DNA of 64,000 bases from Raja brachyura (lineage: Eukaryota). The position numbers were made by a program, and so were the translations under genes. Numbering within the stretch: the first letter of the stretch is position 1; each line of letters begins with the position of its first letter. The notes beneath the pieces were generated by a model. That model made no database searches and was not told where the DNA came from. It saw nothing but the letters and a program-made list of their open reading frames with translations. Location of the stretch: assembly GCA_963514005.1 (NCBI GenBank), contig OY740802.1, forward strand, positions 12,090,001 through 12,154,000, read 5' to 3'. This document shows, piece by piece, positions 1-64,000 of this stretch.

Positions 1-968
1 TGTTTCAATTTAATCCATATATCTTTGGTAATCCAAAGGGCTCCAGCTTTGACTAGCCTTCCTTTCCTCTTTTGGGAATTTAAGAATATTTTTAAATCTG
101 TTATAGAAACAAAGATGCATGTACGGTGGAACTTCTTAAGCTTTTAGTGATTAAAATGCCAAATTTCAGAGACCGTTTTTAGTGAATCGGCAACCTTTTA
201 TACAGTACATACATGTCCACTGCATTCAGGATGCACAGTGGAAGCTTGAGGACTTTAGCAAAGGGACAAACATCTAATGCTTAACATTGCTTATTTTTAT
301 TGCTGTACAAAGAATATTAGTTCTGATATTTTCTTATTACTGTAAATATTATGGTTAATTTTAATAAGGTGCGTATGAGCTGAGAACTTTTAAATATTTT
401 CTTGTCTTAGATAACTGAAGATCCCTGGAATTGAGGTCTAAATGTAACTAAATGCATTTGTTGGGTCTGAAGTTGTTGATGCCGTCAACAAATAAACTGG
501 CTTTGATAAAATTATCATTATTTATGGGAGAAGATAAAGGAAATTAACATAGAGTTAAGCTAATATGATTTTTGGACAAGTTTACTTCCCCTTCATTAGG
601 TTAGGAAGCATATCAACTCAGTTTAAGTAACAGATCTTCCCCAACCAACAATGGGCCATTACGGGCTCCCCCCTTCCTAAAGTCCTCTTGTTGGCCCTGG
701 CTTGTTCTGGCCTTCTCTATATTCTGCAATTGTGGGACGCAACATAAACTGACACAAAAGCGAATGCCAGAAATACCCAGTCAACAGACAAGGTGGCATC
801 TATGAAGAGAGAGAATCTGAGTTAATTCTAATGGCAGATGAAGACACAAAGAGCTGCAGTAAGTCCGCGGATCAGGCAATATCTCTGGAGAACGTGGATA
901 CGTGACGCTTCGGGTCAGGACCCTTCTTTCGTTACTTAATGGACCCATAATGGAAAATACTTTACATC

Positions 969-1157
969 AGGGAAAGATGCAAAATGCTGGTGTAACTCAA
1001 TGGTTCAGGCAGCGTCCCTAGAGAACATGGATAGGTGACCTTTCTGGACCTAAAACATCACCTCTCCATAATCTCCCGGGATGCTGCCTTACCCATTGAG
1101 TTACCCCAGCATCTTGTGACTTTCCTTGGTAAACCAGCATCTGCAGTTCCTTGTTTC
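969..1157. mobile_element. Fold-back Penelope pLTR-derived mini-element with 13-bp TSD
   Basis: Inverted pair of the pLTR motif (GCTGG..AACTC..CAGGCAGC / GCTGCC..GAGTT..CCAGC) ending CCAGCATCTGCAGTTCC. Flanked by exact AATACTTTACATC at 956-968 and 1158-1170. Confidence 0.8.
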
Positions 1158-1199
1158 AATACTTTACATCTGAACTGGACAGTTAAGGTAGCTAAGGCA

Positions 1200-1610
1200 G
1201 AAGAGGTTATTTTATTGTCATGTGTACCGAGGTACAGTGAAAAGGTTTTGTTGTGTACTAATCAGTCAGCGGAAAGCCAATACATGATTACAATCGAGCC
1301 GTCCACAGTGTATAGATACAGTACATGATAAAGGGAATAATGTGAATGATGCTTGGTATAAGATAAGGTCCAGTAATGTCCGATTAAAGATAGTCCAATG
1401 AGGTAGATAGTAGCTTTCTGGGTGTTGGTAAGATGGTTCAGTTGCTTGATAACAGCTGGGAAGAAACTGTCCCTGAATCTGAAGGTGTGCGTTTTCATGT
1501 TTCTATACCTTTTGCCCAATGGGAGAGGGGAGGAGAGGGGGTGCATCTCGACCCTGGTTATGGTGGTGGCCTTGCCGAGGCAGCGTGAGGTGTAAATGGA
1601 GTCAATGGAG
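1200..1610 (-). mobile_element. Rex1/Babar LINE 3' fragment
   Basis: Minus-strand peptide HPLSSPLPLGKRYRNMKTHTFRFRDSFFPAVIKQLN resembles the Rex1 ORF C-terminus; 3' hairpin TGTACC-GA-GGTACA plus AATAAA. Confidence 0.75.
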
Positions 1611-2316
1611 GATGTGGTGCTGCCCTTCGTGTTTACATTGGGCCAAGTTGGAACAGCGTAGGTGATAAAAGTCAGAGAAATTAGATCGGCCAGAATATTG
1701 TCAGAGGCCAGAACTGACCTACAGTGATACTAATTGAAATGGAAAATAAGATGGAGAGTGAGGAAGGGTGGAAAGAATAAAGGGAATGTTTATGAACGTC
1801 CCAGATTTCCCAGGTGACACAAATGCTATTCATGCCAGTAAAGAGAGTGATGAAAGCCTGTTTAACACAATTGATCCAAAGGAGAATAAATAATTGCAAA
1901 ACCCCTACTCCATCTCACATCAGGGAGATGCTAAATAAAACGCAACTCAAATGCAATAGCAGCTGTGAGCAGGAACAGCAAAATGAGTCTAATTATTATT
2001 GTAAATTATTTTCCAATTAGATATGTTTTTTGCCTTTGTTCTTTCGAGGAAATTCTATTTTAAAGCAATATGAAGATTATAAAATGCATAGCCTAACTAA
2101 GAGACTAATTTCCTGTAATGCTTTAATACATTTGCATTACCATTAATGTTTAATGTAGGGATTTCTGATTTCTGATTTTGTGTTTCAAAGCCACAGGAAG
2201 GAAGGAATTGTAATTTCAAACCTTGTATATAATTTACATTGAAGCATATTATTTACGAGCACAATTTTGCATTTCCCATAAATATAATTTGTGTGGAATC
2301 TGACAGCTTACTAGTG

Positions 2317-4579
2317 TTCCATTAGTTTCAATACAATTATGGAGAGAGTCAGAACTGGACCTAGGGTTGAGATTTTTGATTGGAGAAAGGCTAACTTTGA
2401 GGGAATGCATAATGATTTAAAATGAGTGAATTGGGACATTTTGTTTGATGCGAAGGATGTGGAAGAGAAATGGAGGACATTTAAAGGGGAAATTGTAAGA
2501 GTACAGAATCTTTATGTCCCTGTTCGGTTAAAAGGAAATAGTAAAAATCGGAAAGAGCCATGGTTTTCAAGGGAAATTGGACACTTGGTTCGAAAAAAGA
2601 GAGATATCTACAATAATTATAGGAGACATGGAGTAAATGAGGTGCTAGATGAGTATAAAGAATGTAAAAATAATCTTAAGAAAGAAATAAGAAAAGCTAA
2701 AAGAAGATATGAGGTTGCTTTGGCAAGAAAGGTGAAAGTAAATCAAAAGGGTTTCTTCAGCTATATTAATAGCAAAAGGATAATGAGGGATAAAATTGGA
2801 CCATTAGAGAGCCAGAATGGACAGCTATCTGCAGAGCCAAAAGAGATGGGGGAGATATTGAACAATTTCTTTTCTTCAGTATTCACCGAGGAGAAGGATA
2901 TTGAACTCTGTGAGGTAAGGGAAAAAAGTAGAGTAGCTATGGAAACTATGAGATTAAAAGAGGAGGAAGTACTGACACTTTTGAAAAATATAAAAGTGGA
3001 TAAGTCTCCAGGTCCTGACAGGATATTCCCTAGGACATTGAGGGAAGTTAGTGTAGAAATAGCAGGGGCTATGACAGAAATATTTCAAATGTCATTAAAA
3101 ACGGGAATAGTGCCGGAGGATTGGCGTACTGCGCATGTTGTTCCATTGTTTAAAAAGGGTTCAAAGAATAAACCTAGCAATTATGGACCTGTTAGTTTGA
3201 CATCAGTGGTGGGAAAATTAATGGAAAGGATACTTAGAGATTATATATATAAGCATCTGGATAAACAGGGTCTGATCAAGAACAGTCAACAAGGATTTGT
3301 GCCTGGAAGGTCATGTTTGACAAACCTTCTTGAATTTTTTGAAGAGGTTACTAGGGAAATTGATGAGGGTAAAGCAGTGGATGTTGTCTATATGGATTTC
3401 AGTAAGGCCTTTGACAAGGTTCCTCATGGAAGGTTGGTTAAGAAGGTTCAATCTTTGGGTGTTAATGGCGGAGTAGCAAGATGGATTCAACAGCAGCTGA
3501 ATGGGAGATGCCAGAGAGTAATGGTGGATGGCTGTTTGTCAGGTTGGAAGCCGGTGACCAGTGGGGTGCCTCATGGATCTGTGTTGGGTCCACTGTTGTT
3601 TGTCATGTACATCAATGATCTAGATGATGGGGTGGAAAATTGGATAAGTAAGTATGCAGATGATACTAAGATAGGCGGTGCTGTGGATAATGAGGTAGAT
3701 TTTGAAAGTCTACAGAGAGATTTGGGCCATTTGGAAGAGTGGGCTGAAAGATGGCAGATGGAGTTTAATGCTGATAAATGTGAGGTGCTGCATCTTGGCA
3801 GGACAAATCAAAATAGGATGTACATGGTAAATGGTAGGGAATTGAGGAATGCTGTGGAACAGAGGGATCTAGGAATAACTGTGCATAGTTCCCTGAAGGT
3901 GGAATCGCATGTAGATAGGGTGGTAAAGAAAGCTTTTGGTGTGCTGGCCTTTATAAATCAGAGCATTGAACATTGAGGGAAGTAATGTTAAAATTATACA
4001 AGGCATTGGGGAGACCAATTCTAGAGTATGGTGTACAATTTTGGTCGCCTAATTATAGGAAGGATGTCAACAAAATAGAGAGAGTACAGAGGAGATTTAC
4101 TAGAATGTTGCCTGGGTTCCAGCAACTAAGTTACAGAGAAAGGTTGAACAAGTTGGGTCTTTATTCTTTGGAGCGCAGAAGGTTAAGGGGGGACTTGATT
4201 GAGGTCTTTAAAATGATGAAAGGGATAGACAGAGTTAACGTGGATAAGCTTTTCCCATTTGAGGGTAGGGAAGATTCAAACAAGAGGGCATGACATGAGA
4301 ATTAAGGGTCAGAAGTTTAGGGGTAACATGAGGGGGAACTTCTTTACTAAGAGAGTGGTGGCTGTGTGGAATGATCTTCCAGCAGAACTGGTGGAGGCAG
4401 GATCGATTGTAACATTTAAAAGTTAAGTGGATAGGTATATGGACAGGAAGGGAATGGAGGGGTATGGTCTGAGTGCAGGTAGATGGGACTAGGGGAAAAT
4501 AAATGGTCGGCATGGACTGGAAGGGCCGAGAAGGCCTGTTTCCATGCTGTAATTGTTATATGGTTATATGGTTATATGG
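2317..4579 (+). mobile_element. 5'-truncated CR1-clade LINE (HER1-like)
   Basis: RT ORF 2426-3976 (KSPGPD, PVSLTSVVGK, DFSKAFDKV, GVPHGSVLGP, YADD), continued after a frameshift in 3973-4293; (GTTATATG)n tail ending near 4579. Confidence 0.95.
2426..4293 (+). pseudogene. CR1 ORF2 reverse transcriptase, truncated and frameshifted
   Basis: 516-aa and 106-aa ORFs with RT motifs; upstream stop; lesions near 3975 and 4260; no endonuclease domain. Confidence 0.9.
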
Positions 4580-4817
4580 CTTTTTAGGTTTGATAATTTA
4601 TATAGTTTCTGAATTACATCTAATACAGTTAGTTAGTCCCTGAAAATTGTCCCTGCAATTCTACAATAAATAGCTGACTGTTGAGAATTTTGACGAGTTA
4701 ATACCTCAAATAGTCACACTTTTTCAATATGTATCAGTCTTTTTATATTTCTGATATATATGGCCTGAAAAATAAACAGAATGTTCTTGCTGTCCTCTTA
4801 ACAGAGCTGTTAAACCA

Positions 4818-5478
4818 TCTATATATTACTAAAACTCTCATCTTGTTTGGACGTTTGTCTCTCTGCATGCGTGAGAGACAAGAACTAGGGCAAAGTGGGA
4901 CACAATTGCCCAAAGAGTTACACCACCTTACTCACCATTGACCTGTGGTTGTTTGGATCCAGTTTTGTTCAGATTGACATTATATTTCACAAGTAATCAC
5001 TTTTTAAATTTACTAAATCCACTTTGATAATCACTTCAACACTTCAGTACTGGCAGTTGCAGCTATGACGTCACAATGGGATCTCACAGTCCTCCACCCA
5101 ACATTTGCAACAATGTTGCCATCATAGAACACTTAGTCGTGGTCTGGTCAGCAAGTGATTGAACAGGAGGGGGAGGGGCCAGGGGAAGTAGAATTGGAAT
5201 TGGAAATGCTAGGGAGGCAGGGGAAGTGCAATTGGAATTTTTTTTTGTCCAGTGCTGGGAGACGCAGGGGAGTAGTGGAATCTTAGGTTTGGGAACGTGT
5301 TGCATTGGGGGACAGGCCTCCCGTTGGGGCTATGAGTGAGTGGTGGAATATTACGTAGGGGGAATGGGTTACGTTGGGGGAACGGGTGAGTGGTGGAAAC
5401 GGGTTGTGTTGGGGGAACGGGTGAGTGGTGGATTATTGCGTTGGGGGAACGAGGCCCAACGGGTCCCACTTGCTGTAG
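4818..5478 (+). mobile_element. Probable non-autonomous Helitron
   Basis: Starts A|TCTATATATTACTAAAA. Ends with hairpin GGCCC-AAC-GGGTC about 10 nt before a degenerate CTAG (GTAG|T). Internal G-rich minisatellite (TTGGGGGAACGGGTGAGTGGTGGA). No TSD. Confidence 0.6.
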
Positions 5479-5716
5479 TTTATTTTAAATGAGTGGAACC
5501 CCTCGTCTCAGACAGTATAGAGAATAAGTTCAGACAAATGTTTTGAGCTTTATTATACTGGTATTCCTCAAAGTAACTTCTGGCTGACCTGTTTATTTTC
5601 ATGAAATGTGTTTCTCTGTACAAAATAAATAGTATGTTAGGTTAAATGTCAGACTCAGATCTAGATAAATCCTACTGTTCATGTGAGGGGAAAGAAGCAA
5701 TCAGTTGATTATGCCA

Positions 5717-6160
5717 TGTACCTTCTATATCTCCCGCTTCCTTCTCCCTTGACTCGGTCTGAAGAAGGTCCTAAACATCACCTATTTTTTTTTCTCCAGA
5801 GGTGGTGTCTGACCCGTTTAGTTACTTCAGCTTTTTGAGTCTTTCTTCGGTGTTAACCAGCACCTGCAGTTCCTTCCTGCACATTTTGCCTGCTCTACTG
5901 CAAAATCTCCTCAAGGTATGCCTACCTTGAAGAAATTCTCCTCCCTCCGATGAGAGTTCGGCAACACCCCTCGCTCTCTGCACCCCCTCTGTAATCTGTA
6001 CCTTCTATATCTCTCATCCCCTGACTCCCCTGACTCCTCTCATTCCCTGTCCCCTGACTCGCAGTCTGATGAAGGTTTCGACCCGAAACATCACCTATTC
6101 CTTTTCTCCGGAGATGCTGCCTGACCCACTGAGTTACTCCAGCATTTTGTGTCTGTCTTT
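5717..6160 (+). mobile_element. Internally deleted Penelope-like element with two direct pLTRs
   Basis: Two tandem units both start TGTACCTTCTATATCTC and contain CTGA(A/T)GA..AAACATCACCTATT. Degenerate TSD AGTTGATTATGCCA / AGTTCATTATAACA. Confidence 0.65.
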
Positions 6161-7140
6161 AGTTCATTATAACAATATGCTTTTCAACTGTCCTCCACAG
6201 ATACATTTGTACATGTACACTTTGCAAAGAGGAGGTGCGTGTAGACCTACACCTATATTCCAATCCTATGCACAATATTAATCATATTTTGGTGTGCACT
6301 AAACGTATTTTGAAGTCACTTTGTCTTTATCACTTTGTCTACATTTTAATTTAAAAAAATACCATTACTATCTCTAAAGATATATTGCCCAGCTAAATCA
6401 ACCATTTTCCCATTGTTGACATATTGAATTGTAAATCTTGATTCTTATAGCAACCAAATTCATGGAATAGGCTCTTACTAAGTTATATTATTTAGGATTC
6501 AAATATTCAAACATTGCATCAAGATTATTGATGATGCCTCTCTTATTCAGGAGATACATGTATCATGCAGTGTGATTCCGAGCCAGTGTGACTAGCAGAG
6601 ATTGCATTGAATGCCAACTTTACAAATCTGTGGTCAGACGTGCTGAAGACAAGGCTTGCCCAATAGAAGGGTCTCGACCCAAAACATCATATATTCCCGT
6701 TTCTCCAGAGATGCCACCCGAACCACTATTTTACTCCAGCCCTTTGCGTGCTTTTGTGTAAACTAGCACCTGCAGTTCCTAGTTTTTAAACCCTACATAT
6801 CTGCTTGGTTTGTGCTAAATTAGTTGAGCTCAATGAAGTGGGATTTGGTTGACCTCATCCATGTTGCAATCTATTGATCACAGCTGAAGAGTCTACATGT
6901 GTGATCCCAATAATATTGCCTCACAGATGATGCAGATAACTATCTGGATACAACAGCCACTTGTTTGCAAAGCCCAAGCCTTTTTATTCCGTGTGGCGTC
7001 TTCCGTTTGTGCTCGTCGAGTTGATTGCATTAGTTGAAACAGGGTGAAGGTTGAAAACCCAAGTTCAGCAGACATACGGAATTGTACCTAAGTGGAGTGA
7101 AAAGAAAAAGTGGGAACATTGTTTAGGACAATGTTAAATA

Positions 7141-7450
7141 CATAGTGTCATAGAGTCACAGAGTCATACAGTGTGGGAACAAGCCCTTCGGCCCAACTTG
7201 CCCATGCTGACCAATATACCCCATCGATTCTAGGCCCACCTGCCTGTGCTTTGCTCATATCCCTCTAAACCTATCCCATCCATTTACCTGTCCAAATATC
7301 CTTTAAACGTTGTGATAGCACTTTCCTCAACTACCTTCTTCAGCAGCTTACTCCATATACCTAACACCCTTTGTATAAAAATGTTGCTCCTCAGGTTCCT
7401 GTTAAATCTTTCCCCCATCACCTTAAACCTACGTCCTCTGGTTCTTGATG
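7141..7450 (-). mobile_element. CR1/HER1-type LINE 3' fragment
   Basis: Reverse complement of a CR1 3' end (GCCCTTCGGCCCAACTTG..., TCAACTACC...) with a short repeat tail. Confidence 0.7.
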
Positions 7451-8199
7451 CAATTTACTTCTCTGGATGTTTCACAATACTGTCTGCCTTTTAAAAAATA
7501 TCCTTGCTATAATATTGTGAGTGTGAGCAAATATTTGAACAAAGTTGCCAGAGTGTTACATTTTTAATGGATATGTATTTGGCTAAAGGAAACTTTGTTC
7601 CTGAAACTGTCAGTGAAAGCCTCCCTTGCTCAGTAAAATCATTTTGCTTTAAGATTACCAAATAATGAAATATATTCCAAAGTGGGTTTTTTAAAACTCT
7701 TTAATTAAGAATTCCCAAGTCTGTTTTTGTACAAAATAAGTGAAATATCACTTGAGTTTAATTCACATGTGTATTGTGTATTAGTTGTAAACCATCCCGC
7801 TGCTGTTGTTTACAGTTTAGCTCTGTGTTTGGAAATTCAAACTGAATGGAAGGCACATAAATCTAAAATTTGGCTTCATTGCAAACTCTAAGAAGCATGA
7901 CCCGCAAAAGGAAATAACCTCTTTCAAAGCAAGGGCATGGTGCCTTAAAATTGCATACAGACTAAAGACAGATTGTGTGCAGCACTTAACTCTTTTATTA
8001 CATCCACTTTCAATTCACTTCAGTTAAAGTAGGAAATGTTACTCTTACCTTGAAAATTGCCACTCTCTAATGGCACTGACTGGCTTGTACTGTTTTCTTT
8101 TAAATCCATGGATATAACGATGGATATAACAGCCGTGGATATAACAGTAAACTGGAATACATAGCCAGAAGGGATGGGGAGAAGGTGCAAGAGGGGTCC

Positions 8200-8965
8200 T
8201 TGTGGAAACAGGCCTTCAGCCCAACTTACCCACACGTGCTCCATCTACACTAGTCCCACCTGCCTGCATTTGGCCCATATTCCTCCAAACTGGCCCTATC
8301 TAAATGTTTCTTAAACATTACAATAGTCCCTGTTTCAACTACCTCCTCTGGCAGCTCGTTCCACACACCCACCATCCTTTGTGTGATAAAATCACCCCTG
8401 AGATTCCTATCTAATCTCCCCCCTTCACCTAAAAGCTATGTCCTCGGTTCCCCTACTCAGGGCAAGAAACTTTGTGCGTGTAACCGATCTATTCCGGTAT
8501 ATAGATACATGATAAGGGAATAACATTTAGTGCAAGGTAAAGCCTGCAAAGTTGGATCAAGGATAGTCCGAGGATCGCCAATGAGGTACATAGTCATTCA
8601 GCACTGCTCTCTGGTTGTGGTAGGATGATTCAGTTGCCTGATAACAGCTGGGAAGAAACTGTCCCTGAATCTGGAGGTGTGCATTTTCACACTTTTATAC
8701 CTTTTGCCTGATGTGAGAGGGGAGAACAGGAAATGGCCAGGGTGCAACTCATCCTTGATTATGCTGCTGGCCTTGCCGAGGCAGCATGAGGTATAAATGG
8801 AGTCAATAGAAGGGAGATAAACACAAAATGCTGGAGTAACTCAGTGGGACCGGCTGCATCTCTGGAGAGAAGGAATGGGTGAGGTTTTGGGTCGAGACAC
8901 TTCTTTGAACAAAAGGAAGGTTGGTTTGTGATGGTCCAGGCTGCGTCCACAATTCGCTGCAATTT
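8200..8965 (-). mobile_element. Nested CR1 3' fragment, Rex1 3' fragment and pLTR unit
   Basis: CR1 tail at about 8200-8495. Rex1 fragment at about 8500-8965, similar to 1310-1610, is interrupted by a pLTR copy at about 8816-8908. Confidence 0.7.
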
Positions 8966-9189
8966 CTTGTGTTAATGGCAATCTTAAAATACCCATTGTC
9001 ACTTTTAGAATGATCAGAAAGCTTTCTGATAATTTGATAAATTACATATGTCATTTTCATTTTTGGCTGTCTTGGGGGATGAAATAATCTGGAAAGGATA
9101 AGTAATTTATAACTTGTGCAACCAGCAAATTTCAGATCCATTTAGCTGAATGACCCTGAGCACTATTTTCATATTCATTTGTAGAGTTT

Positions 9190-9590
9190 AATTATTATTA
9201 TTTTTGTTTTTAAATAATATCTTTATAAGAAGCAGTGTACAGGAGTATAAACTGCGGCACATGACAAAATACATTTATGGAACATCTTCCATTTTAATTT
9301 TGACAGAAATGAAATAGAAAAAGAGAAAAAGAGCAAGAATGAGAGAGAGTGAAAGAGCTAATGAATGTGTAAACCCCTAAACTACCAAAGAGTGTAGTCG
9401 CAGAGTGACTGAGTAAAAACGTACAAAAAAATAAAAAAGACAAAAACGAAAAATAATAAAAATTAAAAAAAAAGACCAAAACATGTTGATATACCTTCTT
9501 AGTTTCTCACCACACCCATCACCCTGTCCGTAAATCGGTTTAATTCCGAAGTTGTGTTGCACCATACTATGCTTGTAAAGAATCTTCCAA
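9190..9590 (-). mobile_element. Possible L1 3' UTR fragment
   Basis: T-rich tail plus TTTATAAGAAG and ...TGCACC... organisation parallels the L1 3' end at 59432-59760. Confidence 0.4.
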
Positions 9591-10474
9591 TGCTTGATTC
9601 ACTACGAGTTCAATTATTATAACAGTAACATTCCTTGCTGTGCCAAGCAATTAAGGATCAATTTTCAAGATGTATATTGATTATTGATTAGCTTAATTTG
9701 ATTTGACATTTCCTAATTAGATTTGCATTATAATTATTTTCATCATAATTTGTTTCTTCTTGGCTTCTCTAGTTGTTATTCCCTATTCCCTTGCTGGAGG
9801 GAGAAAAGAATATTCTCCACTCAAAAATAATCTAAAGATAATATTACTCTGGTTTTAAGAACAGCCAGCAGGATTTTCCCTCCAAAGAGCTTTGTAACAT
9901 CTCAGCTGACTTAATTAACCTTCTTAGAGTCAGGCAGTTGATTTTGAATTACTGGACATTAAATTATGTTTTTTCAACGTGGGAGCCAAGTGTTCAATTC
10001 TTGAGCTATTGGATTGTGTGTGGTTTCCGAACTGTAAATAACTTGTCATCTTTACTTGATTCAGGGGTCAGACTGTTTCTGTATTTCCTGTTTTTGTGAT
10101 AACATAGACTATTCTTTGTTAAACCACAGTAGTGCAGAGTGTTCCTGTACCAATGGAAAAGAGCATATGTCCAGAATTGACCTCTCAGAAAATTCTCTTT
10201 TGCAGCAGGTGAAAGCTCAATGCAGAGGCTTGAGACATCCGCAGAAAAACACAGACTTCAAATCAGACTGTCCAGGTCATTCTACATCTGCGCTACAAAC
10301 CGCCAAAGAGCCTGGGATGAAATTAGTACATCCTGATCCGGTGAAGAATGGGTAGCCTAATGGAATGTAGAGATACAGTATGAAGTCACCGAAATTGGAG
10401 CGCTCCTGTATAGGAGCATGAAAGCAGTCTACCCCATGGTTATTGCTCCTGGGGCACATTATACATGGGTTCCA

Positions 10475-10779
10475 TTAGACTTCAGAGTCTTTAAAGATTC
10501 AGTGCAACAACAAGCCCTTCGGCCAACCGCGTCCGTGCTGACCAGCACCCACCCCGTACTCTAGCACTATCCTACACACTAGGGACACCTTTATGATTTG
10601 TTTCACCAAAGCCAATTAACTTAAAAACCTGTACATTTTTGGAGTGTGAGAGGAAACCGGAGCACCTGGGGAAAACCCACACGGTCACAGGGAGTACAGA
10701 CTGAACCCTTAGTCAGGATCAAACCCGGGTATCAGGAGCTGTAAGGCAGCAACTCTACTGCTGCGCCGCTGTGCCGCCC
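10475..10779 (-). mobile_element. tRNA-derived HE1/V-type SINE
   Basis: Reverse-complement A/B boxes, central domain and LINE-like tail. Confidence 0.9.
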
Positions 10780-11337
10780 ACTACAATTACAATCAATAGG
10801 AAACCATGCATGTATAATTTGAGTGTGAAATGCAATTTTTCTTCATGTGTGGTTCACAATCTTTATTGGCTCAAAGCTGTTCAGATTCTGACCGATTGCT
10901 GTAGTACTGGACACATTAATCCAGATTGTGCTGATTTTTAGCTGTTGATTCTGCAGGGAAACCCTGACGTTGTCAGCATGGACGAGTTGGGCCAAGGAGC
11001 CTGTTTACCCGACTGAGAGGAAAGCAAGCTTCCGCCATCCTGTCTGACAGTAAAACCTGGCATCGTGTGGAAACAGTCCACCATTGTGTGAGTACGAAAG
11101 TTCCTTTGACGTTAATGCTCTGACATGCATATTCATTTCAATCTGTCATCCACATCATCTCGGTTCAATCTTTTCAATGAACATGGATTGCTGAGGGAGG
11201 TCTTAGCACTTCACACTACAATGGTCTTTCTATATCCTTTATCTTTCGTTTATTTATTGTACATTTAGAAGAATATACATTGTGGAGGTCATTGTTTGGT
11301 TCAATCCGTATTAATGCCAGAGGCACCTTTGCATTCA

Positions 11338-11962
11338 TTAGACTTTAGATTTTAAAGATACAGTGTGGAAACAGGCCCTTCTGCCCACCAAGTCCTGATC
11401 CTCGATCCTGACCTTGGATGCTCTCTGTGTGGAGTTTGTCGTAAGGTCATAAGGAATAGGAGTAGAATTAGGCCATTTGGCCCATCATCTACTCCACCAT
11501 CCAATCATGGCTGATCTATCTCTCCCTCCGAACCGTATTCTCCTGCCTTCTCTCCATAACCTCTGACACCTGTACTAATCAAGAATCTCTCTATCTCTGC
11601 CTTAAATAATATCCATTGACTTGGCCTTCACAGCGTTCTTTGGCAAAGAACTCCATGATTCACCACCCTCTGACTGAATAAATTTCCTTCCCAAAAGAAT
11701 GTTCTTTAATTCTGACATTTACAAGTTCTCCCTGTGAACAAGTGGGTTTCTTCCAGGTGCTGTTTTTTTTCCCACATCCCAAAGATGCGCTGGTTTGTTT
11801 GTTAATTGCTATCTGTAAACGTTCCCACTGGTGTGTAGGGAGTGAATAAGAAAGTGGAATAACATAGAACTAGCCTGAACAGCTGGTCAGTGGTCAATGA
11901 AGGCTTGTTGGGCTGAAAGGCCAGCTTCCATTCTAAACTAAACTAAGCTAAAAACTAAACTA
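11338..11962. mobile_element. SINE interrupted by a minus-strand CR1 3' fragment (about 11440-11715)
   Basis: SINE body stops at GGAGTTTGT and resumes at ...GTTCTCCCTGTGA; (CTAAA)n tail. Confidence 0.7.
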
Positions 11963-13249
11963 AAGAAGCATTTATAGTACATCCCTATTAATCTTTGATA
12001 AGGTGAAGGTGAGCAGGTGAACGCAGCACTAACAACAAACTCCCTGTGAGGGGCAAACAAGATTTTAATTAGGAAGTTGCATCCCAATTTCAACCGGCAA
12101 GTCTCCAAATGAGCATCGCATTCTGGGTGGCCTGGCCCAGCACACTATCAACGTACCAAATTCAGAAGTGCATTTAGGATGTTACTGTGACCAGAGGCTG
12201 TGGGTCATATTTCTTGAATTGTACAATTACTCATAAAAAACTATTGACATTCAGTTACAGGCTGCATATTAGCACAGTGCAATATTTTCCCAATTTCTAG
12301 GCAGCAGCATTTTCAAGATCGCAGCCAACTCTCATCTTAGTGTTGTTTGGTTTAGTTTAGTTTAGTTTAGTTTAGTGAAGTTTTGAGGGTTTATGGAGTC
12401 AAATTGTTTCACACAGTTTGTTTTTACAAATTATATTTATAGAACTGATTTTCTATTTGTGAATTTATGATGATTTTTAAAAAATCTTCAGGGATTCATC
12501 CCATTCCTTTCACCATTTTTAAAGATGTGTGAGCGTTGATGCATCGAGCGTTGATGTTAAAAAACAAAGTCCGGTGTTCAACCTTCATTTTTCATCATCA
12601 CCACTGTACACACCAACTCTGCACTGGTCTGGAGCACCGGCAGTGGGCACATTTCTCTGGATATATAGGCAATTTAAAACAAACCCTCAACTACTGACAG
12701 CAAAGACTTGTGTTTGTTAGCTGTCTGGGAAAGGTTTACATGGTTACAGTGTATTGGCACTAACAGTTTGAATGGAGCTTAAAGTCAAGTAAGTTTTACC
12801 ACTATCACATTGTTTCAATCATTGTTCGTCTCCAGAAAGAGTGAGACTAATTCAATACGCCAGAAACCCATATTGCATCCTGACCTTGGGTGTTGCCTCT
12901 GTGGAGTTTGCAACTTCTCGCTGGGTTTCCTCCAGGTACTCTGGTTTCCTCCCACATCCTACAGACATGGGGGTTATGTTGGTTAACTGGCCTTTGTAAA
13001 TTGCCTCCTGTGAGTAGGGACAAGATGTGACAAGTGGAATAACAGAACTAGTGGGAATAGTGCCTGTTTACATGGTGTGTGCCTTTATATCACTTCATAA
13101 TGCTTACAACCATTGAAAAAAAGATTGCAGAAAACTCTTTGCACTTGTTTTGATGTGTGTGAGCACAGGTTCAGATAATCATCACTGCAATGTAAAAACA
13201 AAGCATGCACATTTTCAAAAGTGAGAGAAGAACATCAATCCCGAAGAAT

Positions 13250-13565
13250 GACACAAAATGCTGAAGTAATTCACTGGGTCAAGCAGCATCTTTGGAGAAA
13301 AGGAATATGTAACGTTTTGAGTCGAGACCCTTCTTCAGACTGAGGGAAAGGGGAGTGGGAGACTAGAGGTATGAGAAGGTACAAAGAACAAATGAATGGA
13401 AGGAATGAAAAGAACAAATCAAAGCTAGCAATGATGATCAGAAAAGATGGAGCCCACAATGGTCCATTGCTAATGTTTATGTTGCTTAACATTAAAATGT
13501 AAAACTAGACTGATTTTTTGTGTCTATCTTCGGTGTAAACCAGCATCTGCAGTTCCTTCCTGCAC
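13250..13565. mobile_element. Penelope pLTR/3'UTR fragments
   Basis: Minus-strand pLTR with GACCCTTCTTCAGACTGA and 3'UTR, followed by a plus-strand pLTR end. Confidence 0.7.
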
Positions 13566-13679
13566 ATTAAAGTAATCTCACTGCCTGTGGAGGCAAAAAA
13601 ACAAATGAAACTATTTATTCTATGTGATAGTTGAAGAAATTATTTGTTTCAAATTGGTCAATTTTTACATTTAATTTTT

Positions 13680-13987
13680 TTTGTTCAGTTTACTGATACA
13701 GCGCGGAAACAGGTCCTTCAGCCCACCGGATCTGCGCTGACCAGCGATCCCCGCACATTAACACTATCCTACATCCACTATTTTTACCTTTACCAAGCCA
13801 ATTAACCTACAAACCTGCACGTCTTTGGAGTGTGGGAGGAAACCGAAGAACTCAGAGAAAACCCACACAGATCACGGGGAGAACGTACAGACTCCGTACA
13901 GACAGCGCCCGTAATCAGGATCGAACCCGAGTCTCCGGCGCTGCATTCTCTGTCAGGCAGCAACTCTACCGCTGTGCCACCGTCACC
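13680..13987 (-). mobile_element. tRNA-derived HE1/V-type SINE
   Basis: Near-consensus reverse-complement copy with GGATCGAACC (B box). Confidence 0.9.
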
Positions 13988-15017
13988 ATTAAGCAACATA
14001 TAAGTTAGAAATCTGAATTGGCCTGAACAAGATGACGCTGAAGATATATTATCGTCACATGTACCTCGGCACATTGAAAATCTTTGTTTGTATACAATCC
14101 AGTAAAATCAGAATATGGACAAACACAATCATAGATAAGTGCTAAAAAAGTGCAATGCTTGTAGTGGAATAGTAGACGTTGACTTATTTGAGGAGTTTGT
14201 CCTCCTCAGACAAAGGGTATTCCATTTATTGTGTTGGGACTCTGGAAACCTTTACGTCTAACTCGTTTTTGAAAAATGCAGTGAGATGAGGCAGTACGTC
14301 AATAACTGGTGCCTCACCTGAAGACCAGTCCAAGGGTGACTTGTTACTTTGCTTCACTTTTCAGACCACACATGGAAGATGAAAAGTCCTTCTCCCTAGA
14401 ATTGTCAACTTGCAATCCAATTACCACCAAAAATGCGACTGGAACTAGCTGTAGTCATAACACATAATCACAGTGCGCTTTAAACTAACTTACTGTAACC
14501 ACTTACAATACTCCACCCTTTTTCCTTCTGGTTACGATCCCACACTGAGTGTATACATGCCAAAGCATGTTTATAAACTCCACATTGCAATGCGCTGATA
14601 CATACTTTCCTTAAAATATAATATTCTGCATTATACACACTGCATGTAGTCTGTTAACAGAAACAAAATTTCAGCTTCTGTTCTTGTTAAGACCATTTCC
14701 AGACCTCGTAAAGAATAATTGAAGACTTTCTTTCCACAGTCTTTATCCTCTTCATTTCCCCCATAGGTGCTTAGTACTGCTTTCCTGTTTGAAAGCACAG
14801 CATTACTCCTTCAGCTCAGTCGCATAACAAGCATGCTTTTCATTGCACAAACCAGATTAAGTGTTATTTCTGTTAAGCTAGGTTTCACTAGTTATTAGTT
14901 TAACCATCATTGTGTTTTAAAAAAAAAGGGAACTGCTTGCATACATCAAAATTACGACCTTACATAAGCAAAAAAAAAGGTGCTGGAGGTACTCAGAGGG
15001 TCAGGCAGCAACATTCA

Positions 15018-15314
15018 GGGGTGGCACAGTGGCGCAGCGGTAGAGTTGATGCCTTACGGCGCCAGAGTGCCAGAGACCCGGGTTCGATCCTGACTACGGG
15101 TGCTGTCTGTACGGAGTTTGTACGTACTCCCCCTGATCTGCATGGGTTTTCTCTGGGATCTCCGGTTTCCTCCCACACTCCAAAAACTTACAGATTTGTA
15201 GGTTAATTGGCTTGGTATCATTGTAAATTGCCCCTAGTGTGTGTAGGATTGTGTTAGTGTGTGGGGATCGCTGGCGCTGTGAGGCAGCAGCTCTATCGCT
15301 GCGCCACCATGCCG
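15018..15314 (+). mobile_element. tRNA-derived SINE with an inverted SINE head replacing the tail
   Basis: A box TGGCGCAGCGG and B box GGTTCGATCC; 15271-15314 is the reverse complement of a SINE head. Confidence 0.85.
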
Positions 15315-17197
15315 TACTCTTCTATTATTGACCTGACAGCACCACATTTCACTAACAGAGCTTGTGATGTGAAAACAACCTGTCAAATGCTCCTCATTTA
15401 GTGGGAATAAATGATGGCTTCAATCGAGCGCTTAGAGTAGAGCAATAGTGTAAATAGAATTGTTGTTTATTCATGTGGATATTGCCCATATATGGACACA
15501 GGTAATGATAGTATCGAGCTCGTTTATCTTCCTCCCTGCAGATAAATAGTCTCCGGACTACATGGGTTAAACAAGCTAAATTAGCCCACCGGGAAACATT
15601 CTGAAGCAATACTTAGACACTTACTCATTACTCGTCAGATTAATCTCTCGAGAGACCACTCACCTTAAGATGACTTTCTTTTGTTGCTTTATCCATTATT
15701 TAAGATAACTATCCCTTTTATGCTTCCACACTCTATAAGTAAATGACCTCTGCACTACACAAGTACATGTTCAGTGTGCGGATATAGAATGCTGGAAATA
15801 TGCTTGGTTAGCATCGATAAAATTAGTTAACAGTGGGGAGAAAAACAAGCCAGGGGTATTTTTCACAATGGAAGTTAGTTAAAACGTGAAAATAATTAGT
15901 ATGTTCTCAGTGGATTATAATATTTGTCCTCCTGTCAACATACTGGAAATCACAGTAGTAGGATGTGTTTAACTGATAGGATGTTTGATTGATTGTCCAT
16001 TATTAGGATGAAGGAAATAATATTCTTGGTAATATTAATCAGTGTAGTGGTGGTGGGGTGGGGGGGTGTGGTGGGGGTGGGAAGCTGAGAAAAGAGGTGG
16101 GGGTGGGATCGCCTGCTAAGTGATAGGTGGATACAAGTGAGGGGTGGGGGGGGGGGGGACAGGTGTGTCAAAGTGATATCAAGGAGAACAGGTACAGAGC
16201 AATTGAGAACAATGGGTTTGTTCTGGAGTTGAGATTGATTAGGTTGGGCTCAGGAAACACCCACAGAATTATGAGGAAAAGAAAGATTGTTAAGTTAAAA
16301 GTGTTTAAAAAATTGCCCCAAAGATCTATCAAAGTGATGGTTATAAAATAAAACAAGAGGAATAAGAAGCAAAGGGGTGTAAATCATAAAATCAAGACTG
16401 TTCATAACAATGAAAGAGATCATTCAGCCCATCGTCTGTGTACTAGCTCTTTGTCAGAGCATCTCAGTCAATCCCACACCCTCAGCCCGCTACTGTCCTT
16501 TAAATTCTATTCTATTCTTTGAGATGGTTTTTTCAACTCCCTCTCTAATTGAACCTGCCCCCACCATCACTGCTGGCTGTGTATTTCAGATCCTAACCAC
16601 ATGGTGTACAAAGATTTTGGTTCACTTTCAGTTCTTTTGTTATTTTTGGTGCTTTTGCCAATTATGTTCATTATTTGTCTACTGATTCTTGACCCCTCTG
16701 CAAATCCAGGGACATTTTCTATATAGCAACTCTGTTCTCTTTGCGATTTGAAGTGCTTCGACAAGATTCACAAACTTTCCTGTTCCAAGGAAAGCAATCC
16801 GGACTATCAACGTAACTTGAGTCCCCCATCAGTGATGTTGTTTCAGTAATGCAAGGCAAAACGTGCAAGATGCCAGAGTCTGAGGAAAAGCAGTGTTCCA
16901 ACGAGAAGAGATGTTGACTCTTGCAAGATCAAGGACAGGCTTAAGCACTAGAATAAGTTTTGTATTTGAGGAATGAAGTACCCAGAGCAGATGGTCAGAA
17001 TGTATGAAGCAGTTAGAAGTGAAGGATTTACTGTAGGATGGGGGAACAATTAACATTATTAGTGGATAAATTATTAATTTTGAAGCTCTTCCTGGTCAAA
17101 TAGTTCACTAAAATATTGCCCAATTGCTTTCAACCTCAGTAAGCACTTGACTTGGTGACGGTGCTGAGTTTAAGATGCAGATCAAGTTTTAAGTTCT

Positions 17198-17485
17198 GGG
17201 GGGCACAGTGGTAGAGTTGCCAGAGACCTGGGTTCGATCTTCACTACGAGTGCTGTCTGTACAGAGTTTTACGTTCTCCCTGTGACCGCGTGCGTTTTCT
17301 CCGGGTGCTCCGTTTTCACACCACGTTCCAAAGACGTACAGGCTGGTAGATCAATTGGCTTCGGTAAGTTGTATAATTGTCCCTACTGTGCGCCGGCTTG
17401 TATACGGGGTGATTGCTGGTCAGCCGGGACTTGGTGGGCCGAAGGGCCTGTATCCAAGCTGTATCTCTAAAGTCTACAGTCTAAA
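17198..17485 (+). mobile_element. tRNA-derived HE1/V-type SINE
   Basis: B box GGTTCGATC, central domain, GGGCCGAAGGGCCTGT tail. Confidence 0.85.
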
Positions 17486-18486
17486 ATCATTTTCATATGT
17501 AAATGAATGGCATGACTTCAGTTATGCTGTAGAATATTGAGTGAATGTTCTGAGTCACCCAGAGCTAAGTTAAACAAGCAGTTTCACATTGATCACCATG
17601 GAGTTTACAGTGAAGATGTGGATAACATCTTTGAGCAGGAACCTTTAGGGTTATATCCCACCAGCTTCATTCATTTCCGTAACTTTTCTCTGGGAAAAGG
17701 TTACGCCACATTCTTCCAAAGCAAATGTTAAGCGATTACAAAAGTTTACACTCAAAGAACAGCATGTTTTGGAGTAAACGTGTGGCTCAGGCAGCATCTC
17801 TGGAGGACATGGATAGGCGGCAATTTGAGTTGGAACCTTTCTTCAGTTTGATGAAGGTCCTGTCCCATTGAGTTAATCCAGAACTTTGTGTTCTATGCAA
17901 GATCCCAGGATCTGGAGTTCCTTATCTTTCTCTCTCTTGACTCTTAATTAATCTCTGTTTTGGCCTTGCATGCATGAGGTTTATAAAGGTCATGAGATAT
18001 ATCACAGATTTATTAAATAAAAATAGAATATGGTAAATTCTCCACAGGTTGCCCAGTGATATTAGGGAGAAACAGAAAATACTAGTTTAATAAAACGCCA
18101 TGGAAGAGTTTATGTTTACGAAATATAAAATATATTTAAAATAGGAAAGGAAAGAACAACATAGAAGACTTGTGCTCTGCTGGAAGGAGGAAGACTTTAA
18201 ATGGCAAAAGGAGATGTTAATGGAACACATAAATGAATAAATAGTGAGTCTACAGGAGGTGTAAATGGAACAGAAAAATCTTTGCCTGAAATTGTTCAAT
18301 TCATTGTTAGGTCATAGCCCTAAACACTAACATGCCCAATTGAAAGATGAGAGGCTGTTTGTCAAGTTTAGCTTGACCTTTGTAGATCTATGCCCCAGCA
18401 CAGGGTCAGTGACAAAAACGGCCCACAATTAAAGTGATAGGCCTCCTCCATGAAGACTCAAGAAATGACAGATCCTGGAATCATTA

Positions 18487-18795
18487 GTTTTGTTTTGTTT
18501 ACAGATGCAGTGCGGAAACAGGCCCTTTGGCCCACCGAGTCCTCACCGACCAGCGATCCCCGCACATTAACACTATCCTACACACAATTGGGACAATTTA
18601 CATTTATACCAAACCAATTAACCTACAAATCTGTACGTCTTTGGAGTGTAGGAAGAAACTGAAGATCTCAGAGAAAACCCACGCAGGTCACAGGGAGAAC
18701 GTACATACTCTGTACTGACAGCACCCATAGTCAGGATCGAAACTGGGTCCATGGCGCTGTAAGGCAGCAACTCTACCTCAGCACAACCATGCCGC
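18487..18795 (-). mobile_element. tRNA-derived HE1/V-type SINE
   Basis: Full reverse-complement copy. Confidence 0.9.
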
Positions 18796-19154
18796 TTTAA
18801 AAATCTGTAGCACAAAACTCATTGTTGGAGGAATTCAGTTGGGGGGGGGGGGGGGGGGGGCAGTATCTGGGAAGTTAAAGGATGGTTGATGTTTTGGCTT
18901 CTAACCCAACATCAGGCCCACTCCTCAACCATCCATGACATCCTTCACCTTCCAGATTTGATCTTATAAAGTAATGAGGGTGACTGCACAAAGCCTTTTA
19001 CACAGGGTAGGAGAATCAAGAACCAGAGGAGTCTGAGGGGCAACTTTTTAACTCAGAGGGTGGCAGGTACATGGAATGAGCTGCCAGAGGAGGTAGTTGA
19101 GGCAGGTACAAAGCAACACTAAATAGACACTTGGACGGGCACATGGATTGGAAT

Positions 19155-19540
19155 GGTCGCTGCCTCAAAAAGGCTGGCAGTTTCATCAAGGACCCACACC
19201 ATCCTGGCCACACACTCATCTCCCCGCTACCTTCAGGTAGAAGGTACAGGAGCTTGAAGACTGCAACGACCAGGTTCAGGAATAGCTACTTCCCCACAGC
19301 CATCAGGCTATTAACCTTGGCTCGGAGAAAACTCTAAACATTAATAACCCATTATCTGTTATTTGCACTTTATCAGTTTATTTATTCATGTGTGTGTATA
19401 TTTATATAATGGTATATGGACACACTGATCTGTTCTGTATTCATGCCTACTATGTTCTGTTGTGCTGAAGCAAAGCAAGAATTTCATTGTCCTATCTGGG
19501 ACACATGACAATAAACTCTCTTGAATCTTGAATCTTGAAT
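19155..19540 (+). mobile_element. Rex1/Babar LINE 3' end
   Basis: RCLKKAGSFIKDPHHPGHTLISPLPSGRRYRSLKTATTRFRNSYFPTAIRLL; hairpin plus AATAAA plus (TCTTGAA)n tail. Confidence 0.85.
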
Positions 19541-22444
19541 ATATCTTGTACAATATTTGGTTGTAAATGCAGGCATTTGGTTTCCAAGAAATGGAAATGA
19601 TAAAAAATATTTGCTTAAGGTTCATTCAATGAACAGAAACAATGATTTATTAGATATTCACTTTCACATATAGGACTTCAAGATAACAAATCCATCACCT
19701 TTACAAGAACTCCTGTTCTGGGTGAGAATCCTGTTCTGTAAGATGTATAAAATTTCACACCAAACATATCATACACATGTAGATACAAATACTGGCCTTA
19801 AGCAGAGTTGCTATTCGAGGAAGAAAGAGCTTCATGTTTCATAATACTTCTTTTTTAAAATAGTTTTGAAAGATAAGCAAGTGTGCATTTTGCTACAAGT
19901 AAAAGGAGTTTTCCATTTTGTGTGTAAAAAAACATGATTAGTTGATGGGGAAAAGGGACCCATTTTGTGACCACCTTGTGGGAACATCTGTAAAAGATTA
20001 GATTGTCACTGCTAATAAAAGAAAGAATTCAATCAACTTAGCTTTCTTAACTCCCAAAAGAGGGCTTGAACAGAAGAAGTGTTTAACTGCAAAAGACCAT
20101 GACCTTAGGTGAGTCTTTAACCATATTCTGCTGTCTTTGATTTAGGTCCCAGTATCCTTTTCCAGAAAGCTACATTCTTGTCAATTTCACCAATACGGAT
20201 GTCGTCAACTTGAGATCAGTATGTCTCTGGGCTGTTTTTTTTACATATATGAGGAATATCAGAAAACCTTCAAAGAGAAAGCAGTAGTGACCCAAATGTC
20301 ACTTCAGAAAATGGATATTGTCTACTAAGACAGTCCTCAAAAAATATAAGGGGACAGAGGTCACTTAAGAAGCCATAAGTGGTTAAAGCTGTGGTATCCC
20401 ATTTCTATAGCCCATTTGTTAATTTGATATATATGTATATATATATATAGAAAACAGAGCAACCAACGATCGCTTTTAGGAGGTCGCTGATAAAGAAACA
20501 CAGTGATCAGTAGATTGGATTACAAAAGTGAAATGTATTCCACCGAGATTGGAAATATTGTCGGAGACTTTGGTCTCTGTTACAATTTTTATCCATTCTT
20601 GGGGTGGTTGTCGCTGGCAAACCCTACATTTATTGCGCGTCTCTTGTTGTCCAGATCTGATATGATTTAACTACTTGGCAGGCTACATCAGAAGGAGTAT
20701 AAAAAACGCTGCTGTGGGACATATTCACACGTAGGCCACACAGTTTTTAGGCCCAATTTCCTTCGCTAGTTGGCGATCAGTGACAAACAGATTTGTGGTG
20801 ACTTTACTGTTGCCAGCATTTCAGTTCCCAGACATTTTTTTGCAAACACGAGTTTAAATTGTTCCATGTAGTCTTTGAAACGCCTAGATTTAGCAAAAAG
20901 AAATTGCGTCTTACAAAGAGGTTTTAAATAAGTTGAAGATAGGCATAAAAAACTGGAGTAACTCAGCGGGACAGGCAGCATCTTTGGAGAGAAGGAGTGG
21001 GTGACATTTTCGGTCGAGAGTAGATTTTGGTCAGGAGTGGTGAGATCTGATTTATATAATATGCCAGCTTTTTTTCTTGCAGCATTATGTGTATAATTTG
21101 ACAAGAGTCTGCGACTGAATTTGAAAAGAATGAATGGCACTGATACAAACTATCAGGAGAGGGATGACGCCTGAATTTTTGAAAATGTAGGCAGCTCTGC
21201 AAAGTGAGAATTGTTACATTGCACTTAGGGTGTATTAACACAGGAAGCAGATCCAGTTCCTTAGAATGGCCTCAGGGTACTTGTGATATACCGAGCTGCC
21301 CATTATTCAATAAGCATGTTGGAACTCACAAAGTATCATTTCAATTAATTTAAGTACTTTTTTTTAGATTAAATATAAGATGCATGTGCTTTGTAATAGT
21401 ATCTTACAGTACTGGGGGGGAGGCGGGGGGGGGGGGGGGGGGGAGGAAACTCAAATGAAATTACATTTTTAACTCCAGAAATTCCTTCACCTTATCAATG
21501 CATTGTGTTCCCTGCATATGCCCATTTCTTGCTCCAGGGCCATTTTTGAAACTAAATTATACCTAAATTGAAATGCCTTCAGCTGGGGAAGGGCGCAAAG
21601 TGCTGCAGTAACTCAGCGGGTTAGGCAGCATCTTTGGAGAACATGGATGGGTAACGTTTCAGGTCTGGACCCTTCTCCAGACTGAGCAGTTAAACCAGCA
21701 TCTGCAGTTCTTTTTTTCTACATTTTCAGTATCTTCAGCTGTTCAAGTAATCAGCTGAAGAATTGCCTCTCTAAACCTCATTATCTTGCAATTCTGAATC
21801 AGTGGGATCAGTCGGAAGAAGGGTCCCAACCTGAAAGGTCACCTAACTATCTCCTCCACTGATGCTCCCTCACCCGCTGAGTTCCTCCAGCACTTGGTGT
21901 TTTGCTCAAGATTCTAGCATCAGCAGTTCCTTCTTTCTCCTTCTTATGATTCTACCTGGCTCAGTTATTCGTTTTCTTGTCAAATGAAGACATTGAATAC
22001 AAACAGATTTGAGAATGTTGATTTTTTGCATTTTGATTGGTGATGGCATAAAGGTGATGGTTTACTGTAAATGTCTGCCCCACATAACTAAACATTCAAT
22101 TGAAACAAATACTTCATGATAAATATTTATTCTGCCTGATAAAATAACAACGAAAAAACAAATGTTGTCCTGTCTATGTACACCGTTGCCAATATACACC
22201 AACTAACTAAAATACTTTAGTATATGTTATAATGTGGGATGAAGGAGGGAATTTATGCTTGGAGACAGACGATGTAGGCAAGGCATCAAAAGAGTACTTT
22301 GCCTCGGTATTCACCAAGGAGAATGATGTGGAGGATAGTGAGATCAGTGTGGGTTAAACATTCACTGGGGCAGAAGGAGGTGATATTTGGTCTCATGAAA
22401 GGTATTAGGGGAACTAAATCCCAGGCACTGATTGATTAAATGGA

Positions 22445-23270
22445 ATGAAATTGAATAGAATACTTTATAGTCACATGTGACCAGGCACAGTGAAATTCTT
22501 TGCTTGCATACCCAAGGTCACCATATAGAGTAGTCACTGCAAATAGTCACCACATATGGAGTTGACAAAGTCAAGAGTCAAGAGTGGTTTATTGTCATAT
22601 GTCCCGGACGGGACAATGAAATTCTTACTTGCTGCAGCACAACAGAAGATGTGAATATGTAAACATTGTATATAATGGGGAAAAAAAATAAATGGTTCAA
22701 TAAATAAAAAATATGGTGCAAATAACAAATAATAATATAGTCTTGTGCAGTTCAGAGCTCATAGCTTATTCGTTGTGTTTAATAGCCTGATGGCTGTGGG
22801 GAAGAAGCTGCTCCTGAACCTGGACGTTACAAAGTTACAAAGTTACAAAGTACCCCTGCCAGCTCCTCCTTTGTTCCCCCCCCCCCTCCCCATCCTGGTG
22901 GTCTCCCACGCTCCATGTCCACTGTTCTTCCCCCTCCCTCACAGCAGTCCCTCCCGCGCCCGGTCCTCCATTGTTGTTCCCCCTCATGGTGGATCCCCCC
23001 GCGCCCTCATTGACCGCCGACCGCGGGTCGACCCACGAGGCCCCACCGCTACCGCCGAGGCTCCACCGCTGTCGCCGAGGCAGACTTCGCCACCCGGCTT
23101 CTCCACGGCCTCCCAGATTGAATGATTGATACTTTATTGTCACGTGTACTTGGTACAGTGAGATTCCTTGTTTGCATACAGTACAAGTATGCAAAGGACA
23201 AAGAGTAAAGGGCAGCAACAAAGTTACAAAAGTATTCAATATAGTCCTTTTTCCTTCTCTCCTCCCCTGT
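22445..23270 (-). mobile_element. Cluster of Rex1-tailed elements: GC-rich non-coding element, nested Rex1 3' end (about 22570-22830), and a second copy
   Basis: Three TTTAT(A/T)GTCA..hairpin..GAAATTC tails at about 22465, 22590 and 23133; shared ACAAAGTTACAAA motif. Confidence 0.6.
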
Positions 23271-24153
23271 AACTCAGCAGGTCAGGCAGCATCTCTGGAG
23301 AGAAGGAATGGGTGATGTTTCGGGCCAAGAACCTTCTTCAGACTGATATCAGGGGAGGGTGTGGGACAAAGATAGAATGTAGTCAGAGACAGTAAGGCTG
23401 CTGGGAGAACTGGGAAGGGGGAGGGGATGGTGAGGGAAAGCAAGGGCTATCTGAAGTCAGAGAAGTCAATGTTCATACCGCTGGGTTGTAAGTTACCCAA
23501 GCGAAATATGAGGCACTGTTCCTCCAATTAGCGGTGGGCCTCACTCTGACATTGGAGGAGGCCCAGGACAGAAAGGTCAGATTGGGAATGTGAGGGGGAG
23601 TTCAAGTGATGAGCCACCGGGAGGTAGGTTAAGATGGACTGAGCGGAGGTGTTCAGCGAAACGATCGCCGAGCCTGCGCTTGGTCTCGCTGATGTAGAGA
23701 AGTTGACACTTGGAACAGCGGATACAGTAGATAAGATGTGAGGAGGTGCAAGTGAACCTCTGCCTCACCTGGAAAGACTGTTTGGGTCCTTGGATGGAAT
23801 CGAGGGGGGGAGGTAAAAGGACAAGTGTTGCATCTCCTGCGGTTGCAGGGGAAAGTACTTGGGGAGGGGGTGGTTTGGCTGGGAAGGGACAAGTTGACCA
23901 GGGGGTTTTGGAGGGAACGATCTCTGTGGAAAGCAGAAAGGGGTGGAGATGGGAAGATGTGCCAAGTAGTGGGATCCCGCTGGAGGCGGCGAAAATATTG
24001 GAGGATTATATGCTGCATGTGACAGCTGGTAGGGTGGAAGGTGAGGACAAGGGGGCTATGTCCTTGTTATGAATGGGGAGAGGGGGAGCAAGAGCGGAGC
24101 TGCAGGATATCGAGGAGACTCTAGTGAGAGCCTCATCTATAATGGAAGAGGGG
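23271..24153 (-). mobile_element. Penelope-like element, 3' part (RT C-terminus/linker, GIY-YIG endonuclease, 3' pLTR)
   Basis: RQRFTCTSSHLIYCIRCSKCQLLYISETKRRLGDRFAEHLRSV (GIY-YIG); Cys-rich linker PCNRRRCNTCP; frameshifted; pLTR at about 23271-23350. Confidence 0.9.
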
Positions 24154-24255
24154 AAACATAGAAACATAGAAACATAGAAAATAGGTGCAGGAGTAGGCCA
24201 TTCGGCCCTTCGAGCCTGCACCGCCATTCAATGTGATCATGGCTGATCATCCAAC

Positions 24256-27200
24256 TCAGTATCCCGTACCTGCCTTCTCTCCATACCCCCTGATCCCTTT
24301 AGCCACAAGTGCCACATCTAACGCCCTCTTAAATATAGCCAATGAACTGGCCTCAACTACCTTCTGTGGCAGAGAATTCCAGAGACTCACCACTCTCTGT
24401 GTAAAGAATGTTTTCCTCATTTCGGTCCTAAAGGAATTCCCCCTTATCCTTAGACTGTGACCCCTTGTTCTGGACTCCCCCAACATCGGGAACAATCTTC
24501 CAGCATCTAGCTTGTCCAACCCCTTAAGAATTTTGTAGGTTTCTATAAGATCCCCCCTCAATCTTCTAAATTCCATCGAGTACAAACCGAGTCTATCCAA
24601 TCTTTCCTCATATGAAAGTCCTGACATCCCAGGAATCAGTCTGGTGAATCTTCTCTGTACCCCCTCTATGGCAAGGATGTCTTTCCTCAGATTTGGAGAC
24701 CAAAACTGTACGCAGTACTCCAGGTGTGGCCTCACCAAAACCCTGTACAACTGCAGTAGAACCTCCCTGCTCCTATACTCAAATCCTTTCGCTATGAATG
24801 CTAACATACCATTTGCTTTCTTCACTGCCTGCTGCACCTGCATGCCTACTTTCAATGACTGGTGTACCATGACACCCAGGTCTCGTTGCATCTCCCCCTT
24901 ACCTAATCTGCCACCATTCAGATAATAGTCTACCCTCATGTTTTTGCCACCAAAGTGGATAACCTCACATTTATCCACATTGTACTGCATCTGCCATGCA
25001 TCTGCCCATTCACTCAGCCTATCCAAATCACCCTGCAGCCTCCAAGCATCCTCCTCACACCTAACTATACCCCCCAGCTTGGTATCATCTGCAAATTTGG
25101 AGATGTTGCATTGAATTCCCTCGTCCAAATCATTAATATATATTGTAAATAGCTGGGGTCCCAGCACTGAGCCTTGCGGCACCCCACTAGTCACTGCCTG
25201 CCATTCTGAAAAGGACCCGTTTACTCCTACCCTTTGCCTCCTGTCTGCTAGCCAGTTCTCTATCCACATCAATACTGAACCCCCAATACCGTGTGCTTTA
25301 AGTTTGTATGCTAATCTCTTATGCGGGACCTTGTCGAAAGCCTTCTGAAAGTCTAGATATAACACATCCACTGGTTCTCCCTTATCCACTCTACTAGTTA
25401 CATCCTCGAAAAATTCTATCAGATTTGTCAGACATGATTTACCTTTCGTAAATCCATGCTGACTTTGTCCAATGATTTCACCACTTTCCAAATGCGCTGC
25501 TATCCCATCTTTAATAACTGACTCTAGCAGTTTCCCCACTACCGATGTTAGACTAACTGGTCTGTAATTCCCCGCTTTCTCTCTCCCTCCTTTTTTAAAA
25601 AGTGGGGTTACATTAGCTACCCTCCAATCCTCAGGAACTACTCCAGAATCTAAGGAATTTTGAAAAATTATCACTAATGCATCCACTATTTCTGTGGCTA
25701 CCTCCTTGAGTACTCTGGGATGCAGACTATCTGGCCCTGGGGATTTATCGGCCTTCAATCCGTTCAATTTACCCAACACCACCTCCCGGCTAACCTGGAT
25801 TTCACTCAGTTCCTCCATCTTATTTGACCCCCGTTCCACTGCTATTTCCGGCAGATTATTTATGTCTTCCTTAGTGAAGACAGAACCAAAGTAGTTATTC
25901 AATTGGTCTGCCATGTCCTTGTTCCCCATGATCAATTCACCTGTTTCTGACTGCAAGGGACCAACATTTGTTTTAACTAGTCTCTTTCTCTTTACATATC
26001 TATAAAAACTTTTGCAGTCAGTTTTTATGTTCCCTGCCAGTTTCCTTTCATAATCTATTTTCCCTTTCCTAATTAAGCCCTTTGTCCTCCTCTGCTGGAT
26101 TCTGAATTTCTCCCAGTCCTCCGGTAGGCTGCTTTTTCTGGCAAATTTGTATGCCTCATCTTTTGTTTTTATACTATCCCTGATTTCCCTTGTTATCCAT
26201 GGATGCACCACCTTCCCCGATTTATTCTTTTGCCAAACTGGTATGAACAACTTTTGTACTTCATCCATGCAGTCTTTAAATACCTTCCATTGCACATCCA
26301 CTGTCAACCCTTTAAGAATCACCTGCCAGTCTATCTTGGCCAATTCACATCTCATACCTTCAAAGTTACCTTTGTTCAAGTTCAGAACCCTTGTTTCTGA
26401 CTTAATTTTGTCACTCTCCATCCTAATGAAGAACTCAACCATATTATGGTCACTCTTGCCCAAGGGGCCACGCACAACAAGACTGCTAACTAACCCTTCC
26501 TCATTACTCAATACCCAGTCTAGAATAGCCTGCTCTCTCGTTGGTTCCTCCACATGTTGGTTGAGAAAACTATCCCGCATACATTCCAGGAAATCCTCTT
26601 CCTCAGCACCCCTGCCAATTTGATTCACCCAATCTACATGCAGATTGAAGTCACCCATTATAACCGTGTTACCCTTGTTGCACGCATTTCTAATTTCCTG
26701 TTTGATGCCATCCCCAACTCCAATACTACTGTTAGGTGGCCTGTACACAGTTCCCACTAGCGTTTTCTGCCCCTTAGAGTTTCGCAGCTCTACCCATATC
26801 GATTCCACATCCTCCACGCTAATGTCCTTCCTTTCTATTGCATTTATCTCCTCTCTCACCAGCAACGCTACCCCACCTCCTTTTCCTTTTCGTCTATCCC
26901 TCCTGAATATTGAATATCCCTGGATGTTCAGCTCCCAGCCTTGGTCATCCTGGAGCCAAGTCTCCGTGATTCCAACTATAGCATAGTCATTAATCGCTAT
27001 CTGCACCTTCAACTCATCCACCTTATTACGAATGCTCCTCGCATTGAGACACAAAGCCTTCAGGCTTGTTTTTACAACACTCTTACTCCTTATACAATTA
27101 TGTTGACAAGTGGCCCCTTTCACATCGATCCCTATTACACTTGGCCATACTCTCCTATCCCTTTGTGAGCTTTCTTCCCCGTTAATTCTGGGGTCATTAA

Positions 27201-27330
27201 CCATCGCTTTACTCTCTTTCCCTCTAACTCCGTCCTCGACTATCCCATTTGATACCCCACCCCCCTTATTCAGTTTAAAACCATCCGTGTAGCAGTGGCA
27301 AACCTGCCGGCCAGAATGCTGGTCCCCCAC
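24256..27330 (-). CDS. CR1 ORF2: APE endonuclease plus reverse transcriptase (1024 aa, uninterrupted)
   Basis: APE motifs LNARSI, ITETWL, GGGVALLV, VYRPP, GDFN, LDWV, SDH; RT motifs NYRPVSLTS, DFQKAFDKV, GVPQGSVLGP, FADD. True start codon uncertain. Confidence 0.93.
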   Translation of the reverse strand: MGDQHSGRQVCHCYTDGFKLNKGGGVSNGIVEDGVRGKESKAMVNDPRINGEESSQRDRRVWPSVIGIDVKGATCQHNCIRSKSVVKTSLKALCLNARSIRNKVDELKVQIAINDYAIVGITETWLQDDQGWELNIQGYSIFRRDRRKGKGGGVALLVREEINAIERKDISVEDVESIWVELRNSKGQKTLVGTVYRPPNSSIGVGDGIKQEIRNACNKGNTVIMGDFNLHVDWVNQIGRGAEEEDFLECMRDSFLNQHVEEPTREQAILDWVLSNEEGLVSSLVVRGPLGKSDHNMVEFFIRMESDKIKSETRVLNLNKGNFEGMRCELAKIDWQVILKGLTVDVQWKVFKDCMDEVQKLFIPVWQKNKSGKVVHPWITREIRDSIKTKDEAYKFARKSSLPEDWEKFRIQQRRTKGLIRKGKIDYERKLAGNIKTDCKSFYRYVKRKRLVKTNVGPLQSETGELIMGNKDMADQLNNYFGSVFTKEDINNLPEIAVERGSNKMEELSEIQVSREVVLGKLNGLKADKSPGPDSLHPRVLKEVATEIVDALVIIFQNSLDSGVVPEDWRVANVTPLFKKGGREKAGNYRPVSLTSVVGKLLESVIKDGIAAHLESGEIIGQSQHGFTKGKSCLTNLIEFFEDVTSRVDKGEPVDVLYLDFQKAFDKVPHKRLAYKLKAHGIGGSVLMWIENWLADRRQRVGVNGSFSEWQAVTSGVPQGSVLGPQLFTIYINDLDEGIQCNISKFADDTKLGGIVRCEEDAWRLQGDLDRLSEWADAWQMQYNVDKCEVIHFGGKNMRVDYYLNGGRLGKGEMQRDLGVMVHQSLKVGMQVQQAVKKANGMLAFIAKGFEYRSREVLLQLYRVLVRPHLEYCVQFWSPNLRKDILAIEGVQRRFTRLIPGMSGLSYEERLDRLGLYSMEFRRLRGDLIETYKILKGLDKLDAGRLFPMLGESRTRGHSLRIRGNSFRTEMRKTFFTQRVVSLWNSLPQKVVEASSLAIFKRALDVALVAKGIRGYGEKAGTGY

Positions 27331-28100
27331 CTGTTAAGATGCAATCCGTCCCTTTTGTACAGTTCCCCCTTACTATAAAAAAAATCCTAGTGATCTAAGA
27401 ATCTAAATCCCTGCCCCCTGCACCAGTTCCTCAGCCACACATTCAGGTCCCATATCTCCCTGTTCCTGCTCTCGCCAGCACGAGGAACTGGAAGCAAACC
27501 GGAGATAACAACCCTGGAAGTCCTGCTTTTCAGCATTTTTCCGAGCTCTCTGAAGTCCCGCTGCAAAAAATTCATCTCCTTCTTTCCAACATCATTTGTG
27601 CCAACATGCACGACCACTTCCGGCTGGTCACCTTCGCCCTTGAGGATTGTCTGCACTCTGTCCGTAACATCCTGGATCCTGGCACCAGGAAGGCAGCACA
27701 CCATCCTGGAATCCCGTCTGTTGCCGCAAAAACCCCTGTCCGTACCTCTCACAATGGAGTCTCCAACTACAATGGCGTTGCCCGACTTTGGCCTCTGTGG
27801 GTTTGGCTCATCAGCCCTTTTTGTTTGGCAAGCCAGTCCGCCGCTCAGTGGGATACCGTCTTCTGTCCCGGCAGCTTCCACGTGGGTGAACCTGTTCACA
27901 AGAGGTACAACACCCGGGGACCTTTGCATCCCATGTTTTCCTCCCTTTCTCACCGTCACCCACCTTCTCTCTTCTAGTGCCTTGGGTGTAACAATCTCAC
28001 TGAAGGACTTGTCGAGAAACGACTCAGTTTCTCGAATGAACCTGAGGTCATCCACTTGTTTCTCCAGTTCCCCAACACGGTCCTTCAGGAGCTGTACCTG
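27270..28100 (-). pseudogene. CR1 ORF1 with SGNH/GDSL esterase domain; N-terminus missing and premature stop
   Basis: Coiled coil LLKDRVGELEKQVDDL; GDSIVRG, PGA and HVGTND blocks. TAG at 27387-27389 is followed in frame by DFFYSKGELYKRDGLHLNRWGTSILAGRFATATRMVLN* ending at about 27270. Confidence 0.88.
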
Positions 28101-28320
28101 GAAGGCCTGTTTCCTAAAGAATGAGGATATCTCCAATGCCCTACTATGGAACACCTCATCCTGGGCACAGATGCAGCGTAGATGGAGGAATTGGGAGTAT
28201 GGTGGGAAGAAATGTAGACAAGATAGTTATAGGAGTCAGTAGGTTTGTAGTAGATATTGGTTAATAGTCTGTTTCCTGCGTTGGAAACAATAGGGAGATG
28301 TCGGAGATGGTCTGAGTAAT
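28100..28320 (-). mobile_element. Penelope-like element, upstream part (RT C-terminal region)
   Basis: Minus strand reads GNRLLTNIYYKPTDSYNYL..PYSQFLHLRCICAQDEVFHSRALEISSFFRKQAF, contiguous with PSSIIDEALTRV at 24153. Confidence 0.85.
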
Positions 28321-28790
28321 GGACGATATATCCAAAGAGAGATATATGAGAAATAATGCAAATTTATTTTGTTGTTAACTATGTCCTTCCCTCTTCCCAC
28401 ACGGCAATTTAAATCTCTTTGGAATTTAATCAAGGTTGGTTATTGAATGAGCTAGCACTCAGAAGTGGCCTCCTGCTATGTCGTAATAAGTAAGATAATC
28501 AGAGTTATTACTTTAAGTTGATGACCTTTCAACACAACTGGGAATAGCTAGACAGTAATAAAATATATTGCAGAGAAAAGAGAGAGGGGTAGATGGAAAA
28601 AAAGGGAAGGTCTATGTTGGGGTGAAGGCCAGGAGAGGCAACCTTCCTGAACCATCCTTGTAAATATTTAATGCACCTTCTCCAATAGTATAGAAATGTG
28701 ACCAGAACTGCATGCACTACTTCAAATGTACTCTAATGAAAGTTCAGTATGTTTTGGAATAATGTCCCTGCTTTTTAGTTCTATGCCTCC

Positions 28791-29100
28791 AGCAGCACGG
28801 TGGCTTAGCGGTAGAGCAACTGCCTCACAGCGCCAGGAACCTGGGTTCGATTCTGACTACCGGTGCTTGTCTGTACAGAGTTTGTACGTTCTCCCCGTAA
28901 TCTGCGTGGGTTTTCTCCGGATCTTCGGTTTCCTCCCACACTCCAAAGACCTACAGATTTGTAGGTTAGTTGGCTTGGTATAAAATGTAAATTGTCCCTA
29001 GTGTGTATAGGATAGTGTTAGTGTGCGGGGATCACTGGTCGGCATGGAGTCGGTGTGCCGGAGGGCCTGTTTCCGCGCTGCATCTCTAAACTAAATTAAA
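28791..29100 (+). mobile_element. tRNA-derived HE1/V-type SINE
   Basis: A/B boxes, central domain, (CTAAA) tail. Confidence 0.9.
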
Positions 29101-29732
29101 TATTACCTGGTATTCAGTTCAGCTTTTATACTGGAGATTTACAATTTTCCCACTATGCTTCTTTAGATTTATACTATTTTTTCCACTCGCTCTCCATGCC
29201 AAGCACAGATTAATAAGTTCAACATCAATTTTCTTTAAAAAGTGAAGTTCTTGTGAAGAACAAAAGCAGTCTGCCACTTGATGTGCAAATTTAACGCATA
29301 CCACACAACTCCCAATGAAAGTGTCCCTGCTTCCTTAGCCAACATTGTGCCATCTGGCCATTTGTTCCAGAGATCCTAGACTGTGAGTCTTAGATCCCTT
29401 CCACTATGCCAGACTAGCCAGATGAACACAAGGTCAACATACATGTCCAACTGCACAGAATTGCTCCACCAGTTCCCCATCAGTGCAGGTGCTGGCTGGC
29501 CATCCCTCCCCACCTTATGCAAATATTCAGGACCAGCAAACCTCCCGCTGCACTACCTTGAGCCTGCATTCCTCATGGTCCCCATGCGGCACAAAAAGCC
29601 AGCAGCGAAGTGGAGATGATTCCTGAATTAGCTTAAGGAACTTTAGACTTTAGAGATACAGTGTGGAAATCAGCTCACCGAGTTTGTGCCGACTAGTGAT
29701 CACCCCATACACTCGTTCCTGTACACTAGGAA

Positions 29733-30967
29733 CAATAGACAATAGACAATAGGTGCAGGAGTAGGCCAGCACCACCATTCAAAGTGATCATGGCTGATCA
29801 TCCACAATCAGTACCCCGTTCCTGCCTTCTCTCCATATCCCTTAACTCCGCTATCCCTCAGAGCTCTATCTAACGCTCTCCTGAAAGCATCCAGAGAACC
29901 AGCCTCCACCGCCCTCTGAGGCAGAGAATTCCACACACTCACAACACTCTGTGTGAAAAAGTTTTTCCTCATCTCCGTTCTAAATGGCTTACCACTTATT
30001 CTTAAACTATGGCCCCTGGTTCTGGACTCCCACAACATTGCGAACATGTTTCCTGCCTGAAGCTCGTCCAAACCCTTAATAATCATATATTTCAATAAAA
30101 TAACCCTCTCATCCTTCTAAATTACAGAGTATACAAGCCCTGCGCTCCAATCTATCAACATATGACAGTCCCGCCATCCCGGGAATTAACCTTGTGGACC
30201 TACGCTGCACTCCCTCAATAGCAAGAATGTCCTTCCTCAAGTTTGGAGACCAAAACTGCACACAAGGCTCCAGGTGTGGTCTCACTAGGGCCCTGTACAG
30301 CTGCAAGAGGACCTCTTTGTTCCTATACTCAGCTCCTCTTGTTATGAAGGCCAACATGCCATTCGTTTTATTCACTGCCTGCTGTACCTGCATGCTTACT
30401 TTCAGTGACTGATGAACAAGGCCCCCCAGATCCCATTGTACCTCCCCTTTTCCCAACTTGACACCATTTAGATAATAATCTGCCTTCCTGTTTTTGCCAC
30501 CAAAGTGGATAACCTCACATTTTTCCACATTAAACTGCATCTGCCATGCATCTGCCCACTCCCCCAACCTGTCCAAGTCACCCTGCTTCCTCATGGCATC
30601 CTCCTCACAATTCACACTGCCACCCAGCTTTGTGTCATCTGCAAATTTGCTAATGTTACTTTTAATCCCTTCATCCAAATCATTGATGTATATTGTAAAT
30701 AGCTGTGTCCCAGCACCGAGCCTTGCGGTACCCCTCTAGTCATTGCCTGTCATTCTGAAAGGGACCCGTTAGTTCCTACCCTTTGTTTCCTGTCTGCCAA
30801 CCAATTTTCTATTCATGTCAGCACACTATCCGCAATATCATGTGCTCTAATTTTGCCCACTAATCTCCTGTGTGGGACCTTATCAAATGCTTTCTGGACG
30901 TTCAGGTACACAACATCCACTGACTCTCCCTAGTCCATTATCCTGGTTACATCTTCAAAAAATTCCT
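29733..30967 (-). mobile_element. 5'-truncated CR1 LINE (RT C-terminal half)
   Basis: ORFs 30109-30678 (ISKFADDTKLGG) and 29808-30095; (CTATTGT)n tail; abuts a SINE tail at 29640-29732. Confidence 0.92.
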
Positions 30968-32240
30968 ACATTCCTTAATTCATACATTCATAGGTTTTTC
31001 CTATGCAGCCAGATCTAACATAGCAGGCTATGTTATGTCCACCCTTGCGGTGTTGAGTTTGTGTGCCTGCCTCAACTTGTTCCACCTCGTTTGGTGCTGC
31101 AGCAATGGCCTTGCTATGGAATGGCTAGAATTTCTCTCGGAGCAGCGGTAACAGGCTTCTGCTTGCTGGTGACTCCAGTAGGAGCCTGTCCCACATAATT
31201 AATGATCCAAGGCACTGGAAACGTGGCCAGCCAAGGTCATGATGAGGTCAGGGCTTTGGGCAGAAGTCAAGTCTTGACATTCCTTTATTGCAACCAGTAA
31301 TAGATACCGTAATACAACCAGATATTCAATTATGAAGCTCGTAGATTTGATACATAGTTTGGTCCCAAGATTGGTGCAGACCTCACTTAATGTTGCCAAA
31401 TGTTTCCATCCGAAATGTCACTTATTCCTTTCCTTCAGGGATGCTGCCTCACCCGCTAACTTCACTCCAGCTTGTTGTGTCTATCTTCACTTAACGTTGC
31501 ATGGGATCCAGGGAGATATTGCCGGCTGGATAGACAATTGGCTTCATGGAAGGAAGTTAAATGCTCCACTGCAGCGAAATCAAACAAAATGTCAACATGA
31601 GGCCACAGAGGAGATATTCGAGTAGTTGAGCAAATACCAGCATTAAAGTTATCGGTTCTAAGGTTTTCCAAAGCAGAAAGGCAAGTGTGAGATGCAAAGT
31701 GATTTGAGGTAGGAATTCAGAAAGTGGAGTTTCACTTGTGTAAACAATCAAATCTTCAAGAAGCCAGAATTAATGGAAAATAGATATCTTGGAGGATTGC
31801 AATGCTGAAGAGGATAAGCTGAAAATAAGGATAAGAAATTGAAATTTAAAATCACCTCATAAATGAGTATCAATTTACACCCAGGTCAAATTCAGTACTG
31901 CTAAGAAAGATAATGGTACATTGAGTTTATTATTTTTGGATATCTGAGGATATGTAAGCTCAGCATTGTGTACTTGCCACACTTGCTGCTTGACCACGAC
32001 TGCCGTCACAGCATCATATGTGGTTCAATGTGGAATGAAAAAATATCTATTTGATATTTTTTGAAAATCAATTGTTGAAAATTACTGTATGGCATCTAAG
32101 GTTTCTATTTGACCCTCAGCAAAAGCCTCGACCTGAATCATCAAACATTCCTTCTCTCCAGAGACGCTGCCTGTCCTGCTGAGTTACTCCAGCTTTTTGT
32201 GTCTATCCAGGGGAAAGGTGGTGCTGCCTTTCCATCATTT

Positions 32241-32526
32241 TGGGCGGCACAGTGGCACAATGGGTAGTGCTGATTCCCCAACAGCATCAGAGAGGTTCAA
32301 TCCTGACCTTGGTTGCATCTTCTCCACATGATCACATGGAGCGTTCCGGTTTCTACCCAGGTCCCAAAGATTTGCGGGCTTGCAGGTTAATTGACCTCTG
32401 TAAATTGCCGCTAGTCTGTGAGGAGTGAGTGAGAAAGTGGGAACACGTAGAACGAGTGTGAACATGTAATCGATGGTCAGCGTGGACTCAGTGGGCTAAA
32501 GGGACTGCTGTATCTCCAAACTAAAT
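32241..32526 (+). mobile_element. tRNA-derived SINE, diverged
   Basis: GGGCGGCACAGTGGC head, GGTTCAATCC, tail. Confidence 0.8.
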
Positions 32527-33019
32527 CTCTCCATGAATAGAGACAATCCCAAACAGAAGTCAAAGATCTCTAACCACAATCATGCACCATTACACTTGTA
32601 TTTGTATTTTTTTGTTGTATTTGTCTTGGCTGTATGTCTACTGTCTAATCCGTAAGGTTAGTGTACACAAGGATTTTCATTGTATATGACAAGAGACTAA
32701 ACTAATCTAACCTCAAAGCAAGGTAAATGTTCCAAATTTGTGCATCACGATGACACACTCTTAAAGCAGAACTTAAGGACTTGAACTCTGTTTAACATTA
32801 CATGAAACTTGCTCATCTTTGTTGGTTTCAGCAGGTTGTGTGAGCTGTACTAGGATATCCTTAAAGGGTTGTCCAATTCTGCATCCATTTGTTACTTTTG
32901 GTAAAGTGTATCATTGACAAGGGAGAGTAGAAGGTACTAGCAAACGGTCTTCTAAACATTATTTGCGACAGGATAATCTACAGTATACAGTTAATAAATA
33001 TTTAACAGGTGAAAGTACT

Positions 33020-33346
33020 TCGCTTGGGCAGCTTACATCCCAGTGGTATGATAATTGGTTTCTCTCACTTCAGGTAGCCGCGGCATTCCCTCTCTCTCTA
33101 TCCCTCCCCCACCCAAGTCGCACTTGCTTCTCATTTTTACTCTTCAAACAGCTATCAATGGCATGTTTCCTTTATCATCGTTACTTTTTTGCATATCTTT
33201 CATTCATTGTTCTTTATCTCTCCACATCATCATATATACCTCTCGTTTCCCTTATCCCTAACCAGTCTGAAGAAGGGTCTCGACCCGAAACGTCACCCAT
33301 TGCTTCTCTCAAGCGATGCTGCCCTGTCTAGCTTTTTGTGTCTACC
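33020..33346 (+). mobile_element. Penelope-like 3' end with pLTR
   Basis: End of GIY-YIG ORF (LGSLHPSGM), pyrimidine-rich 3'UTR and pLTR. Confidence 0.75.
33262..33300 (+). ncRNA. Minimal type I hammerhead ribozyme-like motif in a Penelope pLTR
   Basis: GT-CTGAAGA-A-GGGTCTCGACCC-GAAA-CGTC-AC: conserved core, stem II and palindromic ACGT stem III. Stem I has only 2 bp in cis. Confidence 0.5.
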
Positions 33347-33375
33347 CTGGGAACACTAGAATTCTTCTCTCCTAG

Positions 33376-33668
33376 ATTTGTTTAATTTCATTTAGATATA
33401 CAGCATGACAGCAGGCCCTTCGGCCCACCGAGTCCATGCCGACCATTGATTCACTCTGGTTCACATTATTCCACTTTCTCACCCACTTCCTACACACTAA
33501 GGGCAATTTTCAGAGGCCAATTATGAACTAACAAACCTGCATGTCTTTGGGATGTCGGATAAAATTGGTACATCAGAAGGAAACCCACATAGTCACACGG
33601 AAAACATGCCAACTCCATACAGATAGCACCCGAGATCAGGATCGAACCCATGTCTCTGGCGCTGTGAA
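33376..33668 (-). mobile_element. tRNA-derived SINE
   Basis: Reverse-complement tail, central domain and B box. Confidence 0.8.
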
Positions 33669-34004
33669 ACATTGTCTCACCCATTTCTTTTCAGGAACAA
33701 ACATGCAAATATTTTGGAGACCCTTTGCATCTAGTTTGTTGGAGAGGAATCTCGTTGAATCAGTCAGGATTTAATGGGGTATATCAATCTAATACTACTC
33801 TCGTTTAATTTCAATGAAAATCTAAATCACTTTGGAGGAATGGTTGACTTGGCTGCAACCTGCTAATGGTCCGACAGACATGTTAGTTAAAATATTTCAC
33901 CTCAGTGTTGTTATTTGGCCTGTGGTACATTCCATCTGATTACTGCAGCTGCTGTAACCTTTGGTGCCATTTTAGGTTCAGCTGAAGCAGATGTTTGCAT
34001 GTAA

Positions 34005-34556
34005 AGGGCCTATCCCACTGCGTTGACCTAATTGGCGAGTTTAGAAGAGTTTGCCCTCGACTCATACCCGCAGCGTGGTCGACACGAGGTCCTAGGAAGT
34101 CTTTGTAACTCTCCTTCATGCTCGAGAGTAGTCCCCGCGTACTCAAGGCCTCAGCTAGGTCACAGCATATTTATCAACATGCTGAAAAATGCCCGCGAGT
34201 AAAAAAAGGTTGTCATGGAAAAAATCTATATTTATTTTACTCGTAGGTTTAGTCGAAGTAGGTCGTAATAGGTCGGCATGTTATTCGTAGGTAATCGAGG
34301 ATAGTCAAAGGTAGTCGTAGATAGTCTTCAACATAGTCGAAGGGAGGTCGAAGGAGATCGAGGAGGTTGTCTGCACTCTCCATTATTCGGTGTCCAATTT
34401 TCCCGAAGCTAGTCGAAACTAGCCGAAGCTGGTCTTCAATATAGTCGAAGGAGGTCGAAGCTAGTCTTCTACATATTCAAAGGAGGTCTTCAACATGACA
34501 CTTTTTCAAACTCTCCTAAACTCTCCTAAACTCGCCAATTAGGTTGCCGCAGTGGG
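34005..34556. mobile_element. PIF/Harbinger-type MITE, right TIR tip lost
   Basis: TAA|AGGGCCTATCCCACTGCG..CCTAATTGGCGAGTTTAG vs CTAAACTCGCCAATTAGG..CGCAGTGGG; same terminal motif as the MITE at 37076. Confidence 0.7.
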
Positions 34557-34894
34557 TCATCTAGCATCTGCAGTTCGCCCACCCATTGAGGCCACTATAA
34601 CTTGAAGATTCCAGTGAATACTGGGGACACAAGATTTTTTTCTTTAGGAATGTCCGCCTGGAAAATTGGATTACACTCAGTCAAGAGTCGAGCGTTAACA
34701 GTGTCATATTTACCAATGACGGAAACGTGAAATTCTTACTTGCAGCAGCACAACAGGTTTGTAAGCACAATACACAGATAATATATAATAATAACATTAA
34801 TTAATAACCCCACGACTAGTACAAAAAAACCCCTAAGTGCAACCAGAGATAGTCCATAGTTCATAGCTGAGGTTAGTATTGTGTTGTGTACTCA

Positions 34895-35200
34895 TTTAGT
34901 TTAGTTAACTTTACAGATATAGCGCGGAAATAGGCTCTTTGGCCCACCAATTCTGCGCCGACCTGCGATTCCCGTACACTAGTTCTATCCTACACACTAG
35001 GGACAATTTACAATTCTTTCTGAAGTCAATTAACCCACAAACCTGTACGTCTTTGGAGTGTGGGAGGAAACCGAAGCACCTGGAGAAAACCCACGTGGTC
35101 ATGGGGAGAACGTACAAACTCCGTACACACAGCACCTGTAGTCAGGATTGAACCCCAGTCCATGGTGATGTAAGGCAACAACTGTGCCACCGTGCCAACC
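34895..35200 (-). mobile_element. tRNA-derived SINE
   Basis: Full reverse-complement copy. Confidence 0.88.
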
Positions 35201-37037
35201 CAGGGATCATTATGGATCTTGATCTCAGTGTCGTTCCATCTATGCAGGTGAGACTAATATAGATGGGACCTGTTGGTCAGTGTGGGCAAGTTGGGCTGAA
35301 GGGCCTGTTTCAATGTTGTATGAGTCTGTTCACAGCTTTTGAGACAGATGAAAGGGCCATTACACCTCCATAAGTGTGAAGAAGGGTTCCAACTAGAAAC
35401 GTCACCCATCCATGCTCCCCAGAAATGCTGCCTGACCCGCTGAGTTACTCCAGCCCTTTCGTGTCTTTTTTTGTAAACCAGCATCTGCAGTTCCTTGTTT
35501 CTCTGTTAGGTAGGTGGCTTTGTTCGTACAACACCTGTGATTTGCAGTTCCCAGCTGCAGATACGTGGTTGTGGAATTGGGAGAGGTGGTGGGGATGTTG
35601 TAGAAAGCGGCGAATGATGGGTGGAAGTGGAGGACGAGGCAGGGTGAAACATGGCCAGAGCACCTATAGTGTTGTTGGGGAAGGTCGAAGGCCATTCCTG
35701 CTCATCCTTGCTCCACATTTAGATAAGGAAAATAATTATTTATATTCACAGTTGAGGTTGGGGGAGGGCGGGGGGGGGGGGGGGGTGCAGAGAATGAATA
35801 GGGACTCAGTTGGGGGGGGGGGGGGTCCACCAAGAACAAGGACGGACCTAGCAGTTAAGGTTGGGCACCATGAACAAAAGAAGGTCCATCGGGACTCGAC
35901 TGAGTGCATTGTAACATTGTCGGCGCCAGATACGATACATGGCGACTCTTTGCATAAATTGTGTACTGTATACAACAACAAAGAATGTCACTACGCATAG
36001 GCACATCTGAGGGTCTCGACCCAAAACGTCGCCTATTACCTTCGCTCCATAGACGCTGCCTCACCCGCCGAGTTTCTCCAGCATTTTTGTCTACCTCTGA
36101 CACTAAAGTATCATTGGACATTGGACATTGATCAGTGAACATTGAACCCATGCAGGATAGACTGATGATGATATGGCATCAATTTGTAAAGCTGATTTGA
36201 CAGCGGGTTACCTGTTAGTAATTCCACGCTCCGGGTAATGCCCTTGATTAAATATACACAGCCAAACACGTAGTCAGTGCCAATTCTGTTTGAAGAGGTC
36301 ATCCAAGAATTAGAGGCAATGACTGGATATTTTATGACTGCTGTTGTGATAGCACATATCTACTGAGGGTGTATTTAGTCTACAGGGAGTGGTGTGGTAA
36401 CTACTGACGTACATTTTGCTGACTCTGCGTATTACAAAAGCATCAATTCCAGACATGGGAGGACAGGAAGCCTGGAAGAATAAGAAGGGAGTACATTAAG
36501 CAGGCTAAGCTGCCAGAGACAGGAGATGGAGGAGGAGGAGGAGAACTTATCAATGGACCGCATCCAACCAGGGTGTTTTCATGGTGCAATTGCCCAACCT
36601 AATACGGAGAAGATGCTTGCAAACGTGCCTCTTCATGGGTCAGCCTCCCAGTCACCATTGACTGATTTATTGAACCATATGAAATAATTCGATTGATACC
36701 TAAGACCGTAATGCTATAGGACGTGCAACCAGAGTTAGGCCCGTTAAATTTGCTCTGCCATTCGATCATGGCCGATCTATTTTCCCCTCTCAACCCCATT
36801 CTCCCACCTTTCCCCCCTTGATGACCTTAGTCATTAAGAACCTGTCAATCTCTGCTTTAAAAATACCCAATGACTTGACCTCCACCGCGCCTGTGACAAT
36901 GAATTTTACAGATTCACCACCCGCTGGCTAATGAAATTTCTCCTCCATTCTAAAATACACAAAGAAAAGGTCCTTTTCCATCCTGTTCCCTCTATACCAG
37001 ATCATCATCTTATAATAAAGGTCTATAAAAAAACTAA

Positions 37038-37816
37038 GAGCGGCACAGTGGCGTGGCCATAGTGTTGCTGCCTTAAGGGCCTGTCCTACAAGCGTGCAAC
37101 TCTATGCGATGAACGCGATCAAACTAGAAGCGGGGGCTGCGCGGAGGTCGGGTGAGTGGCGCAACGCGGCGCAAAGTGAGGCGAACTTGGAGGGAAGTCT
37201 AAGGTAAGTTCGCCAGGACAGAGAGGGGCACACAGAGAGGGCCACTGAGCCACACACATAGAGGGTCGCAGAGGCACCTACAGATAGGTTCACGGCGGCA
37301 CGATGTCGGGGCGGTGTGTAATGCGTCGAGGCGACTGCGAGCTGACAAGCCGTTGCCGCGCGGAATTTTTGGACGTAGTCAGTTTTTCGGAGCCCCGATG
37401 TCGGGACGAACTCGGGACGAACTCCGCACAATTCCGCACGGCTCCGGCGATCGAAGTGGGACCGGCCCCGCGACGCTGGACGGCTCAAGCGACCACGTTA
37501 GGTCGCGCTAATCGCATAGAGTTGCATGCTTGTAGGACAGGCCCTTTACTGCACCAGAGACCTGGGTTCGATCCTGACTACGGGTGCTGTCTGGGTGGAA
37601 TTTGTACGTTCTCTCCATGATCGCATGGGTTTTCTTTGGTGCTCCGGTTTCCTCCCACACTCCAAATACATACAGGTTTGTAGGTTAATTTGGCTTTGGT
37701 AAAAATTATAAATTGTCCCTAGTGTTTGTAGGATAGTGCTAGTGCATGGAGAAAGCTGGTCATCGCAGACACGATGGGCTGAAGGGCCTGGTTCCATGCT
37801 GTATCTCGAAACTCTA
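37038..37816 (+). mobile_element. tRNA-derived SINE split by a MITE
   Basis: Head at 37038-37075, remainder at 37549-37816. Confidence 0.85.
37076..37545. mobile_element. PIF/Harbinger-type (Tourist-like) MITE, 470 bp, TTA TSD
   Basis: TIRs AGGGCCTGTCCTACAAGCGTGCAACTCTATGCGAT / ATCGCATAGAGTTGCATGCTTGTAGGACAGGCCCT; TTA duplicated at 37073-37075 and 37546-37548. Confidence 0.88.
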
Positions 37817-38285
37817 ATGAATTTCACAGATTCACCACCATCTGGCTAAAGAAATTCCTCTTCATCTCCATTCTAAACCACACAAAAAAAAGCCCTTTCC
37901 CATCCAGTTCCCTCTGTATAATATCACTGTCTTATAATAAAGGTACTGAGGAATGACTTAACCTTATGACTTAAGGTTACTCTGACAGGACCTTCCAAGC
38001 CAGCAATCAATTCAGATCCATTCCCAACAGCTTTGCATGATTTCAATCTAAGCACTGGGTGAAATTATCCCTTACACGAGGAGACTGAATGGAAAATCAT
38101 TGCCTGATTGCAATTATTTTCCTCAAAAAATATTAACTGAACAACTGTTTTAATGTATGTATGGAACCAAATCCTCACTTTCTCTTTCATTTAGCATTTG
38201 GTATACAGATCTTTCACGATCACCATCCTGTCACTTGGAACAACGAGATCTACAGCTTAATGTGAGAAGAATGTGAAGGACAGCA

Positions 38286-38566
38286 AGTTGGCACAGTGGC
38301 AGAGTTGCTGCCCGACAGACCCGGGTTCGATCTTGACTGAGGGTACTGTCTGTACGGAGTTTGCACTTTCTCCCCGTGACCCTCGTGTGGGTTTTCTCCG
38401 GGAGCTCCAGTTTGCTCGCACACTCCAAAGACGTACAGGTTTGCAGGTTAATTAGCTTTGGTAAAATTGTAAATTATCTCTAGTGTTTAGGATACTGTTA
38501 GTGTAAGGGTCGGCGCGGTCTCAGTGGATTAATGAGCCTGTGTCCGTGCTGTATGTCTAAACTAAA
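38286..38566 (+). mobile_element. tRNA-derived SINE
   Basis: B box GGTTCGATC, central domain, tail. Confidence 0.85.
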
Positions 38567-38985
38567 AAAAGGGGACAAAAGAAGTGTTTTATACCACCAA
38601 AACATTTGAGGGTAATGTCATGCTAAGTTTTGTAATTGGTTGATCTTTCGTTGTGTCTGATTGTATTTGTATAATTGTAGAAGACAAATATTAATCATAT
38701 TGTGTATCTATCATGATGAGGAGTATATTGTACTCAAATCGGTGTGGCATCTACCAGCTGTTCGTATTTCATTTGTATTGAATATCACATCAATTTTCAC
38801 TTTTGTATCAAGAGTTGTAAATGATGCTCAGAGCTGTACAAGCGTATCGCTCTTAATAATTCTGTGTATCATCAAGATGATGATAGTGATGAGGAGACGT
38901 TTATTTATTAATGTACATGTTTGTTGACCAGCCTGCCCCCGTTGTGTATGGTCCATTTATAACACCAAGCATCTCTTTGAGTTGT

Positions 38986-39160
38986 AGATAGACACAAAAT
39001 GCTGGAGTAACTCAGTGGGACAGGCAGCATCTCTGGAGAGAAGGAATGGGTGACATCACTCATTCCGTTTCTCCAGAGATGCTGCCTGTCCCGCTGAATT
39101 ACTCCAGCATTTTGTGTCCATCTTTGGTTTAAACCAGCATCTGCAGTTCCTTCCTACACA
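38986..39160. mobile_element. Fold-back pLTR mini-element
   Basis: About 65-bp inverted arms meeting at GTGACATCAC; ends CCAGCATCTGCAGTTCCTTCCTACACA. Confidence 0.8.
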
Positions 39161-40250
39161 TTAATCCAGCAGTCTACTGTCTTTGGAAAGTAAACCGGAG
39201 TACACACACGGTTACAGGGAGAACATGAAAACACAGCATGGACAGTACACTGGGTCAGGATCGTGGGGATGTGGGATAATAACTCAACTCAGCCAGCTGC
39301 GCCACTCTGCCACTTACTTTTGGGTTTTGAAGATCTTGGTGAAACCTATGCAGGTCACGGGGAGAACATACAAACTCCATATAGACAAGCACCCGTAGTC
39401 AGGATCGAACCAGGGTCTCTGGCGCTGTAAGGCAGTGGCTCTACAGCTGTGCCACCGTGCCGCCCCTATTCTACACCATTGTTCATTCCAGTTGGTGTAT
39501 TGGCCCCAGGCACTCCCTAACGTGAATTGTTATCTCTCCGGAGATGTGGGAATTTCTCACTGAATCCATTCTATCCTAATTTTGTTCCTTCCCAGGTCGA
39601 CGATCGAGGTGCTGCAAATGTGTAACAATCAAAATCCTGCAGCTCTAACACAGTAATAGTGTTTGACACCAAGCCTGAAGTGAAGGGGGAAAAGGACTAT
39701 GATAAGAAATTCAGAAGAGAGGTAAAAACATGGAGGAAGGAAGGCAAAGAGAGAGCATGAGGAAAAACTGGTAACAAAGGGAAAGGAATCTAAAAATACT
39801 CATCATAAACATTGAAGAGCAGGGACTAAACGGTGCTCTAGCTCCATGGACTTAACAGGAAACAGAGATGAGTAGTGACTTGCTGTTTTTTGGATTTGAG
39901 CAAAGTGTAAATTGGACTTTCCCAGTAATCAGTACTTGCGCATGGAGATATGTGGCAGATTGCATAGTTTCTTGAAAGTATCAGAGGAAGTCGAGAAATT
40001 GGTTAAATAAGTATACAGAATCCAGTGCGAAGAAGGGTTCTGACCCAAGGCATAATTCGCCCATTTCCTCCACAGATGCTGTCTGACCCGCTGAGTTCCT
40101 CCAGCACTTTGTGTTTTGTTCAAGGTTTCACCATCTTCAGTTTCGTGCGTCTAGGTCTTCACAAATAGAAGCAGAGGGCAGGGAGGTCACAACAAACCTG
40201 GACAGAAGCTTTTAAGAAAATTAGGACCGTTTTGAAGAGGGTGCAAAAGA

Positions 40251-40747
40251 CAATAGACAATAGAAGTCTGATGAAGAGTTTCGGCCTGAAACGTTGCCTA
40301 TTTCCTTCGCTCCATAGATGCTGCCTCACCCGCTGAGGTTATCCAGCACTTTTGTCTACCAATAGACAATAGGTGCAGGAGTAGCACCGCCATTCAATGT
40401 GATCATGGCTGATCATCCCCAATCAGTACCCCGTTCCTGCCTTCTCCCCATATCCCTGATTCCGCTATCTTTAAGATCTCTCTAGCTCTCTCTTGAAAGT
40501 ATCCAGAGAACCTGCCTCTACCGCCCTCTGAGGCAGAGAATTCCACAGACTCATAACTCTCTGTGAGAAAAAGTGTTTCCTCGTCTCCTTTCTAAACGGC
40601 TTACCCCTTATTCGTAAACTGTGGCCCCTGGTTCTGGACTCCCCCAACATCAGGAGCATGTTTCCTGCCCCTAGCGTGTGCAAACCCTTAATAATCTTAT
40701 ATGTTTCAATAAGATCCCCTCTCGTCCTTCTAAACTCCAGAGTATAA
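40251..40747 (-). mobile_element. CR1 3' fragment with a pLTR unit (40264-40359) inserted in its tail repeat
   Basis: ORF 40471-40755 is a CR1 C-terminus; CAATAGACAATAG lies on both sides of the pLTR unit. Confidence 0.85.
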
Positions 40748-41309
40748 ATTTCCAAAAGAAATTTACCAAAATAATTTCAGAAATGAAGGGCTTTTGATAT
40801 GTGGATTGAATTGAGAGGTTTGTTGGTCCTCAAGAGTCAGAGGATTTTGCAAAGGGATCTAATGACACTATTTAAAATCACTTTGGTATTTGGATAGAGC
40901 TCTTAAAGGGAAGCCATCCTTAGAGGTCTCAAGAATGAAGGGCAAAACATGAAGTTAAAGGAACCAAAAATGATATCAGGAGATAAAAAAGCACACACCA
41001 AGTAGTTAGGATCTAGAACTCACAGTCTGGAATCATCGTGGGACCGGATCCAATTCTGGTCCTCAGATGTGAATTGGAATATTATTGGAAAAGAAGGAAT
41101 TTTCAGGGTTATTGGAAAAGGATGGGAGTGTGGAATTAGCTTTATTTCTCCAGCATTGACCCAGGAGGAGGAGATTAGCATTTTGCGACTATACTGTGCG
41201 ATTCTATATAGCACTGTTTAAGAGGGGAGAAAGGCAGAGGGTGAAGGTGCATGAAGAGGGATTTATGGAATTATGCTTCTGGAATTGGAGGAACAGCCAC
41301 GAATGAGTG

Positions 41310-41520
41310 ATGCAAAAAGCTGGAGTAACTCAGCGGGTCAGGCAGCATCTCTGGAGAAAAGGAATAGGTGATGTTTGGGTTGTGACCCTCCTTCAGATCC
41401 GACCCGAAATGCCACCTATTCCTTTTCTCCAGATATGTTGACTGACCCGCTGAGTTAGTCCAACTTTTTTTTTTGTCTATCTTCGGTTTAAACCAGCATC
41501 TGCAGTTCCTTCCTACACAT
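41310..41520. mobile_element. Fold-back pLTR mini-element
   Basis: Inverted pLTR arms joined at CTTCAGATCCGACCCGAAA. Confidence 0.8.
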
Positions 41521-42964
41521 TTTGTCAGCCGCCAAGGATTAGTTGAAGAAAGTCAAAGTGTGCCCTGGGCTGAAATGGAAGGGTGCATAACGTTGAAGTG
41601 ATGCTAACTTGGATAAAGGATGGGACAGAGATTTGGAGGAGTGTTGCTGTGGAATGATTTGAAAACATAGACAACAATTTTAAAATAGCTCAACCATACG
41701 TGTATCCAACATAACATAGGGAGATGTGTGAACAGACTCATTGTGAACTCCAACACAAATATTGGAAGACACCTTGTTTAAAGCAGGTGTAACATGAAAG
41801 ACTGGCCAATACCATTTTGCACTAGTTAAGCATAGAGGCGATAAAGGCACAGATGAGAGTTTCATAGAATTCCAGTTGAGGCATGGCCAGAGATGAGAAA
41901 TATCACAGGAATGAAAGCAGGATTTGTAGAGGCTATGGGATTGGAATAAAGACAGGAAATGCTGGAGATTCTCAGTTATTGAGGCAGCATCTGTGGAGAC
42001 AGAAACAGAGTCAACGCTTCAGTTTAATGATCTTTCATCAGAAATGGAAAGGCGAGGGATGAGAGAGTGCAGGGAAGAAGGGGAATGGTGGGGAGAATAC
42101 ATGGGATGGGTGACAAGACGTAGACAGGACAGATTGTCTGATTGACAATACAGCTCACCCCCTCCATGACACACTGGTCAACCTGAGGAGCACCTTCAGC
42201 CACAGACTGGTTGCACCGCACCTCCTCCCCCTTCTGTCATGGGGTAGATTGACTCCACTCCCCCCACACCCACCCCATCCCCAATCTTTGCACATCTCCA
42301 ATCCTGGACTTTCCACTCGTCACTTTAATTTCATGTTTCATTTATCCTGATGTGTTTGATGACTGTTGGCAGACAAATTTCCCGCCTGGGATAAATAAAG
42401 TTCTATCGTATCGTGTCGTATTGGGGTGCCACTTTGGAGCTGCCAGTCCCCCCGTGACAGTTCCGCACGCTCTCCGAAACCCCAAACATGCGTGGGCTGG
42501 CGGGGTTACTGTAAGGTTATTGGTGGCGGTAAATAGCCTCAGCTATGTATGTGGCAGGTAGACGTTGGAGGGGATTAATGAGAAGTTAGCAGTAGAGATG
42601 ATGAGACTTTTACATTCTGTGTGAGAGCAGGAACACATCATCAATGGACTGGCCAAAGAGGTGACGGAGGGGGCTCGAGTATCAAATGAGATTTGGGATG
42701 TTTCACATGCCCTCTCTTTGCAGGCAAGGCTGTGATTGACTTGAACTTCTTCCAGTCTGGTGTGATTCGTCACATTACGTGGCCTGCGCAGGAAGGAACT
42801 GCAGATACTGGTTTGAACCGAAGATAGACACAAAAGGCTGGAGCAACTCAACAGGACAGGCAGCATCTCTGGAGAGAAGGATAGGCTGAGCATTTTTGTG
42901 TCTATCTTGGGTAAAAGCTTTGCAGGACGGTCTCATTCATTCACTCCTCAGGGCAACACTGAGC

Positions 42965-43112
42965 TTTCAATTGCCTGTCACTTTAATTCTCCATCCCACT
43001 CCCACTCCGAGCTCCCTGTCTTTGGCCTCCGACAAAGCCCAATGTAAGCTGGAAGAACAATACCTCATCTTCCAACCAGGTACATTACAGTCTTCCAGAC
43101 TCAACAATGAAT
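42965..43112 (+). mobile_element. Penelope GIY-YIG C-terminal fragment
   Basis: AQCKLEEQYLIFQPGTLQSSRLN resembles the end of the element at 23480-23600. Confidence 0.6.
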
Positions 43113-43630
43113 ACTGAGTGTCAATCGGGCAACATGATACACCAGCGGCACTGCAAGGGATTAAAAGCAATGGCAATGAAATAGATTTGGGTGTCAACAG
43201 CATAAATGCGAAAACTGACATGTTTCTGTGTAGCTCTCAATTTGGGCAAAATACTCCAAAAACAAGAGAGGATCAAGTTTCTCATATAAAATAGTTATGG
43301 TTACATTAGATACACCGGTCAAAAAAACCCTCAATATTCCAAATGAGAGTTTAAAAATACAGATGTTTGAAATCTGAAATTAAAATAAGTCCTGGTTTTT
43401 GACAGGCCAGGCAGCAACTGTGGAAACAGAAATATAAATGGAATTACCAGTCGAAATGATGAAAGGTCTTCGACGTGAAATAGAACATAGAACACAGAGC
43501 ATAGAGCATAGAACATAGAACAGTACAGCACAAGAGCAGGCCCTTTGGCCCATCATGTCTGTGCCGAATATGATGCCAAGACCATCTCTTATCTACACGC
43601 ACATAATCCATATCTGCAGTAGTTAAGTCG

Positions 43631-45766
43631 TCGAGTCAAGAGAGTTTTATTGTCGTGTGTCCCAGATAGGACAATGAAATACTTGCTTTCTGCAGCACAA
43701 CAGAATATGTAAACATAATACAGAACAGTTCTATATACCATAGACAATGTATATACACAATAAATAAACAGGTAAAGTGCAATAGGCTGTTATTGTTCAG
43801 AGTTTGTTTGATGTCGTGTTTAATAGCCTGATGGCTGTGGGGAAGAAGCTGTTCCTGAACCTGGATGTTCCAGATTTCAAGCCCCTGTACCTTCTTCCCG
43901 ATGGCAACAGAGTGATGAGTGTGTGGCCAGGATGATGTGGGTCTTTGATGATCTTGGCAGCCTTTTTGAGGCAGAGACTGCGGTAGATCCCTTCGATGGT
44001 GGGGAGGTCAGAGCCGATGATGGACGGGGCAGTGGTCACAACTTTCTGCATTCTTTCCGGCTCCGGGACGTTCAAGTTGCCGAACCAGGCCACAATGCAA
44101 CCGGTCAGCATGCTCTCTACTGTGCACCTGTAGAAATTCAAGAGAGTTCCTCCTTGACATACCGACTCTCCGTAATCTTCTCAGGAAGTAGAGGCGCTGA
44201 TGTGCCTTCTTTATAATTGCATCAGTGTGCTGGGACCAGAAAAGATCTTCAGAAATATGCACGCCCAGGGATTTGAAGTTCTTGACTCTTTCCACCATCG
44301 TCCCGTTGATATAAACGGGATTGTGGGTCCCTATCATACCCCTTCCAAAATCCACAATAATTTCCTTGGTTTTGCTGGTGTTGAGAGCCAGGTTATTGTG
44401 CTGGCGCCATTGGGTCAATCGTTGATCTCACTTCTATACTCTGACTCATCATCATCAATGATTCGTCCCACAACAGTGGTGTCATCGGCGAATTTGATGA
44501 TGGAGTTCGCACTATGTCCGGCTATGCAGTCATGAGTATAGAGTGAGTACAGCAGAGGGCTGAGCACGCAGCCTTGAGGTGCTCCTGTACTGATTGTTAT
44601 CGAGGATGACACATTTCCGCCAATACGGACAGACTACGTTCTGTGGATGAGGAAGTCGAGGATCCAATTGCAGCGGGATGCGCAGAGACCCAGTTCTGAG
44701 AGCTTAGTAACCAGCTTGGATTGTATTAAATGCCGAGCTGTAGTCTATGAGGGTTACACAAAAAACTGGAGAAACTCAGCGGGTGCAGCAGCATCTAAGG
44801 AGCGAAGGAGATAGGCGACGTTTCGGGTCGAGACCCTTCTTTAGTCTCGACCCGAAACGTCGCCTATCTCCTTCGCTCCTTAGATGCTGCTGCACCCGCT
44901 GAGTTTCTCCAGCTTTTTGTGTAACCCTCGATTCTCCAGCATCTGCAGTTCCTTCTTTAACACTGTAGTCTATGAATAACACCCTGACATATGATTTTTT
45001 GTTGTCCAAGTGGTCCAGAGCGGAGTGGAGAGCCAGTGAGATCGCATCCACCGTTGACCTGTTGTGGCGGTAAGCGAACTGCAGTGGGTCAAGGTTCTTG
45101 TCGAGGTAGGAGTTGATATGTGCCATAATCAACCTCTCAAAGCACTTCATCACCACAGACGTTAGTGCCACTGGTCTATAGTCATTGAGGCACGTCACCT
45201 TGCTCTTATTGATGCCCTTTTAATGCAGGTGGGAACCTCATACCTCAGAAGTGAGAGGTTGAAAATGTCCGTCAAAGCTCCAGCCAGTTGGTCCACACAG
45301 GTTTTTCGAACACGTCCGGGTATACCATCAGGTCCAGGTGCTTTCTGAGGGTTCCTCTGTGACTGTGACTGAAATACCATCATGGCAAATGGGAGCTCGG
45401 GAAGGCACATCAGTGTTCTCCCAATCAAAACATGCGTAAAACGCATTGAGCTCATCAGGGAGTGATGCTTCGTTGACACTTGAGCTGCCTCCTGATTTCG
45501 CCGTGTTGGAGGTGATGGCATTCAAGTTGCTGAACATCCGTCTCATCCTCCAGCTTGGAGCAGAAGTCCCTTTTGGCCTTTTTGATGGCCTTACCAAGGT
45601 CGTATCTGGACTTCTTGTAGACCTCTGTATCTCCAGACCTGAATGCCCGGGATCTGGTCTTCAGAAGAATGCGGATCTCATGGTTCATCCAAGGCTTCTG
45701 GTTAGGAAACACTCGGAAGGTTTTTGTTGGGATGCAGTCCTCCACACATTTCTTTATGAAGTCTGT
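43631..45766 (-). mobile_element. 5'-truncated, frameshifted Rex1/Babar LINE
   Basis: [91 protein letters not shown]; 3' hairpin plus AATAAA. Confidence 0.93.
44751..44962. mobile_element. Fold-back pLTR mini-element (212 bp) inside Rex1, 13-bp TSD
   Basis: 84-bp arms (44751-44834 / 44844-44927) with one mismatch; exact TSD CTGTAGTCTATGA at 44738-44750 and 44963-44975. Confidence 0.92.
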
Positions 45767-46859
45767 GGAGGGCAAGAGGGCAAATGAGAGTGAAAAAAGC
45801 ACTCAGTGTACTGGAGTATCTCAGCGGGTCAGGCTGCACCCTGAAGACTGTACATAGGTGACGTTTCGGGTCGGGACCCTTCTACAGTCTGAAGAAGAGA
45901 TTTTGTTATCCATATTTTCCAGGGATGCTGGCTAATCCACTGTGCTGTTTTTTTGTAAACCAGCGTCTGCAGTTCCTTGTTTCTACAAATTGCATTGTGA
46001 TCTTTATTGTAAAGAGGTTGGTGTTTAGAAATAGGAAAGTTTTGTTAAAATTATATAGATGGTGAGTGAGGCCACATCAGTGCTTTGTGAACAGTTCTGG
46101 ACATCTTACCCAGGAAACAATACAGTGATATTGGAGGTGTTCCAAAGAAGATTCACCAGTCTAGTTTGTGGAACGAGAGAGATGTCCTAACAAGGGAGAC
46201 TAAACAGATTAGGTCAGTGTCCCTTAGAGCTTAGAAGAATGAGGGATGATCTCACTTAACCATATGAAATCCAAAGGAGGAATGGCATGAATGATGTTGA
46301 GTCATTTTCATTAGTTGGAAAACCGCAAATGAAGAGACGTAACTTCAAGATAAGGGACTAGCTGTTTAAAATGTAGAAATGTCTCCTCACAGAGAGTGGT
46401 GAGTCTCGGAATACTCAATGATTCAATGATATTTTATTGTCTGGTGTACCTAGGTACAGTGAAATTCTATGTTTTTTCATACAATCCGGTAAAACAGACT
46501 TCACCTCGTCAAGGTGACGTGCCTCAATGACTATCGATCAGTGGCACTAACGTCTGTGGTGATGAAGTGCTTTGAGAGGTTGATTATGGCACAAATCAAC
46601 TCCTACCTCGACAAAAAGCTGCCATGTTCCTGTGCCGACAAAGTTACAAAAGTTTCAAAAATTGATACTCTACCCCAGGGAGTTATGGACGTCAACTCAT
46701 TCAAAGTATTTAAGGTGGGGGCAGATACATATTTGAAAAATCAGGGGATTGAGGGTTATAGGGAACTGGTCCAGAGTAGTTGTTGCGGGTTTGAGGTAGA
46801 CTGGCCATGAACATATTAATTGGAAGGGCAGGCTTGAAGGCCTGTTTGGCCTTCTGTTT

Positions 46860-47178
46860 GAATCACTTCCCTCTGGACGGCGACTCCGGACTGTCAAAGC
46901 TGCCACAGCCAAACATAAAAACTGTTTTTGTCCACGAGTAGTTGCTCTACTCAACAGCCAAAAATCTGTAGCCTTCCTTTGATCTGGTATTTTGTTGGTT
47001 CACATGCTTGATCAATGGTGTTTTATCATTAATGTTTTATTATTATTAATGTTTAGTGTTTTCTGAGTCATTCATAACTGTCACTGTATGTCATATTGTT
47101 ACTTGTGGGCGGAGCACCAAGGCAAATTCCTTGTATGTGAATACTTGGCCAATAAACTTACTTACTTACTTACTTACT
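46860..47178 (+). mobile_element. Rex1/Babar-related 3' end
   Basis: ESLPSGRRLRTVKAATAKHKNCFCPRVVALLN; AATAAA plus (CTTA)n tail. Confidence 0.75.
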
Positions 47179-48134
47179 CTTACTCCTATTTTCACATGTT
47201 ATTGTATGTTGCATGCTTTTGGTTACTATTCCATATGTCAACCGACACAACACATTAGGAGAATATATATCACCTGCTCTATATCCTTGGGCACCGCCGA
47301 GGTTTACAATGGGGGCCCAGTGATCATTGGTCGCTTTTACAGTGGTTGCACAGCAAGCCTTTTATAGTCTGCTACAAGTTGCAATCCACTACATTAAATC
47401 AGCTAAGATAATATAAATTCTCTCACTAACTTCACTGACAAGAGATTACAATATTTATATTATGACATCATGGGATAGCTTTACAATATCAGTAGACGTT
47501 AGGTGAGTATCATTCCAATGGAATTAGCAAGTCCGAAGCATTGAACCTGCCCTTCCAGGAACCCCACTGACTAGGGTAAAGTGAGCAAATTTGGCAACAC
47601 CTCCAGGGAACCTAACTGAATGTTTAGAAGTGGAAAAAACCGATTAGGTCTTTCTATGCTTGACAATGGTGGCTGGACTTGAATGGATCCTATCTCTATT
47701 ACCAGCTTTCGAATACTAGTGGGTACATCAGGCAAGGATTGGAGCAGTAATGAAGGCACTGCAATTTTCTCAGCATTATTATTGATTAGTACAGGTGCCA
47801 AAGGTTATGGGGAGAAGGCAGGGGAATGGGGTTAGGAGGGAGAGTTAGATCAGTTATGATTGAATGGTGGAGTAGACTTAATGGGCCAAATGGCCCAATT
47901 ATACTATTCCTTATGTCCTTATGACTATGCCGATAAAGTTAGATGGGGTGAGAGGGACGCGCTGTGTTCAAATACGTACTCCAATATGAACTACATAAGC
48001 AACAGGATTGCTGGTTTATTGTGGATAGTTTTATGTACTGTCAATTGCCCAACATATGAAAACAGTGAGGATATGACCTGGTCTGATGGTAAACTATCCC
48101 ATCCAAAATTATTTTATTTTCTTACACAATAATA

Positions 48135-48447
48135 GGGCAGCACTGTGGAACAGCTGGTGGAGCTACTGCCTCACAGCACCAGGGACCCGGGTTCGATCCT
48201 AATCTCGGGTGCTGTCCATGCGGAGTTTGCACGTTTTCCCTGTGACCACATGGGGTCTCTTCGGGTACTCCGGTTTCCTACCACATCCAAAAGATGTGCG
48301 GGATTGCAGGTTAATTGGCGTCTGTAAATTGGGCCTAGTGTGTGGGGGAGTGGATGAGAAAATGGGGTAACATAGAACTAGTGTGAGCAGTTGATCGATG
48401 GTTGGTGTGGACTAGATGGGTCGAAGGATCTGTTTCCTTGCTCTATC
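48135..48447 (+). mobile_element. tRNA-derived SINE
   Basis: B box GGTTCGATCC, central domain, tail. Confidence 0.85.
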
Positions 48448-49037
48448 CATAAATTATACTAATATTAATCTTGTACATGCAGAGCTGAATTCAATAAAAC
48501 TCAAAAATATGATAAGGGAAACATTTCATGTCATGAGTTGCATTCAGTTTGAATGTAAAGTCCAAATTACATCATTGCATTTAGTCACATCCTTTCTGTG
48601 TAGGGGGGCGGGAGGGGAGGTCCTTTATGTTAAGTGAATCCATTTAAGGTTGGGCTGCAGAGTATACACTAAAAAATGTGAAAATGGAAGGTGTGTTAAT
48701 GATGGATTATATGACTAAGTATAAATCAACAATGTAAGGAGACGGTACCGTTTAGAATTTAAAATTGATTTGCACAATAGATTGGGCTGTATCTTGTCTG
48801 GAACTGTAATTTCCTGCATTTCAAAAGTTAATTGTGAAACGTGCAATAATGGAAGTCATAATCTTGTAAAACACAAAAATGCTGGAGGAAGTCGGAAGGC
48901 CGGACAGTGTCTGTGCTCACTGGGTGACTCTGGGGCTGCTTGGAATCGATAGACTGGGCGATGTTCAAGGACTGGGCAACGGACCTGAATGAATACACCA
49001 CAGTTGTTAACGACTTCATATGGAAATGTGTGGAGGA

Positions 49038-49342
49038 GCGGTACAGTGGCACATCAGTAAACTTGCTGCCTTACAGCGACAGAGACCCGGGTTCGATCCT
49101 GACTACAGGGGCTGTCTGTACGGGAGTTTGTACGCTCTCTCTGTGACTGCATAGATATTTTCCGGGTGCTCTGGTTTCCTCCTGCACACCAAAGACGTAC
49201 AGGTTTGTAAGTTAATTGGCTCCTGTAAATTGTAAATTGTCCCTTATGTGTAGGATAGTGCTAGTGTACAGGGCGATCGCCGGTTGTCGCGGACTCAGTG
49301 GGCCGAAGGGCCTGTTTCCGCTCTGTCTGTCTGAAGTCTAAA
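49038..49342 (+). mobile_element. tRNA-derived SINE
   Basis: B box, central domain, GGGCCGAAGGGCCTGTTTCC tail. Confidence 0.88.
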
Positions 49343-49354
49343 ATAGTGTATTCC

Positions 49355-49505
49355 CACGAAAACCATCCTGGATGTTCCCGGGAGTGAATGGGAATGTTGC
49401 ATTTCTCAAAAGAAGCCTGGAGCACATTCTTGAATCTCTTTCTTTGTCCACCTGGCAATGTCCCAACACAACAGAGCCTTTGGGAGTTTGTGGTCAGGCG
49501 TGCAA
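49355..49505 (-). mobile_element. RTE-clade LINE fragment
   Basis: PGGQRKRFKNVLQASFEKCNIP resembles the RTE C-terminal motif GGQRKR.KD.LK.SL..C.I. Confidence 0.6.
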
Positions 49506-50358
49506 AAGACCAGACTTGTTCAATCTAAATGTAAGGACTGCAGATGCTGGTTTACAAAAAAAAACACAAAGTACTGGAGTAACTCAGCAGGTCAGTCAAC
49601 ATCTCTGAAGAACATGGACAGGTGACATTTGGGGACTGGACTCTTCTGCCTAATGAAACGTTTTGCACAGTTGAAGGAAAATGAATAAATAATAACTGCA
49701 GATGGCCACAAAGTGCTGGAGTAACTCAGCAGGTCAGGCAGCATCACTGGAGAAACACGATTGCTGACATTCCGGGTTGGGACCGAGCCATAGACCGCTG
49801 GTCCTGAGATGTTGCATGACCCGCTGAGTTACTCCAGCACTTTGTGTTTATCTTTGGTATAATCCAGCATCTTGCAGTTCCTTTCCACACTAGTGACTGC
49901 ACCTGAGCACCTAGAAGAGGATCTAACTCATTGTCTTAACGTGATGTGACATGCCAATCTACCTTGGGATCTATTCAGGGGCAGTTCTTTGTACAGAATT
50001 CACAACCATTATCCCAATTTAATTGCAGTCCGAATAAAATACCGAACGTACAAAGAGGGATGTAGCCGTTATTCTCCACAACATTGCAGATAACATCCTG
50101 TTAAACTGTGTGTAATTATTGAGATTCTTTAGTATGAATGGATATAATAGAAACCTCCAAGGCACAGTATTTCTGAAATCATTAATTAATTTTGACTGCC
50201 TTTATGATAAAGCAAATCTTGTTTAATTCCTATGTGGTTTTTAGTGTGGTTACAAGCCTTGTCTGACGAGATCCATTATCTATGTCGAGATGTCAGTTCC
50301 AACTGAAGCAAGCCAGCGTAGTATAATGTTCACACTGCTGTATATGTTGCCTGGAAAT

Positions 50359-50700
50359 GTGGTGTTGTGGTGTTGTGGTGTTGTGGTGTTGTGGTGTTGT
50401 GGTGCTGTGGTGTTGTGGTGTTGTGGTGCTGTGGTGCTGTGGTGTTGTGGTGTTGTGGTGTTGTGGTGTTGTGGTGCTGTGGTGCTGTGGTGTTGTGGTG
50501 CTGTGGTGTTGTGGTGTTGTGGTGTTGTGGTGTTGTGGTGCTGTGGTGTTGTGGTGCTGTGGTGTTGTGGTGCGGTGGTGTTGTGGTGCGGTGGTGTTGT
50601 GGTGCAGTGGTGTTGTGGTGTTGTGGTGCGGTGGTGTTGTGGTGCGGTGGTGCGGTGGTGTTGTGGTGCGGTGGTGCAGGGGTGCTGTGGTTCGGTGGTC
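50359..50700. repeat. 8-bp tandem repeat (GTGGTGTT/GTGGTGCT/GTGGTGCG)n
   Basis: About 42 directly visible units. Confidence 0.97.
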
Positions 50701-50840
50701 TTGTGCCATACAAACCAGGGATCAGCAACCCTCCTTTATGGTGAATTTACTGATCACAAACAGTTGCAAACTCCGCATATAATTTTAATGCCTTCAAAAT
50801 CAATGTGAACGAGAATGGAAGCAGAAAGGACTCCTTTGAC

Positions 50841-51140
50841 TGCACGGTGGCACAGCGGTAGAGTTGCTGCCTCACAACGCCAGAGTCCCGGGTTCGATCC
50901 TGACTTTGGGTGCTGTCTGTGTGGTGTTTGTACGTTCTCCAACGTGACCTGCGTGGGTTTTCATCGAGATCTTCAGTTTCAAGCCCCACTCCAAAGATGT
51001 ACAGGTTTGTAGATTAATTGGCTTGGTATAATTGTAAATTGTCCTGAGTGTGTGTAGGATAATGTACGTTTGTGGGTATTGCTGGTCGGCACGGACCCGA
51101 TGGGCATCTGCGCTGTATGTCTAAACTAAATTAAACTAAA
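50841..51140 (+). mobile_element. tRNA-derived SINE
   Basis: A/B boxes, tail. Confidence 0.88.
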
Positions 51141-51411
51141 ATAGTGGCAAACCAAACCAAGAGTCTCAAGAAAGGTCCCAATCCAAAACGTCAGCAATCC
51201 ATGTTCGTCAGAGATGCTGAGTAACTCCAGTACTTTGTTTCTTTCTTGTAAATTTGTATCTGACATTCCTTGACCTTAAAAATATTCAAATTGGCTATGT
51301 TACAAATTCTTCATCCACTGATCCAAACCCCTTGTAGGGAAACTGTCAAATTTACATTGATGCATAATGCAGTCATGCAAGTAGGAGCTGGTCTTACAAC
51401 ATAATCCAATG

Positions 51412-52000
51412 CCATCATTCTCAGAATAAAGTGACGTACCATTAGATTGGAGATGAGGGGGAATTTCTTTAGCCAGAGGGTGGAGAATCTGTGGAATTCA
51501 TAGCCCCAGACGGCTATGCATTAATGATGGATTGTCTTTCTGCTGACTGGATAGCACACAACACAAGCTTTTCACTGTACCTCGGTACATGTGACAATAA
51601 ACTAATCTGACTGGAGATTGACAGATTCTCGATTAGTACGGGTGTCAGGGGTAATGAGCAGAAGCCGGGAGAATGGGGTTAAGAAGGAAAGATAGATCAG
51701 CCATGATATAATGGCAGAGTAGACTTGATGGGCCAAATGGCCCTAAACCCCTGACACTCGTACTAATCAAGAATCTAGCAATGTCTGCCTTCAGAATATC
51801 CATCGACCTGGCCTCCACAGCCTTCTCTGGCAATGAATTCCACAGATTCACCACCCTGTAAAGAAATGTCTCCTCATCTCCTTTCCAAAGGTAAGTCCGT
51901 TTATTCTGAGGCTTAGACCCTCTGGTCCTAGGCCCTCCCACTAGTGGAAACATCCTCTCCACATCCACTCTATCCAGGCCTTTCACTATTCAATAAGTTT
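51412..52000. mobile_element. CR1 3' fragments in both orientations with a Rex1 tail
   Basis: Plus-strand CR1 pieces at about 51412-51515 and 51612-51742, Rex1 tail at about 51530-51605, minus-strand CR1 at about 51745-52000 (KGLDRVDVERMFPLVG). Confidence 0.7.
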
Positions 52001-53588
52001 CACTTCTTCAATTATATTCTCTTCAATCTAAAACAAAAATCATCCTGGAATAAGAAGAAGAATGTTTCAAGTTGAAGCAGTCAGATCAACGAAGATACTG
52101 AGCTTTACTTGTTTAATTTGTACTGAATTTAATATAAAATCGGCAGAATTCAATGAATTGCAAAAAGTGCAAACATATATTCCACCCTGGAACAATTAGA
52201 TCTGCAAGGCAGCATTCAGATTAAAACCAGTCAAAAGCAACTGTACAACCAATTTCTCCGGAGCTATTTTCTGCTTCACGTTTGAACGCACCCTTCTTGT
52301 CACTTCTGATGCAAACCTAACTACCTGGTGGAAAATAAAAGCCTGGTACATAAACTTACTTATGTACATTGAACAAAATGTCTTGACGTTGTCAAGAAGA
52401 GAAAATAAACAGCAGAGTCAGTGGGAAAAATGTACCACAGTGGAAACTCCCACTTCGACTGACTTCAGAATGGAAATGTTAACAAAATACAAGTCAATAT
52501 TGATGCACAAAGATGAAAATAAAGCATAGGAAGTGATAACTGGACAAGATCAACATTTGTGCTGGTCTCAGAAAGAGAATATTGAATGTATTACCTTAAA
52601 AACAATTTATCATGTCAAAGGTTACCAATTAGAATTTTTGTAAGAAATACTATTTTGGTTTGAGTTTTGGACCAAAACAAAAATTAGCGGAGGGAATATT
52701 TTATTGTCGTTCCAGCATGTGGGATAAGGTTCACAGATCATGGAGCGATCAGTCTGCCCTATCTCCCATTTCCCTAAAAACAAATAATTTACATGTGCTT
52801 GGCCGATAACCAGAATTGACTCTGAACCCGATTAAAGATAACGTCAGATTAACAATCCTGTCGCTGATTTTATGTTTAGCTGAACAGGGTCAAACAAGAT
52901 AAAGAAGAATTACATATTTATTTTAAGGTGCACAAAGTCTGTAATATTTTGCTTAAAGATCTTGAGGAGAAATTGATGCTATTTACTTAAAGCAAGTTCG
53001 CTTCGTCTGCTTAAATGAGGACATTCCAAAAATGGAATTTCATAATAATTTAATGAAGTTTCAAATTACATTTGAAGTTGTGAAAATCTACTTTCTTCCA
53101 GAATTTGTTTTAATAATTCTTTCACTAGCAAGTCTAGCCCTAACCCATCGATTACACTACCCTAAAATAAAAATAGCAACATTTATTCTATCAAAGAATA
53201 TGCAATAGTACTTGTATTCAATGACATTGAGTGTGGGAGGAAACTGAAGATTTCGGAGAAAACACATAAATCTTGCATATACAACATAGATTAATTAAAA
53301 TCATGGTGTTTCATTGTTAGAGGAGCAAAGCTAAGTTTCCATTTTTATAGAGACATGAATACAAATATAAAGTTTTAAATTTGTCTTTATTTGCAAAATA
53401 AATGATGCCACAACATAAATTAAATGGTTGAATATTTACCATGTGAAATTATTGCGGTGGAAACAACTTCCTTTCAGCATTTTTCAAACAAAAAATACAC
53501 TTTCAATTATTTTCCTTCCCTCCCCAGTGTCCACCCCTTCCAAAGATACTGGTTACATTTTTGCATTCAAAAGTGGTGCATTCAAAAG

Positions 53589-53916
53589 GACGGCCACGGT
53601 GGCGCAGCGGTCGAGTTGCTGCCTTACACGCTTGCAGCGCCGGAGACCCGGGTTCGATCCCGACTACGGGTGCTGTCTGTATGGAGTTTGTACATTCCCT
53701 CCGTGACCGCGTGAGTTTTCTCCGAGATCTTCAGCTTCCTCCCACACTCCAAAGACGTACAGGTATGGAGGTTAATCGGCTTGGCGTATGTGTAAATTGT
53801 CCCGAGTGTGTGTAGGATAGTTTTAATGTGCGGGGATCGCTGGTCGGTGCAGACCTGTTGAGCCGAAGGGCCTGTTTCCGCGCTGTATCTCTAATCTAAA
53901 AACTTAAAAAACTAAA
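53589..53916 (+). mobile_element. tRNA-derived HE1/V-type SINE, young (CpG-rich)
   Basis: TGGCGCAGCGG A box, GGTTCGATCCCG B box, full tail. Confidence 0.92.
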
Positions 53917-53974
53917 AGCAATGGGAAGTTGTTTACCATCGCATCTGTCTATTGGTATACAGATTAATTAAATT

Positions 53975-54191
53975 GGTAGCGGTGTGGAATGAGCTTCCAG
54001 TGGAAGTGGTGGCGGCAGGTTCGTTGGTATCATTTAAAAATAAATTGGATAGGCATATGGATGAGAAGGGTATGGAGGGTTATGGTATGAGTGCAGGCAG
54101 GTGGGACTAAGGGAAAAAAGTTGTTCGGCACGGACTTGAAGGGCCGAGATGGCCTGTTTCCGTGCTGTGATTGTTATATGGTTATATGGTT
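53975..54191 (+). mobile_element. CR1/HER1 3' end
   Basis: Similar to 4355-4579 with a (GTTATATG)n tail. Confidence 0.88.
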
Positions 54192-54692
54192 AATTAAATA
54201 TTGCACTATCAACATTTATTTTCCATCCATATGTCCCCTTTGTCTGTTTTGAATTTTGTAACCAATCAACTTCTAACTTAATAAACTGATAACTAAAAAG
54301 TATGAAATTAACACATGTTAAAAATTAAACATACTGTTAAAATAGTACAAACAAAATGTTTTGAGGTGCCAGTGGTACATTGTAGCGGTGTATACCGTTG
54401 CAAAATAAGACTACTGATATTCACCAATGTCTTTAAAAAAGGTTCCCACAAAGATTTTGCAGTCATTAGAGCATCCATTCCATCATTCTGGGGTCACGTT
54501 GAACTTGTGTTAGTTGGAGGATATCTGTGGATTTCAGCTGTTCGGTTGCAAATTTCCCACAGCAAAGCTGTAAGCCAGAAGAAAATAATGACATCGTTGT
54601 AAATGTGAAGTACGGATTGGGACATAAAGAAGGAATTTTCAGAAAACAATGAACATTTGAGAATGTTCCTGGGTCTGGAAAGTTTGAATTGT

Positions 54693-54991
54693 TAGAATTT
54701 TAGAGAAACAGCGCGGAAACAGGCCCATCGACCCGCCGAGTCCGCGCTGACCAGCGATTACCCATTACACTAGCACTGTCCTATACACTAGGGCCAATTT
54801 TACAATTTAAGCCAATTAACCCATGAATCTATATGTCTTTAGAGTGTGGGATGAAACCAGAGCACCCGGACAAAAGCCATGCGGTCTCAGGGAGAACGTA
54901 CAAACTCAGTACAGACAGCAGCACCCATAGTTAGGATCGAACCCTGGGTCTCTGGTGCTGAAATGCAGCAATTCTACCTCTGCACCACTGT
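54693..54991 (-). mobile_element. tRNA-derived SINE
   Basis: Full reverse-complement copy, followed by an old CR1 fragment to about 55390. Confidence 0.85.
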
Positions 54992-55613
54992 ACTGCTCCA
55001 GGTATAAGTGGGAGAAGCTGGGTCCTTTATACTGGAGGCTGAGGAGCCACCTTTTAGAGGTTTATGAAACTATGAGCGGCACAGATAAGGTAAATAACCA
55101 TTGCGTTTTCCCCGGGGGGGGCAAGGTGGTTATCTCATACGAGAGGCCTGAGAGGCAGCATTTTCACACGGAGAGAAAGGTTCTGGTGTGTGCACGGAAC
55201 GAGCTGCCAGAGGAAGTGGTAGAGATGGGTACAATCACAACATTTAAAATACATTTGGACAGAGACATGGATAGGGAAGGTTTGGATGGATGTGGAGCCA
55301 ATGGGACTAGTCTGCTTCGACAAATTGGTCGACATGGACAAGCAAGTTAGGCCTGTTTCCATCACGTACATCTTGATGATTCCATGACACAATTAAGTGA
55401 AAATTTACGTATAGAATTTGAATCCACTTACACCGCCATTTTATTGCATGTTAGATTGAGCTAGTGATCCTGTTTGCATTTTATACTGTTTTACTATTTT
55501 TTTTAATAAATCATGTTTCTCTGGGTATCTACATTTTTAGTTGATTAAGTTATGAAATCGAATGGAAGCTGCATACCAAATCTCGTTGCACCTCTGTGCA
55601 ATGATAATAAAAT

Positions 55614-55614
55614 A

Positions 55615-55654
<40 letters not shown>
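55614..55654. repeat. (ATT)n microsatellite, probably a retroelement tail
   Basis: Preceded by hairpin TTGCAC-CTCT-GTGCAA and AATAAA. Confidence 0.85.
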
Positions 55655-56974
55655 GAATAATGACCACCAGTGTTTCACACATTTCTAGGCGCAATTCACT
55701 GCGGTGCATTTGATGTTTATCTAGCATTAAATGCGAATCGAACAGCCGCTTCCTGTGCATTGCGACCATTTCTGTATTTACTGACAGACTTGCCTGTCAA
55801 AATTGCAACCTGTAGTACTGTATGTGCTCATAATTCTCAAATAAAAGAATTAACCCCTGCAGCAGATTAGACAAGTGTGAGTTAAGAAATCCCACATTAC
55901 ATTGTCTCAGTTTTTATTGCTCAGCGTTGTATACACAGCATTCCATCAGATTCCCACTTTGAAGGCTTTCAACTCTAGGATATTTGATGTGGTCTGTTCC
56001 CTGCTTTTGTAGATGGAGCCCTCATCCATTCCTTCTCTGTTTCCCACAGTTCTGCTCTTGCTCTCCATTCCCCCAGACAGAACAAGTATAGAGATCCCCA
56101 GCCCCTCATCTATGCAGCAAAACCTTAATTTTGGACATTTCCCCACTTTCAACATAATCCTACCATTGATCACATCTTCCCATCGGCACCCATTTCCATC
56201 TTCTGTAGAAAGTCCATTCTCTCTGAAAGTCCTCAGTTCATAGGTTCATAAGTTCTAGGAGCATAATTAGGCCATTCACCCCATCAAGGCTATTCCGCCA
56301 TTCAATCATGGCTGATGTATCTTTCCCTCTCAACCCTATTCTCCTGCCTTCTCCCCATAACCCCTAATGAGATGAGGAAGGATGTGATGGTGTTGGAGAG
56401 GGTCCAGAGAAGGTTTATGTGAAAGATTCCAGCAAGGATGAGCGTTTGAAAGCAGTGCGCCTGTACTCGCTGGAGTTTAGAAGGTTGAGGGGAAACCTCA
56501 TTGAAACTCACCAAATAGTGAAAGGCCTGGATAGAGTAAATGTGGAGAGGATGTTTCCATGAGTGGGAGAGTCTAGGACCAGACATCCCATAAAGGAGAG
56601 AACTTCTGCGAATTAGTGCTCCCTCAGTAGGCTCCATGAGAAGTCTAATGTACAAGCACTTCCGTGAAAAATACCACAAAAATCAGGCTGTAACTTGAAG
56701 AATCACATGTTCATGCAATTGCTGTATATAACTGGTAACTATTAATATTTATTTGCAGATTTTAGGCCAATATAAATAATAGCAGAATCTTTAATTTGTT
56801 CAAACACATTATAAATACATAAACATTACAACTTCCGAATGTTTTAAGTGCATGATGTACTGTGTAGGTGGTGCACATTGGAAATATTAGTCCGGGTTCC
56901 CCAGACATAGGACGTGCATGCATGCATGCATGCAGAAACTACCATGCACAATGTCAGACCGCATGCAATGCTTG

Positions 56975-57177
56975 ACCTGCACGGGTTTTCCCCGGGTGCT
57001 CCAGTTTCCTCCCACACGCCAAAGACCTACGGGTTTGTAGGTTAAACGGCTTTGGTAAAAATTGTAAATAATCCCTGGGATGTGCAGGATAGTAGAAGAG
57101 TGGGGGGGTTGCTCGTCGGCATGGACTCGGTGGGCCGAAGGGTCTGGTTCCGTGATGTATCTCTAAACTAAATTAAA
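56975..57177 (+). mobile_element. tRNA-derived SINE, 5'-truncated
   Basis: Central domain and tail only. Confidence 0.8.
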
Positions 57178-57334
57178 AGATGACACTGGAAAAATTGTAT
57201 TCTTTCCACATTCAGGCTGTTGCCTCTGTTTTTCCTTTGTTAATAGTTCACTCTCTTCCTCTTCACAAAGTTGTTCAAGGGCAGGATTAGCTTTTAGCTC
57301 AGATCTTGCTTTGCAGTTCTCAATCCCCTCAGCT

Positions 57335-57423
57335 GAAGAAGGGCCTCGACCCGAAACGTCACCCATTCCTTCTCTCCAGAGAGGCTGCCTGTCCCGCTGA
57401 GTTACTCCAGCATTTTGTGTCTA
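57335..57423 (+). mobile_element. Single pLTR unit with hammerhead-like core and 9-bp TSD
   Basis: CCCTCAGCT at 57326-57334 and 57424-57432; CTGAAGA-AGGGCCTCGACCC-GAAACGTC at 57333-57360. Confidence 0.8.
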
Positions 57424-58170
57424 CCCTCAGCTCAGAGCACTGCACCAGATGTTTCTGAAAAGCCGTTATCAAAGCCTCAGCAAGCAAAAAAAGCTAACCT
57501 TTGAAACGACTTTTGCCAATTTCTGTGAACTCTTTGGATGAAAAATTGCAATAAGAAGAAGGGGATTAATTGGAAATAAACATAAATTAGGGGGCAACCG
57601 AGATTAACTGGGCTAAAGTCCGGCAGACAGGGCTCCCTTAAAGAAAATCATCAGCATCTTTCTGCACAGAAATCCCACGATCCTGCCTGCCACTGAAGGC
57701 TTAGCTTATCTAAAACAGTCACTGTTTAAAATAGACTGAAAAATAGGATGTCATGTAATTTTTGAAACATCTGTAGTTTATCTCAAACATTTCCAGTTTG
57801 CAAGATGTTTCTGCTATGCTGGAACATCTATGTTCCGATTAGGGCTGACCAGATGTCGAGCTGATGCATGGTTTACAGGCTGTGCTGTGGCACTGGTTTT
57901 CCCTGCCTGTGTCTCTCCCCTCTTTCTCTGGCAATCACTCATTCCACAGCAAGGATTCCCAGGCTCAGGCAGCTCAGCAGCAGCATGCACCAAGTGGGAT
58001 CTCTCCCTATGTTGTGTGTCAGGTGTTTTCCCAGGAAGTCAACAGAAACACCAGCAAAGGGTGTGTATAATTTTGCTTAATAAAATTGTTAAATGCAATG
58101 CAAAATTCAATTCAATTTTAGAATGTTTTTTTTTAATCCACAGAGTGTTGTGAATGAGAGGAAGAAAGCG

Positions 58171-58211
58171 TGAGACAGAGATAGAGGGGGAGAGGGGGAG
58201 AGGGGGAGAGG

Positions 58212-58257
<46 letters not shown>
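58171..58257. repeat. (GA)n / purine-rich microsatellite
   Basis: Directly visible. Confidence 0.95.
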
Positions 58258-58260
<3 letters not shown>

Positions 58261-58280
58261 TAGTGGCATGACTAGAACTA

Positions 58281-58596
58281 GGCCAGCACAGTCGTGCAGC
58301 TGATAAAGCTGCTGCCTCACAGCCCCATAGACTCTGGTTCAAACCAGACCGCGAATGCTGTCTGTGCGGAGTTTGCACATTCTCCCTGTGACCACGTGGG
58401 TTTCCTGCGACATTCTAAAGACGAGCAGGTTTGTAGGTTAATTGGCCTCTGTAGATTTCACCTAGTATGTAAGGAGTGGATGAGAAAGTGAGACAACATA
58501 GAACTAGTGTGAACGGATGGTCAATGGTTGATATGAACTTGGGGCTGCCAAAGGGCCTGTTTCCATGCTAGACTAAATTACCAAACTAAACTGAAC
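58281..58596 (+). mobile_element. tRNA-derived SINE, diverged
   Basis: GGTTCAAACC B box, central domain, tail. Confidence 0.8.
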
Positions 58597-59431
58597 TGCT
58601 GTGAGTGACACTGGTCCCAGGGTCAAGCTAGCCTCTGATACTGTCTGTATGGAGTCTGCATGCTCCTCCTGTAACTATACAAATTTCACCAATGTCCTTT
58701 TGTTTTCTTCCACGTTCCAAAGATGTGTGGGCTGGTAAGGTAACTGTCCATTGTAGTATCGATAAGTGGTAGAATCTGGGACAAGTCCATAGGGAGTTGA
58801 TCCCCCGCTGATCCCATCTTATTTTGGACATTAAAATTGAAATGGTGACATTTTCTCTTTCTGCAGATGCTTCCTGACCAGCTGATCTTTCTCCTAGGGG
58901 AAATAAAAGTGGGATTCGAAACCGAAAATTGCTCAATAGCTCAGCAGATCAGGCAGCATCTGCGGAAAGAGAAAGAGTCACCATTTCATTTTTTTGATGT
59001 CCAAAATTAAGTGGGATCAGTGTGGGGATTAATTAAATTGAGTACTTGATGGTTTATCCATCTGAAGAAGGGTCTTGACCCGAAATGTCACCCATTCCTT
59101 CTCTCCAGAGGTATTGCCTGGCCCAGTGAATTACTCCAGCACTTTGTGTCTATCTTCGATTTAAACCAGCATATGCAGTACTTTCCGACTTGATTGTTGG
59201 TGTGGGCTTAGCGTGCCAGGCGTATTATTATATGACAGTATAGATTATTTTCTGGAAATAGCCTTATCTTTATGTAATACACAAGCCAATTCCTGTTTAA
59301 AGCATAAAACAGTAGGGTATTAGAAGTAGTAGCCGGAGTAGGTGATTTGGCCCTCTTGCTCACGGCACCTTTCCACACAAAATGTGGCTGATTTTTATCT
59401 GCATTTATTACATCTTCTGGATACCCTACAT

Positions 59432-60391
59432 ATTTTTTTTTTGTTAATTATTTTTTATTAGAAGTAAGTACATATCAAGATAAGGATATACATGTCATAT
59501 ACATTCTTAATATTAACAATTATTTCTAATTTGTACTTCTATGAGTTTTTCATTTTTTATATAGATAGAAAATATAAGAGAAAAATAAAATAAAGATAGA
59601 GATTCAGAAAAATGAATGAAGTATTAAGCAGTTTGTACATCATTGGAGATATATCATGGGTTATTATATGTAAATCTTCGTCTATTTCTTCGTTCAGGCT
59701 TCAGTCAGGTTCTTGCACCGAACCACTTTGACCCTTTAAATATTCAATAAATGGAGACCATATCCCTCTGAATTGATCCAACTTGCCCAGAAGGACGTCT
59801 TAATCTTTCAAGATGAAGAGTCTCTGACATTTCAATGATCCACATTTTAATTGTGGGGGATGTAGAACCTTTCCAAAATTTCAATATAAGTTTTTTCCCA
59901 ATTATTAAACTGTAATCAATAAAAATTATTTGATTTATTGTTATTAATTGATCTGTTTCTAATATTCCTAATATTATTAATTTTGAGTCAGGAAGCAAAT
60001 TTGTATTAACAACATTCGAGATTATCTTAAAAATTTCTGCCCAAAAGATAGTAATTTTTATACAGTTTGTGAATGAGTGCATTAGATTAGCTTCTAAGTC
60101 ATTGACATTTATCGCATATGGCTGGTATATTTGAAAAAATTCGATGTAATTTTGATTTGGAATAATGTAATCTATGTAGTACTTTAAATTGTATCAAGAT
60201 GTGTCTAGCATTTAACGAACAATGATGTATATTTTGTAAACTTTCATTCCATATTTCTGGTCTAATTGTTTGACCTAATTCGTTTTCCCATGATTGCCTA
60301 TATGTTTCTGTCGTTGGTACATCATTTCTAATAAAATATTATAAACATATGATACCCTACATATTTAAAACTCAAATACTTAAAACTCCAT
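59432..60391 (-). mobile_element. L1-clade LINE 3' end, runs into the gap
   Basis: CDKC..HSFTNC zinc knuckle, FW..IF..IS, KKLILKFWK...P...W typical of the fish L1 ORF2 C-terminus; AATAAA and poly(A) at about 59432-59458. Confidence 0.8.
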
Positions 60392-60554
60392 NNNNNNNNN
60401 NNNNNNNNNNNNNNNNNNNNNNNNNNNNNNNNNNNNNNNNNNNNNNNNNNNNNNNNNNNNNNNNNNNNNNNNNNNNNNNNNNNNNNNNNNNNNNNNNNNN
60501 NNNNNNNNNNNNNNNNNNNNNNNNNNNNNNNNNNNNNNNNNNNNNNNNNNNNNN
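60392..60554. other. Assembly gap (163 N)
   Basis: Run of N. Confidence 1.
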
Positions 60555-61120
60555 CGGGACAGAATAACTCAACCGGACAGGCAGCATCTCTGAATAGAAG
60601 GAATAGGTGATGTATTGGATTGTCATCCTTCTTGAGGTCTGAAGAAGGGTCTCGACCTGAAATATCACCCATTCCATCTATCCAGAGATGCTGCCTGTCC
60701 AGTTGAGTTATTCCAGCATTTTATGTCTATCTTCAGTTTAAACCAGCATTTGCAGTTCCTTCCTACAATACATATGTAGATTCTTGACTAGTACAGGTGC
60801 AAGGGCTTATGGGGAGAAGGCAGGAAAATTGAGTTAGAAGGGAGAGATAGATCAGCCATGATTGAATGGCAGAGTAAATGATGGGCTGAATGGCCTAATT
60901 CTGCTCCTATCACTTATGACCTTATGGCTGAGCCTAACTGTTGGGTAGAGTAATCCAAAGATTCACTGTCCTTTAGGGAGAGGAACTCTTTCCCACCTCA
61001 GCCCTAAGGCTTATTTTGGGAAAAGGACACAAAGTGCTGTTGTAACCCAGCAGGTCAGGCAGCATCTCTGAAGATCATGGATAGGTAACATATTGGGTCA
61101 GGTTCCCTTTTTAGACTGCT

Positions 61121-61448
61121 TCAGTTCAGTTTAGTTTAATTTAGTTTAGTTTAGTTTAGTTTAGTTTAGAGATACTGCGTGAAAACAGGCCCTCAGGCCC
61201 ACCGTCTCCACGCTGACCAGCGATCACACTAGTTCTATCCTACACACCAGGGACAATTTATAGAAGGCGATTGACCTACAAACCTGGACTTTATTGGAAT
61301 GTGGGAGGGAACCAGAGCACCCGGAGAAAACCCATGTGGTCACGAGGAGAATGTACTAACTCCGTTCAGACAGTACCAGTAGTCAGGATCAAACCCGGGT
61401 CAATGGCGCTGTAAGGCAGCAACTCCGCCGCAGTGCCACCGTGCCGCC
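61121..61448 (-). mobile_element. tRNA-derived SINE with long (CTAAA)n tail
   Basis: Full reverse-complement copy. Confidence 0.9.
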
Positions 61449-62201
61449 ACGTAAATAATTCCTTGTTTCCACCCTTATTTTGGGTCTTTGGCACCTGCTT
61501 CTAGCAAGGGGAATCATTAACTCTGCACCTACCCAGTTAAGCCCTGTAAAAATCTTGCACATCCCTCAGTCTTTGAATCTCAAGGGACAAGTCTGCTTAA
61601 TCCCTTGTCACGCAATAAACACGTTTCCACATAGGTTGCAAATACATAGTTTTGTTTCCAGATCCTCTGTACACCTGATGCATAACACATGGAAGACTTC
61701 CAATATCCGATGTTGTGCAACACCTGTTTGTCTCTGGATTTTCATTTGAGTGAAGAAGTGGTTCATGTTATCTGGAAACCGCCCAGGCAAAACGTGGCTT
61801 CCAATACACCTTTTTTTAGTTTTTACTTTAGTTTACAGATACAGCACAGAAACAAACCCTTCAGCACACCAAGTCCGCGCTGACCAGGGAGCCCCACACG
61901 CTGGTACTATCCTACACACACACACTAAGGAGAATTTATAATTATACCAAGCCAATTAACCTACAAACCTGAGATGGACACAAAAAGCTGGAGTAACTCA
62001 GTGGGATAGGCATCGCTTGGTTTAAAGGGGACTTCCCAAAACAGAACCCAGGTGGCCTGCGGAAGCTCCACTAAGATACGTCTTATTGAGTAATTTATTT
62101 ATCCAGATCTCCTGCCCACCTTCGTTCCCAGAGCAACAATCCTTACCAACCTCAGGCATCAGCTATAGGAGGACCCCATTATAAACTGTACATTTGCAAA
62201 A

Positions 62202-62800
62202 AGGGAAGTAATATTAAAATTGTACAAGGCATTGGTGAGATCAATTCTAGAGTATGGTGTACAATTTTGGTCGCCTAATTATAGGAAGGATGTCAACAAA
62301 ATAGAGAGAGTACAGAGGAGATTTACTAGAATGTTGACTGGGTTCCAGCAACTAAGTTACAGAGAAAGGTTGAACAAGTTAGGTCTTTATTCTTTGGAGC
62401 GCAGAAGGTTAAGGGGGGACTTGATTGAGGTCTTTAAAATGATGAAAGGGATAGACAGAGTTGACGTGGATAAGCTTTTCCCATTGAGGGTAGGAAAGAT
62501 TCAAACAAGAGGGCATGACATGAGAATTAAGGGACAGAAATTTAGGGGTAACATGAGGGGGAACTTCTTTACTAAGAGAGTGGTGGCTGTGTGGAATGAT
62601 CTTCCTGCAGAAGTGGTGGAGGCAGGATCGATTTTAACATTTTAAAGTAAAGTGGATAGGTATATGGACGGGAAGGGAATGGAGGGGTATGGTCTGAGTG
62701 CAGGTAGATGGGACTAGGGGAAAATGAATGGTCGGCATGGACTGGAAGGGTCGAGAAGGCCTGTTTCCGTGCTGTAATTGTTATATGGTTATATGGTTAT
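62202..62800 (+). mobile_element. CR1/HER1 3' fragment, same subfamily as 2317-4579
   Basis: ORF 62220-62645 closely matches 3973-4293; (GTTATATG)n tail. Confidence 0.93.
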
Positions 62801-63458
62801 CTATGTAGGAACGTGCTTATTATTTGAGGAGAGAATAAGACGACTCATTTTATACACTCTGGAGTTTAGAAGAGATCAGAGTAGTTTTATTTAACATTAA
62901 CCTTACCATTCTGCCATCTATTAATCGCCAGGGCTAACTGACGCCCCTGTCCAGTATGTGAAAAAAGCTGATAACTAACTGTACACTATTCCCCCGAGTC
63001 TCACATTCATGACACCATGTTGCTATCGCTGCTTGAGTTGGCTTTGTAGGAGCTGAAGAAATTCTAGGCTTACTGCCTAAATGCAAAATTTTATCAAAAT
63101 CTTCCAAAATTTCAGATTTAAGAAACATTTAGGCAGGCACATATTATTACTATCCGACACATGGATAGGACAGGTTTAGAGGGATATGGGCCAAATGGTG
63201 GTGAGCCACGCGCAGTGTGAACCCTCAGCTCTGGAGGGGGGAGTCACGTGTCTTGGTGATGGGAGGTGCAGGTCACGGGGCTCCCATGGGGAGTATTTAA
63301 TGTTGGGAGAGCCCGTGCCTTGGTGTGTAGTAGGGAGCTGTATCATTAGATAACGTTAACGATTTACTGGCTGGACAAACTTTGTGTCCCACCTCACTCT
63401 TGGCCGGACAGCTTCGAGTCCCGCCTCAATATCTGATCCACCCCTGTTCTTAACTACT

Positions 63459-63762
63459 GGTGGCACAGTGGCCCAGCTAGTACAGGGACACCGGGTCTGC
63501 TTCACGGCATTAGAGATCCGGGTTAAATCTCCTGACCTCAGGTTCTGTCTACGTGGAGTGTGCACGTTCTCATTGTTACCGGGTGCTCCGGTTTTCTCCC
63601 ATATTCCACAGACGTGCAGGTTTGTTAATTAATTGACCTCTGTAAATTGCCCCTAGTGTGTAGGGAGTAGATGAGAGAGTGAGATAACATAGAACTAGTG
63701 TCCACGGGAGGTCAATGATAGGTTATAGCCCAGGTTGGTCAATGGGCCTGTTTCCATGCTAT
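63459..63762 (+). mobile_element. tRNA-derived SINE, diverged
   Basis: Head, central domain and tail recognisable. Confidence 0.75.
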
Positions 63763-64000
63763 GGATCCTCCTATGTGTCAGTTTACCATAGCTCTGAAAT
63801 CTCTACACCCTTAAAAATGTACCTATCTCCCTTTGAAATACCTCCAATGATCAAGCTATCACAATAATCCAGGGAGATACTAACATCAATAAGAAGAAAA
63901 GATGATATTTCTTCTTGGAACACACAGAAAATATGTACTAAGTGAAAGATTGTCGGGTCCAATGTCCAGAATTTGGGTCGTAATGTGCATTTTTGTGATT

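Follow-up and report, generated by a model that had tools for sequence, protein, structure and literature searches.

A 64-kb stretch of Raja brachyura DNA, referred to here as the window, contains a genuine minimal type I hammerhead motif at 33263..33296 (+). It is part of the pLTR of a Penelope-like element (PLE), where it follows the ORF in sense orientation, and the same family has left 45 pLTR pieces in the window, with tails, inverted pairs and 5' ends gathered 0-4 nt before CUGA. We consider it probable that this is the pLTR min-HHR of a Neptune-like Penelope element, which would be cut as a dimer after C17 in the master RNA, likely with the help of a protein, and that the genomic copies derive from uncut RNA and are likely inert.

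The hammerhead motif and its class

The numbering used here follows Cervera and de la Pena 2014 (PMC4209133). On the plus strand, the 5' strand of stem I (33265-33266) is followed by the core CUGAAGA (33267-33273), an extra A at 33274, stem II (33275-33278 with 33283-33286, loop 33279-33282), GAAA (33287-33290), the palindromic stem III ACGU (33290-33293), C17 at 33294 and the 3' strand of stem I (33295-33296), which places the predicted cut at 33294/33295. The letters at 33267-33294, namely CUGAAGA, A, stem II, GAAA, CGU and C, bear out an earlier sequence-only reading that had put a hammerhead core at 33262..33300 (+). That reading had drawn stem II as GGGTC TC GACCC, a form of 5 bp that we ruled out because its 2-nt loop cannot close; stem II is instead GGGU/ACCC, 4 bp with a 4-nt loop. 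Stem I, described earlier as 2-3 bp, is indeed very short, and in register it amounted to 2 bp (U-A, G-C) in 5/5 copies checked, with a U.G in one. Stem I pairs beyond an internal loop vary from copy to copy.

We scanned the 64-kb window with the core pattern CTGANGAN{10,22}GAAANNTH and obtained seven matches, at 6066+, 23314-23341-, 33267+, 40268+, 57333+, 59062+ and 60639+, against a mean of 0.60 and a maximum of 4 in 100 shuffles. The seven matches are not independent events since all are copies of one repeat family; a chance origin of the motif was rejected. They include the minus-strand motif that had been noted near 23315-23345 and the recurrences listed at 6066, 40268, 57333, 59062 and 60639; the remaining entry of that list, 13311 (-), has G12 changed to A. 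No hammerhead family was among the seven matches of an Rfam covariance-model scan at E up to 1. Pattern scans of metagenomes and of viral contigs gave no match. Eight metagenome loci from a third pattern scan had only the 21-nt pattern in common and were set aside as chance.

Several features had been called unusual: the zero-loop ACGT, the extra A and the very short stem I. All belong to the published min-HHR consensus, and they are better regarded as the signature of the class since they match the architecture described in PMC4209133. There, the consensus is CUGANGAH; one nucleotide between 9 and 10.1 stays unpaired, G10.1 pairs with C11.1, and 15.2-16.2 is a palindrome with zero loop; helix I is often 3 bp, and 2-bp helices occur in Culex, D. 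virilis and Oikopleura. In the present motif A33274 is the unpaired nucleotide, G10.1-C11.1 and helix II are present, and ACGU at 33290-33293 supplies the palindromic 15.2-16.2 with no loop 3. Judged by their letters, the core, extra nucleotide, G10.1-C11.1 and zero-loop palindrome thus agree with that consensus, and the pyrimidine-rich 5' flank, the pLTR location and the existence of solo copies are further common ground with the PLE min-HHRs of PMC4209133, for which genomes with thousands of solo copies and low activity even as dimers are reported. Two features differ from the examples in the parts of that paper covered here: stem II has only 4 bp, and stem I, whose 2 bp put it among the weakest of the published 2-5 bp helices, is U-A and G-C and so weaker than the 2-bp examples, which are all G-C.

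The min-HHR class has been known since 2014 (PMC4209133), and the present family appears to add another member to it. Its occurrence in metazoan PLE pLTRs was also covered by Lunse et al., as cited in the review PMC6765202, and the role of PLE hammerheads is called unclear in the relevant part of PMC8557442. Cartilaginous fish are absent from the Fig. S3 alignment rows of PMC4209133 covered here, and a literature search on Penelope, shark and hammerhead ribozyme found no report on actual sharks. A preprint (bioRxiv 10.64898/2026.07.22.740005) describes, in the part covered here, hammerhead retrozymes together with PLEs in one chondrichthyan genome, and its supplements may list the present family. 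Non-LTR retrozymes carry a type I hammerhead in short PLE-derived repeats (PMC7229834). In that description they are tandem units with complete hammerheads, whereas the pieces here are dispersed, solo or inverted, and ~95-130 nt long; a single partial tandem was found, with a period of 306 bp and both motifs damaged.

A probably Neptune-like element and its copies

The 33267 copy, at 33015..33350 (+), is a 5'-truncated PLE consisting of the ORF end, a 190-nt pyrimidine-rich pLTR part, the motif and a 3' part with a 13-nt deletion and no tail. It retains the last ~20 ORF codons (33015-33074) and the stop (33075-33077), with the motif 190 nt 3' of the stop; in a second copy the distance is 106 nt. 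The motif had been placed just 3' of a GIY-YIG ORF, and the position 3' of the ORF stands, but in the 33267 copy too little of the ORF is left to include GIY-YIG, which is seen in the 23341 (-) copy. That copy, the 3' part of a broken PLE at 23270..24180 (-), encodes across breaks a C-x4-C-x2-C linker and GIY-YIG, followed by a stop (23449-23447) and a pLTR whose hammerhead, with its C3 at 23341, has decayed. Its product is 59% identical to a Chiloscyllium RT and GIY-YIG protein, and the Pfam GIY-YIG match has E 0.13 for the window piece and 2.5e-4 for the relative P0001. By tblastn, the PLE ORF matches shark and ray relatives, with ray proteins matching to the last codon. A piece of the RT thumb of the same PLE lies at 28080..28290 (-), split off by an inserted LINE of ~3.9 kb. 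This LINE (~24160-28085, -) lies within the PLE ORF, holds a 1025-codon open stretch with endonuclease and RT as well as an ORF1 with an SGNH/GDSL-like domain, and looks young. Decayed PLE ORF fragments at 42961-43029 (+) and 55997-56230 (+) have no intact pLTR next to them.

The element is likely Neptune-like, judged by the linker described by Craig et al. 2021 (PMC8557442), with the RT present in the window only as the thumb fragment. As portrayed in that paper, the Neptune clade has a CX2-5CxxC linker before a C-terminal GIY-YIG, as here, and also shares 5' truncation, adjacent inverted copies and a tail of 30-40 bp at one end; a linker motif is found in Nematis elements as well.

We searched for pLTR pieces with an nhmmer profile seeded from window copies, using the reversed window as a control. 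The search returned 45 pieces in 64 kb, spanning 4,462 bases, and none in the reversed window. The measured density is one per ~1.4 kb; the earlier estimates were more than 30 pieces and about one per 2 kb. All core letters are kept in 7/24 pieces that span the motif. Only at 33267 and 60639 does the core come with four paired positions in stem II and an unbroken stem III palindrome, and of these two only 33267 also keeps G10.1-C11.1; it is the sole copy among the 24 identical to the window majority. It has no intact partner nearby and is likely inert.

At 60562..60763 an inverted pair of short copies has a plus arm with the hot-spot start described below, a kept core (60639) and a tail; the minus arm enters a gap, a run of 163 N at 60392-60554 that cuts the inverted arm of this copy. 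The solo short copy at 57333..57426 (+) has an intact core, one broken stem II pair and an apparent target-site duplication. Another, at 40265..40358 (+), comes from a different subfamily in which the site reads GUU and stems I and II each contain U.G; the 13-bp repeat on its flanks resembles a microsatellite. A short copy with core and tail at 59060..59186 (+) has lost the stem III palindrome through CpG decay, and the core is broken, G12 to A, in a piece with an upstream tract at 13241..13414 (-). The partial tandem at 5717..6160 (+) holds two pLTRs ~306 bp apart, the first hammerhead with a 7-nt deletion in stem II and the second (6066) with a 1-nt deletion and a broken palindrome; it may be an element with an internal deletion or a unit of the retrozyme type. 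Its spacer contains a hairpin (5904-5937) and a donor-like AG/GT, and a tblastn search with 121 PLE relatives, some of which may stop short of the N terminus, gave no match to the spacer at 5875-6040, a candidate ORF start.

An older, divergent pLTR subfamily is present at 41949-42042 (-) and 58926-58990 (-), with a different stem II and a different sequence after the cut. The inverted pair at 38985-39155 folds back exactly on the ACGT palindrome of stem III. Rfam miRNA matches at 39009-39100 and 41325-41459 turned out to be inverted pLTR pairs, and no tRNA genes were found in the window. In all, there are 17 tail pieces between 1127 and 60763 and ten inverted pairs. A search for target-site duplications in 24 singles and 11 rows of pairs told little about most of them; its candidates were 40264, 57332, 31398 and the 1053/1043 pair. 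The tails lie on the plus strand in 15/17 cases (p 0.002, post hoc), as do 6/7 core-pattern matches, while the pLTR pieces taken together number 22 + and 23 - and the copies of a SINE-like repeat are divided 9 / 10. The skew of the tails might arise if copies in one orientation were purged within a gene, or from an insertion bias linked to replication.

Ends of the copies and a possible route of copying

Short copies share a 5'-end hot spot at 33262..33268 (+). We counted 5' ends in 39 pieces, leaving out the six long copies of the 45 that have the upstream pyrimidine tract. Eighteen of the 39 start 0-4 nt before C3 of CUGA, against 14.7% expected in the -4..0 interval from simulated uniform starts, and none (0/39) starts at +28, the end of the cut product. 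Five further 5' ends were called at +23..+26; two of them form an inverted pair with its fold at the ACGT palindrome, and two look like weak or older alignments. The upstream flanks of the hot-spot copies have no common sequence except for the inverted partners. The initiator consensus is YYANWYY. The hot spot fits it, with a predicted start A at 33264, and such a pattern occurs at 1.2% of positions; its pyrimidine tract and CAG also resemble a 3' splice site. Because many short copies begin before the motif and not at the predicted cut site, their templates were likely uncut RNA, and since the hot spot matches an initiator-like sequence, the copies are likely run-off cDNAs of such RNA.

Contigs of public runs were aligned to 33000-33360, giving 93,089 contigs for X1, 97,560 for X5 and 114,487 for X11 (all DNA-like) and 8,017 for X18, which we guess to be RNA. 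At ~100,000 contigs per DNA run, these form a large natural record of the family. In all four runs the top loose ends before the aligned part were at 33263, 33264 and 33265 (2367, 1279 and 1253 in X1). Loose-end flanks at 33264-33265 have no consensus (agreement 0.31-0.34), and those at 33263 are pyrimidine-rich and include pLTRs of other subfamilies. Immediately downstream of the cut site the reference copy carries changes of its own, which make this mapping nearly blind to starts at 33295. Depth in X1 was 10.8 million over the motif vs 0.77 million just upstream, a difference that is confounded by subfamily divergence and is no copy count. The motif is covered in contigs of X18, whose RNA label is a guess and whose contigs are strandless. 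Rare head-to-tail duplications of the hammerhead, with a period of 35-39 nt (for example 33301 back to 33263), occur in the DNA of X1, X5 and X11 and would be natural covalent dimers.

The 3' ends lie mainly near +87..+104 and +118..+125 from C3, and in 10/10 inverted pairs (11 rows, one plus arm occurring twice) the plus arm runs to the tail end at +122..+125. A similar arrangement is known from the Anolis Poseidon element PAc (Frangieh et al. 2024, PMC11167929), in which two internal RT start sites bound the tail. In the part of that work covered here, the PAc hammerhead cleaves only with protein, cleavage is unnecessary for insertion and no RNA-seq ends fall at the cut site. The present family resembles PAc in the two RT start sites bounding the tail, in copies compatible with an uncut template and in a hammerhead near the RNA 5' end. 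It differs in that the PAc start codon lies inside the hammerhead, whereas no long frame begins there in our copies, and in its Neptune-type cysteine linker; protein-assisted cleavage, established for PAc, is proposed for the present element.

From these ends we infer the following route. The RNA of the element would begin three nucleotides upstream of the core, with the A of the initiator-like sequence. RT would start inside the RNA at two sites ~30 nt apart, near +90 to +100 and at +122 to +125 from C3, as the 3' ends and the PAc example suggest, and would run off the 5' end, leaving many hammerhead-headed copies of ~95 and ~128 nt made on an uncut template. The two pLTR motifs of a full transcript are predicted to pair via ACGU and to be cut after C17, likely with protein; such cleavage, if any, would be a slow or protein-gated side step that copying does not need. 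In an RNA that starts at the 33264-type A, stem I could have no more than 2-3 bp. We propose, tentatively and with slightly less than even confidence, that the hammerhead forms the first 35 nt of the element RNA, that the start three bases before the core limits stem I to this length and so spares the 5' copy from cutting, and that run-off reverse transcription floods the genome with micro-copies. If so, the copies are a fossil map of the start site, of both RT start sites and of the uncut state of the template. If the 5' ends of copies do lie ahead of the ribozyme instead of at the cut site, the 5' end of the retrotransposed RNA is not a product of cleavage, and what was seen for PAc in vitro would then hold for living germ lines and for a second clade of PLEs. 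Penelope of D. virilis argues against this start-site reading. Its start is not at the hammerhead edge: a 75-bp intron begins 46 bp downstream of that start (PMC2377424), and the end of this intron abuts the hammerhead at helix I (PMC4209133). Among the parts of the literature on PLE pLTR transcription starts covered here, we found no report of 5' ends clustering at the hammerhead edge.

Conservation, folding and alternative explanations

For column statistics, CpG columns were excluded and six pieces (60636-, 45886+, 18918-, 42042-, 48915- and 15014-) were dropped as rearranged, old or partial. Mismatches amounted to 27/269 (10.0%) in the core vs 117/1090 (10.7%) in the distal flank (p 0.83). 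The core was lower only than the whole flank (10.0% vs 15.4%, p 0.018, with cells that are not independent). The corresponding counts were 24/204 in stem II, 22/62 in loop II and 158/718 in the near 3' flank. Columns that vary at subfamily level, with an alternative letter in at least 20% of copies, numbered 0/17 in the non-CpG core and stem II, 2/2 in loop II and 8/59 in the flank; the contrast of 0/17 vs 8/59 gives p 0.19. None of the four stem II pairs (0/4) had two-sided changes in 22 aligned window copies, all changes being one-sided, and the observed covariation values were reached by 484-495 of 500 shuffles. Most differences between copies look like decay after insertion. As the core is no more conserved than the distal flank and stem II has no compensatory change, the activity of the motif is only putative. 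No variants within 33262-33301 were found among the 40 rows listed (57 further), a result that we do not count as evidence of conservation.

In predicted folds, stem II has a probability of 0.95-0.98 in the first 30-34 nt and of 0.00-0.09 in longer contexts, where it is mostly displaced by sequence 3' of the cut site. Nearest-neighbour folding gave -6.1 kcal/mol for the double hammerhead vs -14.4 for two monomers and -21.5 for the best dimer. The folding models thus appear to favour inactive forms, although they ignore the tertiary contacts of the core and were run on sequences of this family alone.

These results bear on whether the motif is a relic, that is, a descendant of a PLE hammerhead that no longer cuts and whose letters are kept as an internal promoter or as a protein-binding sequence at the RNA 5' end. 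The lack of compensatory changes, the equal conservation of the distal flank and the 0 pieces that start at the cut site are all as a relic would have them. Stem I consists of U-A and G-C only, GGGU can pair with a second ACCC just past the cut site, and the core can pair with downstream pyrimidines. ACGT also stands at ~+27..+30 from the predicted start, and the Penelope downstream promoter element RGACGTGY, as given in PMC2377424, holds ACGT, but the match is weak at 5/8 letters. On the other hand, the majority across several subfamilies retains every core letter along with the extra nucleotide, G10.1-C11.1 and the palindrome while loop II varies, and weakness in vitro does not set the motif apart: published min-HHRs are also weak (PMC4209133) and PAc needs protein (PMC11167929), according to the parts of those papers covered here. 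We regard a relic as unlikely next to our preferred reading of a protein-helped ribozyme in the master RNA.

The hot spot itself might have another origin that is compatible with ribozyme identity. It could mark a point of template jumping or a 3' splice site, made up of the pyrimidine tract, CAG and UCUGA, with the hammerhead heading an exon as in D. virilis, where the intron terminates at helix I (PMC4209133). A pyrimidine tract precedes the motif in 6/6 long copies, with CAG in four, a donor-like AG/GT overlies the ORF stop at 33073-33075, and the rare head-to-tail duplications in the DNA runs (33301 to 33263) count in favour as well. Against this, short copies have no upstream exon in common, in keeping with the low agreement of the loose ends at 33264-33265; short copies also often retain the acceptor A and G, and GT..AG ends were found in 0/15 joints among the matches listed (301 further). 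This origin seems to us somewhat less likely even than the relic. Far more improbable is activity of the dispersed copies within host transcripts, where they would cleave in trans as dimers and so affect host RNA. Their copy number is very high, the motif is covered in the probable RNA run, and core-pattern matches and tails favour one strand, as if one orientation had been purged. Yet the core is kept in only 7/24 spanning pieces, most of which lack part of stem I, II or III, and a 4-bp intermolecular stem would presumably demand a high local concentration. The coverage comes from strandless contigs with a guessed label, and the skew in strand is a post hoc finding in a single window, whose pLTR pieces as a whole are almost evenly split.

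A further segment of the pLTR, +48 to +78 from C3 (for example 57381-57411), is conserved like the hammerhead core and lies just upstream of the first inferred RT start; it is a candidate protein-binding hairpin.

What the first reader, a model, noticed from the sequence alone, without database searches (positions are those of the whole stretch)
44738..44975. 212-bp palindromic Penelope-derived element that inserted as a unit (13-bp TSD, 84-bp arms)
Seen: it interrupts the Rex1 RT at LFIDYS with an exact TSD CTGTAGTCTATGA, and the arms differ at one base. In the fold-back copies (about 1045, 39055, 41397, 44840, 45885, 49785, 60625) the turn-around falls in or beside the hammerhead-like core, and the right arm carries the extra CCAGCATCTGCAGTTCC end. 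Established: Penelope insertions can carry an inverted truncated pLTR. Inference: reverse transcription stalls or switches strand at the ribozyme hairpin, repeatedly producing MITE-like long hairpins by a retro mechanism. These would form dsRNA in any host pre-mRNA.
Basis: partly seen in the sequence, partly recalled or inferred. Interest (0 to 1): 0.7.

Follow-up and report, generated by a model that had tools for sequence, protein, structure and literature searches.

The report
Miniature fold-back Penelope retrotransposon insertion
A 212-base hairpin-shaped scrap of a Penelope-type retrotransposon sits inside an older retrotransposon in what is likely a skate genome; it is the known Penelope insertion pattern in miniature, likely made from two short reverse-transcribed copies joined head to head, so it is mostly ordinary.

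Summary
In detail: an exact 13-bp TSD, a 212-bp insert, 84-bp arms with one mismatch, a 35-nt tail on one arm, and a clean split of the host RT at FIDY|S.

The repeat is the pseudo-LTR of a Neptune-type Penelope-like element (PLE). One copy lies directly behind a GIY-YIG/RT remnant. Head-to-head inverted pLTRs, a one-sided tail and a roughly 10-bp TSD are published PLE hallmarks; this is the ORF-less minimal form.

Junctions do cluster at the minimal hammerhead (17 of 22 fold-back arm ends), but solo copies share that boundary (18 of 26; Fisher p=0.75). Of 35 core ends, 23 lie 5' of stem II and 1 at the predicted cut site. A stall at the hairpin, or ribozyme cleavage, therefore fits poorly.

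Best model (inferred): both nicked strands prime short cDNAs at the two PLE RT start sites. These run to the template's 5' end and are joined through self-complementary micro-sequences. It is not a MITE. No host gene was found, so the dsRNA claim is untested. Unexplained: 17 of 19 tails lie on one strand.

The parts
44738..44750 (+). Left target-site duplication (13 bp, part of the host RT coding sequence)
44751..44844 (-). Tail-less inverted pLTR arm, repeat positions +1..about +95. Carries a minimal hammerhead whose core reads CTAA instead of CTGA (base 44842), then stem II, GAAA and helix III; predicted cut after 44817
   Evidence: P0033 indicates the same subfamily has the intact core elsewhere
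44835..44847 (.). Head-to-head junction: 9 unpaired nt plus the shared G at 44844. Equals the symmetric junction type seen at 17850, 45885 and 60630, minus 12 nt between two GTCT direct repeats (inferred)
44844..44927 (+). Tail-bearing pLTR arm, positions +11..about +95; lacks the CTGAAGA half of the ribozyme core
44928..44962 (+). 35-nt PLE 'tail' present on one arm only; inferred to be the stretch between two RT start sites
   Evidence: PMC11167929
44963..44975 (+). Right target-site duplication (13 bp, exact)
43760..45800 (-). Decayed non-LTR (Rex1-like, label recalled) RT element with stops and frameshifts; host of the insertion; bounds approximate
23269..24155 (-). Neptune-type PLE remnant: CxxxCxxC linker, GIY-YIG endonuclease, stop, about 105-nt pyrimidine-rich UTR, then the same hammerhead repeat. 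The RT C-terminal part continues at 28050-28288 beyond a CR1-like insertion
33016..33362 (+). Second copy with an endonuclease C-terminal remnant, UTR and hammerhead repeat; its UTR matches P0033, which also carries the focal arm subfamily
956..1170 (.). Fold-back unit with its own exact 13-bp TSD (956-968, 1158-1170); arm ends +21 and +12; tail on +
13240..13566 (.). Head-to-head unit whose tail-less arm runs through the ribozyme into the UTR; tail arm starts at +82 (counter-example to a ribozyme junction)
17748..17923 (.). Fold-back unit, junction at the TCAG-T-CTGA micro-palindrome; right arm internally deleted
21579..21720 (.). Head-to-head unit: arm to -6 joined to a tail-only piece (about +97); possible 9-bp TSD
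38982..39158 (.). Fold-back unit centred on the helix III ACGT palindrome (+24..+27, CpG-decayed)
41305..41517 (.). Fold-back unit, arm ends -1 and about +13; same junction class as the focal unit but another subfamily
42789..42925 (.). Head-to-head unit with the tail on the minus strand; tail arm from +29, short inverted arm from +78
45794..45985 (.). Fold-back unit at the micro-palindrome; right arm decayed or deleted
49694..49890 (.). Head-to-head unit, arm ends +10 and +44, with a 17-nt unassigned spacer
60555..60770 (.). Fold-back unit at the micro-palindrome; its left end runs into an assembly gap (N 60392-60554)

Best explanation
The element is a young, ORF-less insertion of two head-to-head pseudo-LTR arms of a Neptune-type Penelope-like retrotransposon, with a tail on one arm and a 13-bp target duplication, likely made in one event by two short cDNAs primed from the two strands of a staggered cut.

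Steps:
(1) Shown: the repeat is the pLTR behind a GIY-YIG/RT ORF.
(2) Inferred from the TSD: the endonuclease nicks both strands 13 nt apart.
(3) Inferred, by analogy with the Anolis PLE in vitro: each 3'-OH primes RT internally on a PLE RNA. One starts at about +95 (tail-less arm) and one at about +130 (tail arm), probably on two RNAs held by a protein dimer.
(4) Inferred: each cDNA passes through the weak ribozyme hairpin and ends near -6..+8, most likely because the template ends there (an Initiator-like TCAGTCT, consensus recalled). That makes the products strong-stop-like run-offs of about 100-135 nt.
(5) Inferred: two cDNAs of the same polarity can only join through self-complementary sequence, which the ribozyme region supplies (TCAG-T-CTGA, stem II, ACGT). 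In the focal unit a 12-nt loss between GTCT repeats, at or after insertion, left the 9-nt loop.

When only one cDNA is captured the result is a solo arm with the same ends. Neither focal arm holds an intact ribozyme core and there is no ORF, so the unit is most likely a dead-on-arrival by-product, made anew many times.
For: Identity. tblastn of whale-shark P0004 (RT + GIY-YIG) maps to 23450-24155 and 28062-28288 at E down to 1e-41, directly 5' of a repeat copy. The best hit of the EN fragment is Leucoraja erinacea at 79%. P0033 joins the focal arm subfamily (96% over 25 aa) to the UTR of the EN-linked copy at 33261 (95% over 19 aa), without a fold-back at that point.

Two 3' ends. 19 of 47 copies end at +120..+130, 16 end at +92..+102, none end at +103..+119, and the other 12 end earlier. 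Tail-less solos with their own TSD (31398, 40262, 57332) end where tail-less arms end, so +95 is an independent insertion end and not only where a fold-back copy stops.

Published mechanism. PMC11167929: two internal RT starts delimit the tail, both strands are cut and extended, a dimer is predicted, and ribozyme cleavage is not needed.

5' ends. 35 of 48 lie at -6..+31 (p=9e-19 or 6e-7 under two uniform nulls), 23 of those 35 at -6..+8 (p=8e-4), and 1 at +28..+30. In 5 of 11 units the tail-less arm reaches further 5' than the tail arm, which simple snap-back of a tail-primed cDNA cannot give.

De novo origin. The focal arms share 14 non-consensus bases against at most 6 with any other copy, and are sisters with 0.996 support. 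Their nearest relatives (36009, 40262; 80-84%) are solos. The symmetric junction recurs in 3 different subfamilies.

Youth. 6-7 CpG per arm, ranks 3-4 of 38 copies, and an exact TSD.
Against: No transcript data: the RNA 5' end at TCAGT is a guess. In Drosophila Penelope the start site lies 46 bp before a 75-bp intron whose end abuts helix I. By analogy the pyrimidine tract + CAG here could be an intron end and not a start site.

6 of 48 arms run on upstream, so longer templates exist. Palindrome centres can be deleted after insertion (recalled), which could create the asymmetry used against snap-back; the focal junction itself fits such a deletion.

Only 2 of 5 testable arm pairs rank their partner first; the other 3 are unresolved (which kept 36 of 47 hits). 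Only 2 of 9 fold-backs surveyed have a clear TSD, a third a 9-bp one. One 64-kb window cannot exclude a genome-wide family with the focal junction. Short arms are harder to detect, which inflates the clustering. The model does not explain the strand bias of the tails.
Confidence: 0.55

Rival explanations
1. Self-priming (snap-back). One cDNA folds back at a micro-palindrome in the ribozyme region and copies itself, as proposed for PLE inverted junctions by Arkhipova et al. 2013; later central deletions make the junctions asymmetric.
For: 4 of 11 junctions are symmetric about a native micro-palindrome (17850, 45885, 60630 at TCAG-T-CTGA; 39055 at ACGT), and 2 more have compatible geometry. The focal arms are 99% alike. 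The focal and 41397 junctions equal the symmetric type minus 12 nt. PMC3846280 argues for this reading.
Against: In 5 of 11 units the tail-less arm is the longer one at its 5' end. The second arm must stop exactly at about +95, which is also the end of TSD-flanked tail-less solos.
Confidence: 0.22
2. One reading: RT stalls or switches strand at the folded ribozyme hairpin.
For: 17 of 22 fold-back arm ends lie in the ribozyme region, 4 in stem II and 4 at +21..+31. A protein-stabilised fold could be a stronger block than the naked RNA; PMC11167929 calls the ribozyme protein-assisted.
Against: Most ends are 5' of stem II, so RT had already passed it. Stem II is 5 bp with a 2-nt loop. Solos have the same boundary (Fisher p=0.75). 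Stem II shows no covariation beyond shuffles in these decayed copies.
Confidence: 0.11
3. A non-autonomous palindromic master element is transcribed and retrotransposed as a unit (a retro-MITE family).
For: Junction classes recur: 3 symmetric units, and the focal and 41397 units alike. The unit keeps the 3' RT-start region and tail. Unit 1045 has a perfect 13-bp TSD but arms only about 80% alike.
Against: Units with like junctions belong to different subfamilies. The focal arms group with each other and with solos, not with other fold-backs. The only protein-library hit to the junction peptide covers the arm and continues as a normal monomer + UTR; that is weak evidence, since such DNA is rarely in protein sets.
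Confidence: 0.07
4. Ribozyme self-cleavage creates the RNA 5' end at which cDNAs stop.
For: The minimal type I hammerhead features are present in the family. One arm starts at +29 (42789) and unit 39055 turns at +24..+27.
Against: Only 1 of 48 ends lies at +28..+30, and 30 lie at -6..+20, upstream of the cut. In the Anolis PLE, cleavage is not needed and no reads end at the cut site.
Confidence: 0.03
5. A DNA-transposon MITE, or an assembly/sequencing fold-back artefact.
For: Near-perfect long palindrome.
Against: TSD-like repeats of 9-14 bp, variable in length and sequence. The ends are asymmetric (tail on one side). The repeat is linked to an RT/GIY-YIG ORF. The host frame reads cleanly across the empty site. 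The 10 other units are diverged.
Confidence: 0.02

Closest known systems
EN+ Penelope-like elements with inverted pLTR and tail (Adineta vaga Pen2a/Pen2/Pen3a, PMC3846280; D. virilis Penelope, PMC2377424; scheme in PMC8557442)
   Same: Head-to-head inverted, 5'-truncated pLTR; a 30-40 bp tail on one of the inverted copies; TSD of 8-10 bp there and 13 bp here; palindromes or short overlap at the inverted junction.
   Different: Here there is no ORF and no second direct pLTR: the unit is only the two arms. The units are very dense (11 in 64 kb), and arm 5' ends pile up at the 5' edge of the ribozyme.
PAc (Poseidon, Anolis carolinensis), PMC11167929
   Same: Two internal RT starts bracket the tail, roughly 110 nt or more downstream of stem II; both strands are cut and extended; hammerhead in the pLTR. 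In this family an 8-bp stem pairs arm (+49..+56) with tail (+107..+114), with weak covariation.
   Different: Neptune-type linker here. No ORF start could be placed in the arm or tail (one search found nothing). Inverted products were not discussed in the parts read.
Minimal type I hammerheads of metazoan PLEs (PMC4209133)
   Same: CUGANGA, a single base before stem II, G-C closing pair, GAAA, palindromic C-G at 15.2/16.2, short helix I; dispersed singles and close pairs on opposite strands (about 100-700 bp apart in Schistosoma).
   Different: The pairs here abut or overlap at the core, and in the focal unit both cores are broken.
LINE-1 twin-priming 5' inversions (recalled; no paper read)
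   Same: Both target strands prime cDNA; the junction has microhomology; a TSD flanks the unit.
   Different: In L1 the two cDNAs copy different parts of one RNA; here they copy the same part, giving a palindrome.
Non-LTR retrozymes (10.64898/2026.07.22.740005) and MITEs
   Same: Short, non-coding, hammerhead-bearing PLE derivatives (retrozymes); hairpin shape (MITEs).
   Different: Not a head-to-tail tandem with intact ribozymes; no symmetric TIRs or fixed short TSD.

Membership tests
EN+ Penelope-like element insertion | Repeat is the pLTR next to an ORF with PLE RT and C-terminal GIY-YIG | tested here: met
   Met for the family, not for the ORF-less focal unit. The remnant at 23450-24155/28062-28288 matches RT+GIY-YIG proteins; the window fragments themselves gave no Pfam hit (3 of 3). 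The focal subfamily is linked through P0033.
EN+ Penelope-like element insertion | Inverted 5'-truncated pLTR, head to head | tested here: met
EN+ Penelope-like element insertion | 30-40 bp tail on one end only | tested here: met
   35 nt, 44928-44962; bimodal 3' ends
EN+ Penelope-like element insertion | Variable TSD of about 8-14 bp | tested here: met
   13 bp at the focal unit and at 1045; 14, 13, 11 and 9 bp candidates at others; most of the 28 loci surveyed show none
EN+ Penelope-like element insertion | Minimal type I hammerhead in the pLTR | tested here: met
   Pattern found in 7 copies. Rfam gave no hammerhead hit. Broken in both focal arms. Cleavage not testable.
EN+ Penelope-like element insertion | pLTR/tail overlaps the ORF start | tested here: inconclusive
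   The peptide through the tail at 5822-5950 found no relative (2 candidates, weak search)
Neptune clade | [quoted passage not shown] | tested here: met
   CNRRRCNTC in the window; CNRRKCYTC in P0004
Neptune clade | RT phylogeny groups with named Neptune elements | not tested
   No named reference RTs were in hand; the clade call rests on the linker motif
MITE (non-autonomous DNA transposon) | Symmetric TIRs at both termini and a fixed short TSD | tested here: not met
   One end carries a 35-nt tail; TSDs are long and variable
Non-LTR retrozyme | Head-to-tail tandem units, each with a complete hammerhead | tested here: not met
   Inverted pair; neither core intact
Amplified non-autonomous palindromic family | Many copies sharing one junction and subfamily | tested here: inconclusive
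   0 further copies of the focal junction in the window. A genome-wide test was not possible: no eukaryotic DNA collection was on hand.

The most novel reading that the evidence does not exclude
In cartilaginous fishes the dominant Penelope product is an aborted strong-stop cDNA. Because RT starts only about 100-135 nt from the RNA 5' end, a dimeric RNP inserts one or two run-off copies, and the ribozyme's self-complementary bits glue pairs into perfect hairpins. The many short fold-backs would then be a genomic record of the missing template-jump step of PLE transposition, and the 17:2 strand bias of tails would mark strand-specific selection or targeting.
Probability: 0.3. Interest if true: 0.55.

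Novelty: new member of a known kind. Interest (0 to 1): 0.3.

Why it matters
The structure itself is a published PLE pattern, so a specialist would not be surprised. The value is as material. How PLEs form inverted pLTRs is stated to be unresolved (PMC8557442, PMC3846280). A genome with about one such unit per 6 kb allows a purely computational test between twin priming and snap-back, and of where the template ends. Such hairpins could also be mis-annotated as MITEs or microRNA precursors: Rfam gave sub-threshold miRNA matches at two of them. Any effect on host RNA is untested.

Tried and rejected
- Rfam (E up to 1, whole window): no hammerhead family; 6 sub-threshold miRNA-precursor matches on two hairpins and 1 lncRNA match, rejected.
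- RNAalifold on 20 copies: no consensus structure.
- Stem II: 88.5% paired but no covariation above shuffles.
- Arm-tail stem: 92% paired, 3 compensatory pairs, 11-14 of 500 shuffles reached the values. Suggestive only; the structure was picked from the consensus fold.
- Host gene search: 0 of 211 ORFs matched Pfam. Strand skew in non-repeat DNA was small and mixed (T-A -0.013, G-C +0.05), so no transcription direction can be given.
- A shared upstream exon among truncated copies: none seen in pairwise BLAST of 700 nt upstream of 12 copies.
- ORF start in the tail: no hit.
- Junction-spanning peptide against 1.84 billion proteins: 1 hit, arm only.
- A 21579/21807 inverted pair listed by the repeat finder was rejected as a unit: 68% identity, different subfamilies.
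- The bacterial promoter/terminator scan was irrelevant.
- A link to human UCON/Eulor hairpins: nothing found in the passages of PMC5753468.
- Searches that found no description of ribozyme-edge clustering or a strong-stop model. Subscription papers such as the Evgen'ev and Arkhipova 2005 and Arkhipova 2006 papers are not in the library.

Full report
Setting. The window is repeat-rich vertebrate DNA, with CR1-like LINEs, a SINE family and no host exon detected. The best protein match of its Penelope remnant is Leucoraja erinacea at 79%, followed by other sharks and rays, so a skate is likely; this is an inference. Repeat coordinates below count the C of the hammerhead CTGA as +1.

The observation. 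It is accurate. The 13-bp TSD is exact and occurs twice in the window. The insert is 212 bp, with 84-bp arms differing at 44765, 9 unpaired bases and a 35-nt tail on the right. Random flank pairs reach such a repeat in 0.33% of 300 trials. The host RT reads [14 protein letters not shown] across the empty site and has RVT_1 matches on both sides; 'Rex1' is my recalled label. The host has stops and frameshifts, while the insert is CpG-rich (ranks 3-4 of 38), so the insert is young. Two bases at the TSD end also match the template at the tail-less end (86-bp arms).

What the repeat is. nhmmer finds 47 pieces in 64 kb and 0 in 5 control sequences. The copy at 23269-23348 lies about 105 nt behind the stop codon of a decayed ORF. 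That ORF aligns with whale-shark P0004 over the thumb, the CxxxCxxC linker and the GIY-YIG domain (E 1e-41), and continues beyond a CR1-like insertion at 28062-28288. P0004 carries RVT_1 and GIY-YIG Pfam matches; the three window fragments alone gave none. The linker motif points to the Neptune clade (PMC8557442, passages); no tree was made. A second copy (33261) has an endonuclease remnant and UTR. The unnamed protein P0033 is an antisense read of the focal subfamily arm followed by that UTR (96% and 95%). It indicates that this subfamily also exists as an ordinary monomer with an intact core. The family has the minimal type I hammerhead of PMC4209133 (parts 1-2 of 4 read): CUGANGA, an extra A, a 5-bp stem II, GAAA, and C-G then UC. 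The predicted cut is after +28. In the focal unit the left core reads CTAA and the right arm lacks +1..+10, so neither is intact.

Ends. The 3' ends are bimodal: 19 of 47 at +120..+130, 16 at +92..+102, none at +103..+119, and 12 shorter. This matches the two RT starts and tail of the Anolis PLE (PMC11167929; parts 1-2 of 4 read; its Fig. S2 is an image I could not see). For 5' ends I curated 48 arms by hand: the 47 hits plus one short arm found. Six run upstream into the pyrimidine-rich UTR, 23 end at -6..+8, 7 in stem II, 5 at +21..+31 and 7 further 3'. The clustering is far from uniform (p=9e-19, or 6e-7 if upstream positions are ignored), although short arms are under-detected. It is the same for fold-back arms (17 of 22) and solos (18 of 26), Fisher p=0.75. 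So the ribozyme region is a general 5' boundary of this family's insertions, and the peak is at its 5' edge, beyond the hairpin and 20-34 nt upstream of the cut site.

Junctions. There are 11 head-to-head units. Three turn at the native TCAG-T-CTGA micro-palindrome and one at the helix III ACGT. Two (focal, 41397) join -1/+1 to +11/+13, one joins +21 to +12, and four have at least one end outside the core. The focal junction is what loss of 12 nt between two GTCT repeats would make of the symmetric type, so it may have been edited during or after insertion. The focal arms are sisters (0.996) and share 14 non-consensus bases against at most 6 with others; their closest relatives are solos. Unit 1045 also pairs up. 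Three older pairs are unresolved, and the tree held only 36 of 47 hits. Like junctions occur in unlike subfamilies, which favours repeated de novo formation. A master copy elsewhere in the genome cannot be excluded.

Mechanism. Both arms are oriented as cDNAs extended from the 3' ends of a 13-nt staggered cut, one from each RT start. This geometry is shown; the priming is inferred. Tail-less solos with their own TSD (31398, 40262, 57332) show that +95 is a stand-alone insertion end. In 5 of 11 units the tail-less arm is the longer one at its 5' end, which a tail-primed cDNA folding back on itself cannot produce. I therefore favour twin priming on two RNAs (0.55) over the published snap-back proposal (PMC3846280, passages; 0.22). 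The caveat is that central deletions blur this test. For the 5' boundary I favour template run-off at an Initiator-like TCAGTCT (consensus recalled) over a stall at stem II (0.11) or cleavage (0.03). An intron end at the pyrimidine tract + CAG is the main alternative, by analogy with Drosophila Penelope (PMC2377424, passages; PMC4209133), but many copies keep the CAG and no shared upstream exon was seen.

Comparison and novelty. PMC3846280 describes an inverted pLTR, a 31-bp tail on one copy, 8-10 bp TSDs and junction palindromes. PMC8557442 and PMC8969392 (passages) list these as standard PLE features. PMC4209133 notes close ribozyme pairs on opposite strands. The focal unit is thus a new, minimal member of a known kind. 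It is not a MITE and not a retrozyme (10.64898/2026.07.22.740005; part 1 of 5 and passages). Ten searches found no account of ribozyme-edge clustering or a strong-stop model, but key subscription papers and Repbase/Dfam entries are outside the library. PMC5753468 (passages) was not informative. Other papers were seen only as search listings.

Left open. The hairpin would form a -187 kcal/mol duplex if transcribed, but no host transcript is known here. Tails lie on the + strand in 17 of 19 copies (p=0.0007; 15 of 17 by motif search), while all repeat pieces (24/23) and a SINE family (12/11) are balanced. This was noticed post hoc in a single window, and I cannot explain it. Verdict: real and well formed, largely known; interest 0.3.

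Noticed in passing
window 1134-60759 (tail-bearing copies): 17 of 19 tail-bearing copies (10 of 11 fold-backs) have the tail on the + strand, p=0.0007, while all repeat pieces are 24+/23- and a SINE family is 12/11. Unexplained; strand-specific selection in an unseen host gene, or insertion bias, is possible.
   Followed up: partly
window 23269-28288 (-): 5'-truncated Neptune-type PLE (RT C-terminal part, linker, GIY-YIG, UTR, pLTR without tail) split by a young CR1-like LINE with an open 1025-aa ORF2 (24256-27333) and a GDSL-esterase-type ORF1 (27387-28226).
   Followed up: partly
repeat positions +49..+56 and +107..+114 (e.g. window 21858-21925, 5800-5866): An 8-bp stem pairs the arm with the tail and encloses the first inferred RT start: 92% paired and 3 compensatory pairs in 14 copies. 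A 10-bp palindrome sits at the arm/tail border in the consensus. May be the RT-recognition structure.
   Followed up: partly
window 58797-59032: Tail-to-tail (not head-to-head) inverted pair of an older, divergent relative of the repeat, about 72% alike, lacking a recognisable ribozyme core.
   Followed up: no
window 5709-6166 (+): Partial tandem: UTR-ribozyme-arm-tail, about 110 nt more, then UTR-ribozyme-arm without tail. The stretch after the tail may be the element's 5' body, but a protein search found no relative.
   Followed up: partly
window 13345-13380 (-), 33235-33266 (+), 23342-23400 (-): A pyrimidine tract ending in CAG directly before the ribozyme core looks like a 3' splice site, as in Drosophila Penelope. 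A second acceptor-like tract lies inside every arm (+35..+48).
   Followed up: partly
window 51140-51162 and 61119-61155: Two solo copies abut the pentanucleotide-repeat end of the SINE family at their 5' ends.
   Followed up: no
window 56003-56230 and 42964-43035 (+): Further short PLE ORF remnants without an adjacent pLTR.
   Followed up: no
window 60392-60554: A 163-N assembly gap begins inside the left arm of a fold-back unit, as expected if such repeats break assemblies.
   Followed up: no
window 50280-50780: Long GTG-rich short-period tandem array giving spurious ORFs.
   Followed up: no
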